Shown here piece after piece: positions 1 to 64,000 of a stretch of DNA of 64,000 bases (the first letter of the stretch is position 1; the number at the start of each line of letters is the position of its first letter). The notes under the pieces were generated by a model. That model worked only from the letters and a program-made list of their open reading frames with translations. It was not told where the DNA came from and did not search any database. The position numbers and the translations under genes are program-made. This DNA comes from Macrostomum lignano (lineage: Eukaryota). The DNA is taken from assembly GCA_002269645.1 (NCBI GenBank), contig NIVC01000255.1, positions 682,001 to 746,000 on the forward strand. The letters are read 5' to 3'.

Positions 1-22
1 TTACGAGTACAATTTCACTCAC

Positions 23-3000
23 GAACTCCTTGGTAGGCCTGGTTGCCAGGCGAGGTGAAGCGAACTTGAACGTACTGATGCTTCACCGAGCTTTCCACGG
101 CCAGATCCGTGATGCGGCCCGGTGGCAGAGTCACTGGCGCTGAGGCCACATTTTCCACGCGAAACTTGCCAGCCGTAGACGTGCGACTTACGGGTGACGT
201 CATCGTGACGGTCACTCCGTAGTCACCCTGCGAGGTCATTTTCTCGGGCAGAACGAGAGCCACGTAAATGCCATCGTTGGCCGTTAGGTCGGCACCTTTT
301 TAAGGATTGCGCCAGTTTCAAACACTCATAGGGGAAGAAAACTCAAGCCCCTTCATCACCCTTCCTGGAACAGAAAAACTTCACTCACCGAGCCCGTCAT
401 CTTTGAGCTGGACAGTGAAAGGAGACCCACTTGACGGCGCCACCATGGCCTCCAGAATGGCGCCCGTCAAAGGCGCGCTGTTGTTGGTCACGTAGGCGTA
501 GATCTTCTGCACGCTGAACTGGTTCACCTGCGGAAAACTGGAGACTCGCAGCCAGGTGTCCAGCAGCACGGTGGAATTGGCGCTACCGGTTCCACCAATC
601 ACGATAAGGCTGCCAGATGATGTACTTCGAGCGCGACGAATCAGGAGCTGATAGGAGTGGTTTTGAAGACTGTTAGACATGTGACTGTTAGAGACGGGGA
701 CTGTTAGAGATGGGACTGTTAGAGATGGGACTGTTAGACAAGGGACTGTTAGACAAGGGACTGTTAGACACAGGACGTTAGACACGGGACTGTTAGACAT
801 GGGACTGTTAGACACGGGCACTGCTAGACACAGGACTGTTAGAGATGGGACTGTTAGACACGGGACTGTTAGAGATGGGACTGTTAGATACGGGACTGTT
901 AGACACTGGACTGTTAGACACGGGGCTGTTAGACACGGGACTGTTAGAGATGGGACTGTTAGATACGGGACTGTTAGACACGGGACTGTTAGACACGGGA
1001 CTGCTAGACACGGGACTGTTAGACACGGGACTGTTAGACACGGAGACTGGTAGACACGGTGACTGTTAGACACGGGACTGTTAGACACGGAGACTGTTAG
1101 ACACGGGACTGTTAAACACGGGACTGTTAGACACGGGGACTGTTAGACACGGGGACTGTTAGACACGGGGACTGTTAGACACGGAGACTGGTAGACACGG
1201 TGACTGTTAGACACGGGACTGTTAAACACGGGACTGTTAGACACGGGGACTGTTAGACACGGGACTGTTAGACACGGAGACTGGTAGACACGGGACTGTT
1301 AGACACGGGACTGTTAGACACGGAGACTGTTATACATGGGACTGTTAAACACGGGACTGTTAGACACGGGGACTGTTAGACACGGGGACTGTTAGACACG
1401 GAGACTGGTAGACACGGGACTGTTAGACACGGGACTGTTAGACACGGAGACTGTTAGACACGGGACTGTTAAACACGGGACTGTTAGACACGAGGACTGT
1501 TAGACACGGGACTGTTAGACACGGAGACTGCTAGACACGGGACTGTTAGACACGGGGACTGTTAGACACGGAGACTGTTAGACACGGGACTGTTAGACAC
1601 GGAGACTGTTAGACATGGGACTGTGTTAGACACCGGACACAGGCAGTTCTCACCAGTTCCTCGGCACTCCGTTTTCTTCTTCCACTAGTGCTGGCTCCTG
1701 TCAGCCACCAGTTCCAGGTCCCCGGCTGCTCATGTATTAAAATATAAAATCTTGAGAATTCTCATCTGAGCTTACGAAAAATTATGGTAATGAGAATTTA
1801 TAAGCTTCACTTACCACAACTTCATGCGGAGGGATCTTGATCACTATGGTGTTGACGGCTGTATCGATTTGGTACACACCGGGGTCGGGACTGAACCTGC
1901 CATAGACAGTCCCTGTAGGACTGGTAGCCGTGAAGTTCACCGTGGACAAAGTCGTACCTGGCAGGGAAATCATGAAGTACAGAATGTCCGTGTCCCCCAC
2001 TGACACGGAGCCGCTTGTGGTTGGCAATGTGATTGCGGACGTTTGAAGCTGCGAAAGTCGGAAGAAAAAATGTCTTTAGCATTCTGAGTCACTTATTCTA
2101 ACTCTTTGTCCTTTTGTGTCACCTAATGGAGGTCTTTGTCTTTTTGAGTCACCTAATGGAGGTCTTTGTCTTTTTGAGTCTCCTAATGGAGGTCTTTGTC
2201 TTTTTAAGTCGCCTAATGGAGGTCTTTGTCCTTTTGAGTCACCTAATGGAGGTCTTTGTCCTTCTGAGTCACCTAATGGAGGTCTTTGTCCTTTTGAGTC
2301 ACCTAATGGAGGTCTTTGTCTTTTTGAGTCACCTAATGGAGGTCTTTGTCCTTTTGAGTCACCTAATGGAGCTCTTTGTTCTTCTGAGTCACTAACTAGA
2401 GGCCGTTATCCTTCTGAGTCTCTCAAAACTCACCAGAACGGCATTCTCGCCGCCTCCAACGCTCCGCTTCACCAGATCTGCAAAGGAGACCTCCAGTTCA
2501 ACATTCGCGGAGTGTTCTCCGACACGAACGTACTGCGCCCGTTGGTCAGGTTAGCTAGACGGGCCATTCTCTCGTCAGCGTATCTGCTGATGCTGATGGT
2601 GTCAAATACAATGCTGGTCTTAGCAGCCTGTTCGATAGCAACAGTCAAGTTCGGGCCTGTGTTGTGCTCGCCGTCCGTGATCAGAACTACGAAACCAGTC
2701 TGCGACTTGGTGTACGGAGCGGTGGCACCGAGGATCTGCGTTTTGATGCGGAGTAGGTCGGGTGCGACTCTTCTGGTCAGTGTTGTCCTCAGGCACTTCA
2801 CGACATTCGCACTGCTGCAGTCCACAGGACTCCCTGCACTCCCTGCACTCCCTGCACTCCCTACATTCCCTACACCCTGCACTCCCTACACTCCCTGTAC
2901 TCCCTACACTCCCTGCACTCCCTACACTCCCTGAACTCCCTACACTCCCTGTACTCCCTACACTCCCTGCACTCCCTGCACTCCCTACATTCCTTACACT

Positions 3001-6000
3001 CCCTACACTCCCTGTACTCCCTGCACTCCCTACATTCCCTACACTCCCTGCACTCCCTACACTCCCTACACTCCCTACACTCCCTGCACTCCCTGCACTC
3101 CCTGTACTCCCTGCACTCCCTGCACTCCCTGCACTCTTTTCAATACTTGCATTCCCTACATTCTAAACTACCAAAACTTGTACATTGTGGGAATCCAGCA
3201 TCATTTGACCCAATTTGAACCATAGAGAACTTATCCCGACAAAAAATTTTGGTCTTACAGACATCGCCTCGTAGATGGCTCCAGAAATATTTGTCGATCC
3301 TCCCGCCGCCAAGCTTTGAATTTTCTTGGCCAGCTGCTCTCTCACTGAGTCATCCGAGACCTTCAGCAGCGTTTGCAGTTCCCGAGCTGTTGCGCTGAAG
3401 CTCACAATTGAAAGTCGGGCACCGGTTTCCAAGAAGTATTTCACATAGATGGTTGCCGAGCGAATCTCGTTCTTTATTCGATCCTGAAATGGGACAGAAA
3501 TGAAGCTTTGTTGCATTGCATTGTTTTGCAGAATTTTACCAAATGCTGGTCATTGCAGAATGGTGTCATTACAAATGCTGGTCATTGGAGATGGTTCATG
3601 TCAATTTGGGTCATGGGAGATGGGTCATTCGCATTTTGTGTCATTCGCATTTTGTGTCATTCGCATTTTGTGTCATTCGCAATTTGGGTCATTCGCAATG
3701 TGTGTCATAGGATATTGGTCATTTACAATGTGGGTCATGAAAGATGAGTCATTGGCAATATGGGTCATGGGAGATGGATCATTGGCAATATGGGTCATAA
3801 GAGATGGGTCATTGGCAATATGGGTCATGGGAGATGGGTCATTGGCAATATGGGTCATGGGAGATGGGTTATTCGCAGTGTGGACCATTTTAAAAAATCG
3901 GTCACTATAGTCATGATGAGTCATATGGGTCATATGGATTCTCAAGGTCACATAGCAGCCAAGGTAAATGTCGGTTATACTTGTACTTTGCCGAAGCAAG
4001 CTCACCATATGATTCATGCTGCCAGACACGTCCAGCACCAGCACGACATCCCTGAATGCGCTCTTTTCCACAAGTAGCACCGTTGGCTGGGTTTCTTGCA
4101 CCGATGCACCAGGTGTGGTTGGCAGAAAATGCGGATGCTTTCGAAGTACTTCACCAGCTGACAGACCGCCGCAGGCTCTGTTGAATGGATTCGGCACTTG
4201 GCTGCTGTGGTGAACTCTCGTGTCGTTGTTGAACGACTTGCTGTCGCAGAACAGACTGACCGGCTGGCTCAGTATGCTGCCCCAATTGTTTCCCGTTGGG
4301 CTGGGTTTCGTGGTGAACTCGCAGATCTCCTGCATTTTAGCCAGCGAAAAGTTCTCAAAGCGTACCAGCTCGCTGAGACAGATGCTGCTGCTGTCTGCAC
4401 CGCTGGAGATGCTGTTGCGCAACCTGTACTGCCCTGGCGTGTTCGAGCTGCAGACGGAGGGCTGGAAAGTGCCGCTACCATCCTGATAGAACTGCACTCC
4501 GCTGACCGACTCTGACAGCAGGCCCCACAGGTAGATGGACAGCTCGCGGAGAAAACTATTGGCAGTTGCTGGAATTAAATCAATAGATGAATCAAGGAAA
4601 GTAAACAGCATTGCTTTCTCTGCTTTTGAGAAAGGGACGGGGGTTGGAGACAGGGACAGACAGGGAGAGGTTGGAGACAGGGACAGACAGACAGGGAGAG
4701 GTTGGAGACAGGGACAGACAGACAGGGAGAGGTTGGAGACACGGACAGACAGACAGGGACAGGTTGGAGACATGGACAGACAGTCAGGGAGAGGTTGGAG
4801 ACATGGGCAGACAGACAGGGAGAGGTTGGAGACATGGACAGACAGACGGGAGAGGTTGGAGACATGGACAGACAGACAGGGACAGGTTGGAGACAAGGAT
4901 AGACAGACAGGGACAGGTTGGAGACGGGGACAGACAGACAGGGAGAGGTTGGAGACAGGGACAGACAGACAGGGACAGGTTGGAGACAAGGATAGACAGA
5001 CAGGGACAGGTTGGAGACAGGGACAGACAGACAGGGAGAGGTCAGAGACAGGGACGGACAGACAGGGAGAGGTCGGGGACAGGGACAGACAGACAGGGGG
5101 AGGTTGGAGACAGGGACAGGGAGACAGGGAGAGGTCGGGGACACGGACAGGCATGTCGGGGACAGGGACAGACAGACAGGCAGAGAGAGGTTGGAGACGG
5201 GGACAGACAGTCAGACAGACAGACAGGGACAGGTTGGAGACAGGGATAGACAGACAGGGAGAGGTTGGAGACAGGGACAGACAGACAGGGAGAGGTTGGA
5301 GACAGGGACAGACAGACAGGGAGAGGTTGGAGACATGGACAGACAGACAGGGAGAGGTTGGAGACATGGGCAGACAGTCAGGGAGAGGTTGGAGACATGG
5401 GCAGACAGTCAGGGAGAGGTTGGAGACATGGGCAGACAGACAGGGAGAGGTTGGAGACATGGGCAGACAGACAGGGAGAGGTTGGAGACAGGGACAGACA
5501 GTCAGGGAGAGGTTGGAGACATGGACAGACAGTCAGGGAGAGGTTGGAGACAGGGACAGACAGACAGGGAGAGGTTGGAGACAGGGACAGACAGGGAGAG
5601 GTCGGGGACAGGGACAGACAGACAGGGAGAGGTTGGAGACAGTGACAGAAAGGGAGAGGTTAGAGACAGGGACAGACAGACAGGGAGAGGTTGGAGACAT
5701 GGGCAGACATACAGGGAGAGGTTGGAGACAGGGACAGACAGGGAGAGGTTGGAGACAGGGACAGACAGACAGGGAGAGGTTGGAGACAGGGACAGACAGG
5801 GAGAGGTTAGAGACAGGGACAGACAGACAGGGAGAGGTTGGAGACAGGGACAGACAGTCAGGGAGAGGTTGGAGACGGGGACAGACAGACAGGGAGAGGT
5901 TGGAGACGGGGACAGACAGACAGGGAGAGGTTGGAGACATGGGCAGACAGTCAGGGAGAGGTTGGAGACATGGGCAGACAGACAGGGAGAGGTTGGAGAC

Positions 6001-8316
6001 GGGGACAGACAGTCAGGGAGAGGTTGGAGACATGGACAGACAGTCAGGGAGAGGTTGGAGACAGGGACAGACAGACAGGGAGAGGTTGGAGACAGGGACA
6101 GACAGGGAGAGGTTGGAGACAGGGCCAGACAGACAGGGAGAGGTTGGAGACAGGGACAGACAGGGAGAGGTTGGAGACAGGGACAGACAGACAGGGAGAG
6201 GTTGGAGACAGGGACAGACAGACAGGGGGAGGTTGGAGACATGGGCAGACATACAGGGAGAGGTTGGAGACAGGGACAGACAGGGAGAGGTTGGAGACAG
6301 GGACAGACAGACAGGGAGAGGTTGGAGACAGGGACAGACAGGGAGAGGTTAGAGACAGGGACAGACAGACAGGGAGAGGTTGGAGACAGGGACAGACAGT
6401 CAGGGAGAGGTTGGAGACGGGGACAGACAGACAGGGAGAGGTTGGAGACAGGGACAGACAGACAGGGGGAGGTTGGAGACAGGGACAGGGAGACAGGGAG
6501 AGGTTGGGGACACGGACAGGCATGTCGGGGACAGGGACAGACAGACAGGCAGAGAGAGGTTGGAGACGGGGACAGACAGACAGGGAGAGGTTGGAGACAT
6601 GGGCAGACAGTCAGGGAGAGGTTGGAGACATGGGCAGACAGACAGGGAGAGGTTGGAGACGGGGACAGACAGACAGGGAGAGGTTGGAGACAGGGACAGA
6701 CAGACAGGGACAGGTTGGAGACAAGGATAGACAGACAGGGACAGGTTGGAGACAGGGACAGACAGACAGGGAGAGGTCAGAGACAGGGACGGACAGACAG
6801 GGAGAGGTCGGGGACAGGGACAGACAGACAGGGGGAGGTTGGAGACAGGGACAGACAGACAGGGGGAGGTTGGAGACAGGGACAGGGAGACAGGGAGAGG
6901 TTGGGGACACGGACAGGCATGTCGGGGACAGGGACAGACAGACAGGCAGAGAGAGGTTGGAGACGGGGACAGACAGTCAGACAGACAGACAGGGACAGGT
7001 TGGAGACAGTCAGACAGACAGACAGGGACAGGTAGGAGACGGGGACAGACAGTCAGACAGACAGACAGGGACAGGTTGGAGACGGGGACAGACAGTCAGA
7101 CAGACAGACAGGGACAGGTTGGAGACGGGGACAGACAGTCAGACAGACAAACAGGGACAGGTTGGAGACGGGGACAGACAGTCAGACAGACAGGGACAGG
7201 TTGGAGACGGGGACAGACAGTCAGACAGACAGGGACAGGTTGGAGAGGGCTCAGGCCCAGTTCGCCTACCCTTCAGCTCTCATATGGAAGCGAGACGCGA
7301 ACTTGTCACTCACCGTTCCTCCGAACCGTGTATTCGGGCATTTTAATCCATTTGTTTGGCCCGTAGCACTCATCGGCCGGGATGGTCTTCACTTTTCCAC
7401 CAGGATTCTCCAGCACGACATCGGCGGAGACCTCGGATTCCCAGGTGGCGGGCATGGACGGGAAGACGCCAGCATTCTTTAGCTCAGCGATTTTACTTGG
7501 CGGAACCAGCAGGCGGACAGTATTAATGGAAATGCGCCGCCCAACAGCCTCGGTTGCTCGGGCCATCTGGTGCGAAACATAGGCTAGATAGCCCTGCGGA
7601 TGGAAGGGGTGAGGTTGGAGGTGAGATGGGGTAAGAGTGGAGGTGACTTGGGGTGAGAGTGGAGGTGAGATGGGGTGAGAGTGGAGGTGAGATGGGGTGA
7701 GAGTGGAGGTGAGATTGGGTGAGAGTGGAGGAGAGATTGGGTGAGAGTGTAGGAGAGATGGGATGAGAGTGGAGGAGAGATGGGGTGATAGTGGATGTGA
7801 GATTAGGTGAGAATGGAGGTGAGATTGGGTGAGAGTGGAGGAGAGATGGGGTGAGAGTGGATGTGAGATTAGGTGAGAGTGGAGGTGAGATTGGGTGAGA
7901 GTGAAGTAGAGATGGGGTGAGAGTAGAGAAGAGATGGGGTGAGAGTGGAGGAGAGATGGGGTGAGAGTGGAGGTGAGATTGGGTGAGAGTAGAGAAGAGA
8001 TGGGGTGAGAGTGCAGGAGAGATGCGGTGAGAGTGGAGGTGAGATGGGGACCGGGGTGAGAGTGGAGGTGAGATGGGATGAGAGTCTGTATGTGGCAGTT
8101 ACCATAGAAAATACGATAACAAATATTTTTTATTCTGAAAATAGCCTGACTCACTTTAAGCGCCTTCATGTTATCAACCGAGGCAAAGTTTTCGTTCTGA
8201 ACTAAAATCAGAATGTTATCAAGCCTGTAATCGGTATTGAGTCGAATATTTGTGGCTGAACAGTGAGAGAACAGCCCCAGAATCAGGAGCCAGCTGACAA
8301 CGTTAATTGCAGCCAT
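23..8316 (-). CDS. CLCA: CLCA-family (calcium-activated chloride channel regulator-like) secreted protein, 9 exons visible, continues off the left edge
   Basis: Exons (minus): 8316-8155, 7593-7314, 4568-4006, 3483-3259, 2735-2434, 2048-1815, 1725-1654, 647-389, 295-23. All junctions are GT-AG and phases join, except for one missing nt in exon 5 near 2505-2515. The protein has a signal peptide (MAAINVVSWLLILGLFSHCSA), a Cys-rich segment (FCDSK...PNPFNRAC), a vWA domain (VLVLDVSGSM...GGSTNI...LITDGE), LKDDGLGADLTANDGIY and an FnIII start (PPGRITDL), in CLCA domain order. Confidence 0.9.
665..1625. repeat. 15/16-bp minisatellite (GGGACTGTTAGACAC) in a CLCA intron
   Basis: Direct reading; fills intron 648-1653. 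Confidence 0.95.
2105..2395. repeat. 30-bp minisatellite (GAGTCACCTAATGGAGGTCTTTGTCYTTTT-like) in a CLCA intron
   Basis: About 9-10 copies; source of ORFs 2114 and 2116. Confidence 0.95.
2828..3135. repeat. 9-bp minisatellite (CTCCCTRCA) in a CLCA intron
   Basis: Direct reading. Confidence 0.95.
3600..3870. repeat. Degenerate GGTCATT-core repeat (up to 30-bp unit) in a CLCA intron
   Basis: GGGTCATTGGCAATATGGGTCATGGGAGAT copies. Confidence 0.85.
4640..7247. repeat. About 31-bp purine-rich minisatellite (GGGAGAGGTTGGAGACAGGGACAGACAGACA) filling CLCA intron 2
   Basis: 2.6-kb array; explains all the GRGWRQGQTD / SPCLSVPV ORFs. Confidence 0.97.
7605..8085. repeat. About 22-bp minisatellite (GGGTGAGAGTGGAGGTGAGATG) in CLCA intron 1
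   Basis: Direct reading. Confidence 0.93.
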
Positions 8317-8857
8317 GAAAACACGGGCCCTGCAGTGAATTAGGGTTCTCAAATTTGCCAAGCCAGGCTCCTATAGATCCAATGTGTTTAGGTTAAGTAG
8401 ATGAATAATTTTTCTGGCATCAAGGATAGCTATAAAATAAATCTAAATATAGTAGCGCAGGGTGAGTCATATTGCTGCCTTGTAAAAAGGGACTTCAGTG
8501 TGCCCCATTACGATTCAGGATTTTAATTAATATTAGCGATATTCAAAATATATACTTTATTATACTCGTAAGTGCAGAAGCACTTGTACAGAAAACGGGC
8601 CAAACTGAATGCATACGAGTATTGTCTATTCAACTCAGGACAAAAAGACAGCGAGTAAGGGGCTGCGGAGTTGAGCTTGGCTGAGAGTCTGTCAGACACA
8701 AGGATGCCAGATGCAGTGTGATAGCGGGTAGCCCAGACAGTTTTATAGAAATATGCAGTGCGGTGGGGGGGGGGGGGCTTGGCGTGGCTGGCAGGCAGAT
8801 CTTGCAACCGAAATATAAGTTCATTTTTAGCTAATAAACGTAAGGACGGGAGACGGT

Positions 8858-8944
<87 letters not shown>

Positions 8945-9678
8945 GAGAGGGAGAGAAGGGAGAGGGAGAGAAGGGAGAGGAAGAGAAGGGAGAGGGAAGA
9001 GGTGAGAGGGAGAGAAGGGAGAGGGAGAGAAGGGAGAGGGAGAGAAGGGAGAGGGAGAGAAGGGAGAGGGAGAGAAGGGAGAGGGAGAGAAGGGAGAGGG
9101 AGAGAAGGGAGAGGGAGAGAAGGGAGAGGGAGAGAAGGGAGAGGGAGGAGGTGAGAGGGAGAGACTGGAGAGGAGAGAAGGGAGAGGGAGGAGGTGAGAG
9201 GGAGAGAAGGGAGAGGGAAGAGGTGAGAGGGAGAGAAGTGAGAGGGAGAGAAGGGAGAGGAGAGAAGGGAGAGGGAGGAGGTGAGAGGGAGAGACTGGAG
9301 AGGAGAGAAGGGAGAGGGAGGAGGTGAGAGGGAGAGAAGGGAGAGGGAGAGAAGGGAGAGGGAGGAGGTGAGAGGGAGAGACTGGAGAGGAGAGAAGGGA
9401 GAGGGAGGAGGTGAGAGGGAGAGAAGGGAGAGCGAGAGAAGGGAGAGGGAGGAGGTGAGAGGGAGAGAAGGGAGAGCGAGAGAAGGGAGAGGGAGGAGGT
9501 GAGAGGGAGAGACTGGAGAGGAGAGAAGAGAGAGGGAGGAGGTGATAGGGAGAGAAGGGAGAGGGAGAGACGGGAGAGGAGAGAAGGGAGAGGGAGGAGG
9601 TGAGAGGGAGAGAAGGGAGAGGGAGAGACGGGAGAGGAGAGAAGGGAGAGGGAGGAGGTGAGAGGGAGAGAAGGGAGA
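8858..9678. repeat. (GA)n microsatellite grading into a 15-bp polypurine minisatellite
   Basis: (GA)n to about 8940, then GGGAGAGAAGGGAGA units; almost purely purine on the plus strand. Confidence 0.97.
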
Positions 9679-10089
9679 GTTGTTACGGCAGAAGCGAGAA
9701 TTCTTAACTAATGGCAACTGGCAGCATATTTAGCTTCAGCCATAAAGGACATTGCGGTCTGCCATTGGTGAACCTACGAGTACTATCAGACAGGCACAGA
9801 TAAGTCAAGAAAACAGACGGGTTCAACCCCGAAAAAAATTAGACCGGAAGCCATAGCCAATTAGGAAGACTTTAAGCTGCGTACCCGTTGCTAAATCCCT
9901 TGGCCCGTAGTGCGAAATTGCGCACGAAAGATCATAAAATGTATCTTAAACCGAAAGGCTGTAAAGAAGCTATAAGTGAAGTGAACCGCCCAAATGTTTT
10001 TATGGCGCTGGGCCAATGTGATATACCAATCAATATGATCAGCTCAGTTGATGAAAAATGTCGATTTGAAAATTTGCTAATTTCACTGA

Positions 10090-10405
10090 CATTACCGTCA
10101 AGGTCACTGATTTCAGCCTCAAGGTCAGTGATTTGAGGGTCAAGGGGACTGATTTTTGGGTCAATATCACTCATTTGAGGGTAAATGTCACTGATTTGAG
10201 GGTCAATGTCAACTGATTTGAGGGTCAATATCACTGATTTGAGGGTAAATGTCACTGATTTGAGGGTAAATATCACTGATTTGAGGGTCAATGTCAACTG
10301 ATTTGAGGGTCAATGTCGCTGATTTGAGGGTCAAGGTCACTTCTTTCAGCCCCAAGGTCACTGATTTAAGTGTTAAGGTCACAGATTTCAGCCTCAAGGT
10401 CACTG
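10090..10405. repeat. 21-bp minisatellite (TCACTGATTTGAGGGTCAATG)
   Basis: Direct reading. Confidence 0.9.
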
Positions 10406-10703
10406 ATGAGAGACTTATGTCAGTGACTTGAGCGCTGCTTTGATCACTGTCTGAACAGACTGAATTAAATTAAATTCACACTCAGACAAGAACTCTTTTG
10501 CCTCTTTGCTAGCTGAAAATTCTTACGAAGTTTCTGCACCGTGGCAACCAATGGCAGTGAACTTAGCTGCTCCATCTGTTCCCAGCTTCCTTCGAGAGCA
10601 TAAGATCACTTCCCCCCACCCATGGTAACCGCAGCTGAAGCAGAGAGGCTGAAAATCTTCAAGTTTTTTATCAACAGAAAATTGAGTTGAACAGCAGTTC
10701 AGA

Positions 10704-13700
10704 ATGGCTCTTCAAGCACTCGACAACTTCTTGTTGAAGAAAAGCCTGCTTTTAATCTTTGCTGCTTCTTCAAGTCTGCTTCTGGTTTCTGGCACTGTAG
10801 CTACTCAAGTCTCAGGTAGGGTTGAGTGAGCTTGATTTGATTAACTTTCTTAGTTGTTTTGTTGGGGCACTGGAGAGCCAAAAGTTAGTTAAAGTGAAGG
10901 TAATTTGATTCGGTGTTACGTGTACTTCGTGGGAAAACTCTTTTTTAGGATGTCACAGCAATGACATTTTGAGCAGTTTCCTAGGGACTAAATTGACCAC
11001 TTTTAATTTTGAATAGTTTCTAATTGCGTTTTGAAAGATTTTTTAACATCAGAAAGTCTCACAAACTACAGAAACTCCCACAAACTAAACAGAAACTCTC
11101 ACAAACTAAAAAGAAACTCTCACAAACTAAACAGAAACTCTCACAAACTAAACAGAAACTCTCACAAACTAAACAGAAACTCTCACAAACTAAACAGAAA
11201 CTCTCACAAACTAAACAGAAAATCTCACAAACTAAACAGAAACTCTCACAAACTAGACAGAAACTCTCATAAACTAGACAGAAACTCTCATAAACTAGAC
11301 AGAAACTCTCACAAACTAAACAGAAACACTCACAAACTAAACAGAAACTCCCACAAACTAGACAGAAACTCCCACAAACTAGACAGAAACTCTCACAAAC
11401 TACACAGAAACTCTCACAAACTAAACAGAAACTCTCACAAACTAAACAGAAACTCTCACAAACTACAAAAAACTCTCACAACCTAAACAGAAACTCTCAC
11501 AAACTACAAAAACTCTCACAAACTACAAAAACTCTCACAAACTACAGAAACTCTCACAAACTACAAAAACTCTCACAAACTACAAAAACTCTCACAAACT
11601 ACAGAAACTCTCACATGCTACAAAAACTCTCACAAACTACAAAAACTCTCACAAACTACAGAAACTCTCACAAACTACAAAAACTCTCACAAACTACAGA
11701 AACTCTCACAAACTACAAAAACTCTCACAACCTAAACAGAAACTCTCACAAACTACAAAAACTCTCACAAACTACAAAAAACTCTCACAACCTAAACAGA
11801 AACTCTCACAAACTACAAAAACTCTCACAAACTACAAAAACTCTCACAAACTACAGAAACTCTCACAAACTACAAAAACTCTCACAAACTACAAAAACTC
11901 TCACAAACTACAGAAACTCTCACATGCTACAAAAACTCTCACAAACTACAAAAACTCTCACAAACTACAGAAACTCTCACAAACTACAAAAACTCTCACA
12001 AACTACAGAAACTCTCACAAACTACAAAAACTCTCACAACCTAAACAGAAACTCTCACAAACTACAAAAACTCTCACAAACTACAGAAACTATCACAAGC
12101 TACAAAAACTCTCACAAACTACAAAAACTCTCACAAACTACAGAAACTCTCACAAACTACAAAAACTCTCACAAACTACAGAAACTCTCACAAGCTACAA
12201 AAACTCTCACAAACTACAAAAACTCTCACAAACTACAGAAACTCTCACAAACTACAAAAACTACTACTGAGCAGTGGAGCTCAGAGCCTGCAAACTGTAA
12301 CCCAACTAGCAAAACCTGTTAAGCCGTAAAACTCAGGAAAGTTTTAAATAATCCTTCACCAGGGTTTGATGCATTTTCAACTCAACAGCATCAATTTATC
12401 ATCGAATCTGAGCAGGAGTTTCCTAGAAAGCTCCCTTAATCCGTCTCAGTGTGCATTGAGCTGGAGCTTGGATCATGAGGATTAACTGAAAACTCTACGA
12501 TTCGAAGAAAAACTTCTCAAAGATTCCCAACTAGAAAAATTCAACAAATACCTCAACAGTCTGCTGTCAGTAGTAAAAAAAGAATAATAACGACGATTTT
12601 ATTACTCGTAGTTAATTGTAAAAAATCGAAATAAAGAATTTCTCTGACAGCGAAAATTAATTATAATGCTGCTGAATTAAAGCAGAAAAACACCTGCATA
12701 AAAAAGTGTTTTTTGTCAAAAAAGAAAAACATATTTTGATGCTCGCGTGCACCCAGTAGGCAGCAAGCAGATGATCAGGAGAGGCCTAAAAGCTCACCAC
12801 AGTCTGAATAACGAAGTTATCCCAGTCAATATAGATCAGAGGTAGAGCAAAGGGCCGCTGAGGCGTGTTACAAAGCGAGGCGACGTGGCGTTTTGAGTTT
12901 TTGCTTCGAGCTGCTCCACAAATTCGACCAGGCAAGGCGGGAGGAAGACTGAGAATAGAGAGACAAGCTGCGAGCTGAGTCTCTCTCTTCCCCATGGTCT
13001 GTTGACAAATAAACTGACGAATTGCGAGTGGCGAATCTCTACTAAAAAGGCCATACCGTCGCTTGTGGATTCCCTTAGCTACACGCCTCTCGAACAAGGG
13101 ACATCACAGACATGCACGGCAGACCAACTGGACTCTTGACTCTTTGTTCCATCATAGTCTTTGTAGCCAGCAGATGCAGCGAATGCTCTGCGTTCAATCA
13201 GTCCACTTGGACTGACGAACAAAGACTTCTGCATCGAATATTGTCCTCGTACGATCCGGCATCCAGGCCGACAATTCATGCTGGCAAAACTGTTGAAGTT
13301 CGATTCCAGATAGCCATGGTGCAGATCTCTCAGCTGGTGAGTTTGGTTTATCCTCCCTGATTCCCCATCTATCACCACCCCAGCAGGAGCGCTCGAACCC
13401 AGGCCTGGTCGGGTTAAACCGGACGAACAGAGACTGATGGAGGCGATGATGCAGCGTTACGACGCCTCCGTTCGTCCGGTGATCAACGCGTCCGATCAGG
13501 TCACGGTGACGTTCGGCTTCGCACTGATCCTCATCACGGATATGGTTTGCCATACCTGCAGTCATTTATCAAGATTTTTATACCTTAATTATCTAACTTG
13601 AAAGCAACTGAAAGCTTCTGAATAATATTATCCATTATTGTTTTCTTTCTGTTTCAGGACGAGGTCAACCAGGTTCTAACGACAAACGTTTGGCTTGAAC

Positions 13701-16700
13701 AGGTTGGCTTGAAATGTACTTTTAGAAATGAGCGATCCGTCATAGCACTGACTTAAAGTCCTTGAAGACATTCTGATAATCACATATCACATATCGCGGT
13801 GTATCTTAAGAAAATTGCAGTATAATAGAGACACTAAAAGCGATTTATCTTAGAAATAAGTTTGAGACCACTGTGTGCATAGCAGAGTGTGTTAAACTGG
13901 GTAGCAACAGTCTATGGCCAGCCCTGCTGACCAACCCAAAAGCTGGGCAGCGATAGTCTATGGCCAGCCCTGCTGACCAACCCAAAAGCTGGGCAGCGAT
14001 AGTCTATGGCCAGCCCTGCTGACCAACCCAAAAGCTGGGCAGCGATAGTCTATGGCCAGCCCTGCTGACCAGCCCAAAACTGGGCAGCGATAGTCTATGG
14101 CCAGCCCTGCTGACCAACCCAGACTGCAAGCTTAAAAATCCACAGATTATTTTTTCGACCTCCCTAGCAACACTGCTGCTGTCATCTTAGCAGTAATATA
14201 TGGTTGGTCAGAGGGGGACTAAGACGATTTTATCATGGTTTGGTGACCATAAGATAAATTATAAATATTTAATAAAACATCTTGCACTTTCCAACTATAG
14301 GCGGCAAAAAAGGCATTGACAGATAAAAAGAAGAAAAGTTTTATCCTTAAAGAGAAGCATGATTGCTTTCTATAACTTCTCTCGCAGAATTCGATTCTGC
14401 AACTCAATTTTCTAGAGAGAATGAAATGTATAAACATGTACTTTTTGTCTATGCAGAACCTAATGATTGCTAATGTGCATAGGCTTAGGGAATTTCGTGT
14501 TCCTATTAGGGGAGCAGCTGGGATGCGAGACTGCCCGATCTGCTCTGTCGCTGTTCGAGTTTAGCGAGTGCTTCACCGCCGCCGCCACTTCACTTGAGAA
14601 TCCAGCTGCCTAAAAGAGATGAAGGAGCGGCTTTTGAAGGGATTGAGTCGTGACTTACAAACAGTTCGAAAGTTCGATCTTCGAATCTTTAAAGTTTGGA
14701 AACTTGAAAACTGAATGAAACTTAAGGTTGATTTTTTTACCTTGGATTCATGAAGTCATAAAATCGATTGTTAGGATTCAAATTAGATGTGTCAGTAGCG
14801 CTTAAGTAGATGTGTCAGTAGTGCTTAAGTAGATGTGTCAGTAGTGCTTAAGTAGATGTGTCAGTAGTGCTTAAGTAGATGTGTCAGTAGTGCTTAATTA
14901 GATGTGTCAGTAGTGCTTAATTAGATGTGTCAGTAGTGCTTAAGTAGATGTGTCAGTAGTGCTTAAGTAGATGTGTCAGTAGTGCTTAAGTAGATGTGTC
15001 AGTAGTGCTTAAGTAGATGTGTCAGTAGTGCTTAAGTAGATGTGTCAGTAGTGCTTAATTAGATGTGTCAGTAGTGCTTAATTAGATGTGTCAGTAGTGC
15101 TTAAGTAGATGTGTCAGTAGTGCTTAAGTAGATGTGTCAGTAGTGCTTAAGTAGATGTGTCAGTAGTGCTTAAGTAGATGTGTCAGTAGTGCTTAAGTAG
15201 ATGTGTCAGTAGTGCTTAAGTAGATGTGTCAGTAGTGCTTAATTAGATGTGTCAGTAGTGCTTAATTAGATGTGTCAGTAGTGCTTAAGTAGATGTGTCA
15301 GTAGTGCTTAATTAGATGTGTCAGTAGCGCTTAAGTAGATGTGTCAGTAGTGCTTAAGTAGATGTGTCAGTAGTGCTTAAGTAGATGTGTCAGTAGTGCT
15401 TAATTAGATGTGTCAGTAGTGCTTAATTAGATGTGTCAGTAGTGCTTAATTAGATGTGTCAGTAGTGCTTAATTAGATGTGTCAGCAGTGCTTAAGTAGA
15501 TGTGTCAGTATGTGTCCGTCAAAACACAGAATTGAATTTTACTGTATGTCCTGACATATCCTAAGAATCAATTACTGATTATCACAAATTAAACATAGAG
15601 ACCTGTCCACCTGTCAATCAAAACAGGAGTGGCACGACGAGCGGCTGCACTGGGACCCGAAGGACTACAACGGTTTGGAGGTGCTGCGAGTGCCATGTCA
15701 GAAAATCTGGCTGCCTGACATTGTGCTGTACAACAGGTGACATAGTGATTCTACAGACACTGACACACTGATTCTACAGGCACTGACATACTGATTCTAC
15801 TGACACTGACACACTGATTCTACAGACACTGACACACTGATTCTACAGGCACTGACACACTGATTCTACAGACACTGACACACTGATTCTACAGACACTG
15901 ACACACTGATTCTACAGACACTGACACACTGATTCTACAGACACTGACACACTGATTCTACTGACACTGACACACTGATTCTACAGACACTGACACACTG
16001 ATTCTACAGACACTGACACACTGATTCTACAGGCACTGACACACTGATTCTACAGACACTGACACACTGATTCTACAGACACTGACACACTGATTCTACA
16101 GACACTGACACACTGATTCTACTGACACTGACACACTGATTCTACAGACACTGACACACTGATTCTACAGACACTGACACACTGATTCTACAGGCACTGA
16201 CACACTGATTCTACAGACACTGACACACTGATTCTACAGACACTGACACACTGATTCTACAGGCACTGACACACTGATTCTACAGACACTGACACACTGA
16301 TTCTACAGACACTGACACACTGATTCTACAGACACTGACACACTGATTCTACAGACACTGACACACTGATTCTACAGACACTGACACACTGATTCTACTG
16401 ACACTGACACACTGATTCTACAGACACTGACACACTGATTCTACAGACACTGACACACTGATTCTACAGGCACTGACACACTGATTCTACAGACACTGAC
16501 ACACTGATTCTACAGACACTGACACACTGATTCTACAGACACTGACACACTGATTCTACTGACACTGACACACTGATTCTACAGGCACTGACACACTGAT
16601 TCTACAGACACTGACACACTGATTCTACAGTCACTGACACATCAAAGTCAACCGTGACCCCCCCCTACACCTGACGCAGTGCTGATGACTTCACCACAGG

Positions 16701-18646
16701 CTACATGCAGAGCAAGGCGATGGTGGACGCGAACGGCACCGTGTTTTGGCCCCACCCGCCAAGCTGCGATCCACCTGCAAGATCGACATCACGTATTTCC
16801 CGTTTGACGATCAGATTTGCACCATGAAGTTCGGCTCGTGGACCTACGATGGTTATCAAGTGAACATCACCAAGAAGTTGGTTAGATCTTCTGTTCAACC
16901 ATCGAGAAATTTTTATTTAAATCACGTGACATCTTGACAACACTTTCAGGCGCGAGGAAGTGGACTTTCAAATTATGTTCAAAGCGGAGAGTGGAATCTG
17001 ATTCGAATCGATGTGGAACGGCAGGAGGTGAGATCAGTGACCTGGATTTGGAACCTAAGGAAATTGATGTGGAACCTTAAGAAGTAGATATGGAACCTTG
17101 GGAAGTAGATATGGAACTGATGGAAATAGACATGGAACTGATGGAAATAGACATGGAACTGATGGAAATAGATATGGAACTGATGGAAACAGATATGGAG
17201 CTGATGGAAATAAACATGGAACTGATGGAAATAGATATGGAACTGATGGAAATAGACATGGAACTGATGGAAATAGACATGGAACTGATGGAAATAGACA
17301 TGGAACTGATGGAAAAAGACATGGAACTGATGGAAATAGACATGGAACTGATGGAAATGGACTTGGAACTGATGGAAATAGACACGGAACTGATGGAAAT
17401 AGACATGGAACTGATGGAAATAGACACGGAACTGATGGAAATAGATATGGAACTGGAGTGAAATACTGCAATAAATCTATTCGAAACACCAGGGTACTTC
17501 GTTAGGAGTCTTACATGTTAGCAAGTATTGACGCGTATCTCGTAATTTTATTTAGTTTGACTAAACAAGGCCAACAAAAGGTATAAGTTTACAGAGCCTA
17601 GTAAACTTATTAACGCCGAGTACCCAGGGAATGGCAGTGGGCAGTCCAGCGGCCGCCCAAGTCTCTTTAATCAAATTTCTGCCTGGGAAGGCTGCTGCTG
17701 CAGCGGCCGAGCTCTCAATATTTGTGAAGTAGAATTTTGTCTGGACCGCTCCAGATGGTGTCGAGTGAGAGCAGAGCAGATCATGAACTTGATAGGAGCC
17801 TTGGAGCCTTGAGCAAAAGGTTCAATAAGTCTGCTTTGAGTTCTGTTACTGCATTGCAAAGTTGTTCAGCTCGGATGCTTGTTGATCTAGTCTAATTTCC
17901 GGTCTGCTAAGGATCTATTCTCATCGATCGGGGGCTAATCTCAGCTGTATCAGACAAATCTAATCTCAGCGAAATCTAATCTGAGCTGTCTCAGGCAAAA
18001 TCTAATCTCAGCTGTCTCAGACTAAATCTAATTTCAGCTGTATCAGGCTAAATCTAGTCTCAGCTAAATCTAATGTCAGCTGTCTCAGGCTAAATCTAAT
18101 CTCAGCTGTCTCACCTAAATCTAATTTAAGCTGTCTCACCTAAATCTAATCTCAGCTGTCTCAGGCTAAATCTAATCTCAGCTGTCTCAGGCTAAATCTA
18201 ATCTCAGCTGTCTCAGGCTAAATCTAATCTCAGCTGTCTCAGGCTAAATCTAATCTCAGCTGTCTCAGGCTAAATCTAATCTCAGCTGTCTCAGGCTAAA
18301 TCTAATCTCAGCTGTCTCAGGCTAAATCTAATATCAGCTAAATCTAATCTCAGCTAAATCTAATCTCAGCTGTCTCAGGCTAAATCTAATCTCAGCTGTC
18401 TCAGGCTAAAATCTATGAATCTCAGCTAAATCTAATCTCAGCTGTCTCAGGCTAAATCTAATCTCAGGTGTCTCAGTTAAATCTAACCCAAATGTCACCA
18501 GCCAATAAATAAAAAGCTCTACCTCTCCAAAACCATTCCAGACCGTCTACCCCATCAGCCGGTGCCCTACCCGGACATCAAGTTCCACATAGTGATCCGC
18601 AGGCGCACCCTGTATACTGTTCAACATCATCTTCCCTGCCTGTGGC
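10704..18646 (+). CDS. Nicotinic acetylcholine receptor subunit (Cys-loop channel), extracellular domain, isoform using distal exon 1a; truncated by assembly gap
   Basis: Exons 10704-10815 (signal-like), 13387-13544 ([14 protein letters not shown]), 13658-13702 (45 nt, [15 protein letters not shown]), 15627-15736 (110 nt, [16 protein letters not shown]), 16680 to about 16877 (Cys loop [22 protein letters not shown]), 16950-17027 (SNYVQSGEW), 18542-18646 ([16 protein letters not shown]). No TM1-TM4 exons are visible. 1-nt deletions at about 16750 and near the gap edge. Confidence 0.9.
11050..12262. repeat. 19/21-bp minisatellite (AAACTCTCACAAACTA[AA]CAG) in nAChR intron 1a
   Basis: 21-bp variant on the left and 19-bp variant on the right. 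Confidence 0.95.
13112..13336 (+). CDS. Alternative first coding exon (1b) of the nAChR gene: signal peptide plus alpha1 helix and beta1 strand
   Basis: ATG at 13112 opens [27 protein letters not shown]...[21 protein letters not shown]...[11 protein letters not shown]. It ends at a GTGAGT donor in phase 0, in frame with the common exon at 13658. Confidence 0.8.
13909..14121. repeat. 46-bp tandem repeat in an nAChR intron
   Basis: AGTCTATGGCCAGCCCTGCTGACCAACCCAAAAGCTGGGCAGCGAT, about 4.5 copies. Confidence 0.92.
14784..15510. repeat. 23-bp minisatellite (TAGATGTGTCAGTAGTGCTTAAG)
   Basis: About 31 near-perfect copies. Confidence 0.97.
15742..16640. repeat. 23-bp minisatellite (CTGACACACTGATTCTACAGACA) filling an nAChR intron
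   Basis: Starts a few bases after the donor at 15737 and ends about 40 bp before the acceptor at 16679. Confidence 0.97.
17085..17455. repeat. 21-bp minisatellite (ATGGAACTGATGGAAATAGAC)
   Basis: Source of the MELMEID ORFs. Confidence 0.95.
17935..18485. repeat. 26-bp minisatellite (CTAAATCTAATCTCAGCTGTCTCAGG)
   Basis: Direct reading. Confidence 0.93.
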
Positions 18647-19450
18647 NNNNNNNNNNNNNNNNNNNNNNNNNNNNNNNNNNNNNNNNNNNNNNNNNNNNNN
18701 NNNNNNNNNNNNNNNNNNNNNNNNNNNNNNNNNNNNNNNNNNNNNNNNNNNNNNNNNNNNNNNNNNNNNNNNNNNNNNNNNNNNNNNNNNNNNNNNNNNN
18801 NNNNNNNNNNNNNNNNNNNNNNNNNNNNNNNNNNNNNNNNNNNNNNNNNNNNNNNNNNNNNNNNNNNNNNNNNNNNNNNNNNNNNNNNNNNNNNNNNNNN
18901 NNNNNNNNNNNNNNNNNNNNNNNNNNNNNNNNNNNNNNNNNNNNNNNNNNNNNNNNNNNNNNNNNNNNNNNNNNNNNNNNNNNNNNNNNNNNNNNNNNNN
19001 NNNNNNNNNNNNNNNNNNNNNNNNNNNNNNNNNNNNNNNNNNNNNNNNNNNNNNNNNNNNNNNNNNNNNNNNNNNNNNNNNNNNNNNNNNNNNNNNNNNN
19101 NNNNNNNNNNNNNNNNNNNNNNNNNNNNNNNNNNNNNNNNNNNNNNNNNNNNNNNNNNNNNNNNNNNNNNNNNNNNNNNNNNNNNNNNNNNNNNNNNNNN
19201 NNNNNNNNNNNNNNNNNNNNNNNNNNNNNNNNNNNNNNNNNNNNNNNNNNNNNNNNNNNNNNNNNNNNNNNNNNNNNNNNNNNNNNNNNNNNNNNNNNNN
19301 NNNNNNNNNNNNNNNNNNNNNNNNNNNNNNNNNNNNNNNNNNNNNNNNNNNNNNNNNNNNNNNNNNNNNNNNNNNNNNNNNNNNNNNNNNNNNNNNNNNN
19401 NNNNNNNNNNNNNNNNNNNNNNNNNNNNNNNNNNNNNNNNNNNNNNNNNA
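18647..19450. other. Assembly gap (804 N)
   Basis: Run of N. ORFs in the supplied track that cross it are artefacts. Confidence 1.
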
Positions 19451-19974
19451 AGAGACGATCTGTTTTGGGTGAGTATTATCTGCTGTAGAAGTATTGTACA
19501 CCAGAGTACTTGTGTTACTTGGTAGAGCACAATTCAAAAGCAATGCAACAATCTCAGTGGCATTGTTGGGACAAAGCTACAAACGCAATGAATAGTAAAC
19601 ACAGCCCAGCCTAGCTCAAGGCTAGTAATTTGTTGGGCATTTATTGGGACATTGCAGCCAGGCCTATTTTTTGAACAGCATTTGTTGGGTCGCACTTATT
19701 GGGACAATACTGATTCTAATCGCGACTACTTCTGAGTTCTGACTTTTCAAAACAGACCCAGCATTAGTTGAACACGTTCTATTAAAGGGTTCCTTTATAG
19801 CCTATTAATGATTACTAAAGCAAGCCTATCTTAATTGATTTTTTCCTCGCAGATTCTGAAGTCAGCCACGCCAGCGACATGCCTAAGAGACAAGAATGCG
19901 CTTTAACGATCAGCAGCGAGCATTCTGATCTCGCCGCTGCATCCGTCATTTTTCACTTGCTGCTGCAGCAGCAG

Positions 19975-20016
<42 letters not shown>

Positions 20017-20623
20017 GCTATCCGTGCAGGCAGTCAGTCTATTTGTGAATTTTCTGGTGGATCTGAAGAAAACCCGTCCGGCACAGGATTAAAGAGAAAG
20101 AGACGATCTGTTTTGGGTGAGTATTATCTGCTGTAGAAGTATTGTACACCAGAGTACTTGTGTTACTTGGTAGAGCACAATTCAAAAGCAATGCAACAAT
20201 CTCAGTGGCATTGTTGGGACACAAGCTACAAACGCAATGAATAGTAAACACAGCCCAGCCTAGCTCAAGGCTAGTAATTTGTTGGGCATTTATTGGGACA
20301 TTGCAGCCAGGCCTATTTTTGAACAGCATTTGTTGGGTCGCACTTATTGGGACAATACTGATTCTAATCGCGACTACTTCTGAGTTCTGACTTTTCAAAA
20401 CAGACCCAGCATTAGTTGAACACGTTCTATTAAAGGGTTCCTTTATAGCCTATTAATGATTACTAAAGCAAGCCTATCTTAATTGATTTCTTTTCCTCGC
20501 AGATTCTGAAGTCAGCCACGCCAGCGACATGCCTAAGAGACAAGAATGCGCTTTAACGATCAGCAGCGAGCATTCTGATCTCGCCGCTGCATCCGTCATT
20601 TGGTTCACTTGCTGCTCACAAGC

Positions 20624-20659
<36 letters not shown>

Positions 20660-21266
20660 CTATCCGTGCAGGCAGTCAGTCTATTTGTGAATTTTCTGGT
20701 GGATCTGAAGAAAACCCGTCCGGCACAGGATTAAAGAGAAAGAGACGATCTGTTTTGGGTGAGTATTATCTGCTGTAGAAGTATTGTACACCAGAGTACT
20801 TGTGTTACTTGGTAGAGCACAATTCAAAAGCAATGCAACAATCTCAGTGGCATTGTTGGGACACAAGCTACAAACGCATGAATAGTAAACACAGCCCAGC
20901 CTAGCTCAAGGCTAGTAATTTGTTGGGCATTTATTGGGACATTGCAGCCAGGCCTATTTTTTGAACAGCATTTGTTGGGTCGCACTTATTGGGACAATAC
21001 TGATTCTAATCGCGACTACTTCTGAGTTCTGACTTTTCAAAACAGACCCAGCATTAGTTGAACACGTTCTATTAAAGGGTTCCTTTATAGCCTATTAATG
21101 ATTACTAAAGCAAGCCTATCTTAATTGATTTCTTTTCCTCGCAGATTCTGAAGTCAGCCACGCCAGCGACATGCCTAAGAGACAAGAATGCGCTTTAACG
21201 ATCAGCAGCGAGCATTCTGATCTCGCCGCTGCATCCGTCATTTGGTTCACTTGCTGCTCACAAGCC

Positions 21267-21314
<48 letters not shown>

Positions 21315-21923
21315 GCTATCCGTGCAGGCAGTCAGTCTATTTGTGAATTTTCTGGTGGATCTGAAGAAAACCCGTCCGGCACAGGATTAAAGAGAAAGAG
21401 ACGATCTGTTTTGGGTGAGTATTATCTGCTGTAGAAGTATTGTACACCAGAGTACTTGTGTTACTTGGTAGAGCACAATTCAAAAGCAATGCAACAATCT
21501 CAGTGGCATTGTTGGGACACAAGCTACAAACGCAATGAATAGTAAACACAGCCCAGCCTAGCTCAAGGCTAGTAATTTGTTGGGCATTTATTGGGACATT
21601 GCAGCCAGGCCTATTTTTTGAACAGCATTTGTTGGGTCGCACTTATTGGGACAATACTGATTCTAATCGCGACTACTTCTGAGTTCTGACTTTTCAAAAC
21701 AGACCCAGCATTAGTTGAACACGTTCTATTAAAGGGTTCCTTTATAGCCTATTAATGATTACTAAAGCAAGCCTATCTTAATTGATTTCTTTTCCTCGCA
21801 GATTCTGAAGTCAGCCACGCCAGCGACATGCCTAAGAGACAAGAATGCGCTTTAACGATCAGCAGCGAGCATTCTGATCTCGCCGCTGCATCCGTCATTT
21901 GGTTCACTTGCTGCTCACAAGCC

Positions 21924-21965
<42 letters not shown>

Positions 21966-22573
21966 CTATCCGTGCAGGCAGTCAGTCTATTTGTGAATTT
22001 TCTGGTGGATCTGAAGAAAACCCGTCCGGCACAGGATTAAAGAGAAAGAGACGATCTGTTTTGGGTGAGTATTATCTGCTGTAGAAGTATTGTACACCAG
22101 AGTACTTGTGTTACTTGGTAGAGCACAATTCAAAAGCAATGCAACAATCTCAGTGGCATTGTTGGGACACAAGCTACAAACGCAATGAATAGTAAACACA
22201 GCCCAGCCTAGCTCAAGGCTAGTAATTTGTTGGGCATTTATTGGGACATTGCAGCCAGGCCTATTTTTTGAACAGCATTTGTTGGGTCGCACTTATTGGG
22301 ACAATACTGATTCTAATCGCGACTACTTCTGAGTTCTGACTTTTCAAAACAGACCCAGCATTAGTTGAACACGTTCTATTAAAGGGTTCCTTTATAGCCT
22401 ATTAATGATTACTAAAGCAAGCCTATCTTAATTGATTTCTTTTCCTCGCAGATTCTGAAGTCAGCCACGCCAGCGACATGCCTAAGAGACAAGAATGCGC
22501 TTTAACGATCAGCAGCGAGCATTCTGATCTCGCCGCTGCATCCGTCATTTGGTTCACTTGCTGCTCACAGCGC

Positions 22574-22612
<39 letters not shown>

Positions 22613-23221
22613 GCTATCCGTGCAGGCAGTCAGTCTATTTGTGAATTTTCTGGTGGATCTGAAGAAAACCCGTCCGGCACAGGATTAAAGAGAAAGAGAC
22701 GATCTGTTTTGGGTGAGTATTATCTGCTGTAGAAGTATTGTACACCAGAGTACTTGTGTTACTTGGTAGAGCACAATTCAAAAGCAATGCAACAATCTCA
22801 GTGGCATTGTTGGGACACAAGCTACAAACGCAATGAATAGTAAACACAGCCCAGCCTAGCTCAAGGCTAGTAATTTGTTGGGCATTTATTGGGACATTGC
22901 AGCCAGGCCTATTTTTTGAACAGCATTTGTTGGGTCGCACTTATTGGGACAATACTGATTCTAATCGCGACTACTTCTGAGTTCTGACTTTTCAAAACAG
23001 ACCCAGCATTAGTTGAACACGTTCTATTAAAGGGTTCCTTTATAGCCTATTAATGATTACTAAAGCAAGCCTATCTTAATTGATTTCTTTTCCTCGCAGA
23101 TTCTGAAGTCAGCCACGCCAGCGACATGCCTAAGAGACAAGAATGCGCTTTAACGATCAGCAGCGAGCATTCTGATCTCGCCGCTGCATCCGTCATTTGG
23201 TTCACTTGCTGCTCACAAGCC

Positions 23222-23260
<39 letters not shown>

Positions 23261-23860
23261 GCTATCCGTGCAGGCAGTCAGTCTATTTGTGAATTTTCTG
23301 GTGGATCTGAAGAAAACCCGTCCGGCACAGGATTAAAGAGAAAGAGACGATCTGTTTTGGGTGAGTATTATCTGCTGTAGAAGTATTGTACACCAGAGTA
23401 CTTGTGTTACTTGGTAGAGCACAATTCAAAAGCAATGCAACAATCTCAGTGGCATTGTTGGGACACAAGCTACAAACGCAATGAATAGTAAACACAGCCC
23501 AGCCTAGCTCAAGGCTAGTAATTTGTTGGGCATTTATTGGGACATTGCAGCCAGGCCTATTTTTTGAACAGCATTTGTTGGGTCGCACTTATTGGGACAA
23601 TACTGATTCTAATCGCGACTACTTCTGAGTTCTGACTTTTCAAAACAGACCCAGCATTAGTTGAACACGTTCTATTAAAGGGTTCCTTTATAGCCTATTA
23701 ATGATTACTAAAGCAAGCCTATCTTAATTGATTTCTTTTCCTCGCAGATTCTGAAGTCAGCACGCCAGCGACATGCCTAAGAGACAAGAATGCGCTTTAA
23801 CGATCAGCAGCGAGCATTCTGATCTCGCCGCTGCATCCGTCATTTGGTTCACTTGCTGCT

Positions 23861-23907
<47 letters not shown>

Positions 23908-24506
23908 GCTATCCGTGCAGGCAGTCAGTCTATTGTGAATTTTCTGGTGGATCTGAAGAAAACCCGTCCGGCACAGGATTAAAGAGAAAGAGACGATCTG
24001 TTTTGGGTGAGTATTATCTGCTGTAGAAGTATTGTACACCAGAGTACTTGTGTTACTTGGTAGAGCACAATTCAAAAGCAATGCAACAATCTCAGTGGCA
24101 TTGTTGGGACACAAGCTACAAACGCAATGAATAGTAAACACAGCCCAGCCTAGCTCAAGGCTAGTAATTTGTTGGGCATTTATTGGGACATTGCAGCCAG
24201 GCCTATTTTTTGAACAGCATTTGTTGGGTCGCACTTATTGGGACAATACTGATTCTAATCGCGACTACTTCTGAGTTCTGACTTTTCAAAACAGACCCAG
24301 CATTAGTTGAACACGTTCTATTAAAGGGTTCCTTTATAGCCTATTAATGATTACTAAAGCAAGCCTATCTTAATTGATTTCTTTTCCTCGCAGATTCTGA
24401 AGTCAGCCACGCCAGCGACATGCCTAAGAGACAAGAATGCGCTTTAACGATCAGCAGCGAGCATTCTGATCTCGCCGCTGCATCCGTCATTTGGTTCACT
24501 TGCTGC

Positions 24507-24549
<43 letters not shown>

Positions 24550-25150
24550 GCTATCCGTGCAGGCAGTCAGTCTATTTGTGAATTTTCTGGTGGATCTGAA
24601 GAAAACCCGTCCGGCACAGGATTAAAGAGAAAGAGACGATCTGTTTTGGGTGAGTATTATCTGCTGTAGAAGTATTGTACACCAGAGTACTTGTGTTACT
24701 TGGTAGAGCACAATTCAAAAGCAATGCAACAATCTCAGTGGCATTGTTGGGACACAAGCTACAAACGCAATGAATAGTAAACACAGCCCAGCCTAGCTCA
24801 AGGCTAGTAATTTGTTGGGCATTTATTGGGACATTGCAGCCAGGCCTATTTTTTGAACAGCATTTGTTGGGTCGCACTTATTGGGACAATACTGATTCTA
24901 ATCGCGACTACTTCTGAGTTCTGACTTTTCAAAACAGACCCAGCATTAGTTGAACACGTTCTATTAAAGGGTTCCTTTATAGCCTATTAATGATTACTAA
25001 AGCAAGCCTATCTTAATTGATTTCTTTTCCTCGCAGATTCTGAAGTCAGCCACGCCAGCGACATGCCTAAGAGACAAGAATGCGCTTTAACGATCAGCAG
25101 CGAGCATTCTGATCTCGCCGCTGCATCCGTCATTTGGTTCACTTGCTGCT

Positions 25151-25195
<45 letters not shown>

Positions 25196-25804
25196 GCTAT
25201 CCGTGCAGGCAGTCAGTCTATTTGTGAATTTTCTGGTGGATCTGAAGAAAACCCGTCCGGCACAGGATTAAAGAGAAAGAGACGATCTGTTTTGGGTGAG
25301 TATTATCTGCTGTAGAAGTATTGTACACCAGAGTACTTGTGTTACTTGGTAGAGCACAATTCAAAAGCAATGCAACAATCTCAGTGGCATTGTTGGGACA
25401 CAAGCTACAAACGCAATGAATAGTAAACACAGCCCAGCCTAGCTCAAGGCTAGTAATTTGTTGGGCATTTATTGGGACATTGCAGCCAGGCCTATTTTTT
25501 GAACAGCATTTGTTGGGTCGCACTTATTGGGACAATACTGATTCTAATCGCGACTACTTCTGAGTTCTGACTTTTCAAAACAGACCCAGCATTAGTTGAA
25601 CACGTTCTATTAAAGGGTTCCTTTATAGCCTATTAATGATTACTAAAGCAAGCCTATCTTAATTGATTTCTTTTCCTCGCAGATTCTGAAGTCAGCCACG
25701 CCAGCGACATGCCTAAGAGACAAGAATGCGCTTTAACGATCAGCAGCGAGCATTCTGATCTCGCCGCTGCATCCGTCATTTGGTTCACTTGCTGCTCACA
25801 AGCC

Positions 25805-25846
<42 letters not shown>

Positions 25847-26447
25847 GCTATCCGTGCAGGCAGTCAGTCTATTTGTGAATTTTCTGGTGGATCTGAAGAA
25901 AACCCGTCCGGCACAGGATTAAAGAGAAAGAGACGATCTGTTTTGGGTGAGTATTATCTGCTGTAGAAGTATTGTACACCAGAGTACTTGTGTTACTTGG
26001 TAGAGCACAATTCAAAAGCAATGCAACAATCTCAGTGGCATTGTTGGGACACAAGCTACAAACGCAATGAATAGTAAACACAGCCCAGCCTAGCTCAAGG
26101 CTAGTAATTTGTTGGGCATTTATTGGGACATTGCAGCCAGGCCTATTTTTTGAACAGCATTTGTTGGGTCGCACTTATTGGGACAATACTGATTCTAATC
26201 GCGACTACTTCTGAGTTCTGACTTTTCAAAACAGACCCAGCATTAGTTGAACACGTTCTATTAAAGGGTTCCTTTATAGCCTATTAATGATTACTAAAGC
26301 AAGCCTATCTTAATTGATTTCTTTTCCTCGCAGATTCTGAAGTCAGCCACGCCAGCGACATGCCTAAGAGACAAGAATGCGCTTTAACGATCAGCAGCGA
26401 GCATTCTGATCTCGCCGCTGCATCCGTCATTTGGTTCACTTGCTGCT

Positions 26448-26491
<44 letters not shown>

Positions 26492-27092
26492 GCTATCCGT
26501 GCAGGCAGTCAGTCTATTTGTGAATTTTCTGGTGGATCTGAAGAAAACCCGTCCGGCACAGGATTAAAGAGAAAGAGACGATCTGTTTTGGGTGAGTATT
26601 ATCTGCTGTAGAAGTATTGTACACCAGAGTACTTGTGTTACTTGGTAGAGCACAATTCAAAAGCAATGCAACAATCTCAGTGGCATTGTTGGGACACAAG
26701 CTACAAACGCAATGAATAGTAAACACAGCCCAGCCTAGCTCAAGGCTAGTAATTTGTTGGGCATTTATTGGGACATTGCAGCCAGGCCTATTTTTTGAAC
26801 AGCATTTGTTGGGTCGCACTTATTGGGACAATACTGATTCTAATCGCGACTACTTCTGAGTTCTGACTTTTCAAAACAGACCCAGCATTAGTTGAACACG
26901 TTCTATTAAAGGGTTCCTTTATAGCCTATTAATGATTACTAAAGCAAGCCTATCTTAATTGATTTCTTTTCCTCGCAGATTCTGAAGTCAGCCACGCCAG
27001 CGACATGCCTAAGAGACAAGAATGCGCTTTAACGATCAGCAGCGAGCATTCTGATCTCGCCGCTGCATCCGTCATTTGGTTCACTTGCTGCT

Positions 27093-27136
<44 letters not shown>

Positions 27137-27736
27137 GCTATCCGTGCAGGCAGTCAGTCTATTTGTGAATTTTCTGGTGGATCTGAAGAAAACCCGTCCG
27201 GCACAGGATTAAAGAGAAAGAGACGATCTGTTTTGGGTGAGTATTATCTGCTGTAGAAGTATTGTACACCAGAGTACTTGTGTTACTTGGTAGAGCACAA
27301 TTCAAAAGCAATGCAACAATCTCAGTGGCATTGTTGGGACACAAGCTACAAACGCAATGAATAGTAAACACAGCCCAGCCTAGCTCAAGGCTAGTAATTT
27401 GTTGGGCATTTATTGGGACATTGCAGCCAGGCCTATTTTTTGAACAGCATTTGTTGGGTCGCACTTATTGGGACAATACTGATTCTAATCGCGACTACTT
27501 CTGAGTTCTGACTTTTCAAAACAGACCCAGCATTAGTTGAACACGTTCTATTAAAGGGTTCCTTTATAGCCTATTAATGATTACTAAAGCAAGCCTATCT
27601 TAATTGATTTCTTTTCCTCGCAGATTCTGAAGTCAGCAACCGCCAGCGACATGCCTAAGAGACAAGAATGCGCTTTAACGATCAGCAGCGAGCATTCTGA
27701 TCTCGCCGCTGCATCCGTCATTTGGTTCACTTGCTC

Positions 27737-27775
<39 letters not shown>

Positions 27776-29032
27776 GCTATCCGTGCAGGCAGTCAGTCTA
27801 TTTGTGAATTTTCTGGTGGATCTGAAGAAAACCCGTCCGGCACAGGATTAAAGAGAAAGAGACGATCTGTTTTGGGTGAGTATTATCTGCTGTAGAAGTA
27901 TTGTACACCAGAGTACTTGTGTTACTTGGTAGAGCACAATTCAAAAGCAATGCAACAATCTCAGTGGCATTGTTGGGACACAAGCTACAAACGCAATGAA
28001 TAGTAAACACAGCCCAGCCTAGCTCAAGGCTAGTAATTTGTTGGGCATTTATTGGGACATTGCAGCCAGGCCTATTTTTTGAACAGCATTTGTTGGGTCG
28101 CACTTATTGGGACAATACTGATTCTAATCGCGACTACTTCTGAGTTCTGACTTTTCAAAACAGACCCAGCATTAGTTGAACACGTTCTATTAAAGGGTTC
28201 CTTTATAGCCTATTAATGATTACTAAAGGCAAGCCTATCTTAATTGATTTCTTTTCCTCGCAGATTCTGAAGTCAGCACGCCAGCGACATGCCTAAGAGA
28301 CAAGAATGCGCTTTAACGATCAGCAGCGAGCATTCTGATCTCGCCGCTGCATCCGTCATTTGGTTCACTTGCTGCTCACAAGCCGCAGCAGCAGCCAGCA
28401 GCAGCAGCAGCAGCAGCAGCAGCCGCTATCCGTGCAGGCAGTCAGTCTATTTGTGAATTTTCTGGTGGATCTGAAGAAAACCCGTCCGGCACAGGATTAA
28501 AGAGAAAGAGACGATCTGTTTTGGGTGAGTATTATCTGCTGTAGAAGTATTGTACACCAGAGTACTTGTGTTACTTGGTAGAGCACAATTCAAAAGCAAT
28601 GCAACAATCTCAGTGGCATTGTTGGGACACAAGCTACAAACGCAATGAATAGTAAACACAGCCCAGCCTAGCTCAAGGCTAGTAATTTGTTGGGCATTTA
28701 TTGGGACATTGCAGCCAGGCCTATTTTTTGAACAGCATTTGTTGGGTCGCACTTATTGGGACAATACTGATTCTAATCGCGACTACTTCTGAGTTCTGAC
28801 TTTTCAAAACAGACCCAGCATTAGTTGAACACGTTCTATTAAAGGGTTCCTTTATAGCCTATTAATGATTACTAAGCAAGCCTATCTTAATTGATTTCTT
28901 TTCCTCGCAGATTCTGAAGTCAGCCACGCCAGCGACATGCCTAAGAGACAAGAATGCGCTTTAACGATCAGCAGCGAGCATTCTGATCTCGCCGCTGCAT
29001 CCGTCATTTGGTTCACTTGCTGCTCACAAGCC

Positions 29033-29071
<39 letters not shown>

Positions 29072-29680
29072 GCTATCCGTGCAGGCAGTCAGTCTATTTG
29101 TGAATTTTCTGGTGGATCTGAAGAAAACCCGTCCGGCACAGGATTAAAGAGAAAGAGACGATCTGTTTTGGGTGAGTATTATCTGCTGTAGAAGTATTGT
29201 ACACCAGAGTACTTGTGTTACTTGGTAGAGCACAATTCAAAAGCAATGCAACAATCTCAGTGGCATTGTTGGGACACAAGCTACAAACGCAATGAATAGT
29301 AAACACAGCCCAGCCTAGCTCAAGGCTAGTAATTTGTTGGGCATTTATTGGGACATTGCAGCCAGGCCTATTTTTTGAACAGCATTTGTTGGGTCGCACT
29401 TATTGGGACAATACTGATTCTAATCGCGACTACTTCTGAGTTCTGACTTTTCAAAACAGACCCAGCATTAGTTGAACACGTTCTATTAAAGGGTTCCTTT
29501 ATAGCCTATTAATGATTACTAAGGCAAGCCTATCTTAATTGATTTCTTTTCCTCGCAGATTCTGAAGTCAGCCACGCCAGCGACATGCCTAAGAGACAAG
29601 AATGCGCTTTAACGATCAGCAGCGAGCATTCTGATCTCGCCGCTGCATCCGTCATTTGGTTCACTTGCTGCTCACAAGCC

Positions 29681-29719
<39 letters not shown>

Positions 29720-30327
29720 GCTATCCGTGCAGGCAGTCAGTCTATTTGTGAATTTTCTGGTGATCTGAAGAAAACCCGTCCGGCACAGGATTAAAGAGAA
29801 AGAGACGATCTGTTTTGGGTGAGTATTATCTGCTGTAGAAGTATTGTACACCAGAGTACTTGTGTTACTTGGTAGAGCACAATTCAAAAGCAATGCAACA
29901 ATCTCAGTGGCATTGTTGGGACACAAGCTACAAACGCAATGAATAGTAAACACAGCCCAGCCTAGCTCAAGGCTAGTAATTTGTTGGGCATTTATTGGGA
30001 CATTGCAGCCAGGCCTATTTTTTGAACAGCATTTGTTGGGTCGCACTTATTGGGACAATACTGATTCTAATCGCGACTACTTCTGAGTTCTGACTTTTCA
30101 AAACAGACCCAGCATTAGTTGAACACTTTCTATTAAAGGGTTCCTTTATAGCCTGTTAATGATTACTAAGGCAAGCCTATCTTAATTGATTTCTTTTCCT
30201 CGCAGATTCTGAAGTCAGCAACGCCAGCGACATGCCTAAGAGACAAGAATGCGCTTTAACGATCAGCAGCGAGCATTCTGATCTCGCCGCTGCATCCGTC
30301 ATTTGGTTCACTTGCTGCTCACAAGCC

Positions 30328-30381
<54 letters not shown>

Positions 30382-30420
30382 GCTATCTGTGCAGCAGTCA
30401 GTTAATTCATGAGTTTTCTG
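19451..30420 (+). repeat. Tandem array of about 647-bp units (17 near-complete copies plus a partial one), each with a (GCA)n tract and exon-like splice signals
   Basis: The acceptor TTTCTTTTCCTCGCAG recurs with exon starts from 19853 to about 30206 (mean spacing about 647). Each copy except the last has a G|GTGAGT donor. The last copy is diverged. Confidence 0.97.
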
Positions 30421-30600
30421 GCGGAGCTGGATATTTTTTAATTTTCTGAATTGAGAAGCCGATTAACTGTTGTGTGCTTCACTGGAATATTATTTAGAGG
30501 ATGCATTTTTTGCAGTCTGTTTCTATTAAAATCCGGTGCAATGACCGCGGTAGAGCTCTAGCATTTGCTTTTTATAGTATTTGTGTATATTCTTTTTCAA

Positions 30601-30782
30601 GCTATGCTGGAATTGTTGGGACAGCCCTATCCACACTGGCTATGCTGGAATTGTTGGGACAGCCCTATCCACTGGCTATGCTGGAATTGTTGGGACAGCC
30701 CTATCCACACTGGCTATGCTGGATTTGTTGGGACAGCCCTATCCACACTGGCTATGCTGGAATTGTTGGGACAGCCCTATAC
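30601..30782. repeat. 38-bp tandem repeat (GCTATGCTGGAATTGTTGGGACAGCCCTATCCACACTG)
   Basis: About 5 copies; shares the TTGTTGGGACA core with the intron part of the 647-bp unit. Confidence 0.92.
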
Positions 30783-31819
30783 TATAGTGTGTGCTGGCTT
30801 CTGCTATAGTGTGGTTCATTTCCGCATCCTTTTACGTAGCATTCTGTGGGTCCGAATAGCTGACATGTACCTTTTGAGTAATTCTAGTGATTGTGTCATA
30901 ATCAATAAAGTACATTTTTATGAACAGTGGAGTTTCGCTACAGAATTGTTTTTTCCCAGTGGCACTAAATGTAGCAAATTTTGTTTATTCAGATCGTAAA
31001 ATTTTTTTGATATGTGTCAATGTCGTTTGTTTTCGATAACCTTAAAGTCCCTTGCCATTTACCATCCTGTCTTCTATAATCTATGATCGCTGAAATTATC
31101 CGGTGAAATTTGACGCGCTGATATTATTGCCTTAAGTGGAATTCAGCAAGACACCAGGGTTTTTTAATTCTGTTTTAGACAAGTATACATGTACAATCTG
31201 TTGTGAGTTCAATGCACCTCGAAAAATGCTTTCCAACTGTTTTCAGTAAGCCAAAAGCATGTTGTCAATAAAAATCGATTTGGTGGGTTGAAAATTGCCT
31301 GTGTGGGGACGTGTGTGTGTGTGATTTTTCGTGTGTCGGAGCAGTCCCAATATGTGCAAGCTTTTGCACACTTGGCCAATAAGTGCCTCGTGCACGTTTG
31401 TGTGTGTGTGTGTGTGTTTGTGTGTGTACTTTTAACTTATTTATGAATTATCCAGATCTCCACTCGCTCTTCCTCTTCGCTTTCCCGAATTTCATTTTCA
31501 TTTTTGCTAAATTTGGATACCAATTTTTTTCCAGAAAAAGGAACACTCTCACAAGCTGTTTTTTCAGAGCTTTAACACGATAAATTGACTTGAAAATTGA
31601 ATACAAATGATTCGTATTGTCTGTTTTATACGTTCACTTTGTTTAACTGTTTTTATAAATTGTCAAATTTTAATAAATTTCTTTTTGATAAATATATTTT
31701 TGCATTGTTGATTGAGAACTTCTAAGAAAATACAGTTTCCCTTGATTTCTATTGAAGTGGGATTAATGGTTTTTTTAAGGAAAATTAGGAATTGAAAGGA
31801 AGAATCAAGGATTTCTTTA

Positions 31820-32395
31820 AAAGTTGGTTTTGGTGGGTTTCTAGGAAATTTTGGTTCGATACGTTTCTAGGTAATGTTGGTTTAGTGGGTTTCTAGGAAA
31901 ATTGGTTTCGGTGGGTTTCTAGAAAAATTTTATTCAGTGAGTTTCTAGGAAAGTTTTGGTTTGGTGGGTTTCTAGGAAAGTAGGTTTCGGTGGCAGGTTT
32001 CTAGGAAAATTACTAGTTGATTTGGTGAGTTTCTAGGAAAGTTTTGTTCTGTAAGTTCCTAGAAAAGTTGAATTTAGTGGGTTTCTAGGAAAATTTGGTG
32101 CAGTGAGTTTCTAGGAAAATTTGGTTCGATGGGTTTCTAAAGTGGGAAACTAAGGCTCCAGACGATTTCTAGGCAAGTTGAATTTAAGATTTCTAAAGAA
32201 AGTTTAGGTTGGGGACATTTCTAGGAAAGTACGATGCATGGATTGCTGCTAGAAAATTCTAATTCAGAGAATATATAGGAAAGTAGGATTCTGGTATATC
32301 TAGATTCGGGGGATTTCTAGGAATATCTAAGAAAAATGGTTTCAAGTTGGTTTCTAAGAAAGTAGGGTTCGGAGTTTTCTAGGAAATTAGGGTAT
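31820..32395. repeat. Degenerate repeat with TTTCTAGGAAA core upstream of PGGT1B
   Basis: Many spaced copies of GTTTCTAGGAAA. Confidence 0.85.
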
Positions 32396-32477
32396 ACAGA
32401 GGACTCCTATGTAGCTCCGTGCAGTTTAGCCAGAGTTCATAAAAAATCTATTAGAATCCTCACCAACTCTGCACTGC

Positions 32478-35277
32478 ATGCTGACAAGCCAAATGTCTAA
32501 CATCAGCGCGGGAGACAGCTCCAGCAGTGACGATGAAGGCCGCAGTCGGCGGTGTCGCCAACAGCAGCAGCTGCCAGACATGGAGAAGTTCAGCGCCCAG
32601 CTCACCAAGTACTGCAGGCGGGTGCTGACCTGCCTGCCCTCGCACTGCAGCGGCTACGATCAGAACAGATTGGTGTTTGCTTGGTTTGCCATCTCCACTA
32701 TGGACATGCTGGATAGGACTCAGGAGCTAAATAGGTATCAGTTCTGATCATCTAGTCTCAGTCTAATCTATCATCTAATCTCATTCTAATCTATCGTCTA
32801 ATCTCATCCTAATCTATCATCTAATCTCATTATAATCCAGCATCTAATCTTACATTTTCGTCAAGCATTTAATCTCGCCTTAATCCCACATCTAATATCA
32901 CCCTAATCAGACTTCTAATATCACCATAATCTAGCATCCAATCTCACCCTAATCTAGCATCTAATCTCACCCTAATCCAGCATCTAATGTAATCTCACCC
33001 TAATCCAGCATCTAATGTAATCTCACCCTAATCTAGCATCTTATCTCACCCTAATCCAGCAACTAATCTCACCCTAATACCACATCTAATCTCACCCTAA
33101 TCAAACATCTAATCTCACCCTAAACCGGCATTTAATCTCACCCTCAACCCGCACAACGCCTCCCGCAGGCAGGAGATCATAGACTGGGTGTACAGCCTTC
33201 AGATTCTCCCCAGCTCCGGCCGGCCCGTTGCCAACTGCGGCTTCCGCGGCGCTCCCCTGCTGGGCAGCCCGGCGGATCCGCACCTGGACGCCGAGAATCC
33301 GCTGCCGTACGATGCCAGCCACCTCACCATGGTATTCGCCGGCCTGGGCATCCTGCTCATGCTCGGCGACGATCTTCAACGAGTCGATCGAGACGCCGTT
33401 CTTAGCGGAGTCGCGGCCCTGCAGACGCCGGCGGGCTGCTTCACGGCTGGCAAATTTGCTCCGGAAAGCGACTTGCGATTCGTGTTCTCCGCCTGCGTGT
33501 CCTGCTATTATTTGAACGATTTCACCAAAATCGACGTTGACAGAAGTGTGAGCGAATTTTGTTTAAATGTCGTTATATATTCTTTATGAAATCCAAAACT
33601 GACGTTTCTAAGAAAATTCTAGCCGCTTTTGTTTCTGGGGAATTCGAACCTCGTCCGTTTCTACTAAGTTGCAATATGCTTTCTAGGAAACACCAGTTGT
33701 TGCGTTTCTAAGAAATTCTTGTAGAACCCGTTTCTAAGAAGTTCCTGTCGCAACCGTTTCTAGGAAATTTCCTATCGCATCCGTTTCTAGGAAATTCCTA
33801 TCGATCCGTTTCTAGGAAATTCCTATCGCATCCGTTTCTATGAAATTCCTATCGCATCCGTTTCTAAGAAATTCCTATCGCACCCGTTTCTAAGAAATTC
33901 CTATCGCACCCGGCCCGTTTCTAAGAAATTCCTATCGTATCTGTTTCTAAGAAATTCCTATTGCACCCGTTTCTAAGAAATTCCTATCGCACCCGTTTCT
34001 AAGAAATTCCTATCGCACCCGTTTCTAAGAAATTCCTATCGCACCCGTTTCTAAGAAATTCCTATCGCACCCGTTTCTAATAAATTCCTATCGCACCCGT
34101 TTCTAAGAAATTCCTATCGCACCCGTTTCTAAGAAATTCCTATCGCATCCGTTTATGAAATTCAAATTTGTCCTGTTTCCGGGAAATTATAAATTTTGTT
34201 TTTCAAGTTCCAACGAAACTCCAATCCGGCCCTGTGGCCCTGCAAACGTCGACAAGGACCGCAAGCACTGGTTTAGAAAATTCCAACGAGCCATTTCTTG
34301 GAACGCCCCCCCACCTGTTGCTGATTATTCTTGGTAGTTTTATTTCTGCTGTTTCCAGGAGATTCAAATTTCTATTTCTGAAAAACTTCATAATCTGTAA
34401 TTTCGACTGGATATCTAAAATGAGAGAATCTCAAACTGCCATTCTATATTTGAGAAATCCTAAATTGTTTTTAAAAATCCATCAACTGAAATTTCTAAGA
34501 AAATATAACGGTCGTTTCTAGGAAATCTCTGAAACCGTTTCTTGGAAATCTCAACATGTCATTTCGATATATTTTTGAGGAAATTTTTTTGAAAACTGAC
34601 TAAACGGTATGTTTTATACAGCAATATTATTTTCAGTGTCACTAATTCTACTTAACATTTGCGATTGTTCTACTTCAAGTAGAAATGCACACATTTTGCT
34701 GCAATTTTTTGCTATAAATTGTGAAAAAATGATAAATTATCTGTAGGTCGCCTTCCTGCTGGCCTGCCAGACCTACGAAGGCGGCTTCGGTCAGCGGCCC
34801 GGCTCTGAGGCTCACGGCGGCTCCACCTTCTGCGCCATCGCTTCGTTGAAACTTCTCGGCAGGCTGGACTCCGCCCTGCCAGCCGACAGTCGCCAACGTT
34901 CGCGCCTGTTGCGCTGGCTTTGCCAGCGTCAGCACCGCGGCTTCCACGGCCGACCGTACAAGGACGACGATTCCTGCTATACGTTCTGGATTGGAGCCTC
35001 CCTGGCAGCCCTTGGCCGGGCCAATCTGATTGACCGATCGGCCCTTGTTGAATTCGTTTTCAGCTGCTACAGCGGCATGGAGGGCGGCTTCTCTAAGTAT
35101 CCGGGCGACTCCGCCGACCCGCTGCACACCTACCTGGCTCTGGCTGGCTTGGCCGCCCTCCGCCTCGAGGACGAGCGGCTGGAACCCATCCGGCCTGAGG
35201 CCAACATCACCGAGAGGGCTCACCTGCATATGCTGGCCCTGCATCGGGCTGCTGCCGCTTCTGCTGCTTCTCACTGA
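32478..35277 (+). CDS. PGGT1B: Geranylgeranyltransferase type-I beta subunit
   Basis: Exons 32478-32734, 33169-33547 and 34747-35277 join in frame (388 aa; start ATG uncertain). Motifs: IIDWVYSLQILP, CGFRG, ASHLTMVFAGL, ESDLRFVFSAC, QTYEGGFGQRPGSEAHGGSTFCA, GFHGRPYKDDDSCYTFWIG (Zn D-x-C), GGFSKYP..ADPLHTYL (Zn His). Confidence 0.93.
32745..33145. repeat. ATCTAATCTCACCCT-type minisatellite in PGGT1B intron 1
   Basis: Direct reading. Confidence 0.9.
33600..34545. repeat. 26-bp minisatellite (GTTTCTAAGAAATTCCTATCGCACCC) with degenerate flanks in PGGT1B intron 2
   Basis: Homogeneous core at about 33760-34155. Confidence 0.9.
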
Positions 35278-35429
35278 TCTCTTCTCTTCCTTCATCTCTC
35301 TTCCTTATTTTGCTTTTCGCGAGCTCAAGTTGGATTGAGTTGCGAGTTGAGCTATCAGAGCTGGCTATCAAAGTGTTTTGACAATATTAGGTTTTGAAGC
35401 TTGTGAAACTTCGAGGTTATGAAGCCCCT

Positions 35430-35705
35430 TCCTTTACCTCCCTAATCTCTCCCTTCATCTCTCTAATCTCTTCCTTCATCTCCCTGATCTCTTCCTTCAC
35501 CTCCCTATTATCTCCCTTCACCTCCCTAATCTCTCCCTTCACCTCCCTAATCTCTCCCTTCACCTCCCTAATCTCTCCCTTCATCTTCCTAATCTCTCCC
35601 TTCACCTCCCTAATCTCTCCCTTCACCTCCCTAATCTCTCCCTTCACCTCCCTAATCTCTCCCTTCATCTTCCTAATCTCTCCCTTCACCTCTCTAGTCT
35701 CTCCG
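35430..35705. repeat. 21-bp pyrimidine-rich minisatellite (CCTCCCTAATCTCTCCCTTCA) downstream of PGGT1B
   Basis: Direct reading. Confidence 0.93.
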
Positions 35706-37019
35706 GTTTAATCAATTTTCATTCCTTGTCTTCCTCACTTTATTTCTCTTTCTCCTTTTCTCACTTGCCTAATTTTTATTATCTTATAACCTTTATCAAT
35801 CAAAAAGTCCAGAAGTAAACATTGCTTCATCCTACTCAAACCTGAGCAGCTAATGGTTATTAATCAGATAACCCCGCGGATAATTTATATATGTAATTTG
35901 TTTAAGTCAATTCCCACTCTTCACCAAGTTTGACTACTGCGTTAGACTACTCATAGAACAGTAGTAGAATTTGCGTGTGCAAAGATAAATTCTCATTAGT
36001 TAAATGGGATTGCGTACGCGTACCGAACATGCCTGACTGTGTTTTTGCTAAACTTTCTCAAGCCTAGAAGCTTTCAATAAAGGCAGACCAACAACTTCTT
36101 AATGCTTCTACACTGTGGGTTTTTGGGTGACAGAGTGATTTAACTCTCATCCAGTGAGTTCTTGCGCTTTTTTACGAAGTACAGTTTGTCAGAGCAAAAA
36201 GAATCTATAGTTGAGTAACAGTAAAGTTCTAATTTGTAGAGCAAACAAGTATAATTCTTTATATTTTTGTTGGTTTCTTTTCACAGCTAAAAATTATATA
36301 GGTTTATATAACAGTTTATATAAATTTCTCTATTAGATTCTGACATTTTGAACGATAAAATTCAACACAGGTTAGAGGCATCAGCAACAAGAACCAAAAA
36401 ATAAAGCGCAAAAACTTTCAGGGTGACCTTAAAAAATTTGTTCAATTATTTTGTCGATTTTGTACTACTTACATAGGGGTCCCATAAGTAGTACAAAAGT
36501 TTATTTGTTAAGAAGCATTAACATGGCAATTTTAGCACGATCGATCGAATATGTACAAAATTATAACCTCTATCTATCTAACTGATTTTAAAAAATTATT
36601 TTATAAATGATTTTTTGAAAATAGATCAACGAAACAGAAACTTCAATTCCTTGCTTAGGTTCTTTAATTATTGCTATATGCGCGGTTGGTGAATGAAAGA
36701 AGATGTAATAAAATATTTGTTTTGAAGGTATTCTGATTTTCTGGTTCTCTACGGTCCTCCCCTCTCAACACCTTTTTCCGCTTTTATTCTGCGGTGCGTG
36801 GCAGAAGGGGGTCTTGTTTATCAATTATATTTGTTAAATTGGTTTGCAATTTCACCGTTTCATCTTTGATGGTGGACAGTTTCTTTTTTCAAAAGTTTAT
36901 TGCTGAGAAATTGGTTCGATTCTCGTTCTTTGTTTTTTTCTGATATTCACGTCAGCTTTTCGTTGACTTTGTTTACTAACTTTTAGGGAGAGAAAAACAA
37001 TTAGGGTTGGATTGAAATT

Positions 37020-37640
37020 ATAGTGAGATTAGAAATTGCCTGAGATTAGACAGGGGTAGATTGGGATTGGACAAAGGAAGAGTGAGATTAGACAGGGTAT
37101 GTGAAATTAGGCAGAGGAGAGTGAGATTAGTCAGGGGAGACTGAGATTAGACACGGGAGGCTGAGATTAGAAAGGGGCAGACTGAGGTTAGACAGGGGGA
37201 GACTGAGATTAAGCAAAGGATGTGATATTAGACAGGGGAGAGAGATTGACGGGGTGTAAGATTAGACAAAGGGAAAGTGAGATTAGACAGGGGCAGACTG
37301 AGATTAGACACGGGAGGCTGAGATTAGACAGGGGCAGACTGAGATTAGACACGGGAGGCTGAGATTAGACAGGGGCAGACTGAGATTAGACAGGGGAGGC
37401 TGAGATTAGACAGGGGCAGACTGAGATTAGACAGGGGAGACTGAGATTAGACAGGGGAGACTGAGATTAAGCAAAGGGTGTGATATTAGACAGGGGAGAG
37501 AGATTGACGGGGTGTAAGATTAGACAGAGGGAAAGTGAGATTAGAAAGGGGGTTGAGATTAGACTGTGACAGTGAGATTAGACAGGGGAGTGAGATTAGA
37601 GAAGGAAGTGAGCTTAGACAGGGTAAGGGTGAGCTTAGAC
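37020..37640. repeat. About 20-bp minisatellite (GAGATTAGACAGGGGAGRCT)
   Basis: Direct reading. Confidence 0.9.
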
Positions 37641-38344
37641 AGGTATAAGTATTTGTGAGATAGTCGAGATTAATACAGTTGATACACTGCAAGTTAGGAA
37701 AACTTATCTTAACTGAGATTGTAATGGCAATATGATGTAATTTGTTATGCACTTAGTGGCACTTAGATTTAGATTGACATCAGTCGGTCTGCGTATATTT
37801 AATCATGCTTAGTTACATAAATGGTGTTCATAGAAGATACAGTGTTGCTAAAAATAGCATCGGAAATGATCAAACTGGATAGAAGGAAAGATTTTCAATT
37901 GCGCTGCAGCTTTGCCTGGCATGGCGCAAAAGCAACACAAGGCCAGCGTGACTGTCGCACACTGAAAAGGTTGCGCAATAGACCGTCTTGCGGTTGCGAC
38001 GTGCGTCATAAGGAATAAATCGAGGGGGGAGAGGAAAGGAACTAAGAACTAAGCTTGTTATTGCCTGGTTTCTAAGCCAATATGACGTAATACCATTTTG
38101 GCAGCAAATGTGATATCAGATATGTTGCGAGGGTAGCTTTGAAGGTTGAAGAATTAACGTCTTGTATAATGTTACACCGCTGGGTGCGTGTCTTGGTTAG
38201 AGAAATATTGTGTATATTGGCCTATCCTTAACAGATGCATGGTTGCTTTCGACGTTGGCAGCCAAATTACGAGTAGAAGGGGTTGCTAAGGACGCTGCAG
38301 AACTGACTCCAGCGTCTCTTGTAACGCCACAGGCACAAGGCACA

Positions 38345-39020
38345 GGCCACAGGCACTCATTTTAGCGCCAAAGGCACTCATTTTAGCGCCACAGGCACTC
38401 ATTTTAGCGCCAAAGGCACTCATTTTAGCGCCACAGGCACTCATTTTAGCGCCACAGGCACTCATTTTAGCGCCACAGGCACTCATTTTAGCGCTCACGG
38501 ACTCATTTTAGCGCCGCAGGCATTCATTTTGGCGCCGCAGGCACTCATTTTAGCGCCGCAGGCACTCATTTTGGCGCCGCAGGCATTCATTTTGGCGCCG
38601 CAGGCACTCATTTTAGCGCCGTACGCACTCATTTTAGCGCCACAGGCACTCATTTTAGCGCCACAGGCACTCATTTTAGCGCTCACGGACTCATTTTGGC
38701 GCCGCAGGCATTCATTTTGGCGCCGCAGGCACTCATTTTAGCGCCGCAGGCACTCATTTTGGCGCCGCAGGCATTCATTTTGGCGCTGCAGGCACTCATT
38801 TTAGCGCCGCAGGCACTCATTTTAGCGCCGCAGGCACTCATTTTAGCGCCGCAGGCACTCATTTTGGCGCCACAGGCACTCATTTTAGCGTCGCAGGCAC
38901 TCATTTTAGCGCCGCAGGCACTCATTTTAGCGCCGCAGACACTCATTTTGGCGCCACAGGCACTCATTTTAGCGCTCACGGACTTATTTTGGCGTCGCAG
39001 GCGCTATATTTTGGCGCCCT
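38345..39020. repeat. 21-bp minisatellite (GGCACTCATTTTAGCGCCGCA) with periodic GCTCACGGAC variants
   Basis: Source of the MSACGAK ORFs; variants at about 38493, 38681 and 38974. Confidence 0.95.
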
Positions 39021-40268
39021 GTAGAAAAATTATTGATTACCACAACGGGTCACAAGAAGGTGGGTGAAGGGGACATGTCCCCTCTGTTCCCCGGTGTCGA
39101 CGCCCCTGTTGCTAAAAACACTAAAGAAGCAAATTTTCCAACTATATATAGAAATCGGCAATTTTCCAATAGAAATAGCTGGCAAAATAAAAAATATTAC
39201 AAAAGGGAAGCCATTTTATCTCAATAATTTCTTTTTCCATAGACAGAAAGGCAGGCAGCACCGTTCAGGCCATGACCGCTAAGGTTTTCCCAAACCATCC
39301 CGAGGACCTATCCTGTCCTGTCCTCAGTTCCTCTCATTCTTTATCCCCAACCATGACAAGTATAGTATGTAGTATATAGTATAGTATGCAGTGCCATAAA
39401 TCATCACTTGATACCTTGAATTGGCTGGGGTCTATACAGACAAGATGAGACAGAGACAGTCCAGTCTGTGCCTCTCTGTCTTCTCTGTCTGTGTCTGCCT
39501 GTCTTCATGGAGTTTTCCAAGCCTTAACTAGGATGGGGGGTGGCGGGGCTCGGTCCAGTCCAGTCGGGGGAGAGAGAGCCATGCAATTCGCTGACGAATC
39601 GGTTGCGTAAAAGCTGTCTTGCGTAATAATAGGGTTCTGGCTGGGCCACAGTCTAAGGGTCCGCGGGTGGTGGCGGCTGGGGTGGCTGGCGTGAATGTGG
39701 AACCCCCAGCGCCGTGTAACCCCCCATAACCCCACCCTATACACCCCGGCGGTGGATTGTCCTGAGGCTTCGGGGCAAAGACGAGGGCTCGGGGGCGTTC
39801 AGGGATGGATCACGTGATAGAGCTTAGAAATTTAGGGGGCTGTGGGGTGGGGTTTTGTGAAGAAGGCTTTTCCTGGCTATGGCCTATAGAAAGGCCTGAT
39901 TACGCAATCGTTAGGCGGCCTTCTGCTCTCTCTCTCTCTCTCTCCCTCCGTCTGTCTCGTTCCAATTCGGCTTATTCATTCATTTCAAACGCGGCCCTTT
40001 GGAGGAGTATAGGAGTATATAGGCGGGGGTCCTCGTTCGCCGTTGGCTCGACCAATATAATTTCATCTCTTGGCCCTGTATATACCCCTTCCCCTATAGC
40101 ACACACCAGTGTCCGAGTCGCGTAATTCGTAAGAGCAGAAAAGGCGACAGTGTTCGGAGAAAGAGAGAGAATTTCAGTCTGACTGACTCAGCTTACTTAC
40201 CAGATTTATAAACTTTGTAATACATATAGAAAACCGCTAGATGTCGAATACTTAGCGGCATTCGAATA

Positions 40269-43200
40269 ATGAATCCGCATGTCCTTAGCAACGGTATTCC
40301 GTTGCCAATGGACCACGCTGAAACGCTGGACCTGATCTGCAGTTTAGAGCGAGAAATTTTCTGTTCGGCAACCGACACCACAGATTCTGAGGACAGATGG
40401 AGGTCTGCGACATCTGCGGCTGCTGAAACTTCCGTGTCGGTTGGTGCTGTTGTGTCGCCCGAGTCGTCTGAAGGCGACCCGGATCTCATTGTTCAGCAAC
40501 AGCAGGAGCAGCAGACTAAAGCAGCCGCCACCATAACACTGGTTAAGTTGGAGCCGTCACAAAACCGGCAAAAAGTTGAACAGGAGGAAGTCGGTAGCCA
40601 TGCCAACAACAACAACACCAACAATAATAACAACAATGAGGATGCAGCCACTGCTGCTGCTGCTGATAACGATTTGACACCGCCTCGAGTGTACAAACCT
40701 TGCGTTGTGTGCGGCGACAAGAGCTCCGGTTATCACTACGGTGTCAGCTCGTGCGAAGGCTGCAAGGTGAGGCACCAGTTTTAAGATTTGTGAAGTTTAA
40801 AATGTGATCTGTTGCTTAGTGTTAGTCTTGGCCTGTAGTGTAATACGTGACCTGTAGCTTAGGGTTAGTCTTGGCCTGTAGTTTAACATGTGATCTGTAG
40901 CTTAGGGTTAGTCTTGGCCTGTAGTGTAACATGTGATCTGTAGCTTAGGGTTAGTCTTGGCCTGTAGTTTAACATGTGATCTGTAGCTTAGGGTTAGTCT
41001 TGGCCTGTAGTGTAACATGTGATCTGTAGCTTAGGGTTAGTCTTGGCCTGTAGTGTAACATGTGATCTGCAGCTTATAGGTTGATCTTGGCCTGTAGTGT
41101 AACACCAGGGTTGATCTAGGCCCCTGGAGTGCAGCCTACAAAGAACATGTACTTTGATAATCGTACACATAAAACGTTCCAACCAAACGTTCTTACAGGG
41201 CTTCTTCCGTCGCAGCATTCAGAAGAGTCTCGTGTACAGCTGTCAGAAATCCGATCAATGCGAGGTGACCAGACAGACCAGGAACAGGTGTCAGTCTTGC
41301 CGGCTGAGAAAGTGCATCGCTGGCGGCATGTCTAGGGAGGCTGTTCGAACCGATGCGACATCATCGGGAACAGTGAGAACAGCTCAAGCCTGCCAGCAGC
41401 AGCAGCAGCAGCAGTTGCTGTCAGAGTCAGACACTCAATTGTTGGAATCACTGAGCCGAGCCTACGCAGAGCTGATTGACAGACGAGTTGACAAGAATTC
41501 CGTCGAAGAAGAATCTGTTGCAGATTCTGAGGCGCAGATAAGCGGAGACAATGAAACTGATGCGGGGGCGGAGAGAGTCTGGCAGCTCACTGACCTGCTG
41601 TCGGTGAGTTCACAGTCGCATTATACTGGCTGTTTATTGAATAATAATGTGGCATGTGTAGGATACTACTATAAGTAAACAGAACGGATATGTCACCGTA
41701 TTTGTTTATCTAAATGTGCTCAAGTTGCTAAATCAGTGCTCAACCAGTATACGTGTTTGAGTCAGTGTACCGATGGGGCCTCATAGTCTGTCAGTGACTC
41801 AATTACATCATAATACACTTAATTAGACCATAAAGAACTCGATTAGACAATCAGTGACTCAATTAGACCACGAATTACTCAATTAGACCACCAATGACTC
41901 AATTAGACCATCAATGACTCAATTAGACCATGAATGACTCAATTAGACCATCAGTGACTCAACTGGTGCCCTAGTGACTCAGTCAGAATGTCACTGATGA
42001 CTCAACTACTGTTGCCAGACTCAATCAGTGCATCCCAGTGACTCAAGCCTCATCGCCAACTCCCCCAGGTGTCGTCAGTGCAGCGCGTGATCTCATTCGC
42101 CGAGCGCTGCCCGAGTTCAGCAGCCTCCTGCCCGAAGATCAGAGCACCCTATTGAAGTGCGCGATGCACGAAATCCTCGTGCTGCAGCTGGCCAGCAGCT
42201 ACGACAGCCAGACTGACCGATTCCAGTTCTCGTCAACCAGCATCAGCTCCGCCGGGCTTGAGGCTCTGGGATTTCGGCATATTCTGCACAATCTGGCCCA
42301 GATTGGCAGCAGCTTGGCGCGCCACCGACTTGTCAGCGAGGAGCTGGCGCTGCTGGCAGCCGTGGCCATCTTTGCCGACGGTGAGTCCGGCCAGCTCAGC
42401 GCTGTGTACCGTCTGACACAGCTTCAGTGCCCGCAGCTGCCTGCATCTACTATGAGTAGCTCTTGTCTCATTCTGTTCCGTTCTTTCTTCCATAACTCGC
42501 TGTCTTCCTACTCTCACTCTCTATCGGAATCTGCATCTCACTCTCTCTCTTACCCTCCCTCTTACTGCCCTCTCACTCTCCCTCTCGCTCTCCTCTCACT
42601 CTCCTCTCACTCTCTCACTCTCTATCGGAATCTGCATCTCACTCTCTCTCTTACCCTCCCTCTTACTGCCCTCTCAATCTCCCTCTCGCTCTCCTTCTCA
42701 CTCTCCTCTCTCACTCTCCCCTCTCACTCTTCCCTCTCACTCTCCCCTCTCACTCTCCCCTCTCACTCTCCCCTCTCACTCTCCCTCTCACTCTCCCCTC
42801 TCACTCTCCCTCTCACTCTCCCCTCTCAATCTCTTCTCTCACTCTCCCCTCTCACTCTCCCCTCTCACTCTCCCCTCTCACTCTCCCCTCTCACTCTCCC
42901 CTCTCACTCTCCCCTCTCACTCTCCCCTCTCACTCTCCCCTCTCACTCTCCCCTCTCACTCTCCCCTCTCACTCTCCCCTCTCACTCTCCCCTCTCAATC
43001 TCTTCTCTCACTCTCCCCTCTCACTCTCCCCTCTCACTCTCCCCTCTCACTCTCCCCTCTCACTCTCCCCTCTCACTCTCCCCTCTCACTCTCCCTCTCA
43101 ATCTCTTCTCTCACTCTCCCCTCTCACTCTCCCCTCTCACTCTCCCCTCTCACTCTCCCCTCTCACTCACTCATTTTCTCCCAGTTTTCCTTTCCTCTTC

Positions 43201-44738
43201 CTATCCCTACTCAATGGTCCTCAGTCACACTGTCTGCACCAGTTTCCGCTTTCACTATTCTCCCATGCTCCCATCCTAATGCCCCGTCTCCAGATTCGCA
43301 AATTAATCATTTAAATGCATTTCTATTATAATGATGCGAGCCCAATTCTACCAGGGGGATCTCTGAATTGACTTGAATTGAAAACAAAACTGCAGATCAC
43401 ATGGAGCTGAAGGACCCAGATCGCGTGTCCCAGTGCCAGCAGAAAATCCTCGGCTTGCTGCTGCGCTACCTCAGAGCTGCCCATCCGAACGATCGGGTCC
43501 GATTGGCCAGGATCGTCTCCACTGTTGTGCAGCTCAGGGAGGTGTCAGTCAAAGGTATGCAGTTTGATTGCGCAACATCGTCTCACCAACATGCAGCGCT
43601 GACGGCAGCTCTGCCCATTCCACTGACTCCTGAGCAGATGCAAGCGCGCCAATACCGTACTCATTCACACGCTCACCTCAGTCTCACTTCCAGTCTCATC
43701 CCCCAGTCTCACCTCAGTCTCATCTCCAGTCTCATCCCGTCTCATCCCAGTCTCATCCCCCAGTCTCATCCCCCAGTCTCACCTCAGTCTCATCCCCAGT
43801 CTCATCCTGAGTCTCACTCCCAGTCTCATCCTGAGTCTCATCCTGAGTCTCACTCCCAGTCTCATCCTGAGTCTCATCCTGAGTCTCACTCCCAGTCTCA
43901 CCCCCAGTCTCATCCTGAGTCTCACTCCCAGTATCACTCCCAGTCTCACCCCCAGTCTCACCACCAGTCTCATCCCACAGTCTCACCCCCAGTCTCATCC
44001 CCCAGTCTCACTCCCAGTCTCATCCCCCAGTCTCACCTCAGTCTCATCCCCAGTCTCACCTTAGTCTTATCCCAAGTCTCATCCTCAGTCTCACCCACAG
44101 TCTCATCCCCCAGTTTTATCTCCAGTCTCACACCCAGTCTCACCTCAGTCTCACCCCCAGTCTCATCCTGAGTCTCACTCCCAGTCTCACTCCCAGTCTC
44201 ATCCCCCAGTCTCATCCCCAGTCTCATCTCCAGTCTTATCCCAAGTCTCATCCTCAGTCTCACCCACAGTCTCATCCCCCAGTTTTATCCCCAGTCTAAC
44301 CCCCAGTCTCGCCCCAGTCTCACCCCCAGTCTCATCCTGAGTCTCACTTCCAGTCTCATCCCCCAGTCTCACCCCAGTCTCACCCCCAGTCTCATCCCAC
44401 AGTCTCACCCCAGTCTCATCCCCCAGTCTCACTCCCAGTCTCATCCCACAGTCTCACCCCCAGTCTCATCCCCCAGTCTCACTCTCAGTCTCATCCCCCA
44501 GTCTCACCTCAGTCTCATCCCCAGTCTCATCTCCAGTCTTATCCCAAGTCTCATCCTCAGTCTCACCCACAGTCTCACCCCAGTCTTTCCAGTCTCATCC
44601 CAATCTATTCTGCATTCTGTCTCGCGCTCCGCAGGTTCTGGCAACGTGCTGCAGCTGAAGATGCAGCACGCAGGCGGCGAGGTCCCCCCTCTGGTGGCGG
44701 AGATCATGGACCGCGAAGACATCATCTCGTATCCGTGA
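40269..44738 (+). CDS. RAR: Nuclear receptor, retinoic-acid-receptor (NR1B)-like
   Basis: Exons 40269-40766, 41199-41603, 42069-42380 (1 nt missing near 42100), 43396-43554, 44635-44738; about 492 aa. DBD: [28 protein letters not shown]|[15 protein letters not shown]...[11 protein letters not shown]...[11 protein letters not shown]: FA.ALPEF..L..EDQ..LLK. C-terminus: LQLKMQ...VPPLVAEIM, like RAR ITLKMEIPG.MPPLI.EML. Confidence 0.82.
40800..41105. repeat. 43-bp minisatellite in RAR intron 1
   Basis: ACATGTGATCTGTAGCTTAGGGTTAGTCTTGGCCTGTAGTGTA, about 7 copies. Confidence 0.93.
41790..42030. repeat. About 20-bp minisatellite (TGACTCAATTAGACCATCAG) in RAR intron 2
   Basis: Direct reading. Confidence 0.85.
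42500..43175. repeat. 15-bp polypyrimidine minisatellite (CTCTCACTCTCCCCT) in RAR intron 3
   Basis: Source of the [13 protein letters not shown] tail. Confidence 0.95.
43675..44605. repeat. CAGTCTCAYCCC-type minisatellite in RAR intron 4
   Basis: Direct reading. Confidence 0.95.
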
Positions 44739-45289
44739 TTCAATCGGTTAGAAGTCCTTGAATTGCTTCGATAATATCCCAGAGTTCAGATATATAAAAT
44801 GTTTAATAATTAAACGCAGTATTAAACGCTGGAGTCTAACAGTTTCTTAAGCTCGTATTTTTTGCTTGATTTTTTTTCATCACTCTGCATCATAGGATGC
44901 GCAGTTGCTATGGGAAACTGACCATAATTCCCTTTTGTTAGCCAACGACATTGCATCCTTGTACATAGCCAACAAAGCAAAGGTTCGTATTCAGGGATAT
45001 TGTGAATAAATTTGCATTATATAACATTAGTGTTGTGTGCACTATTTATTTGTCACAATATTTTTCAACAAAAATTATCGATCCTTATATTTTTTCCAAG
45101 CCGCTCCTACTTCAGACCAGCTTCAGATGTTTGTTATACAATTTCTCCACTGCGGTGTACATACTGTGCGTACTCTTCATTTATTGCTTTTCATACTGGT
45201 GACTATTGCTGTACTTTTACACGCATTTGGACTGTTTTGTGATTTCACTATCAGCAATGATGACTAATTACTCTGCAGCTACCTGACTC

Positions 45290-45795
45290 CTTGTGTCACT
45301 CCCATCCCTCCGTGTGTCACTCCCATCCCCGTGTGTCACTCCCATCCCGTGTCAGTTCCATCACCGTGTGTCACTCCCACCCCTCCGTGTGTCACTCCCA
45401 TCCCTCAGTGTGTCACTCCCATCCCCGTGTGTCACTCCCATCCCTCCGTGTATCACTCCTATCCCTCCGTGTGTCACTCCCATCCCCGTGTATCACTCCC
45501 ATCCCTCCGTGTGTCACTCCAATCCCTCCGTGTGTCACTCCCACCCCTCCGTGTGTCACTCCCATCCCCGTGTGTCACTCCCATCCCTCCATGTGTCACT
45601 CCCATCCCCCCGTGTATCACTCCCATCCCTCAGTGTGTCACTCCCATCCGCGTGTATCACTCCCATCCGCGTGTATCACTCCCATCCGCGTGTATCGCTC
45701 CCATCCGCGTGTATCACTCCCATCCCCGTGTCACTCCCATCCGCGTGTGTCACTCTCATCCCCATGTGTCACCCCCATCCGCGTGTGTCACACCA
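45290..45795. repeat. 19-21-bp minisatellite (TCACTCCCATCCCTCCGTGTG)
   Basis: Direct reading. Confidence 0.93.
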
Positions 45796-46474
45796 CTATC
45801 AATACCCCAAGATAAAAATTGGCATCAACTCTATTTCAAATCATTCATTTAAAAAATATTTCTGTGGCTATTAATATAGCGAAAATGTTAAATTGATTTA
45901 CAACCCTTCAAGAAGCTCAAATCTAAAATGTATATTTATCCTGCTCTTGCTGTAAACTATCGCTGTAGTTTGATATTTTCGTCATTTTTATTTGTAACAT
46001 TTTTCCATTTTTATTCCAAATATTTTTATGGCTAACTATTAATTCACTTGTTCGCATTGTGCGAGCCTTATTTTCTGAGCGAAACTATGAGTGCTTCACT
46101 AACTCGTACCGAAACAATCAGTATGCGCGTATTTTTGTTTTACTTATTGTACGTCGTACAAATTTAAATTAATACTATTTTGCGCATTATAACAAATACG
46201 AAACCGGTCAAATCTGTTAATTTTTGTTTAAAAGCATTTTTCGCAAGCTTCAACCGCTAAAAACCAATCATATTTTTCTTATGAGCAAACAATTTACTAT
46301 TAATGTACTTTATGCGTAAACCACTTTCTTGTCTCAAAAGACATTAATGCTAAATTAATGCATATTTTTATCTATTTCAATAAACGACTGAGTTTTACGA
46401 GCTTCGTGTCGGATTATTGTTTTAAATTTGAAGTTTGCCTTCGTCTTGATATTCTATGTTGTTAATACTCTCTG

Positions 46475-47114
46475 TATGGCTGTCTGTCTGTCTGGCTGTC
46501 TGTTTGTCTGTTTGTGTCTGTTTGTCTGTCTGTCTGTCTGCCTTAGTGTCTGTCTTAGTGTCTGTTTTAGTGTCTGTCTTAGTGTCTGTCTTAGTGTCTG
46601 TCTTAGTGTCTTTCTTAGTGTCTGTCTTAGTGTCTGTCTGTCTTAATGTCTGGCTTAGTGTCTGTCTTAGTGGCTGTCTTAGTGTCTGTCTTAGTGGCTG
46701 TCTTAGTGTCTGTCTTAGTGGCTGTCTGTCTGTCTTAGTGTCTTTCTTAGTGTCTGTCTGTCTGTCTTAGTGTCTGTCTGTCTGTCTTAGTGTCTGTCTT
46801 AGTGTCTGTCTGTCTGTCTTAGTGTCTTTCTTAGTGTCTGTCTGTCTGTCTTAGTGTCTGTCTTAGTGTCTGTCTGTCTGTCTTAGTGTCTTTCTTACTG
46901 TCTGTCTGTCTGTCTTAGTGTCTGTCTGTCTGTCTTAGTGTCTGTCTTAGTGTCTGTCTGTCTGTCTTAGTGTCTGTCTTAGTGTCTGTCTGTCTTAATG
47001 TCTGGCTTAGTGTCTGTCTTAGTGGCTGTCTTAGTGTCTGTCTTAGTGGCTGTCTTAGTGTCTGTCTTAGTGGCTGTCTTAGTGTCTGTCTTAGTGGCTG
47101 TCTGTCTGTCTTAG

Positions 47115-47151
<37 letters not shown>

Positions 47152-47152
47152 G
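46475..47152. repeat. Compound (GTCT)n / TGTCTTAGTGTC minisatellite
   Basis: Direct reading. Confidence 0.93.
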
Positions 47153-47405
47153 GCTGAGCAACAGTTTCAAAAGGAATTAACAGTTTCAAGCGGAATTAAC
47201 ACAAAGACGCGACCCGAAGATTTTCAGGCCTTTCGGTTTGCAAAGTGATTTCAAAGATCTGTCATTGTATTTTTGTAGCGTTTTTGAAATTGTTGCTTCA
47301 AATGTTGGATTGCAGAGTCCTCGGGATGGCGTGCTCAATCTGCAGACAGGAATTCCTTCTGCTTGATGAAGCTGCAGTCACAGGTGCTTGGCTGCTCCCC
47401 AGCTC

Positions 47406-48512
47406 TCAGCTGCCATAAAAGTGTCGGCTCGTCAGTCGCTTGCCAAACCTGCAATGGGCACGCGTAGAAAAATCGCTTGAAACATTTTTGTCAGTTTGAG
47501 AGTTCAAGACTGACAGTTGCTGGGTTGCATGGGGGGGATTTTCACCTCGATTTTTTCCCTAGCAGGAGCAGAGGGCGCGTGGGAGGCGCCTGGCAACAAT
47601 AGCAGGATTGCAGCGGACGCCGTGGCCCGAGTCCTCTTCGCTCGGGTTGAGCTCAAACTGTTGTACAAGGAATTCTTTTGTTTTTTATCTATGAATATGA
47701 TTAGGATCCTTACCTACAGCTGACTTTCTCTCCCAGCATGTTTTTTTTCACAGCGCTGGCGTGTGTTCACAGCTAGCAGTTGCTGGCTTCACTCAACTCT
47801 CTTCTTCATTCTTCTCATGCTACTTGGAAGCCACTTGAACTGTCTGCCACCTGGCTCTCTTTTCGCACTTTCACGTTGTCACATTGACATTCGAAATCTC
47901 ATGCATGTAGCTTTTTTTAGCGATGTATATTTTTTTTAGGCGCTAGATTAGATAATTAATCTCTTAATAAAGACAACTAATTAATAACCAGATAAGATGT
48001 TTAGGGCCCCCGATTAAATAGTTAAACGCCATATTAGATAATTAGGCGACAGTGCTAAGACGATTAGGCACTGGATTAGATAATTAGGTGCTAAATAAAT
48101 TTGTTAGGCACCAAATAAACAGGTTAAGCGCTAGTTTAGATAATTAGATGAGACAATTAGGTAAAATATTAGATAATTAGGCAGCAGCTTAGATAATTAG
48201 GCGGTAGATTGGATATTTAGGCAGCAGGTTAGATAATTAAGCAGCAGATTAAATAATTAGGCGGCCTCACCTCTGCCTGCCCAGCAGTTTCAGGTAAGTC
48301 TCCAGCCGGTCCATGTACGCTTCGAATTGCTCAGCCGATTCAAATTTTGGCGGCGCCACCGAGAATTGACGGCGTCTGGCCAGCCGGTGGGGGACAGTCC
48401 AACCAAAGTCCGCGTCGTTTTCTCCTGGCTGAGTTGCCATGGCAACCGTTGAAGTGACGGCCAACAGAACTAGCGGCAGGGATATTAGAAGCACGCGAGC
48501 AGCGATTCCCAT
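47406..48512 (-). CDS. NPF: Neuropeptide F / NPY-family precursor
   Basis: Exon 1 is 48512-48271 (signal peptide, RRR, ...YMDRLETYLKLLGRQ-AG). A phase-2 intron splits the Arg codon. Exon 2 is 47448-47406 (G-TTT-GGC-AAG-CGA, giving R-F-G-K-R ... stop). 94 aa. Tyr lies at positions -10 and -17 from the amidated Phe. Confidence 0.92.
47940..48262. repeat. Degenerate TAGATAATTAGGC repeat in the NPF intron
   Basis: Direct reading. Confidence 0.8.
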
Positions 48513-48724
48513 ATCGGCAGAGGTCAGTTTCTTCTCAGAAAAAAAGTTCTCAACTCTAGCTCGCACAGTTTATCGGCAGAGGTCGGCTCTGGTGGATCAG
48601 CTTTGGGATTTTTGTACCGCTTTTTAGTCGCTGCTTATTGGACTTGGGACTGTTGAGAAACCCCCGTGTGCGTACCTGATTGGGTGTGTTGCTGTGAGGA
48701 TTTGAGCCAAACTTTTGTCCTGGC

Positions 48725-49130
48725 CTGAGAGAAGAGAGGGAAAATTGAGAAAAAGTAACAGAGGAGAGAGGAGAGGGGAGAGATGAGAGAAAAGAGGGGA
48801 GAGGAGACCAGAAGAGATGTGAGAGGAGAATAGAGAGATGAGAGAGGAGAGGGGAGAGATGAGATAAGGGGAGGGAAAGATGAGATAGGAGAGGGGAGAG
48901 ATAAGACCGGAGAAGAGGAGAATTGAGAGAGGAGAATTGAGAGATGAGAGAGAAGAGGGGAGAGATGGGAGAGGAGAGGGGAGAGATGGGAGAGGAGAGG
49001 GGAGAGATAGAGAGAAGGATGGAGAGATGAGAAAGGAAAGGGGTTGAGATACTCGTAAGAGGGGAGAGAGGCTGGGGAGAGATGAGAGGGGAGAGAGGGG
49101 AGCGGGGAGAACCGGTGAGAGAGGGAAGAT
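48725..49130. repeat. GA-rich low-complexity tract upstream of NPF
   Basis: Polypurine composition. Confidence 0.9.
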
Positions 49131-49959
49131 GAGCGGGTTGAGGGAATAGTTCTACAAACAAACTAGATTAATTGAGAAACTACACTCAATTTCTCACAAG
49201 CTGTTTTTTTGCTTATTTGGGCTCAACGAAATTACAAAGCTGATATTCTGCTCACGTTTGACGCTCATACATAGTACATATATTTAGATTCTTAATTCTG
49301 TAAAAGTTAAATTCGAGTCATGATTGGCTTTTTAATTTAAATTAGAATTTCGAAAAAAGCACATTACGGGTGCATGTTACAATAATGAACGCACATCCTT
49401 GTCCTTAATTAAAGGACTTCAATTACTCACTTTTCCCAACTCCGAGTAAAGCTAGATTATAAGGCCGACCATGATACCGGCATATTGAACTCTATTATGC
49501 AGCAATTTAAAAACTAACTAAGGCCCAAAATAAATTAACAAGAATGTTTGGGCACCACTGCACCAGCTCAGAATAATTGATAAGCAACGTGGATGATATT
49601 GTTAAGCGCCCTGTACATGTTAGGCTTCGCAGATTAATACTGATAAGTGGATCGATAAGCGCCATAGATTAAGCCTCCTGTACACGATCGATAAGGGCCA
49701 GAGAAATATTGTTAAGCGTCACAGGCATACTGATAAGCGCCATGAAGAGCGATAAGAGCGATATGATAAGCGGAATGCAAAGGTTTAATACGAGCCACAG
49801 TACATGTACATATTTATCTCTACAGAGAATGACTGATAAGCATCATAGAAAAGTTTATTACGCGCGATGGAAAGGATTGTTAAGGGCTATTGATAAGTCG
49901 ATTTTTAAGCGTCATATAATTGTTAAGCGTCATTAGAGCTAAGATTTTTAAACACCAAG

Positions 49960-51058
49960 GATAAGATAAATGTAAATAAGCGCCATGGATAGTATTGATT
50001 TAGATGAGATTATTAAAATCATGGATAAGATTGATAAGCGCCATGGAGAGTATTGATAAGCGCCATGGAAAAGAATGATAAGCGCCATGGATAAGATTGA
50101 TAAGCGCCATGGAAAAGAATGATAAGCGCCATGGATAAGATTGATAAGCGCCATGGAAAAGAATGATAAGCGCCATGGATAAGACTGATAAGCGCCATGG
50201 ATAAGATTGATAAGCGCCATGGTTTAGATTGATAAGCGCCATGGATAAGATTGATAAGCACCATAGATAATATTGATAAGCGCCATGGATAAGATTAATA
50301 AGCGCCATATATAAGATTGATAAGCCATGGTTAGGACTGATAAGCGCCATGGATAAGATTGATAAGCGCCATGGTTAAGACTGATAAGCACCATGGATAA
50401 GATTGATAAACGCCATGGATAAGATTGATAAGCGCCATGGAAGACTGATAAGCGCCATGGTTTAGATTTATAAGCGCCATGGAAGACTGATAAGCGCCAT
50501 GGTTTAGATTGATAAGCGCCATGGATAATATTGATAAGCACCATAGATAATATTGATAAGCGCCATGGATAAGATTGATAAGCCATGGTTAAGACTGATA
50601 AGCGCCATGGATAAGATTGATAAGCGCCATGGTTAAGACTGATAAGCACCATGGATAAGATTGATAAGCGCCATGGATAAGATTGATAAGCGCCATGGAA
50701 GACTGATAAGCGCCATGGTTTAGATTGATAAGCGCCATGGAAGACTGATAAGCGCCATGGTTTAGATTGATAAGCGCCATGGATAAGATTGATAAGCACC
50801 ATAGATAATATTGATAAGCGCCATGGATAAGATTGATAAGCCATGGTTAAGACTGATAAGCGCCATGGATAAGATTGATAAGCGCCATGGTTAAGACTGA
50901 TAAGCACCATGGATAAGATTGATAAGCGCCATGGATAAGATTGATAAGCGCCATGGATAAGATTGATAGGCGCCATGGATAAGATTGATAAGCGCCATGG
51001 ATAAGACTGATAAGCGCCATGGATAAGATTGATAAGCGCCATGGATAAGATTGATGGT
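49960..51058. repeat. 22-bp minisatellite (TGATAAGCGCCATGGATAAGAT) with about 258-bp higher-order duplication
   Basis: ORFs 50331 and 50589 are near-identical and 258 bp apart; decayed TAAGCG copies extend left to about 49580. Confidence 0.95.
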
Positions 51059-51157
51059 CAAAATTATAAACTCAGAGAACAACAGAAATGGATTTAATGC
51101 CAAAATAAAAATAGCAACTGTAGAAGCTGTAGTTTATTTTTAAGCTAAAAAGCATTT

Positions 51158-51160
<3 letters not shown>

Positions 51161-51204
<44 letters not shown>
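51161..51204. repeat. (AAT)n microsatellite
   Basis: Direct reading. Confidence 0.97.
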
Positions 51205-51205
<1 letters not shown>

Positions 51206-51724
51206 GTCGGACAAATTTGGCTTACAACTGATTAAACGTGAATTTATCGCAGTACGGTTTTATAGTCTAATTAACTGTGTGCAATATGCAAGAGGTTTAT
51301 AATTAAGAAAATTATGTGCTGAAACACTTGCGTTGCATACTACTGTCAGCTCTGTTAGTAGAGTAAGTAGCAAATTAAAATTAGACACACAAAAAACGGC
51401 ACGATGAAAGCCGGAAAACACAAAAAGCGAGAAATACTAGCACAGACACTTAAAACAGGAAGAGGACGAACGATCTTATTGTTAAACAAAATATAATGTG
51501 TTTATTCAACCAGACTGGGTAAAAATGATAGTCAGACGATTGCGCAGCGATATTTGGAAGAAACAAAAAACAAATTGTTAAAAAAGCGCAAATGTTTTGA
51601 ACTGCAAAAACACCAGGACAATTAAAAATGGGGGTGAAGGGGATTAGCAAAGCAGAAGGTCGAAAACAATGAAAATAAATCATGTGATAGGGCAAGTACA
51701 TTAATGGGAAAGCAGAGGGGAAAT

Positions 51725-52570
51725 GACAGGAGAGGGGAGAAATTACATAATGAGAGTAAAGAGAAGGGAGAGATGTGAGTGGGAGAAGAGAAGAAAATGT
51801 AGAGGTAAGGGAGAAATGAGAAGGGAGATGAGAAAGAGAGAAGAAAGGGGGGAGGAGATGAGAGAGAGGTGAGAGAGGAGAGAGGGAGAGATGGATGAGA
51901 CGGAGAGAAAAGAGGTGAAAGGGAGAGATGAGAGAGATGAGAGAGAAGTGGGGTAGGAGAGGAGAGATGAGAGAAGAGAGGGAGATATGAGAGATACGAG
52001 AAGAGAGGGGAGAGAGGAGAGAGAGGTGAGAGAGGAGAGAGGGAGAGATGGATGAGACGGAGAGAAAAGAGGTGAAAGGGAGAGATGAGAGAGATGAGAG
52101 AGAAGTGGGGTAGGAGAGGAGAGATGAGAGAAGAGAGGGAGATATGAGAGATACGAGAAGAGAGGGGAGAGAGGAGAGAGGAGGGGTAAGAGGTGAGAGG
52201 GAGAGAGGAGAGGTGAGAGGAAGAGATGAGAGGTGAGAGGGATAGATGAGAGGCGAGAGGAAGATATGAGAGGTGAGAGGGATAGATGAGAGGCGAGAGG
52301 AAGAGATGAGAGGTGAGAGGGATCGAGAGATGAGAGGTGAGACGAAGAGATGAGAGGTGAGAGGAAGAGATGAGAGGTGAGAGGGAGAGAGGAAGAGATG
52401 AGAGGTGAGAGGGAGAGAGGAAGAGATGAGAGGTGGAGAGGGGAGAGATGAGAGGTGGAGGGGTGAGAGGTGAGAGGGAGAGAGGAGAGGTGAGAGGTGA
52501 GAGGGAGAGAGGAGAGGTGAGAGGGGAGAGATGAGAGGTGAGGGAAAGAAGACATGAGAGAGGTGCGAGG
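51725..52570. repeat. GA-rich polypurine minisatellite with internal duplications
   Basis: Direct reading. Confidence 0.92.
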
Positions 52571-53019
52571 GTATCAAGCTGTCAAGTTCAGACAGTACCA
52601 ATCAGAGCGGATTACAAATTACAGAGACTCGCTGACCATTTATCAACAACAAAAAACACCTAAAAACACTTAATTAATGCGATTGACAAACAGAAACAGT
52701 GCATGGGAGCAGCTAAGGTTAAAGGTGACGTATAAAAATTAGCCATGCAAGACTAACGAACCCTGACCCTGGCCTTCAGCTTAATGTACTTTAGTATGTG
52801 GCTAAAAAACTAAATTCAAATAGCAACAGGCAGTTTATAAAGCGATTTAAAACAACAGTATGCGGGGTACTGGTTCTCTGACTGTCTGGATTCGAAGATC
52901 CCAAACTGGAAATATTGAAATCCAGGAATTAGGATTAACGCTTCTTAGGTATAGATTACCTAAGAAGGTATAGGTATTCCTAGAAAGTATACCTAGAAGG
53001 TATAGGTATACTTTCGGCG

Positions 53020-53250
53020 ATTTCTGGGATTTGGGATTCGGGATCTATGGGATTTGGGATTCGGGATCTATGGGACTTGGGATTCAAGATCTAGGGGATT
53101 CGGGATTCGGGATCTGGGGGATTTTGGATTCGGGATCTATGGGATTTGGGATTCGGGATCTGAAGGATTTGGAATTCGGTATCTTTGGGATTTGGGATTC
53201 GGGATCTATAGGATTTGGGATTCGGGATCTGTGGGATTTGGGATTCGGGA
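53020..53250. repeat. GGGATTTGGGATTCGGGATCTAT repeat downstream of the bestrophin stop
   Basis: Direct reading; a related unit lies at 54095-54350. Confidence 0.9.
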
Positions 53251-53376
53251 TGAGTCGAGAAGAATCCAGGATTAATTATGTGGGTTCAGCATTTATTCCC
53301 TCAATCCAATGAGCTGATTTAGAAGCTAAAAAATGATTTAACCTGTCAAATTGCCAAGCATCGAAGCCCTGGCAGA

Positions 53377-56300
53377 TCAGACCAGAGGCTCAGACGCGTC
53401 CCTGCCATCGCCAGACAGGAGAGGCAGACTCTCAGCCCTGGCAATGCCCTGCTCTTGCTGGTCAGACCGGCGCTGCTGGTCCCGATGGTTGTCGGCATCG
53501 ACTTCTAGCACCAGGATGTTGCTGTCATCATCGCCCAGAGACATGTTCACCGAGGAGGTGTCAGGCCCGATCATGGAAGCGGATCTGGGGTGCTGCAGCG
53601 TCGCGGGCCTCAAGCTGACCAGGCCCTGCTTTTGTTGTTGTTTCTGCTGCTTCTGGTGAAATTTGTGCTGCTGCTGCTGCGGCTTGGTGAGCGATTTTAA
53701 AGCTTCCTTGCGTTCGGCGTTGGCCTTGGCCTTGGCCTTGGCGCCGCTGGACAGCTGGAACACGTCCAGGTGGTGCACAAGATCCTTGCCCTGACGTTGC
53801 AGCCGCTTCAACAGGGCTCTGGTCAGGTGGGCCTCCGTCTCCTCGGCTGTGCCGAACGAGTCGTTAGAGTGCACCTCGTTGAAGTCGAAGGTGCGGAACA
53901 GGTCGACGAGTTGCTGCTCCTCTGGCTCGCCGTTGTCGGTGAGGCCTGGGGGGAACAGCGAGTCCTCGGCGCCGCCCAGCTTCACCGACACCTTCAGATT
54001 GGAGTTGAGGATCTCCGACAGAGGCAGGTCGGCCTTGTCCTTGCCGAGCGGGTTCATCAGGCACATGCCGATCTTGAACCAGCCTGGGGCAGGTTGGGAT
54101 TCGCGAATCTTAGGATTTGTCATTTGGGATCTTTCAGTTGGTCTGGTTGAGAATTCGGGATCTTTTAGTTTGGTCTGGTTGGGACTTGGGATCTTTGAGT
54201 TTGGTCTGGTTGTGGATTTGGGATCTTCTAGTTTGGTCTGATTGGGATTTGGGATCTTTGAGTTTGGTCTGATTGGGATTTGGAATCTCTTAGTTTGGTC
54301 TGATTGGGGATTTGGGATCTTTGAGTTTGGTCTGGTTGGGATTTGGGATATTTTTTGCTTGGTCCACAGATACTAAAATTTAGATGGGCCATTCAGGCAT
54401 ATATACTTAGTAAAACAGCTTTCTACTTTCAGTTCAGTAGCAAAGAAGAATGCATAAGCTATTTTATAAAAATAACGGCAGCTGAAACGACTTTGATAAG
54501 TTTAGAAGCCAAGCTTGCAGGCGTAAACAACTTGCTAATTGGTTCAGCAATAATGTACATTAGCCAGTCCACTGAAATGTACATGGCAGCTTTACGCTGG
54601 AATTCCGAGAAAGGCAATAAAATTGGGGCGGGGCGGGGCGGGGGTGGTGTGGAAAGGCGCGGTTGAAGGGTTTAAGCTGAGAGTTTAAGCTAAATACATT
54701 AAAATGCTTCGGTTTTACTTACTACTGAACTGACAGTAGCTTACACGCAAATGTGCTGAGTGGCCAATCTAGTTATTCTAGTATCTGCTGCGGTTTGGTC
54801 TGGACTCCGGTTTTACACGCATGCTTGGGCGCAACCTTGGGATTCACCCGGCCGTTTCTATTGGCAACACACACATGTAAGTCGCTATTGGACAGATGGG
54901 TCTTTCTCGAAAGCAACTTACGATCGGCCATAGACGTAAGTTGGGGAGGAAGTGCTTCAGCTTATGGCTTGCTCGAAAGTCTCGCAACTTGAAACGACGT
55001 ACGATCGATCGCAACTTTGCGAGCTCGTAACTTTGCGCAAAATACTGTTTCTCGAAACGTTCGTATGTCTATGGTCTTTCGTAAGGTTGATCTTGATCTT
55101 AACCCTACGACTGCTCGGTATCAGTCGTAAGAAGCACTTATCGGAGAGATCTCAGGGTACGATATCTTTAATACTGCAAGTGACAGCAAAGATCATGGCG
55201 ACCAAGCGCCAACCCAACTTCTCGCCTGGAGAAAAGGAGAAAATGTTAATGTTACCGTCTTAACTTTTCTCGTTTACTAAGTAACTAAATAAACTTAGCA
55301 ACTCTTAACAAGTTTTACAAAATCGCGGATACAGAAAGCAGTACAGCAAGTAGAACTTTTTAGAAAAAGACCAATGCGCGGTCAGCAACATGCAGACGCA
55401 GTAGGATAGTAGCGAGTATGAAGTCCATTTTATTAACTTTGAAATTAATGTTAAGCACCAATATGTACAAAAAGAATATATACCGAAGCAGACAAAACCA
55501 TCGGAATCGTTGCCCACTTCGGCCATAGACAACATTTTTTCGCTTCGCGATAACTTGCGAACTGCGTAAACCCTAGTTGCGAGAACCCTAGGTTAGCTTC
55601 GAGAAACAGCTTTACGACCCGTCTTACGCCAAGCGCAAAGTTCGGACTTACGCCTGCACTTATCATAGAACTTACAATAGGTTCGAGAAAGACCCCCCCA
55701 GAATAGTAGTCACGTGACTGCTCTCAGCCAATAGCCACTTACGTGTGTGTTGCTAATAGAACGGCCGGGTGATTCCCAAGGTTGCGCATGTATGTTTACA
55801 CGCCCCCCACCCAATTAGCAACTCACCCAGATAGAAGATGAACTCCAACGAGCCTAAAATGGGGATATGGGACAGGACTTCCACGCCGGTGGTGCTACCC
55901 GGATCGGCGACTATGGACCCGTTGGCAACGGAGTGCCGATCCAACCCCACCTCCGACTCGATCAGCTGAGTTGACAGCAGCGTGGAGAACAGGAAGATGT
56001 ACACGGCCGTGACGGCCACCTGGGTGTACACCAGCGGGATGTTGAACTCGCTGTAGGTCCACACAATGCCGAGATCGTTGCGAAAGTTCTGCGCGATCGT
56101 CACCATCCACAGGAACTGGCGCTCGTCCGCGATGCAGCCTGCGACGGTGTGCGTTTGGGATTTGGGATTTGTCTCAACTGAGATCCCCAATTTCAACATA
56201 TTACTCAAGTCAGCCCTTCATCTCACTCTGAAAGATTACCCTGCATCTCATTATTAGTTTCCCTACATCTCACTTTTAGGTTCCCTTCATCTCACTACTA

Positions 56301-59300
56301 GATTTCCTTCATCTCACTATTAGGTTCCCTTCATCTCACTATTAGTTTCCCTTCATCTCACTATTAGATTTCCTTCATCTCACTATTAGTTTCCCTTCAT
56401 AACACTATTAGATTTCCTTCATCTCACTATTAGTTTCCCTTCAAAACACTATTAGATTTCCTTCATCTCACTATTAGGTTCCCTTCATCTCACTATTAGT
56501 ATTCCTTTATCTCACTACTAGTTTCCCTTCATCTCACTATTAGATTTCCTTCATCTCACTATTAGTTTCCCTTCATAACACTATTAGATTTCCTTCATCT
56601 CACTATTAGGTTCCCTTCATAACACTATTAGATTTCCTTCATCTCACTATTAGGTTCCGTTCATCTCACTAATAGGTTCCCTTCATCTCACTATTAAATT
56701 CTTTTCATCTCACTATTATTTTCCCTTATCTCACTATTAGTTTCCCTTAGTATCACTATTAGATTCCCTTCATCTCATTACCGGATTCCCTTCATCATAT
56801 TATTGGATTCCCTTCATCTCATTATTGGATTCCCTTCATCTCATTATCGGATTCCTTTCATTTCACTATTAGTTTCCCTTTATCCCATTATTAGGTTCCC
56901 TTTATTTCACTATTAGATTCCCTTTATCTCGACATCTCACTGTTATATTCCCTTCATCTCACTATTAGTTTTCCTTCATCCCTTGATCATTTTCAAGCGA
57001 AACTGCAAAATTGTGTGCTAGCTAGTGCAGCTCAGGCTAGTAGTTGCATACTGAATTAAATTGGCAGTGGTCTGCCTCTACGCCTCGAGGGATGGCAGGA
57101 TGTAAAATACTAGCCAGATCCCCGTTTATCTTAGTATATATATATTAGTAGTATTATTATCTATACATATAACGCTGCACGAGTGATGAGGACGAACCAG
57201 TTAACCAGCTGAAGCTGACTGCAAATCCTAAATTTATGCCAACATGCGATAGTAGTTCAAGCATGCTATACAATACATGCATGCTAATATAGTTAACTCT
57301 CTGTAAAGATAAGGAACTGGATCCTTCTTTCCCCCATCCCCTTGACTAAGATCGATGTAAGATGAACAGCGCAGACTGAGAGGGAATTCCAGATAGATAC
57401 AAAGAATCTGAGACAACCCTAGACAAAGACTCAGAGACATCCCAGACGGACAAAGACTCAGAGACGTCCCAGACGGACAAAGACTCAGAGACGTCCCAGA
57501 CGGACAAAGACTCAGAGACGTCCCAGACGGACAAAGACTCAGAGACGTCCCAGACGGACAAAGACTCAGAGACGTCCCAGACGGACAAAGACTCAGAGAC
57601 GTCCCAGACGGACAAAGACTCAGAGACGTCCCAGACGGACAAAGACTCAGAGACGTCCCAGACGGACAAAGACTCAGAGACATCCCAGACGGACAAAGAC
57701 TCAGAGACGTCCCAGACGGACAAAGACTCAGAGACGTCCCAGACGGACAAAGACTCAGAGACGTCCCAGACGGACAAAGACTCAGAGACTTCCCAGACGG
57801 ACAAAGACTCAGAGACATCCCAGACGGACAAAGACTCAGAGACAGCCCTAGCTAGACAAAGACTCAGACACTCCTAGACAAAGACTCAGACACCCCCATA
57901 CCGACAGACTCAGCTGTAGACAACCCTAGACAAAGACTCAGAGACATCCCTAGACAAATACTCAGAGACACCCAGAGCCGACAAAGACTCAGAGACACCC
58001 CTAGACAAAGACTCAGACAACCCAGACCGACAAAGACTCAGACACCCCCATACCGACAGACTCAGCTCTAGACAACCCTAGATAAAGATTCAGATACAAC
58101 CTTAGACAGATTCAGATATAACCCTAGACAAAGACTCAGAGGCAACCCAGACACAAAGACTCAGAAACACCCCCAGAATGCTGACTCAAAATTGAAGGAT
58201 TAAATCAATGAAGCTAAAAAAAACATGAAACTCACCAATATTCTTAGCCCGCCTCATAATTCTGTTAGCCCAGCCAAGAGGCAGCCAGTACTCAGGCGTA
58301 TAAGTCCAATCGGTGTCTTTAGACAGCTCAGCAGACCTAGCGAACACTTGCATCTCTTCCTCTGTGATCAGTTTGCCAAAATATTTCTGCACTTTAGCAT
58401 CGGAATTGATTAGTTCGAGTCTCTGTCGCCAGGTAAGCTTAAACTCTCGAGTATTCTTCGGTCGCATAAAACCGAACCGATGCTTAATGTGTAGCGAAAT
58501 AGTGGCCATCATTAGTATCCAGGCCAGGTTGAAATACCGCAGCACAGTGATTCGAACTTTTCTAGCAATATCGGATTTCGATTTGTGACAGCTCTCGATT
58601 AGGCCTTGCGCGTAGAAGGCTGGCGCGTGCATCCATGGGATTGCCATGCACATGCTCCACCAGCTGGGCAGAATAGGATGCGTGCGGGGTGAATTTGCAC
58701 AAATATGCAAATTCCCTTAATCACTTGAATTCAGGATGTAAAATCATATAGACTAAGACTAATACTTCTCTTTGAATCATTTTACAGATCTTGATAGCAA
58801 AAATTCTCATATATTTTATTTACCATCACTGCTCTCTGCTATTTTCCTTCTCTTGCAATCTACTGTCTCCACCTCTCACCAACCACTCTCAGTATCCACT
58901 CACTTCCTCCACCTTTCACTTTTCATCTTCCTCTCAGTCTCCTTCTCCCTCTTAGTCTCTATCTGCCTCACTGCCTGCCACTCTCCCTCTCCCTCTTCCT
59001 GCAACTCTCCCTCTTCCTGCAACTCTCCCTCTCCCTCTTCCTGCAACTCTCCCCTCTCCCTCTTACTGCCACTCTCCCTCTCCCTCTTCCTGCCACTCTC
59101 TCTCCCTCTTCCTGCCACTCTCCCTCTGTTTTCCTGCCACTCTCCCTCTCTTTTCCTGCCACTCTCCCTCTCTTTTCCTGCCACTCTCCCTCTCCCTCTT
59201 CCTGCCACTCTCCCTCTCCCTCTTCCTGCCACTCTCCCTCTCCCTCTTCCTGCCACTCTCCCTCTCCCTCTTCCTGCCACTCTCCCTCTCCCTCTTCCTG

Positions 59301-62072
59301 CCACTCTCCCTCTCCCTCTTCCTGCCACTCTCCTCTTCCTGCCACTCTCCTCTTCCTGCCACTCTCCCTCTCTTTTCCTGCCACTCTCCCTCTCTTTTCC
59401 TGCCACTCTCCCTCTTCCTGCCACTCTCCCTCTCTTCCTGCCACTCTCCCTCTCCCTGTTCCTGCCACTCTCCCTCTCCCTGTTCCTGCCACTCTCCCTC
59501 TTCATCTTATCCCTCTTATTCATTTTTCCCACTCTCTCTCTCCAATTCGTGGAGATGCCTCCCCCTCTCGTCTCCAGTCTCCCTCCCACGCTCCTATTCT
59601 AATCCCGATTCCTAATATAATAATAATAACCTCTGAATGCGACTGAACCAGTGGCTACTGACTGTTGCGCCTCACGAGGGCGATAGCCGGCCTCAATTTT
59701 AGGCTGCGTTAACAGACAATCCAAGTCCCTGGGAGTTAGACACACATCTTCCACCAGTCGCTTAATAAAAGTGGAGTCGTAAATTGCAGTTGTCGTTTTC
59801 TAAAAATCGAACTCATGTCGAACAACCAAGAGACCAAGCCTTTTTTATTGCCTGCTATCTATCCACTGTCTTATGGATGCGATTTTAATGGAATAACGAT
59901 GTTACAATATGATTTAGATGATTACAGTAAAAAGTTATTAACTCAAGTAGGTAATGACTCTAACTCCACACTGCACTTGGTTTTCTTAGAAATGATCTGA
60001 AAGCCGGTAAACCAACGTATATCTGTCGTACCGCCAGTGCTGAATGGGGGTTTCGCTATTTCACTTGGCTTGATGCTTGTTAGGATAGAAAAAAACTTGA
60101 AGTTATCCGTGCATGTGGAAATTTCCAAGTGGAATTTTCCACGAATTCCAAGCAATGATTTATCGTGCGCTTGGTTTGGATAGCCTTCGCTTCAGATAAT
60201 ATTTACTAAAGTACGCGCTCTGTGGGCTCTAATTTTTCATCAGTCAGTCAGTCAGACAGGACGTTCGTGTGTTAAGGCTAACAAGGGTGAAGGAAGTTGA
60301 GGCCGAGGGTAAACCACCTTATCTCTTACCTAAAGGCTAAAAACGCTAAAATTAGAAACCAAGCCAGAGAGCCAAATCTTTCTAGGAAAAAATAATTTTA
60401 AAAAGTCAGTACGCTCGTACAACGTGCCTACTTTCCTAATATGGAAATTGCGTTTTTTCGCCTTCGCCCTGTTAAAAAACTAAAAGTAAGTTTAAGTAAG
60501 CCTCGTTGGTTTGGTTCGGGCGAACGAAATCATAATGCCGCACTGCGTCAGTCGAGATGGAAAGGGAGATAGACAGAGAAATTCGACACGAGGGTTAAAA
60601 TTACTGGCTCTAGCTAGCTAGATAGATTTCCACAAGTCTGACTTCACCTAGAAAGGGCACGAGGACCGTACAGACTACAGACCGTCTGCGAAAGCCCACA
60701 GGGACCCAGGAGAAAAATTCCATTCTTAGTTATTTTTAGACATTTTTGACTTTCCCTCCAAGTAAAAGTACAGATTTTCAAAAGTTTAAGTTTTTTATTC
60801 TGATCCGTAAACAATAATATTACTAATAGTACACGACGAACTATAAAACACAACTTAAAATCTAACCTTAACCTAACCTAAACAGAGTGCAGTCATGTCT
60901 ATAGAGTCAAAAAGAAACACGAGAAACGCATTGCGAGATTCAGTTAAAACAAATATAAAAGTTGGCTCCATAAGTCTAGATTGGAACTAGAACAAACGTT
61001 TTATGACGTATGAAACATTCGCCGACGGCGACACTTATTCAGACACTTCTACAGACACTTTAGTTTCTATCGTACGAATCGTAGGAACAAGCATTAAATT
61101 TAAAATTTGTTTATTCCTAACAAACTATCAGTAAACAGCTTTATTTTTAGCTTTCTTGCTTTATTTTATTAAATATGAATCATGAAATTTGTTATTCTGC
61201 ATAGATTCTCTTCACGTGAAGAAGAATGTTAAATTTGTCCAGGACACTTCCTAATTCATATTTAATAAAATAAAGCAAAAAAAGCTTAAAATAAAGCAGT
61301 TTACTGGTAGTTTGTAAGGAATAAACAAATTTAATGCTTGTTCCTACGATTCGTACGACAGAAACTAAAGTGTCTGTAGAAGTGTCTGAATAAGTGTCGG
61401 CGAATGTTTCATACGTGTTTTATGGGGTTGCTTTTTACAAGATCAAAACTTCTCATTGTGAAAATAGGTAACAATTTTTAAGACCTCTGGTCCTGGAAAT
61501 AAAAAACTACCTAGTGTGTTAATAGTTAAGAAAGCAAACTTTTGGATTTGTTTAAATTTCTGTACATTGTGAATCGTGATTTTGTGAACTCCGTTTAAAA
61601 ATATATTAGCATGGATTAACAAAAAACAAAAAGCCGAATGTAGGCTAGGTCTTCGAATTTCCATTGATTTTATCAGCAATTTGCTCATTTAATACCCCGT
61701 GCAATTTAATGTAATTTAATTATTTAATTTAACCTTCACTTTTACAATATGCAATTATCAATTATCGATTTTTATCGATTGATCAAAAAACACTCACCGA
61801 CTAAGAACCGAAGAGACAAAGAAGCCGAGCATAAAGGACAACGGCACTGAAGTTCGAATTGATCCAGTACTGCGAATAACAGCTTCAAATGTAATTCGCC
61901 TTGTAGGAGATAATAATTGATGATACATGACAGCTAAGCCGACGTAGGCCAATGCAAAGAAAAAAAAATCAACCCAGAGCAATTGCCAAACACTGCCGCT
62001 CCAGCGAAAGAGCAGTTTTAAAAAGAACAGCTTCTCTTTAGTGTAGATGTTGCTGGCGTAGCTCACCGCCAT
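53377..62072 (-). CDS. BEST: Bestrophin-family anion channel (divergent)
   Basis: Exons 62072-61798, 58663-58236, 56138-55827 and 54083-53377 join in frame (573 aa). Motifs: LLFRWSGSVW, VPLSFMLGFFV..VLSRWW, RYFNL, YWLPLGWA, IPLVYTQV..AVY, FYLGWFKIG..LMNPLG.D..D. Confidence 0.92.
54095..54350. repeat. TTTGGTCTGATTGGGATTTGGGATCT repeat in bestrophin intron 3
   Basis: Direct reading. Confidence 0.88.
54820..55794. mobile_element. Palindromic MITE (CA...TG ends, about 70-bp imperfect inverted arms, 8-bp TSD TTTACACG) carrying a nested insertion
   Basis: TTTACACG at 54812-54819 and 55795-55802. Left arm GCGCAACCTTGGGATTCACCCGGCCGTTTCTATTGGCAACACACAC matches the reverse complement of the right arm. 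Confidence 0.75.
54896..55698 (+). mobile_element. Non-autonomous PIF/Harbinger-like element nested in the MITE
   Basis: 14-bp TIR GGGTCTTTCTCGAA / TTCGAGAAAGACCC. CAG lies on both flanks (54893-95, 55699-701). An internal fragment at 55195-55263, MATKRQPNFSPGEKEKML, resembles the start of a Myb/SANT-like domain. Confidence 0.6.
56210..56985. repeat. About 22-bp minisatellite (TTCCCTTCATCTCACTATTAG[GT]) in bestrophin intron 2
   Basis: Direct reading. Confidence 0.93.
57420..58170. repeat. 27-bp minisatellite (GACGGACAAAGACTCAGAGACGTCCCA) with degenerate tail in bestrophin intron 2
   Basis: Perfect core to about 57840. Confidence 0.95.
58960..59510. repeat. CT-rich minisatellite (CTTCCTGCCACTCTCCCTCTCCCT) in bestrophin intron 1
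   Basis: Direct reading. Confidence 0.93.
61006..61416. mobile_element. Foldback MITE with about 175-bp inverted arms and 8-bp TSD GTTTTATG
   Basis: GTTTTATG at 60998-61005 and 61417-61424. Arms begin ACGTATGAAACATTCGCCGAC and end GTCGGCGAATGTTTCATACGT. The spacer is about 70 bp. Confidence 0.85.
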
Positions 62073-63049
62073 TTTTGTGTGAATTCGGTCCGGACAGGAT
62101 CGGTGGGAAAACTTTCTAACCAGCAACTTGCAAACTTAACTTGCAAACCGATAGTCGTAGCCTAGATACTTATACTATTGTCCTGCTGTTCCTGACTCTT
62201 ATAAAAGTAACTTTCCTTCATACAGCAAAACAAGTCAATACTGACGAAGGCCTGGGTGAGAACTGGAGTGCCCTATTGCAGAGGAAAGGAATTATAAACA
62301 GGATAGGATTCCCTTCCTCCAATGCTTTGTCCCTTCTCCCTCATTCCTTCCCCTCCCCCGATGGAGGAGGGCCGAGGGGGAAGGAGAGAGAAGGAAAAGG
62401 CGTTGTAGGCTGGAAAATTACTGGGGCTTTCCCCGATGTCCAAGGTCAAACAGATCTCGCCCAGTCTGTTCCTCCTTGGGCCAACACTGTACACACAAGA
62501 GGGTATGTACATTTAGCTCCCCCCAATTCGTCCCTCTCTCCCCCAAATCGCGGGGCCAAATGGCTTTATTGCTTCATTTTGTGCGGCAGAAACTGTACTG
62601 TGAACTTTGTCTCGACACGCACGAGTCCTCGTCTGCGACAGATTTTTATCCAAGACCAACACTTGTTTTTCTCCGTCGCAGACTCGCAATTCGCTAACTT
62701 ATTCCCGTTTAATAACACAAGTTCACCATAATGAGGCACAGCACAGGCAGGAATGATGTAGCTGGACGACCTTAGTGACAGCCTGACAGGGATTCTACTG
62801 CTTCTACCTGTATGTAGCGCATTAAAAGGTTGAAACTGATTTCAAATGTTGTGGATTTCTATCTAATGTTGTAGAATTCAAATGTTCATTATTTTTTGTC
62901 TCAGGGCGGCCCTCAACTTCATTTGTTTCTAATGCCGTGAATTCCTAATGCCAATTTCTAAGGCGATTCGCTCACTTATTAGACAAATTTTCAACTCTAA
63001 AATCACTCACAATAGGTACAGTTTTAGATGAGATTGTACAATTTTACTC

Positions 63050-63925
63050 TTGATTCTTGAGGATGATCTAGTGAGATTCTATGGATGATTCAGCATTCAG
63101 GGGAGATTCTCAGACTGGTTTAGGGGCGATTATTTTATTAGTTAAGCGGCGATTTTTTCATTAGGCCAGCTAGGGTTAGGGGCGATTCTGATTAGTTCAG
63201 AACGATTCTTTGATTACTTCAGGGGTGATTCTTTAATTACTTCAGGGGCGATTCTTTAATTAGTTCAAGCGATTCTTTGATTAGTTCAGGCGATTCTGAT
63301 TAGTTATGGGGCGATTCTTTGATTAGTTCTGGGCGATTCTTTGATTAGTTCTGGGGCGATTCTTTGATTAGTTCAGGCGATTCTGATTAGTTCTGGGGCG
63401 ATTTTTTGATTAGTTCAGGGGTGATTCTGATTAGTTCTGGGGCGATTCTTTGATTAGTTCAGGGGTGATTCTGATTAGTTCTGGGGCGATTCTTTGATTA
63501 GTTCAGGGATGATTCTGATTAGTTCTGGGGCGATTTTTTGATTAGTTCAGGCTTCAGGGGCGATTCTTTGATTAGTTCAGGCTTCAGGGGTGATTCTTTA
63601 ATTAGTTCAGGGGCGATTCTTTGATTAGTTCAGGCTTCAGGGGTGATTCTTTAATTAGTTCAGGGGCGATTCTTTGATTAGTTCAGGCTTCAGGGGTGAT
63701 TCTTTAATTAGTTCAGGGCGATTCTTTGATTAGTTCAGGCTTCAGGGGTGATTCTTTAATTAGTTCAGGGGCGATTCTTTGATTAGTTCAGGCTTCAGGG
63801 GTGATTCTTTAATTAGTTCAGGGGCGATTCTTTGATTAGTTCAGGGCGATTCTGATTAGTTCAGGGCGATTCTGATTAGTTCAGGGCGATTCTGATTAGT
63901 TCAGGGGCGAATTGCGGGGGCGATT
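63050..63925. repeat. GATTAGTTCAGGGGCGATTCT(TT)-type minisatellite upstream of bestrophin
   Basis: Direct reading. Confidence 0.92.
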
Positions 63926-64000
63926 AGTTCAGGTGCAGCTGTCCCACAAAGAACTCACAAAGTCAAAGCATGCCCTGAAATGTATGAGAAAATATCAGTT

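What the first reader, a model, noticed from the sequence alone, without database searches (positions are those of the whole stretch)
4500..4568. CLCA with its zinc-metalloprotease site erased (pseudo-enzyme)
Established: the CLCA N-terminal domain carries HExxH plus a downstream Asp (vertebrate consensus FVHEWAHLRWGVFDEY) and self-cleaves the protein. Seen: the ungapped equivalent here is FLRELSIYLWGLLSES. Both His and the Asp are replaced (R, I, S) while E and WG remain. The rest of the gene is in frame apart from one probable assembly indel, and the vWA MIDAS DxSxS is intact. Inference: a catalytically dead CLCA.
Basis: partly seen in the sequence, partly recalled or inferred. Interest (0 to 1): 0.7.

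Follow-up and report, generated by a model that had tools for sequence, protein, structure and literature searches.

The report
Flatworm CLCA-like protein without catalytic zinc site
The window holds one copy of a flatworm (Macrostomum lignano) CLCA-family gene whose protease zinc site has been replaced; this is real and looks old and conserved, but CLCAs with substituted catalytic sites were already described in 2013.

Summary
On the minus strand, window 4507-4554 encodes FLRELSIYLWGLLSES at the start of exon 3 of a spliced CLCA-like gene (9 GT-AG exons in the window). The gene is Macrostomum lignano Mlig010915g3.

Against the CLCA1 motif HExxHxxxGxxDEY, all three zinc ligands are replaced (H to R, H to I, D to S). 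The nearby Tyr (to S) and the Met-turn Met (to L) are replaced too, and about 45 residues that carry the autocleavage/inhibitory loop are missing inside one exon. Kept are the catalytic Glu, the four second-zinc residues, conserved cysteines and a complete VWA MIDAS.

- Two other genomic copies (98-99% identical) have the same motif, and dN/dS among the three copies is 0.2-0.4.
- Four deep M. lignano paralogue groups (25-40% identity), including a tandem neighbour, also lack the ligands, so the loss is old and the proteins are maintained.
- The window copy has a 1-nt deletion (CCC to CC, 2509-2510). It is either an assembly error or a recent disablement of a redundant copy.

Lenart et al. 2013 already reported frequent substituted sites in CLCA_N, with H1 to R a common case. 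Verdict: supported by sequence evidence only, a new member of a known kind, low to moderate interest.

The parts
8155..8316 (-). Exon 1: ATG and signal peptide (MAAINVVSWLLILGLFSHCSA|TNIRL...), 54 codons, donor gtgagt
   Evidence: Identical to the start of P0001, P0019 and P0020.
7314..7593 (-). Exon 2: N-terminal half of the metallohydrolase-like (MH) domain. It ends in phase 1 (AAC G|gtgagt).
4006..4568 (-). Exon 3: active-site helix equivalent, Cys-rich C-terminal MH subdomain, and start of the VWA domain
4507..4554 (-). FLRELSIYLWGLLSES, the equivalent of FVHEWAHLRWGVFDEY. Changes: His1 to Arg155 (4546-4548), Glu156 kept, His2 to Ile159 (4534-4536), Gly163 kept, Asp to Ser166 (4513-4515), Glu167 kept, Tyr to Ser168.
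   Evidence: Ligand identities come from the cryo-EM preprint.
4270..4272 (-). Leu247 in the Met-turn column (GSILSQ against SIMFAQ)
4207..4452 (-). Span that holds the retained second-zinc residues: Cys187 (4450-4452), Cys255 (4246-4248) and His268 (4207-4209). The fourth residue, Glu167, lies at 4510-4512.
   Evidence: These columns are invariant or nearly invariant in alignment A3. Human equivalents are E168, C187, C250 and H255. Residues checked.
4018..4032 (-). MIDAS DVSGS (D327, S329, S331)
3259..3483 (-). Exon 4: VWA domain, contains MIDAS Thr398 (GGSTNI)
2434..2735 (-). Exon 5: VWA domain with MIDAS Asp430 (LITDGE). It is 302 nt long where the other two copies have 303 nt.
2509..2510 (-). 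Site of the 1-nt deletion (CC here, CCC in copies g1 and g2). It creates the frameshift and the annotated 497-aa truncation.
1815..2048 (-). Exon 6: beta-sheet-rich domain
1654..1725 (-). Exon 7: contains RRKR|S (window 1669-1680), a furin-type consensus in a loop predicted to be disordered. The tandem paralogue has RRKR|T at the aligned position.
389..647 (-). Exon 8: beta-sheet-rich domain. The acceptor was chosen for phase compatibility and matches P0001.
23..295 (-). Exon 9: DGIY ... SRTSTAGKF ... PPGRITDL lie in one exon with only 46 residues between DGIY and PPGR, against a median of about 89. The autocleavage/inhibitory loop is missing here (junction near 195-200). The gene continues beyond the left edge of the window.
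   Evidence: The last exon is at L003 18817-19256.

Best explanation
This is one of three near-identical genomic copies of Mlig010915, a Macrostomum lignano gene. It encodes a type I membrane-anchored CLCA-family protein: signal peptide, metallohydrolase-like domain, VWA domain, beta-sheet-rich domain, FnIII-like domain and a C-terminal transmembrane helix. Its metallohydrolase domain is a pseudo-protease.

**Lost:** the catalytic zinc site (H, H, D to R, I, S), the flanking Tyr, the Met-turn Met, and the loop that in CLCA1 both blocks the active site and carries the self-cleavage site.

**Kept:** the predicted fold, the second (structural) zinc site, conserved disulfide cysteines, and a complete VWA MIDAS.

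**Shown:** the substitutions, their presence in all copies and paralogues, and purifying selection.

**Inferred:** the protein cannot cleave itself or any substrate by the zincin mechanism. It most likely acts as a non-catalytic cell-surface binding or regulatory protein through its MIDAS, as the CLCA1 VWA domain does with TMEM16A, with the dead domain serving as a scaffold.

**Speculative:** maturation into two fragments, if it happens, is done in trans by a furin-type convertase at RRKR604-607. This site lies in a loop predicted to be disordered and is conserved in the 40%-identical tandem paralogue.

The 1-nt deletion in the window copy is either a homopolymer assembly error or a recent disablement of a redundant copy.
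For: - **Identity.** P0001, P0020 and P0019 are Mlig010915g1, g2 and g3. The window equals NIVC01000255.1.
- **Gene model.** Nine GT-AG exons with compatible phases.
- **Family.** HMMER E-values down to about 1e-56, with 60 hits at or below 1e-30, among them annotated CLCA regulators. The VWA domain is closest to human CLCA1 6pyo by sequence and by structure (TM 0.87).
- **Site loss.**, read against the cryo-EM residue assignments.
- **Loop loss.** It lies inside one exon and is shared with P0021, P0022 and P0023.
- **Selection.** dN/dS is 0.21-0.37; the deficit of non-synonymous changes has p = 6e-5 for g1 versus g2.
- **Deep paralogues lacking the ligands.** P0021 has LFFSQ..S, P0031/P0044 have LYFSQ..S, and the tandem Mlig021454 has RLFAQ..P.
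- **Structure.** AlphaFold2 gives pLDDT 82.9 for the full length and 87.6 for the MH domain. The active-site helix is modelled, and residues 601-640 around RRKR have low confidence. The best fold matches of the MH model are metzincins: ADAM10, ADAMTS4, MMPs and snapalysin.
- **Expression.** The GenBank annotation was derived from an RNA-seq-guided transcriptome (PMC5730564).
Against: - No biochemical data exist for this protein or for any close relative.
- The catalytic Glu156 and Glu167 are retained, so an unconventional activity cannot be formally excluded.
- The Pfam CLCA model scores below its gathering cut-off.
- The fold matches of the MH model are weak: the best E-value is 9e-3 and none is at or below 1e-3.
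- The dN/dS values rest on only 19-29 substitutions between copies that may undergo gene conversion.
- I found no copy-specific expression data.
- The MIDAS partner and the furin processing are inference only.
- I could not establish whether M. lignano also has a CLCA with an intact HExxH.
Confidence: 0.8

Rival explanations
1. The copy in the window (g3) is a true pseudogene. Under this reading the frameshift is real and the locus is decaying, so the dead site here is only part of a non-functional redundant copy in the partly duplicated DV1 genome.
For: - There is a 1-nt deletion relative to both other copies, and the locus is annotated as a 497-aa truncated product.
- The DV1 line carries duplicated chromosomes, and the assembly holds 180 Mb of blocks that are at least 95% identical, so redundancy is expected.
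Against: - All downstream exons of g3, including the last one outside the window, remain open and are 99-100% identical to g1 and g2.
- The lesion is a CCC to CC homopolymer change in a PacBio/Canu assembly that was polished in a multi-copy region.
- Even if the frameshift is real, it does not explain the motif, which is shared by the intact g1 and g2 and by deep paralogues.
Confidence: 0.3
2. The domain is still a hydrolase that uses a non-canonical site. The retained Glu156 and Glu167, together with other residues or the second metal site, would provide catalysis.
For: - Glu156 is retained in this gene and in P0022.
- Glu167 and the second-zinc residues are invariant.
Against: - All three ligands of the catalytic zinc are gone, as are the Met-turn Met and the flanking Tyr.
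- The paralogues have also lost the Glu (LFFSQ, LYFSQ, RLFAQ), so it is not conserved across the clade.
- The natural intramolecular substrate loop is deleted.
- The cited papers describe no zincin that works without its His ligands.
Confidence: 0.05
3. The result is an artefact of alignment or gene model: the real HExxH lies in a missed or alternative exon, or the motif is misaligned.
For: The Pfam match to the CLCA model is weak.
Against: - No HExxH occurs in any frame of window 1-9000, and none occurs in P0001, P0019 or P0020.
- Intron 2 is minisatellite.
- The motif is flanked by conserved columns in three independent MAFFT alignments.
- The transcript-derived annotation gives the same exon junction.
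Confidence: 0.02

Closest known systems
Vertebrate CLCA1/CLCA2/CLCA4 (the CLCAsin metzincins; human CLCA1 cryo-EM preprint 10.1101/2025.10.18.683246)
   Same: - Same domain order: signal peptide, MH domain with a Cys-rich C-terminal subdomain, VWA with a full MIDAS, beta-sheet-rich domain and FnIII-like domain.
- A C-terminal transmembrane anchor, as in CLCA2 and CLCA4.
- The second-zinc residues (E, C, C, H) and the disulfide cysteines equivalent to C125-C267 are conserved.
- The VWA domain superposes on 6pyo (TM 0.87).
   Different: - About 25% identity.
- Catalytic zinc ligands H, H, D are replaced by R, I, S; Tyr169 by S; the Met-turn Met by L.
- The inhibitory-domain loop with the self-cleavage site is absent.
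- The disulfide equivalent to C200-C205 is absent.
- An inserted disordered loop carries RRKR and RRAR.
CLCA_N proteins with substituted HExxH (Lenart, Dudkiewicz, Grynberg, Pawlowski 2013, PMC3650047)
   Same: This is the same phenomenon. That survey found only 72% of PF08434 members with HExxH, reported H1 to R as a frequent substitution in CLCA_N, and inferred at least five independent losses. In my sample of 128 representatives, 39 have at least one substituted position. Named examples are an oyster (Pinctada, HQ..R), another oyster (Saccostrea, HH..H) and a sea urchin (Lytechinus, RN..Y).
   Different: - The text of that paper does not mention flatworms.
- Here all three ligands are lost together with the Met-turn Met and the autocleavage loop.
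- The loss is shared by a whole group of deep paralogues.
Catalytically inactive ADAMs (for example those with LQxxL or HQxxH sites, which act in sperm-egg interaction)
   Same: They are membrane-anchored metzincin-fold ectodomains that lack the zinc site and are kept as binding or adhesion proteins. Lenart et al. cite them as the best-studied analogy.
   Different: They belong to a different metzincin family (M12). They bind through disintegrin and Cys-rich domains, not through a VWA MIDAS.

Membership tests
CLCA family (Pfam CLCA_N PF08434 + VWA; CLCAsin) | Match to Pfam PF08434 at or above the gathering score | tested here: not met
   The score is 20.7 bits against a cut-off of 25.6. The paralogues P0022 (112 bits), P0031 (53 bits) and P0021 (25.8 bits) pass.
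CLCA family (Pfam CLCA_N PF08434 + VWA; CLCAsin) | Collinear full-length homology to annotated CLCA proteins | tested here: met
   phmmer finds 60 proteins at E <= 1e-30. Hits include proteins annotated as calcium-activated chloride channel regulators from sea urchins, a nemertean, an oyster, a tick, a frog and a lizard, aligned over about 600-800 residues.
CLCA family (Pfam CLCA_N PF08434 + VWA; CLCAsin) | Domain order MH - VWA - beta-sheet-rich - FnIII-like, with a signal peptide | tested here: met
   Alignments. The AlphaFold2 full-length model has pTM 0.83. The VWA domain matches 6pyo.
CLCA family (Pfam CLCA_N PF08434 + VWA; CLCAsin) | Zinc-binding motif HExxHxxxGxxDEY | tested here: not met
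   The sequence is RELSIYLWGLLSES; only E, G and E are kept.
CLCA family (Pfam CLCA_N PF08434 + VWA; CLCAsin) | Met-turn methionine (human Met238) | tested here: not met
   Leu247 is in that column. The column is Met in 89 of 89 representatives with an intact motif.
CLCA family (Pfam CLCA_N PF08434 + VWA; CLCAsin) | Second zinc site (human E168, C187, C250, H255) | tested here: met
   E167, C187, C255 and H268 lie in invariant or nearly invariant columns. This is by alignment only; the metal was not measured.
CLCA family (Pfam CLCA_N PF08434 + VWA; CLCAsin) | VWA MIDAS (DxSxS + Thr + Asp) | tested here: met
   D327, S329, S331, T398 and D430 are present.
CLCA family (Pfam CLCA_N PF08434 + VWA; CLCAsin) | Inhibitory loop that carries the autocleavage site | tested here: not met
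   There are 46 residues between DGIY and PPGRITDL, against a median of 89. The alignment shows a gap where P0004 has ...RNRAHYLPGY.... Both flanks lie in one exon.
CLCA family (Pfam CLCA_N PF08434 + VWA; CLCAsin) | Zinc-dependent self-cleavage | not testable with these tools
   This needs protein expression and an assay.
Metzincin fold | Structural similarity of the MH domain to solved metzincins | tested here: inconclusive
   The MH model has pLDDT 87.6. Twelve of the top 13 Foldseek hits are metzincins (ADAM10, ADAMTS4, MMP-9/10, snapalysin, ecarin), but the best E-value is 9e-3 and the TM-scores are 0.2-0.4. No full-length CLCA1 structure is in the PDB copy.
CLCA_N proteins with substituted active sites (Lenart et al. 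2013) | CLCA_N homology together with a substitution at H1, E2 or H5 of HExxH | tested here: met
   H1 to R and H5 to I.

The most novel reading that the evidence does not exclude
Macrostomum, and perhaps flatworms more widely, carry a clade of CLCA pseudo-proteases. In this clade the catalytic zinc site and its intramolecular substrate (the inhibitory, self-cleavage loop) were lost together, while the structural zinc site and the MIDAS were kept. In the Mlig010915/Mlig021454 branch, self-processing would have been replaced by cleavage in trans at a newly acquired furin-type RRKR site in a disordered loop. That would be an evolutionary hand-over from autoproteolytic to convertase-dependent maturation.
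Probability: 0.25. Interest if true: 0.4.

Novelty: new member of a known kind. Interest (0 to 1): 0.25.

Why it matters
This gene gives a clean natural example of how a self-cleaving metzincin becomes a pseudo-enzyme. The catalytic metal site, the Met-turn and the loop the enzyme cleaves in itself disappear together. The structural zinc site and the VWA MIDAS stay under selection.

That pattern supports the view that the binding function of CLCAs through the VWA domain can stand alone, without proteolysis. M. lignano can be used for RNAi and transgenesis, so the role of a protease-independent CLCA could be tested in vivo. It does not open a new category, because substituted-site CLCAs have been published since 2013.

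Tried and rejected
- **Profile search with the four members lacking the ligands.** This used the word-indexed protein search. It returned no further clade members and did not even recover the input paralogues, so other flatworms could not be surveyed.
- **Origin of P0022.** P0022 is the closest relative outside M. lignano (motif YEFGQ, same loop deletion). It comes from an unnamed SRA transcript assembly, SRR30276804, and its organism could not be identified.
- **Fold search with the full-length model.** It was dominated by VWA proteins, so I modelled the MH domain alone.
- **Solved full-length CLCA1.** The PDB copy has none, so a direct structural comparison of the active site was not possible.
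- **Expression data.** I looked for Mlig010915 and Mlig021454 in paper texts and in two sets of supplements and found nothing.
- **Alternative exon with HExxH.** Searched for and rejected.
- **Small intron as an explanation of the exon 5 frame change.** Rejected. The only GT..AG candidate in the overlap, noticed by reading the exon 5 sequence, would be about 17 nt, and the other two copies simply have one more C.
- **Whether M. lignano has any CLCA with an intact HExxH.** Not determined.
Full report
**1. What is in the sequence**

The window is eukaryotic DNA rich in minisatellites. On the minus strand, 4554..4507 reads TTT CTC CGC GAG CTG TCC ATC TAC CTG TGG GGC CTG CTG TCA GAG TCG, which is FLRELSIYLWGLLSES. 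It lies at the start of an exon whose first base, 4568, follows a ttccag acceptor.

I built a gene model of nine exons in the window:

| Exon | Window coordinates (minus strand) |
|---|---|
| 1 | 8316-8155 |
| 2 | 7593-7314 |
| 3 | 4568-4006 |
| 4 | 3483-3259 |
| 5 | 2735-2434 |
| 6 | 2048-1815 |
| 7 | 1725-1654 |
| 8 | 647-389 |
| 9 | 295-23 |

All exons have GT-AG boundaries and compatible phases. The model starts with an ATG and a signal peptide and runs off the left edge of the window. Every intron is mostly a tandem array.

**2. Identity**

The spliced product is 98% identical to P0001, the hypothetical protein BOX15_Mlig010915g1 of the flatworm Macrostomum lignano (935 aa). Its 90% cluster holds three proteins, g1, g2 and g3.

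The window is the reverse of part of NIVC01000255.1 in assembly GCA_002269645.1 and carries g3. Locus L003 positions 1-18316 equal window 18316..1.

g3 is annotated as a 497-aa protein (P0019) that ends ...SENTPRMLNWRSPLQIW. The cause is a single missing base in exon 5: ACTCCGCG in the window against ACTCCCGCG in g1 and g2, at window 2509-2510. Downstream of it, all g3 exons stay open and are 99-100% identical to the other copies, including the last exon outside the window.

The assembly is PacBio/Canu, polished with Pilon and scaffolded with SSPACE. It comes from a line with duplicated chromosomes, and the gene models derive from RNA-seq-guided transcripts (PMC5730564). The frameshift is therefore either a homopolymer error or a very recent lesion in a redundant copy, and reads are needed to tell which. 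All three copies encode the same FLRELSIYLWGLLSES.

**3. Family**

- Pfam finds a strong VWA domain but only a sub-threshold CLCA_N match (20.7 bits against a cut-off of 25.6).
- The best solved relative by sequence is the human CLCA1 VWA domain, 6pyo.
- An exhaustive phmmer search of 1.84 billion representatives gave 60 hits at E <= 1e-30.
- The hits that I looked up include proteins annotated as calcium-activated chloride channel regulators from sea urchins, a nemertean and oysters.
- BLASTP alignments to such proteins are collinear over 600-900 residues.

So this is a divergent member of the CLCA family, at about 25% identity to canonical members.

**4. The active site**

The 2025 cryo-EM preprint of human CLCA1 assigns the following:

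- catalytic zinc ligands: His156, His160 and Asp167;
- Tyr169 next to the site, and Met238 as the Met-turn;
- motif HEXXHXXXGXXDEY;
- a second, structural zinc held by the motif Glu with Cys187, Cys250 and His255;

In alignments with up to 154 relatives, the flatworm protein compares as follows:

| Human CLCA1 feature | Flatworm residue | State |
|---|---|---|
| His156 (Zn ligand) | Arg155 | replaced |
| Glu157 (general base) | Glu156 | kept |
| His160 (Zn ligand) | Ile159 | replaced |
| Gly164 | Gly163 | kept |
| Asp167 (Zn ligand) | Ser166 | replaced |
| Glu168 (second Zn) | Glu167 | kept |
| Tyr169 | Ser168 | replaced |
| Met238 (Met-turn) | Leu247 | replaced |
| Cys187, Cys250, His255 (second Zn) | Cys187, Cys255, His268 | kept |
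| Cys125-Cys267 (disulfide) | Cys130, Cys280 | kept |
| MIDAS DxSxS + Thr + Asp | D327, S329, S331, T398, D430 | complete |

The Met-turn column is Met in 89 of 89 representatives with an intact motif and is non-Met in 11 of 36 substituted ones (Fisher p = 3e-7).

The stretch between DGIY and PPGRITDL is 46 residues, against a median of about 89. The alignment gap covers exactly the region where a frog CLCA1-like protein has ...RNRAHYLPGY.... Both flanks lie in exon 9, so this is not a missed exon.

No HExxH exists in any frame of window 1-9000.

**5. Is it a decaying gene or a maintained protein?**

*Recent copies.* Among the three copies, dN/dS is 0.21-0.37. This holds in the MH domain alone (0.24-0.30). 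The deficit of non-synonymous changes is significant (p = 6e-5, 5e-4 and 0.03), although the counts are small.

*Deep paralogues.* The closest relatives in the whole library are M. lignano paralogues at 25-40% identity. They are each other's best BLAST hits.

| Protein | Source | Motif positions H-E-x-x-H | Asp position |
|---|---|---|---|
| Mlig010915 (this gene) | M. lignano | RELSI | S |
| Mlig021454 (partial protein P0023), tandem neighbour | M. lignano; about 3.7 kb beyond the left window edge, present next to all three copies | RLFAQ | P |
| P0021 | M. lignano | LFFSQ | S |
| P0031 / P0044 | M. lignano | LYFSQ | S |
| P0022 | transcript from SRR30276804, organism unknown | YEFGQ | P |

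P0021, P0022 and P0023 also lack the cleavage-loop segment. The zinc site was therefore most likely lost before these paralogues diverged, and the proteins have been kept since.

**6. Structure prediction**

- AlphaFold2 with a 104-sequence alignment gives a confident full-length model (pLDDT 82.9, pTM 0.83). A helix at 147-162 carries R155, E156 and I159.
- Confidence is low at residues 601-640. This insertion relative to canonical CLCAs contains RRKR604-607|S and RRAR|S.
- The tandem paralogue, about 40% identical, has RRKR|T at the aligned place. This suggests, but does not show, processing by a proprotein convertase.
- The VWA part superposes on 6pyo (TM 0.87, rmsd 2.4-2.8).
- No full-length CLCA1 structure is in the PDB copy.

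**7. Comparison with what is known**

Lenart et al. [quoted passage not shown] It reports:

- HExxH in only 72% of PF08434 members;
- H1 to R and H5 to K as frequent substitutions in CLCA_N;
- at least five independent losses;
- a decoy or accessory role proposed by analogy with inactive ADAMs.

In my sample, 39 of 128 representatives have at least one substituted position. Nine of these are only D to N. Named cases include Pinctada (HQ..R), Saccostrea (HH..H) and Lytechinus (RN..Y). The sample is biased towards relatives of a query that itself lacks the ligands.

The present gene is thus a new member of a described kind. What seems not to be in the cited papers:

- the flatworm clade;
- the joint loss of the Met-turn and the self-cleavage loop;
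- the retention of the structural zinc site;
- the conserved RRKR site.

**8. Verdict**

The most likely mode of action is a membrane-anchored, MIDAS-dependent binding or regulatory protein with an inert metzincin scaffold. This is an inference from CLCA1 VWA biology, and my confidence in that specific mechanism is about 0.4. My confidence that it is not a zincin protease is about 0.85.

Novelty is low to moderate.

Noticed in passing
window 19588-30240 (next to the N gap at 18647-19449): A satellite with a period of about 647 bp, about 17 copies, most of them near-identical. It explains the flat base composition from 20 to 30 kb.
   Followed up: partly
window 668-1638, 2103-2420, 2829-3136, 4655-7246, 7606-8085: Every intron of the CLCA-like gene consists mostly of minisatellite arrays with units of 15, 30, 9, 31/43 and 22 nt. 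Intron lengths differ greatly between the three genomic copies; for example, intron 3 is 11.7 kb in g1 and about 0.5 kb in g2 and g3.
   Followed up: partly
L003 21996-25161, about 3.7 kb beyond the left edge of the window; also L001 32492-37394 and L002 19829-22950: A tandem CLCA-like paralogue, Mlig021454 (partial protein P0023), lies on the same strand directly downstream in all three copies. It is about 35-40% identical, also lacks the zinc ligands (RLFAQ...PE), and shares the RRKR site.
   Followed up: yes
window ~53377-58710, minus strand: Exons of a bestrophin homologue (Pfam Bestrophin, E = 7e-12 and 2e-13). Bestrophins are calcium-activated chloride channels, and this one lies about 50 kb from the CLCA-like gene. 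The proximity may well be coincidence.
   Followed up: partly
window 40269-44171, plus strand: A nuclear receptor gene: a C4 zinc-finger DNA-binding domain (Pfam zf-C4, E = 2e-9), plus ORFs that may encode its ligand-binding domain (not checked), interrupted by repeat-rich introns.
   Followed up: partly
window ~13100-17000, plus strand: Exons of a Cys-loop (nicotinic-type) receptor subunit (Pfam Neur_chan_LBD, E = 4e-16), with 23-nt minisatellites in its introns.
   Followed up: partly
window 4006-4011: A copy-specific in-frame difference just after the MIDAS: CATATG in the window copy (SMNHM) against GGG in g1 and g2 (SMSG, SMNG). The deposited g3 protein reads SMNH-DRIK, one residue shorter than the canonical GT-AG splice predicts.
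   Followed up: partly
P0005, P0006 and P0077 (metagenome-derived eukaryotic CLCA-like proteins): These have HEWAK or HEFAK, with the second His replaced by Lys. This is the H5 to K pattern that Lenart et al. reported as frequent in CLCA_N.
   Followed up: no

What the first reader, a model, noticed from the sequence alone, without database searches (positions are those of the whole stretch)
10704..13702. One nAChR gene with two complete, mutually exclusive N-termini
Seen: two paralogous copies of the alpha1-helix/beta1 segment sit in tandem. Copy A is [21 protein letters not shown]...[13 protein letters not shown] (13112-13336, with its own ATG and signal peptide). Copy B is [21 protein letters not shown]...[13 protein letters not shown] (13387-13544). 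Both end in phase 0 and fit the common 45-nt exon at 13658. Copy B needs a phase-1 entry, so A-to-B splicing is out of frame. A signal-like exon missed by the ORF track (10704-10815, [38 protein letters not shown]) supplies exactly that phase-1 donor. Inference: alternative promoters yield two subunits with different N-terminal helix and beta1 strand. That region contributes to subunit assembly interfaces and lies just upstream of loop D.
Basis: partly seen in the sequence, partly recalled or inferred. Interest (0 to 1): 0.75.

Follow-up and report, generated by a model that had tools for sequence, protein, structure and literature searches.

The report
Receptor gene with two alternative starts
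A flatworm acetylcholine-receptor gene carries two interchangeable front ends, each with its own secretion signal; oysters, scallops, a snail and a parasitic flatworm have the same layout, so it is ancient and probably functional, but it has not been described in print.

Summary
The window is Macrostomum lignano DNA carrying the 5' two-thirds of a nicotinic receptor subunit gene.

The gene has two paralogous copies of the exon encoding the alpha1 helix and beta1 strand:
- Copy A (13112-13336) is fused to its own ATG and signal peptide and ends in phase 0.
- Copy B (13387-13544) lies 50 nt downstream and needs 1 nt from an upstream exon.
- The only suitable upstream exon in 13 kb is 10704-10815 (ATG, signal peptide, phase-1 donor).
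- Joining A to B gives a frameshift and a stop.

The same layout occurs in four orthologues: Crassostrea virginica, Ylistrum balloti, Batillaria attramentaria and the monogenean Cichlidogyrus. In each, an ATG-signal-copy A exon is followed by a 29-86 nt spacer and a phase-1 copy B.

In C. virginica, RefSeq lists both isoforms. The B-type signal exon lies 18.5 kb upstream of A. Independent oyster transcript contigs diverge exactly at the exon 2/3 junction.

Copy A of Macrostomum groups with copy A of the fluke Opisthorchis (93.5% bootstrap), so it is not a relic.

Three things remain open: no M. lignano RNA evidence was available, promoter choice versus SL trans-splicing is undecided, and the frameshifts further downstream are assembly errors. 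This is a new variant of a known kind, of moderate interest.

The parts
10704..10815 (+). Exon 1: start codon and signal peptide of isoform B (37 codons + 1 nt, phase-1 donor CAG|gtaggg)
   Evidence: It is the only phase-1 ATG/hydrophobic/GT candidate in the 13.4 kb upstream. It is positionally and phase-equivalent to C. virginica exon 1 (L009 5001-5061).
13112..13336 (+). Exon A: alternative first coding exon. Own ATG and signal peptide (13112-13210) fused to copy A of the alpha1 helix/beta1 strand (13211-13336); phase-0 donor CTG|gtgagt.
   Evidence: Pfam Neur_chan_LBD from profile position 1. 60% identical to Opisthorchis copy A, with which it groups at 93.5% bootstrap.
13337..13386 (+). 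50-nt spacer between the A donor and the B acceptor. It holds a branch-point-like ctgat about 26 nt upstream of the acceptor.
   Evidence: Equivalent spacers are 44 nt (oyster), 50 nt (scallop), 86 nt (snail) and 29 nt (monogenean), while other introns of the mollusc genes are 9-49 kb.
13387..13544 (+). Exon B: copy B of the alpha1 helix/beta1 strand. Internal exon of 158 nt that needs 1 nt from an upstream exon; tandem acceptors at 13384/13387; weak donor ATG|gtttgc.
   Evidence: 52-55% identical to mollusc copy B and 48% to Cichlidogyrus copy B. GC3 is 0.81, like the constitutive exons.
13658..13702 (+). Common 45-nt exon 3 ([15 protein letters not shown]; beta1-beta2 loop and loop D strand)
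   Evidence: It is a single copy in every locus examined.
15627..15736 (+). Exon 4 (110 nt, EWHDERLHW...DIVLYN)
   Evidence: 100% identical to M. lignano protein P0012.
16680..16876 (+). Fused exon 5/6 with the Cys-loop ([15 protein letters not shown]). One base is missing in the C run at about 16749-16752.
16950..17027 (+). Exon 7 ([26 protein letters not shown]). One A is missing in the A run at about 16967.
18542..18646 (+). Exon 8 (loop C without the Cys pair, start of TM1). Four single-base deletions; it runs into the N gap at 18647-19449.
   Evidence: The rest of the gene (TM1-TM4, present in P0012) is absent from the window.

Best explanation
The locus is the 5' part of a Macrostomum lignano nicotinic (Cys-loop) receptor subunit gene. 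It belongs to a highly conserved spiralian orthogroup, about 70% identical to mollusc 'alpha-10-like' subunits.

Exon 2, which encodes the alpha1 helix, the helix-to-beta1 linker and the beta1 strand, was duplicated in tandem long ago.
- The upstream copy (A) is fused to its own start codon and signal peptide. It acts as an alternative first coding exon that splices directly to the common 45-nt exon 3.
- The downstream copy (B) is an internal exon. It receives the start codon and signal peptide from a separate exon 1, which lies 2.3 kb upstream of A in this window.

Two features keep the copies mutually exclusive. A ends in phase 0 while B needs phase-1 entry, so joining A to B gives a premature stop. 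The A donor also sits only 29-86 nt (50 nt here) from the B acceptor, too close to the B branch point for efficient splicing.

The choice of 5' end therefore decides which N-terminal module the subunit carries. The 5' end could be set by a separate transcription start or, in Macrostomum, possibly by SL trans-splicing upstream of A.

What is shown: the architecture, the phases, its conservation in five species, and both isoforms in oyster annotation and transcript contigs.

What is inferred: use of both isoforms in M. lignano, steric exclusion, and the functional consequences. The likely consequences are altered assembly or trafficking through the alpha1 helix, an altered complementary-face 'loop G' on beta1, and altered residues abutting the beta1-beta2 gating loop.
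For: Identity of the locus:
- The best hits are M. lignano proteins. P0012 is 100% identical over exon 4, including intron read-through.
- Both isoforms match Pfam Neur_chan_LBD. The closest solved structures are nAChR alpha4/alpha7, aligned from the alpha1 helix onward.

Gene logic:
- Both isoforms translate cleanly, and joining A to B gives a stop.

Conserved architecture:
- In M. lignano, C. virginica, Y. balloti, B. attramentaria and Cichlidogyrus, the A exon starts with ATG and its length is 0 mod 3.
- The spacers are 50, 44, 50, 86 and 29 nt.
- The B exon length is 2 mod 3 in all five.
- The intron from B to exon 3 ranges from 113 nt to 49 kb.
- Opisthorchis also has an ATG + signal + copy A exon.

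Expression and annotation in oysters:
- C. virginica RefSeq has A-type and B-type isoforms, with exon 1 lying 18.5 kb upstream of A.
- An A-type full-length protein, P0260, is seen on 28 contigs.
- Contigs L002 and L003 diverge exactly at the exon 2/3 junction.

Age of the duplication (NJ bootstrap):
- Mlig_A + Ofel_A: 93.5%.
- Mlig_A + Mlig_B: 1.3%.
- Within-species A+B clades in molluscs: 0-4%.

Exon 1 is the only candidate in the 13 kb upstream.
Against: - No M. lignano RNA or protein evidence exists for either N-terminus.
- Copy A has much lower GC3 (0.48) than copy B and the constitutive exons (0.75-0.83; Fisher p=0.003). This could mean weaker constraint or lower use of A in this species.
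- The B donor (gtttgc) is weak by a generic donor matrix.
- Opisthorchis shows no copy B, so one isoform can be lost.
- The annelid Lamellibrachia has two copies 770 nt apart, and the upstream one lacks an ATG. The fused state is therefore not universal.
- Deep A-to-A and B-to-B orthology between flatworms and molluscs is not resolved by the 42-aa tree.
- The assembly has indel errors nearby, so phases in the unconserved signal-peptide parts cannot be cross-checked.
Confidence: 0.76

Rival explanations
1. Only one N-terminus is used in M. lignano and the other is a recently silenced relic of the ancestral pair. Copy A would be the more likely relic, given its relaxed codon usage. Copy B is the alternative, given its weak donor.
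For: - GC3 is 0.48 for A versus 0.81 for B.
- The B donor scores -2.1.
- No M. lignano N-terminal protein exists in the databases.
- Loss of B in Opisthorchis shows that loss does happen.
Against: - Both reading frames are intact over 75 and 52 codons, and both hit the Pfam profile equally well.
- A keeps flatworm-specific conserved residues (ASRPT, VRFQ, QIxQL) shared with Opisthorchis.
- Other introns of this gene also use gtt donors (gttggc, gttggt).
Confidence: 0.13
2. This is a classical mutually exclusive exon pair with a single promoter. Exon 1 (10704-10815) splices either to an internal acceptor inside A (exon start 13158 or 13167) or to B. The ATG and hydrophobic stretch at the start of A are then not used as a translation start.
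For: - The acceptors giving exon starts 13158 and 13167 have 70-75% pyrimidine tracts and keep the frame.
- A phase-1 AG also exists in the scallop A signal region.
- In Lamellibrachia both copies appear to be internal exons.
Against: - An ATG plus hydrophobic signal is fused to copy A in six species.
- Oyster A-type and B-type transcripts have unrelated 5' ends, and RefSeq starts the A isoform at the A exon.
- Copy A of Cichlidogyrus has no phase-1 AG in its signal region (by reading).
- Signal-peptide codons are pyrimidine-rich, so chance acceptor-like sites are expected.
Confidence: 0.07
3. The locus is a dead or misassembled gene copy. It has frameshifts in exons 5-8, is truncated by a gap and is followed by 11 kb of satellite, so the two N-termini have no current function here.
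For: - There are six frame disruptions between 16749 and 18640, and the TM1-TM4 exons are missing.
- M. lignano DV1 has large duplicated genome blocks (PMC5730564).
Against: - All six disruptions are single-base deletions in homopolymer or dinucleotide runs close to the N gap.
- There is only one amino-acid substitution and no stop relative to P0012. That ratio indicates long-read consensus error, not decay.
- P0012 comes from another assembly version, shows different indels in the same exon, and carries the complete TM1-TM4.
- Published assemblies are error-prone: ML2 has 32% error-free bases (PMC5730564).
- The neighbouring prenyltransferase gene is frame-intact.
Confidence: 0.04

Closest known systems
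Insect nAChR alpha6 exons 3a/3b and 8a-c, and alpha4 exons 4/4' (tandem-duplicated mutually exclusive exons; PMC2064938)
   Same: These are also Cys-loop receptor subunit genes. Tandem exon duplication gives alternative versions of part of the ligand-binding domain near loop D. The arrangement is conserved across orders and has been linked to assembly and ligand-binding differences.
   Different: In insects the duplicated exons are internal, and both alternatives share one start codon and signal peptide. Here the duplicated exon is exon 2 (alpha1 helix and beta1 strand), and the upstream copy carries its own ATG and signal peptide, so exon choice is tied to the choice of 5' end. The 45-nt exon that is duplicated in insect alpha6 is single-copy here.
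Insect RDL exon 3/6 and GluCl exon 3 alternative exons (PMC2064938; PMC13512814)
   Same: They are mutually exclusive duplicated exons that change N-terminal extracellular residues near loop D of a pentameric channel.
   Different: They occur in anion channels, the exons are internal, and there is no coupling to a separate signal peptide or 5' end.
RefSeq isoforms of Crassostrea virginica 'neuronal acetylcholine receptor subunit alpha-10-like' (XP_022332562.2 A type; XP_022332559.1 B type)
   Same: It is the orthologous gene with the same architecture, phases and short spacer.
   Different: These are automated models only. No paper describing them was found. The oyster subunit keeps the loop-C Cys pair (alpha type), whereas the Macrostomum one does not.
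Steric-hindrance mutually exclusive splicing, e.g. alpha-tropomyosin exons 2/3 (own knowledge, not checked here)
   Same: The donor of the upstream exon lies too close to the branch point of the downstream exon, so the two cannot be joined.
   Different: Here this is only inferred from spacer lengths of 29-86 nt. Frame incompatibility provides a second safeguard, and the upstream exon is also a first exon.
C. elegans unc-49 (one GABA-receptor locus encoding several subunits by alternative splicing; own knowledge)
   Same: One gene gives more than one receptor subunit through duplicated alternative modules.
   Different: unc-49 shares the N-terminus and swaps the C-terminal halves. Here the N-terminal module is swapped.

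Membership tests
[quoted passage not shown] | [quoted passage not shown] | tested here: met
   E=1e-36 for both isoforms, starting at profile position 1; best solved relatives are nAChR alpha4, alpha3 and alpha7.
[quoted passage not shown] | Cys-loop (two Cys separated by 13 residues) | tested here: met
   [15 protein letters not shown] lies in exon 5/6.
[quoted passage not shown] | Four transmembrane segments (PF02932) | tested here: inconclusive
   The window ends in the N gap at the start of TM1. The near-identical M. lignano protein P0012 has TM1-TM4 and the GEK ring.
nAChR alpha-type subunit | Vicinal cysteines in loop C (YxCC) | tested here: not met
   The window and P0012, P0017 and P0004 read TVYPIS(P/T)VPYPD, whereas mollusc orthologues have Y(Y)xCC. 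By definition this is a non-alpha subunit.
Tandem-duplicated mutually exclusive exons | Adjacent homologous exons encoding the same protein segment | tested here: met
   The two 42-aa segments align without gaps at 38% identity, and both match orthologous exon 2.
Tandem-duplicated mutually exclusive exons | Inclusion of both, or of neither, breaks the reading frame | tested here: met
   joining A to B gives stops, and joining exon 1 directly to exon 3 gives stops.
Tandem-duplicated mutually exclusive exons | Both alternatives are internal exons with identical entry and exit phases | tested here: not met
   A is a first coding exon (ATG, phase-0 end). B enters in phase 1. The arrangement is therefore a hybrid of an alternative first exon and a duplicated exon.
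Tandem-duplicated mutually exclusive exons | Transcripts contain exactly one of the two | not testable with these tools
   No M. lignano RNA data were available. In oysters both single-copy forms are seen.
Alternative first exons / alternative promoters | Each 5' exon has its own start codon and splices to a common downstream exon | tested here: met
   Upstream in-frame stops precede both ATGs (read).
Alternative first exons / alternative promoters | Separate transcription start sites | not testable with these tools
   Support is only indirect. Oyster A-type and B-type contigs have unrelated 5' UTRs, and oyster exon 1 lies 18.5 kb upstream of A. SL trans-splicing is an alternative in M. lignano (PMC8629364).

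The most novel reading that the evidence does not exclude
A module more than 500 million years old, shared by flatworms and molluscs, turns one receptor gene into two subunits. The choice of 5' end (promoter or trans-splice site) dictates which signal peptide and which alpha1-helix/beta1-strand module is made. A deliberately tiny spacer (29-86 nt, kept short while neighbouring introns grew to tens of kb) together with a phase mismatch enforces exclusivity. The two isoforms would differ in assembly partners, in the complementary-face loop G and in gating coupling, giving cell-type-specific receptors.
Probability: 0.5. Interest if true: 0.62.

Novelty: new variant of a known kind. Interest (0 to 1): 0.52.

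Why it matters
If both isoforms are used, spiralian animals obtain two nicotinic receptor subunits from one gene by swapping the very N-terminus. That includes the signal peptide, the alpha1 helix (implicated in subunit biogenesis and assembly) and the beta1 strand. The beta1 strand carries 'loop G' of the complementary binding face and leads into the beta1-beta2 gating loop.

It is a clean natural experiment for asking what this little-studied region does. It is also an unusually old example of exon duplication coupled to the choice of 5' end.

There is a practical consequence for annotation:
- Public gene models for this orthogroup are often wrong.
- Both copies are concatenated in Octopus, Batillaria and Cichlidogyrus.
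- The N-terminus is missing in M. lignano, Opisthorchis, Mizuhopecten and Lamellibrachia.
- Recognising the architecture would fix these models, including receptors of parasitic flatworms that are of interest as drug targets.

Tried and rejected
- Genomic loci for Octopus vulgaris P0005 and Patella vulgata P0003 could not be fetched.
- Searches with a B-type profile and with the A isoform found no M. lignano protein carrying either N-terminus. Short queries returned only short proteins.
- A scan for the B-type signal exon in the 10 kb upstream of scallop A, the 2.5 kb upstream of Cichlidogyrus A, and upstream of the Lamellibrachia copies found nothing convincing. The exon is probably further away, as in oyster (18.5 kb).
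- I considered an internal donor inside A that would give B the A signal peptide. The only phase-1 GT (ctt t|gt tcc) truncates the signal peptide and gives TGA with the 13387 acceptor, so I rejected it for M. lignano. Oyster RefSeq X1 uses an internal A donor in another frame, which is probably a minor or spurious form.
- I considered the SL's terminal ATG supplying the start for B. It is out of frame at 13384 and 13387 and would lack a signal peptide, so I rejected it. At the AG 13077-78 acceptor the SL ATG would be in frame with A. I kept this only as a curiosity.
- The pseudogene reading was rejected.
- A relaxed search for copy B in Opisthorchis between A and exon 3 found nothing.
- The 42-aa tree cannot resolve deep A/B orthology between phyla.
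- Eight literature searches found no description of this exon-2 pair.


Full report
**Observation.** I re-read 10500-14200 and rebuilt the exons by script.
- Exon 1 is 10704-10815: ATG, 37 codons + 1 nt, donor CAG|gtaggg.
- Copy A is 13112-13336: ATG, 75 codons, donor CTG|gtgagt, phase 0.
- Copy B is 13387-13544: 158 nt, needs 1 nt from upstream, donor ATG|gtttgc, phase 0.
- The common 45-nt exon is 13658-13702.

Spliced in silico, exon 1+B+3+4+5 and A+3+4+5 give uninterrupted receptor sequence. Joining A to B gives a stop after 16 codons, and joining exon 1 directly to exon 3 is also out of frame. Both ATGs are preceded by in-frame stops (TGA within 10680-10703; TAG at 13076-78; read). A and B align without gaps over 42 residues (38% identity). 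Each matches Pfam Neur_chan_LBD from profile position 1 with the same score (126.8 and 126.3 bits).

**What the window is.** A search with the conceptual extracellular domain gave M. lignano proteins as the closest relatives. P0012 is 100% identical over exon 4 and even contains the same intron read-through (DLSTCQSKQ), so the window is M. lignano.

The gene belongs to a very conserved spiralian orthogroup, about 70% identical to scallop, limpet and octopus 'alpha-10-like' or 'alpha-1-A-like' subunits. All members share the exon 3 sequence DEVNQVLT.

The rest of the gene model in the window is:
- exon 4: 15627-15736
- fused exon 5/6: 16680-16876
- exon 7: 16950-17027
- exon 8: 18542-18646

Exon 8 runs into an N gap (18647-19449), which is followed by about 11 kb of a roughly 650-bp satellite. 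TM1-TM4 are missing from the window but present in P0012.

**Assembly quality.** Exons 5-8 contain six frame disruptions. All are single-base deletions in short homopolymer runs (about 16749, about 16967, about 18563, and three within 18612-18640). Against them stands a single amino-acid substitution and no stop relative to P0012. P0012, from another assembly version, has different indels in the same exon. Published M. lignano assemblies are PacBio-based and error-prone, with only 32% (ML2) or 64% (Mlig_3_7) error-free bases (PMC5730564). The neighbouring prenyltransferase gene is frame-intact. I conclude that these are consensus errors near a contig end, not pseudogenisation. The caveat is that phases in unconserved segments (the signal peptides and the B extension) cannot be cross-checked by homology.

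**Exon 1.** I scanned for ATG-initiated ORFs with a hydrophobic stretch that end at a reasonable GT donor. In the 13.4 kb upstream the scan returned exactly two hits, 10704-10815 (phase 1) and exon A (phase 0). The background over the whole window and both strands is about 5 per 128 kb x 3 phases. A chance phase-1 candidate this close is therefore unlikely (about 0.03-0.13).

**Comparative evidence.** This is the main result. I fetched orthologous loci and measured the same features.

| Species | A exon | Spacer | B exon length | Intron from B to exon 3 |
|---|---|---|---|---|
| M. lignano | ATG, 225 nt | 50 nt | 158 nt | 113 nt |
| Crassostrea virginica | ATG, 186 nt | 44 nt | 146 nt | 11.3 kb |
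| Ylistrum balloti (scallop) | ATG, 183 nt | 50 nt | 155 nt | 49.3 kb |
| Batillaria attramentaria (snail) | ATG, 255 nt | 86 nt | 179 nt | 8.8 kb |
| Cichlidogyrus casuarinus (monogenean flatworm) | ATG, 198 nt | 29 nt | 125 nt | 202 nt |

In all five species:
- The A exon begins with ATG plus a hydrophobic signal and ends in phase 0.
- The B exon length is 2 mod 3, so it needs 1 nt from an upstream exon.
- The spacer is tiny, although the other introns in the molluscs are kilobases long.

Three further species vary on this pattern:
- The liver fluke Opisthorchis felineus also has an ATG-signal-copy A exon, but no detectable copy B.
- The tubeworm Lamellibrachia has two copies 770 nt apart. 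The upstream one has no ATG, and both seem to be internal.
- The Octopus protein model P0005 contains both copies in tandem.

**Expression evidence in oysters.** The cluster of P0002 contains C. virginica RefSeq isoforms.
- XP_022332562.2 starts MALLAWMYVSLFPMVSFCVIPDEQRLL... (A type).
- XP_022332559.1 starts MSSASCFSVTVMYLLIMLQR|VALVKKIPDEQKLL... (B type).

On the genome, the B-type signal exon lies at L009 5001-5061, with donor AGAG|gtgagc in phase 1. That is 18.5 kb upstream of the A exon (23586-23771), and it joins copy B at 23816.

Independent Logan contigs from two sequencing runs of a related oyster carry the B-type (L002) and A-type (L003) 5' ends. They are 99.4% identical from exon 3 onward and unrelated upstream, and the break falls at the exon 2/3 junction. 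An A-type full-length protein, P0260, recurs on 28 contigs.

**Age of the duplication.** I built a neighbour-joining tree of the 42-residue segments with 1000 bootstraps.
- Mlig_A groups with Opisthorchis A at 93.5%.
- Mlig_A + Mlig_B is recovered in 1.3% of replicates.
- Within-species A+B pairs in scallop, octopus and snail are recovered in 0-4%.

The copies therefore predate the divergence of the flatworm classes and, separately, of the mollusc classes. Flatworm A copies share derived residues (ASRPT, VRFQ, and ...QL instead of ...DM before DEVNQ). The tree cannot resolve whether flatworm A is orthologous to mollusc A. The shared micro-architecture (fused signal, order, phases, short spacer) argues for a single origin before the flatworm-mollusc split, but convergence is not excluded.

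**How it most likely works.**
- Transcripts that include exon 1 splice over A into B. The B branch point must lie in the 50-nt spacer or in the A 3' end; ctgat about 26 nt upstream of the acceptor is a candidate.
- Transcripts whose 5' end lies between exon 1 and the A ATG use the strong A donor. That donor is too close to the B branch point to pair with B, so it joins the strong acceptor of exon 3.
- The phase mismatch makes any A-to-B product nonsense.

Whether the A 5' end comes from an internal promoter or from SL trans-splicing is open. About 30% of M. lignano genes are trans-spliced, and the SL ends in ATG (PMC8629364). An AG at 13077-78 would place that ATG in frame with A.

A third route is frame-compatible: exon 1 splicing into internal acceptors in A (exon starts 13158 or 13167). 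I consider it unlikely, because the A-linked ATG and signal are conserved and oyster isoforms have different 5' ends.

**Functional inference** (from established Cys-loop receptor structure; alignment). The swapped segment covers the alpha1 helix, the linker and the beta1 strand up to the residues that abut the beta1-beta2 loop (DEVNQ). Beta1 carries 'loop G' of the complementary face. The Macrostomum subunit lacks the loop-C Cys pair, so it is a non-alpha subunit that would contribute precisely that face. The isoforms should therefore differ in assembly or trafficking, and possibly in pharmacology and gating.

**Caveats specific to M. lignano.**
- No transcript or protein with either N-terminus is in the databases searched.
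- Copy A has GC3 of 0.48, against 0.81 for B and 0.75-0.83 for the constitutive exons (p=0.003). This suggests different constraint or usage.
- The B donor is weak by a generic matrix, although gtt donors occur elsewhere in the gene.

**Comparison with what is known.** Tandem-duplicated alternative exons are well known in insect Cys-loop receptor genes: alpha6 exons 3 and 8, alpha4 exon 4, RDL exons 3 and 6, and GluCl exon 3 (PMC2064938). This case differs in which exon is duplicated. It also differs in that the upstream copy has captured its own start codon and signal peptide, which ties exon choice to the 5' end. The isoforms exist as automated RefSeq models in oyster. I found no paper describing them or their conservation. 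The survey of lophotrochozoan nAChR genes (PMC6896357) does not mention them.

**Verdict.** It is a new variant of a known kind, of moderate interest.

Noticed in passing
window 16749-16752, ~16967, ~18563, 18612-18640: Six single-base deletions in short homopolymer runs break the frame of exons 5-8. There is only one amino-acid difference from the M. lignano protein P0012. This is the pattern of long-read consensus errors near a contig end.
   Followed up: yes
window 18647-30400: An N gap of 803 bases is followed by about 17 copies of a 645-651-bp satellite with an internal (GCA/CAG)n tract. The TM1-TM4 exons of the receptor are missing, so the scaffold has a gap or a misjoin inside the gene.
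   Followed up: partly
window 10097-10407, 11050-12262, 13897-14121, 14784-15510, 15738-16641, 17045-17455, 17964-18486: Nearly every intron of the receptor gene, and the region just upstream of exon 1, holds a 19-52-nt minisatellite array. The largest is 61 copies of a 19-mer between exon 1 and exon A.
   Followed up: partly
window 18542-18600; proteins P0012, P0017, P0004: The Macrostomum orthologues lack the loop-C vicinal cysteines (TVYPISPVPYPD), whereas mollusc orthologues keep YxCC. The flatworm subunit is non-alpha by definition.
   Followed up: partly
window 13211-13336 versus 13419-13544: Copy B has GC3 of 0.81, like the constitutive exons. Copy A has 0.48 and exon 1 has 0.41 (Fisher p=0.003 for A versus B). 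This is unexplained; it may reflect different expression level or constraint.
   Followed up: partly
window 13077-13111: An AG acceptor (ttcccttag|) lies 33 nt upstream of the A start codon, with no stop in between. The M. lignano spliced leader ends in ATG and would be in frame with exon A if it were trans-spliced there.
   Followed up: no
window 32430-35274 (+) and 40269-43279 (+): The neighbouring genes are a prenyltransferase beta subunit (Pfam PF00432, frame-intact exons) and a nuclear hormone receptor (zf-C4 plus a weak ligand-binding-domain match).
   Followed up: partly
P0005 (Octopus vulgaris), P0246/L008 (Batillaria), P0018/L006 (Cichlidogyrus); P0006, P0010, P0036, P0017: Public gene models of this orthogroup are often wrong at the 5' end. 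Three of them concatenate both exon-2 copies, and four lack the N-terminus entirely.
   Followed up: yes
L009 23558-23672: C. virginica RefSeq isoform X1 starts at an ATG 28 nt upstream of the A start, in another frame. It uses a GT donor inside exon A to reach copy B, giving an N-terminus without a clear signal peptide. It is probably a minor or spurious form.
   Followed up: no
L007 2140-10034; L005 4534-5556: Opisthorchis felineus keeps only the A-type exon, with no copy B found. Lamellibrachia has two copies 770 nt apart, and the upstream one lacks a start codon. The module has therefore been remodelled in some lineages.
   Followed up: partly

Follow-up and report, generated by a model that had tools for sequence, protein, structure and literature searches.

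A dispersed family of tandem exon-intron cassettes in Macrostomum lignano with a plausible coding function

In a 64,000-nucleotide stretch of the M. lignano genome (hereafter the window), an assembly gap is directly followed by 17 units, each about 647 bp long and arranged head to tail. Are these units a satellite, or a gene in which one exon and its intron were multiplied as a unit? The data showed that the array belongs to a real exon-cassette repeat gene family, known so far only from M. lignano, which is already deposited in GenBank and uncharacterised there. A coding function is plausible and on balance favoured, translation being predicted from the reading frame and the gene models. The features used below are as follows (L001-L004 are homologous loci elsewhere in the genome, and a slash marks a splice or cleavage point).

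19450 to 30380, plus strand: tandem array of exon-intron cassettes, 17 units, with a within-array substitution divergence of 0.08%; its end is approximate.
18647 to 19449, strand not applicable: assembly gap of 803 N, which masks the 5' part of the array and truncates the adjacent receptor gene.
21415 to 21801, plus strand: representative intron of 387 nt, beginning GTGAGT and ending TTTCTTTTCCTCGCAG, with four to five degenerate TTGTTGGGAC motifs inside.
21145 to 21414, plus strand: an intact exon chosen as representative, 270 nt long and bounded by phase 1 on either side, reading DSEVSHASDMPKRQECALTISSEHSDLAAASVIWFTCCSQ(A)18IRAGSQSICEFSGGSEENPSGTGLKRKRRSVL.
25683 to 27236, plus strand: longest run of consecutive clean exons (25683-25946, 26334-26591, and 26979-27236).
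30206 to 30405, plus strand: terminal exon, which departs from the unit past the poly-Ala and reads ...(A)20ICAAVS, with the stop TAA at 30403-30405.
30525 to 30530, plus strand: likely polyadenylation signal ATTAAA, about 80-120 nt past the stop, with AATAAA at the equivalent place in L001 and L003.
30381 to 31427, plus strand: downstream segment in common with other loci, 98.8-99.3% identical to L001 and L003.

Each unit consisted of a 387-nt GT-AG intron and a phase-1/phase-1 exon of 252-270 nt (typically about 261 nt). The units were spaced 639-657 bp apart, and 300-nt stretches compared between them were mostly 100% identical, a homogenised head-to-tail arrangement of the satellite type. 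The acceptor TTTCTTTTCCTCGCAG/ATTCTGAAG occurred 17 times in the window (16 exact, one with three mismatches), against none expected from 100 shuffles. The donor TTTTGG/GTGAGT was also found 17 times; the first abuts the gap, whereas it is missing from the last unit. These counts bore out the initial annotation, which had described an intron plus a symmetric phase-1 exon, amplified 17-fold in tandem, with a donor in all units but the last. It had also taken G/GTGAGT for the donor of most real exons in the window, which was true of some only; GTGAGC or GTGAGG was used by others, and all three forms match the M. lignano donor consensus GT[G/A]AG (PMC8629364).

The reading frame was then read exon by exon. 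Across the exon, only one of the six frames was open. The window has 16 complete exons; the length of ten is a multiple of three, and seven of these ten were clean (starting at 21145, 22452, 23100, 25683, 26334, 26979, and 28911). The exon at 19853 was open, yet with an internal compensated shift, those at 27624 and 28264 carried paired shifts with stops, and the remaining six (20503, 21802, 23748, 24394, 25037, and 29559) were out of frame. The clean exons matched the consensus module peptide proposed earlier; peptides of the module include SVLDSEVSHASDMPK and QECALTISSEHSDLAAASVIWFTCCSQ. In the module, the clusters SEVS, SSEHSD, and GGSEEN are followed by KRKRR, and KRKRR/S was present in every intact module, which thus places a furin-type R-X-K/R-R site between modules. 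The codons of KRKRR form the purine-rich stretch AAGAGAAAGAGACGA, and its conservation could reflect an exonic splicing enhancer rather than the peptide. The poly-Ala is coded by a pure (GCA)n tract; its length, previously given as 14-18, was about 13-18 Ala, with 20 in the final copy. The 1-nt indels that break the frame had been regarded as being of the same kind as elsewhere in the window. The indels in the window concentrated where the (GCA)n tract begins, at its 5' edge, and outside that edge they were not rarer in exons (about seven events per 222 nt x 16 units) than in introns (seven per 387 nt x 16). Splicing of the window in its assembled form gave a longest ORF of 339 aa, and the protein of about 1500 aa that had been suggested is not readable from this assembly.

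The ends of the array were analyzed with the help of the homologous loci. A segment of about 2.46 kb upstream of the array is common to L001-L004 and, judging by L001, L003, and L004, is probably also concealed by the gap in the window. In these three loci the 5' end of the array is visible and starts with the acceptor cccacgcacag/GTTCATCC, without an ATG; as read from the sequence, a conceptually spliced mRNA would have its first ATG at the in-frame module Met. The 2.45 kb before the array at the homologous loci yielded neither a conserved phase-1 Met exon nor one for a signal peptide, where the initial annotation would have placed an upstream phase-1 signal-peptide exon, and the sole upstream ORF candidate was broken in L003 and L004. 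At the 3' end, the terminal exon of the window has a 1-nt deletion relative to L001, in common with L003, which would shorten the protein; translated in the frame of L001, the exon would give ...SQLIHEFSGGAGYFLIF and stop with the TGA at 30447-30449. The ATTAAA or AATAAA beyond it would act as the poly(A) signal. The downstream segment contains a 38-bp minisatellite at 30601-30780 and ends in (TG)n, beyond which the loci diverge.

The same array was present at at least four other sites in assembly GCA_002269645.1, with 2.46 kb upstream and 1.03 kb downstream in common, and these are annotated as the hypothetical proteins BOX15_Mlig026960g1, BOX15_Mlig003618g1, BOX15_Mlig029855g13, and BOX15_Mlig033615g2. 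The array had been read as one gene; it is instead part of a dispersed multi-copy segment, whose whole locus stands at at least five genomic sites, including the window, in differing surroundings. All follow one plan: the upstream segment leads to a first exon that opens with an acceptor, cassettes follow in differing number, and a diverged last exon with its stop is succeeded by AATAAA or ATTAAA. The left boundary was identical in L001, L003, and L004, and the right boundary in L001, L003, and the window. The window and L003 arrays differ by 0.15% substitutions and have a D/H variant and the terminal 1-nt deletion in common. Unlike the other sites, the window array is flanked by Cys-loop receptor and prenyltransferase genes; it has at least 17 units, in comparison with 4-16 elsewhere, and more frame-breaking indels.

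Public gene models were examined for splicing. All 29 protein matches to the module came from M. lignano, and a search of 1.8 billion proteins gave no homologue outside this species. The window module was 90-98% identical to models P0001-P0008 and P0030, and the intact exon at 21145-21414 was 90-94% identical to public M. lignano proteins. The BOX15_Mlig family and about 30 UniProt A0A1I8... entries have the same module, splice junction, and downstream flank as the window array. The BOX15 models in GenBank rest on RNA-seq that was processed with STAR, StringTie, and TACO, followed by TransDecoder (PMC5730564). The exon-exon junction predicted in the initial annotation was present in four of these RNA-seq-based models, as KRKRRSVL/DSEVSH in P0006 and P0001 and as SVL/ASEVSN in P0002 and P0003, and for P0006 and P0002 the annotated CDS positions agree with the excision of two 387-nt introns at the predicted sites. 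The cassette is thus spliced as predicted in RNA-based models, which excludes a lack of splicing as an objection to the exon, and it has a repetitive frame of 80-87-aa modules ending in KRKRR. All transcript models of the family are partial fragments. Several Met-started models are named 'Secreted protein' in UniProt, and automatic names in the family include Dymeclin, UCH domain-containing, and Kazal-like. No paper in the literature searched mentions these entries or the module peptides.

Two diverged module families were also found. Variant B (P0039 and P0035; UniProt A0A1I8HX90 and A0A1I8FV09) was 51-55% identical to the window module, which is variant A, and variant C (P0034, P0037, and P0038; UniProt A0A1I8HFW1, A0A1I8J6G4, and A0A1I8HBC5) was 33% identical, with at least nine tandem modules. 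The E-values of the B and C matches were 1.9e-10 and 9e-10 (1.8 billion proteins). Like the window family, B and C have tandem modules of about 80 aa with an SQ core and a CAG/GCA-rich middle, but this middle is Gln-rich instead of poly-Ala, and the Cys content differs. Both retain the 80-aa module length, the frame, the (A/D)S(E/K)V start, and the KRKRRS end, KRKRRS being invariant across A, B, and C, which argues for some constraint. Plain non-coding satellite DNA was considered as well, and is contradicted by the spliced RNA-based models and by the frame kept in B and C.

The array is probably best explained as a young multi-copy gene family of tandem phase-1/phase-1 exon plus 387-nt intron cassettes. 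Unequal crossing-over or gene conversion would make the arrays grow, shrink, and homogenise, and (GCA)n slippage would alter the poly-Ala length in three-base steps, so that the frame is kept. In intact copies, translation from the module Met (MPKRQEC...) would yield a disordered, Ser/Ala/Glu-rich repetitive protein, and the invariant K-R-K-R-R/S, to judge from its sequence, is most likely a furin-type convertase site at which the chain would be cut into module-sized peptides. The window copy would be a decaying member, or one loaded with assembly indel errors. Pfam gave no real domain in the module, AlphaFold2 gave no confident fold (mean pLDDT 38), and the protein C-terminus was not conserved. 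In a bolder and rather doubtful form, the gene would be functional and very young; it would spread through the genome as a discrete segment and tune its product by gaining one furin-released peptide with each cassette, for instance a Macrostomum-specific secreted product of glands, adhesion, or seminal fluid. If so, A, B, and C would be diversifying fast, and gene birth and dosage evolution by cassette amplification would be observable in progress.

Constraint among the near-identical copies was weighed against decay. Divergence was 0.08-0.5% within arrays and 0.8-1.0% between arrays, except for the window and L003 as given above; units resembled their array-mates more than units of other arrays, and array-specific variants, one of them a stop codon, had spread along arrays. 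Variable positions among copies numbered 12 of 387 in introns (391 alignment columns) and eight of about 216 in exons outside (GCA)n, a comparison with little statistical power at a divergence of only about 1%. Of the eight changes in exons, six were nonsynonymous or nonsense and two were synonymous. Exon-specific conservation relative to introns was not found among these copies. Dispersal without such conservation, which the initial annotation had set against a gene, was thus largely what we saw at this shallow depth. The TGG>TAG in-frame stop occurred in 11 of 16 exons of L002 and in one of L004, and at least one exon was frameshifted in every array, those of the better assembly included.

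These data are also what would be expected of a spliced but functionless repeat, a possible though less probable explanation. A segment of 3.5 kb plus the array, dispersed and possibly mobile, would have captured an exon-intron fragment that was then amplified as a satellite and is transcribed and spliced because it retained good splice sites; the frame would be a remnant of the exon from which it descends, and the 'proteins' would be artefacts of ORF calling. The neutral-looking substitutions and the nonsense codon homogenised through L002 point this way, as do the missing start exon, domain, and fold. At least three copies have identical sharp boundaries, both TG-rich, in unrelated surroundings, discrete ends of this kind being a transposable-element feature, and the L003 segment lies antisense within an intron of a TIR-domain gene. 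The tail DNA is read in three different frames by A, B, and C, and the Cys-rich tail of C corresponds by homology to non-coding DNA of A, so that A-C homology reaches into the non-coding flank. Tandem repeats make up about 15% of the M. lignano genome (PMC5730564), which also suits this explanation. Against it, B and C at 33-55% identity keep length, KRKRRS, and frame over 3-10 tandem modules, and neutral decay to such identities would be expected to leave stops and indels in them. We recognised neither a transposase nor a terminal inverted repeat, an LTR, or a target-site duplication; the search for terminal repeats and transposition proteins gave only TG-rich direct similarity at both segment ends, and the flank ORFs had no Pfam match. 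Moreover, transcripts overlapping repeat annotations were left out of the GenBank annotation (PMC5730564), in which this family appears.

If the array is coding, its product might alternatively be a disordered nuclear or nucleolar protein instead of a secreted polyprotein, which we consider unlikely. Each exon would then supply one repeat, in which an acidic, Ser-rich part with CK2-type sites is followed by the basic KRKRR as a nuclear localisation signal, an arrangement like that of treacle or Nopp140. The cluster composition of the module, the Ser/Ala/Thr/Glu-rich variant C without Cys in its module, and the failure to find a signal-peptide exon upstream are consistent with such a protein, and the low pLDDT throughout would suit a mostly disordered chain. 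However, R-K-R-R/S-V is a near-ideal furin site, the module carries a hydrophobic LAAASVIWFTCCSQ(A)n stretch after its own Met (Kyte-Doolittle hydropathy averaging as much as 1.56 across 19 aa), UniProt uses the secreted names mentioned above, and the sequence resembles neither treacle nor Nopp140 nor any Pfam family.

It is very improbable that the array is part of the neighbouring Cys-loop receptor gene, as an intronic satellite or as coding sequence of the cytoplasmic loop. The ligand-binding-domain and M1 exons do run into the gap immediately upstream on the same strand. However, no M2-M4 exons follow the array: no such ORFs were found in 30381-32450, tblastn with a receptor transmembrane query gave no match in the window, and the next same-strand genes are a prenyltransferase and a nuclear receptor. 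At the other four loci, a conserved upstream segment of its own precedes the array and the vicinity contains no receptor gene, and the join at the gap is uncertain because 803 N are too few for what must lie there. Hardly credible at all is an array made uniform by repeat mis-assembly, since, despite the gap, the many 1-nt indels, the near-identical units, and the only 32-64% error-free bases in two M. lignano assemblies (PMC5730564), the same structure, with differing copy number and locus-specific variants, occurs at four other loci of GCA_002269645.1 and is backed by spliced transcript models.

If the young gene family is translated, it would be a clear and very recent case of a long repetitive protein formed by exon plus intron multiplication followed by copying of the locus. 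With about 1% divergence between arrays, intact beside dead copies, and B and C as an older outgroup, how such genes arise, hold their reading frame, and die becomes testable in the laboratory, M. lignano being a laboratory flatworm with transgenesis and RNAi. If it is untranslated, it is a caution for annotation, in which a spliced satellite with a leftover frame has given dozens of database 'proteins', some misnamed.

A close parallel in structure is the kringle IV-2 repeat of LPA, an exon plus intron unit repeated head to tail in a copy number that varies between copies or alleles. Such cassette repeats keep the frame because the exon block is symmetric, and the units are nearly identical through unequal crossing-over. 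The window array has the same head-to-tail exon plus intron unit, symmetric exon, variable copy number, and near-identical units. However, LPA is a single-copy gene whose start and signal peptide are clear and whose unit codes for a conserved domain with a fold, whereas the window family has no recognisable fold, a dispersed locus, and a translation that is only predicted. Nematode polyprotein allergens (ABA-1) and multi-copy neuropeptide precursors are tandem polyproteins cut at regular R-X-K/R-R sites. The family differs from them in having no signal peptide found, no sequence similarity, one intron per module, and a cleavage that is only inferred, but, if secreted, it would work as they do, with near-identical modules parted by a furin-type site.

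Tandem Repeats Finder and a repeat finder placed an array of 17 units, spaced at 639-657 bp, at 19450 to about 30380 of the window, and most 300-nt stretches of it were 100% identical from unit to unit. The features around it were as follows.

Features of the window
18-3549, minus strand, VWA-domain gene
13158-18646, plus strand, Cys-loop (nicotinic-type) receptor gene (Neur_chan_LBD, E = 3e-44)
18647-19449, gap of 803 N, with the array starting directly after it
30525-30530, ATTAAA, after the last-exon stop
32560-35274, plus strand, prenyltransferase beta subunit (geranylgeranyltransferase-I-like), downstream of the array
40230-43600, plus strand, nuclear receptor (zf-C4) with Gln/Asn-rich stretches, downstream of the array
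55756-62135, minus strand, bestrophin

The acceptor TTTCTTTTCCTCGCAG/AT (a slash marks the splice site) occurred 17 times in the window, where none was expected by chance. The donor TTTTGG/GTGAGT was also found 17 times, the first directly 3' of the gap and none in the last unit. Together with the phase-1 modules, these sites confirmed the repeat array of exon-intron units described in the initial annotation. Sixteen exons were complete (252-270 nt), and almost all of their length differences were due to the pure (GCA)n tract. Phase-1 translation gave the clean module proposed initially in 7 of the 16, while one was open with a compensated internal shift, two were multiples of three yet contained stops, and six were out of frame. 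The proposed protein of about 1500 aa is thus a projection, as the longest conceptual spliced ORF of the window as assembled was 339 aa. Indels in the window were concentrated at the (GCA)n edge; elsewhere, the exons were no poorer in indels than the introns. Predicted peptides of the module include SVLDSEVSHASDMPK, SVLASEVSNASDMPK, QECALTISSEHSDLAAASVIWFTCCSQ and GSQSICEFSGGSEENPSGTGLK. Rfam gave no match in window 18000-32000. The flanks were rejected as degenerate unit copies: significant similarity to the unit was limited to 98 nt following the poly-Ala on the right side (79% identity) and to 64 nt on the left side, and further intron-like similarity, judged by eye, was not borne out.

Two modules used as query in a protein search gave 29 matches, all of them from Macrostomum lignano. 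Among these public models, all partial fragments, the junction KRKRRSVL/DSEVSH was present in P0001, P0006, P0007 and P0008, and the junction SVL/ASEVSN in the GenBank models P0002 and P0003. The span of the P0006 CDS (locus L003, 10001-11197) and that of the P0002 CDS (locus L001, 10001-11497) were each consistent with two 387-nt introns removed exactly at the predicted sites. The BOX15_ annotation of Mlig_3_7 was built from RNA-seq by STAR mapping, StringTie and TACO assembly and TransDecoder ORF calling (PMC5730564). The RNA check proposed initially has therefore in effect been done by others, since RNA-seq-based GenBank models contain the predicted junction, and the amplified exon-intron unit was read correctly. 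Judged by sequence, the window array is a member of a deposited, uncharacterised M. lignano family. No paper was found that contains the gene identifiers or module peptides or that describes comparable satellite DNA in M. lignano, and the supplements of PMC5816591 and PMC5730564 had no entry for the array genes.

The array, initially taken as unique, was also present at four or more further loci of GCA_002269645.1.

Further loci of the array and marks of the shared segment
L001, 6 full units plus first exon and last exon
L002, at least 16 units, extending to the contig end
L003, 9 full units, antisense within a TIR-domain gene intron
L004, 4 units, then interrupted
Left end of the shared segment, GTTTGTGCATTAGG, at L001 4400-4440, L003 6170-6205 and L004 6060-6100
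Right end of the shared segment, GTGCACGTTTGTG(TG)n, at window 31380-31427
Recurrent short motif, TTGTTGGGAC, inverted form GTCCCAATAA / CCCAATAAGTGCG, at window 30601-30780, in unit introns and at L001 4435-4560

A full 2.46-kb upstream segment with a sharp start at GTTTGTGCATTAGG was visible in L001, L003 and L004, and L002 had the part of it that falls inside the region covered there. A 1.03-kb downstream segment, terminating at a (TG)n tract, was common to L001, L003 and the window; L002 and L004 end short of it. Outside these segments, the loci were unrelated to one another and to the window. In L001 and L004, GTGCACCCTGTGTG also occurred in the left flank outside the segment, so that TG-rich direct similarity lies on both sides of the shared segment. 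The motif TTGTTGGGAC was found in a 38-bp minisatellite directly after the array, four to five times per unit intron and close to either end of the shared flanks. It may be a remnant of some older repeat or mobile element. In L003, the annotated TIR-domain gene (1-20371, minus strand, 981 aa) holds the entire array antisense within one intron, and about 6 kb of 22-23-bp minisatellite lies upstream. In L004, the array is cut from 11385, at unit position 50, by unrelated sequence starting TGTGAAGTGATAC; an insertion or a break in the assembly might explain this.

Substitution divergence was 0.08-0.5% within arrays and 0.8-1.0% between arrays, and only 0.15% between the window and L003 arrays. 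Array-specific variants were arranged in blocks, a signature of unequal crossing-over or gene conversion, by which the arrays would have been homogenised. The poly-Ala ranged from 7 to 20 residues, its length presumably altered by (GCA)n slippage with the frame intact.

The ends of the array were compared among the loci. At the 5' end, which the gap hides in the window, the array of the other loci begins with a partial first exon whose acceptor is cccacgcacag/GTTCATCC; this exon is in phase 1 and without ATG. The upstream signal exon expected initially was not borne out, as no phase-1 Met exon was found in the upstream segment of the homologous loci. The sole signal-peptide-like candidate, an ORF at L001 5304-5732 starting MTSLLAWVWAAILC, was rejected: stops or frameshifts interrupt it in both L003 and L004, five nonsynonymous changes fall within the first 32 codons, and there is no good phase-1 donor. 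The spliced leader of M. lignano terminates in ATG (PMC8629364). Joined to the first-exon acceptor or to a unit acceptor, this ATG opens other short frames, of about 55 and 18 codons respectively, and is thus excluded as the start of the main ORF. In the conceptual mRNA, the earliest ATG is that of the module Met (MPKRQEC...), and it lies in the main frame. The last exon departs from the unit sequence after the poly-Ala. In L001 it reads ...IRAGSQLIDEFSGRAGYFLSF up to a stop, which AATAAA follows at a distance of about 100 nt, while a 1-nt deletion common to the last exons of the window and L003 leads to ...ICAAVS and a stop at 30403-30405 of the window.

The receptor gene before the gap was also analyzed. 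Its M1 exon (18559-18646) has a 1-nt frameshift and extends into the gap, and no M2-M4 exons were found after the array or elsewhere in the window. Going by the other loci, the missing stretch must contain the remainder of the receptor gene, the 2.46-kb upstream segment and further units; the gap thus cannot really measure 803 N, and the join made here in the scaffold is uncertain. The first ligand-binding-domain exon is present as two adjacent, diverged copies (about 13158-13337 and 13384-13598), perhaps alternative or duplicated exons. Almost every intron and intergenic spacer of window 1-64000 had its own minisatellite (129 Tandem Repeats Finder rows, mostly with periods of 11-60 bp), consistent with the about 15% simple and tandem repeats reported for the M. 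lignano genome (PMC5730564).

An exhaustive HMMER search revealed two diverged module families in M. lignano, variant B (51-55% identical to variant A, the window-type module family) and variant C (33% identical to A, with at least nine tandem modules), both with sequences from ML2, an error-prone assembly. Module length, frame and (A/D)S(E/K)V start are retained in the two families, as is the KRKRRS end, which is invariant; a protein database search of this kind can reveal only families with an ORF. A six-residue block that is invariant at 33% overall identity points to constraint, and we consider it reasonably probable that the array belongs to a functional coding family. That it is a spliced but functionless repeat within a dispersed segment seems to us rather doubtful, although several data favor this. 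Among units of the better assembly, variable positions numbered 12 of 387 in the intron and, with (GCA)n set aside, 8 of about 216 in the exon, and six of the eight exon changes were nonsynonymous or nonsense. TGG had become TAG in 11 of 16 L002 exons and in one L004 exon, and every array had at least one frameshifted exon, a count to be read against the imperfect base accuracy of both M. lignano assemblies. The purine-rich run coding for KRKRR could also, we infer, be conserved as a splicing enhancer.

Pfam searches with modules A, B and C found no real domain; matches such as Bd3614_N and QIL1 were below threshold or inflated by repeats and were discarded as spurious. AlphaFold2 on P0002 gave a mean pLDDT of 38 and no usable model. 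Protein and exhaustive HMMER searches found no homologues outside M. lignano; a protein search with variant B matched A-type GenBank models only, and one with variant C gave no matches. The tail DNA is read in three different frames by variants A, B and C. The Cys-rich tail of variant C (P0034) was 53% identical over 43 aa to L001 11500-11619 in the A-type 3' flank, where the counterpart is in a different frame, contains a stop and is non-coding. This tail, named 'Kazal-like', was rejected as evidence of secretion, because Pfam showed no Kazal domain and the tail is homologous to the A-locus 3' flank in another frame. P0037, a longer variant C model that continues into cadherin repeats, is probably fused. 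The UniProt names Kazal-like, Dymeclin, UCH, Rho-GAP and SANT on family fragments likewise look like annotation artefacts or fused models.

If the modules are translated, K-R-K-R-R/S-V would form a near-ideal furin-type site at each module boundary, and a polyprotein might be cut there into ~80-aa peptides. Alternatively, the product may be a disordered nuclear protein built of alternating acidic Ser clusters and KRKRR nuclear localisation signals. The poly-Ala occurs in variant A only, is encoded by a pure microsatellite and reads as Gln-rich in B and C. Rather than the functional core, it is probably a by-product of recent origin. It renders the Met-started module hydrophobic toward the N-terminus; several Met-started models carry the name 'Secreted protein' in UniProt. 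As a polyprotein, the putative product would recall nematode ABA-1, which is punctuated by furin sites, in its proposed processing, and the array is like LPA kringle IV-2, a copy-number repeat of an exon-intron cassette, in architecture; both comparisons are analogies, not memberships.
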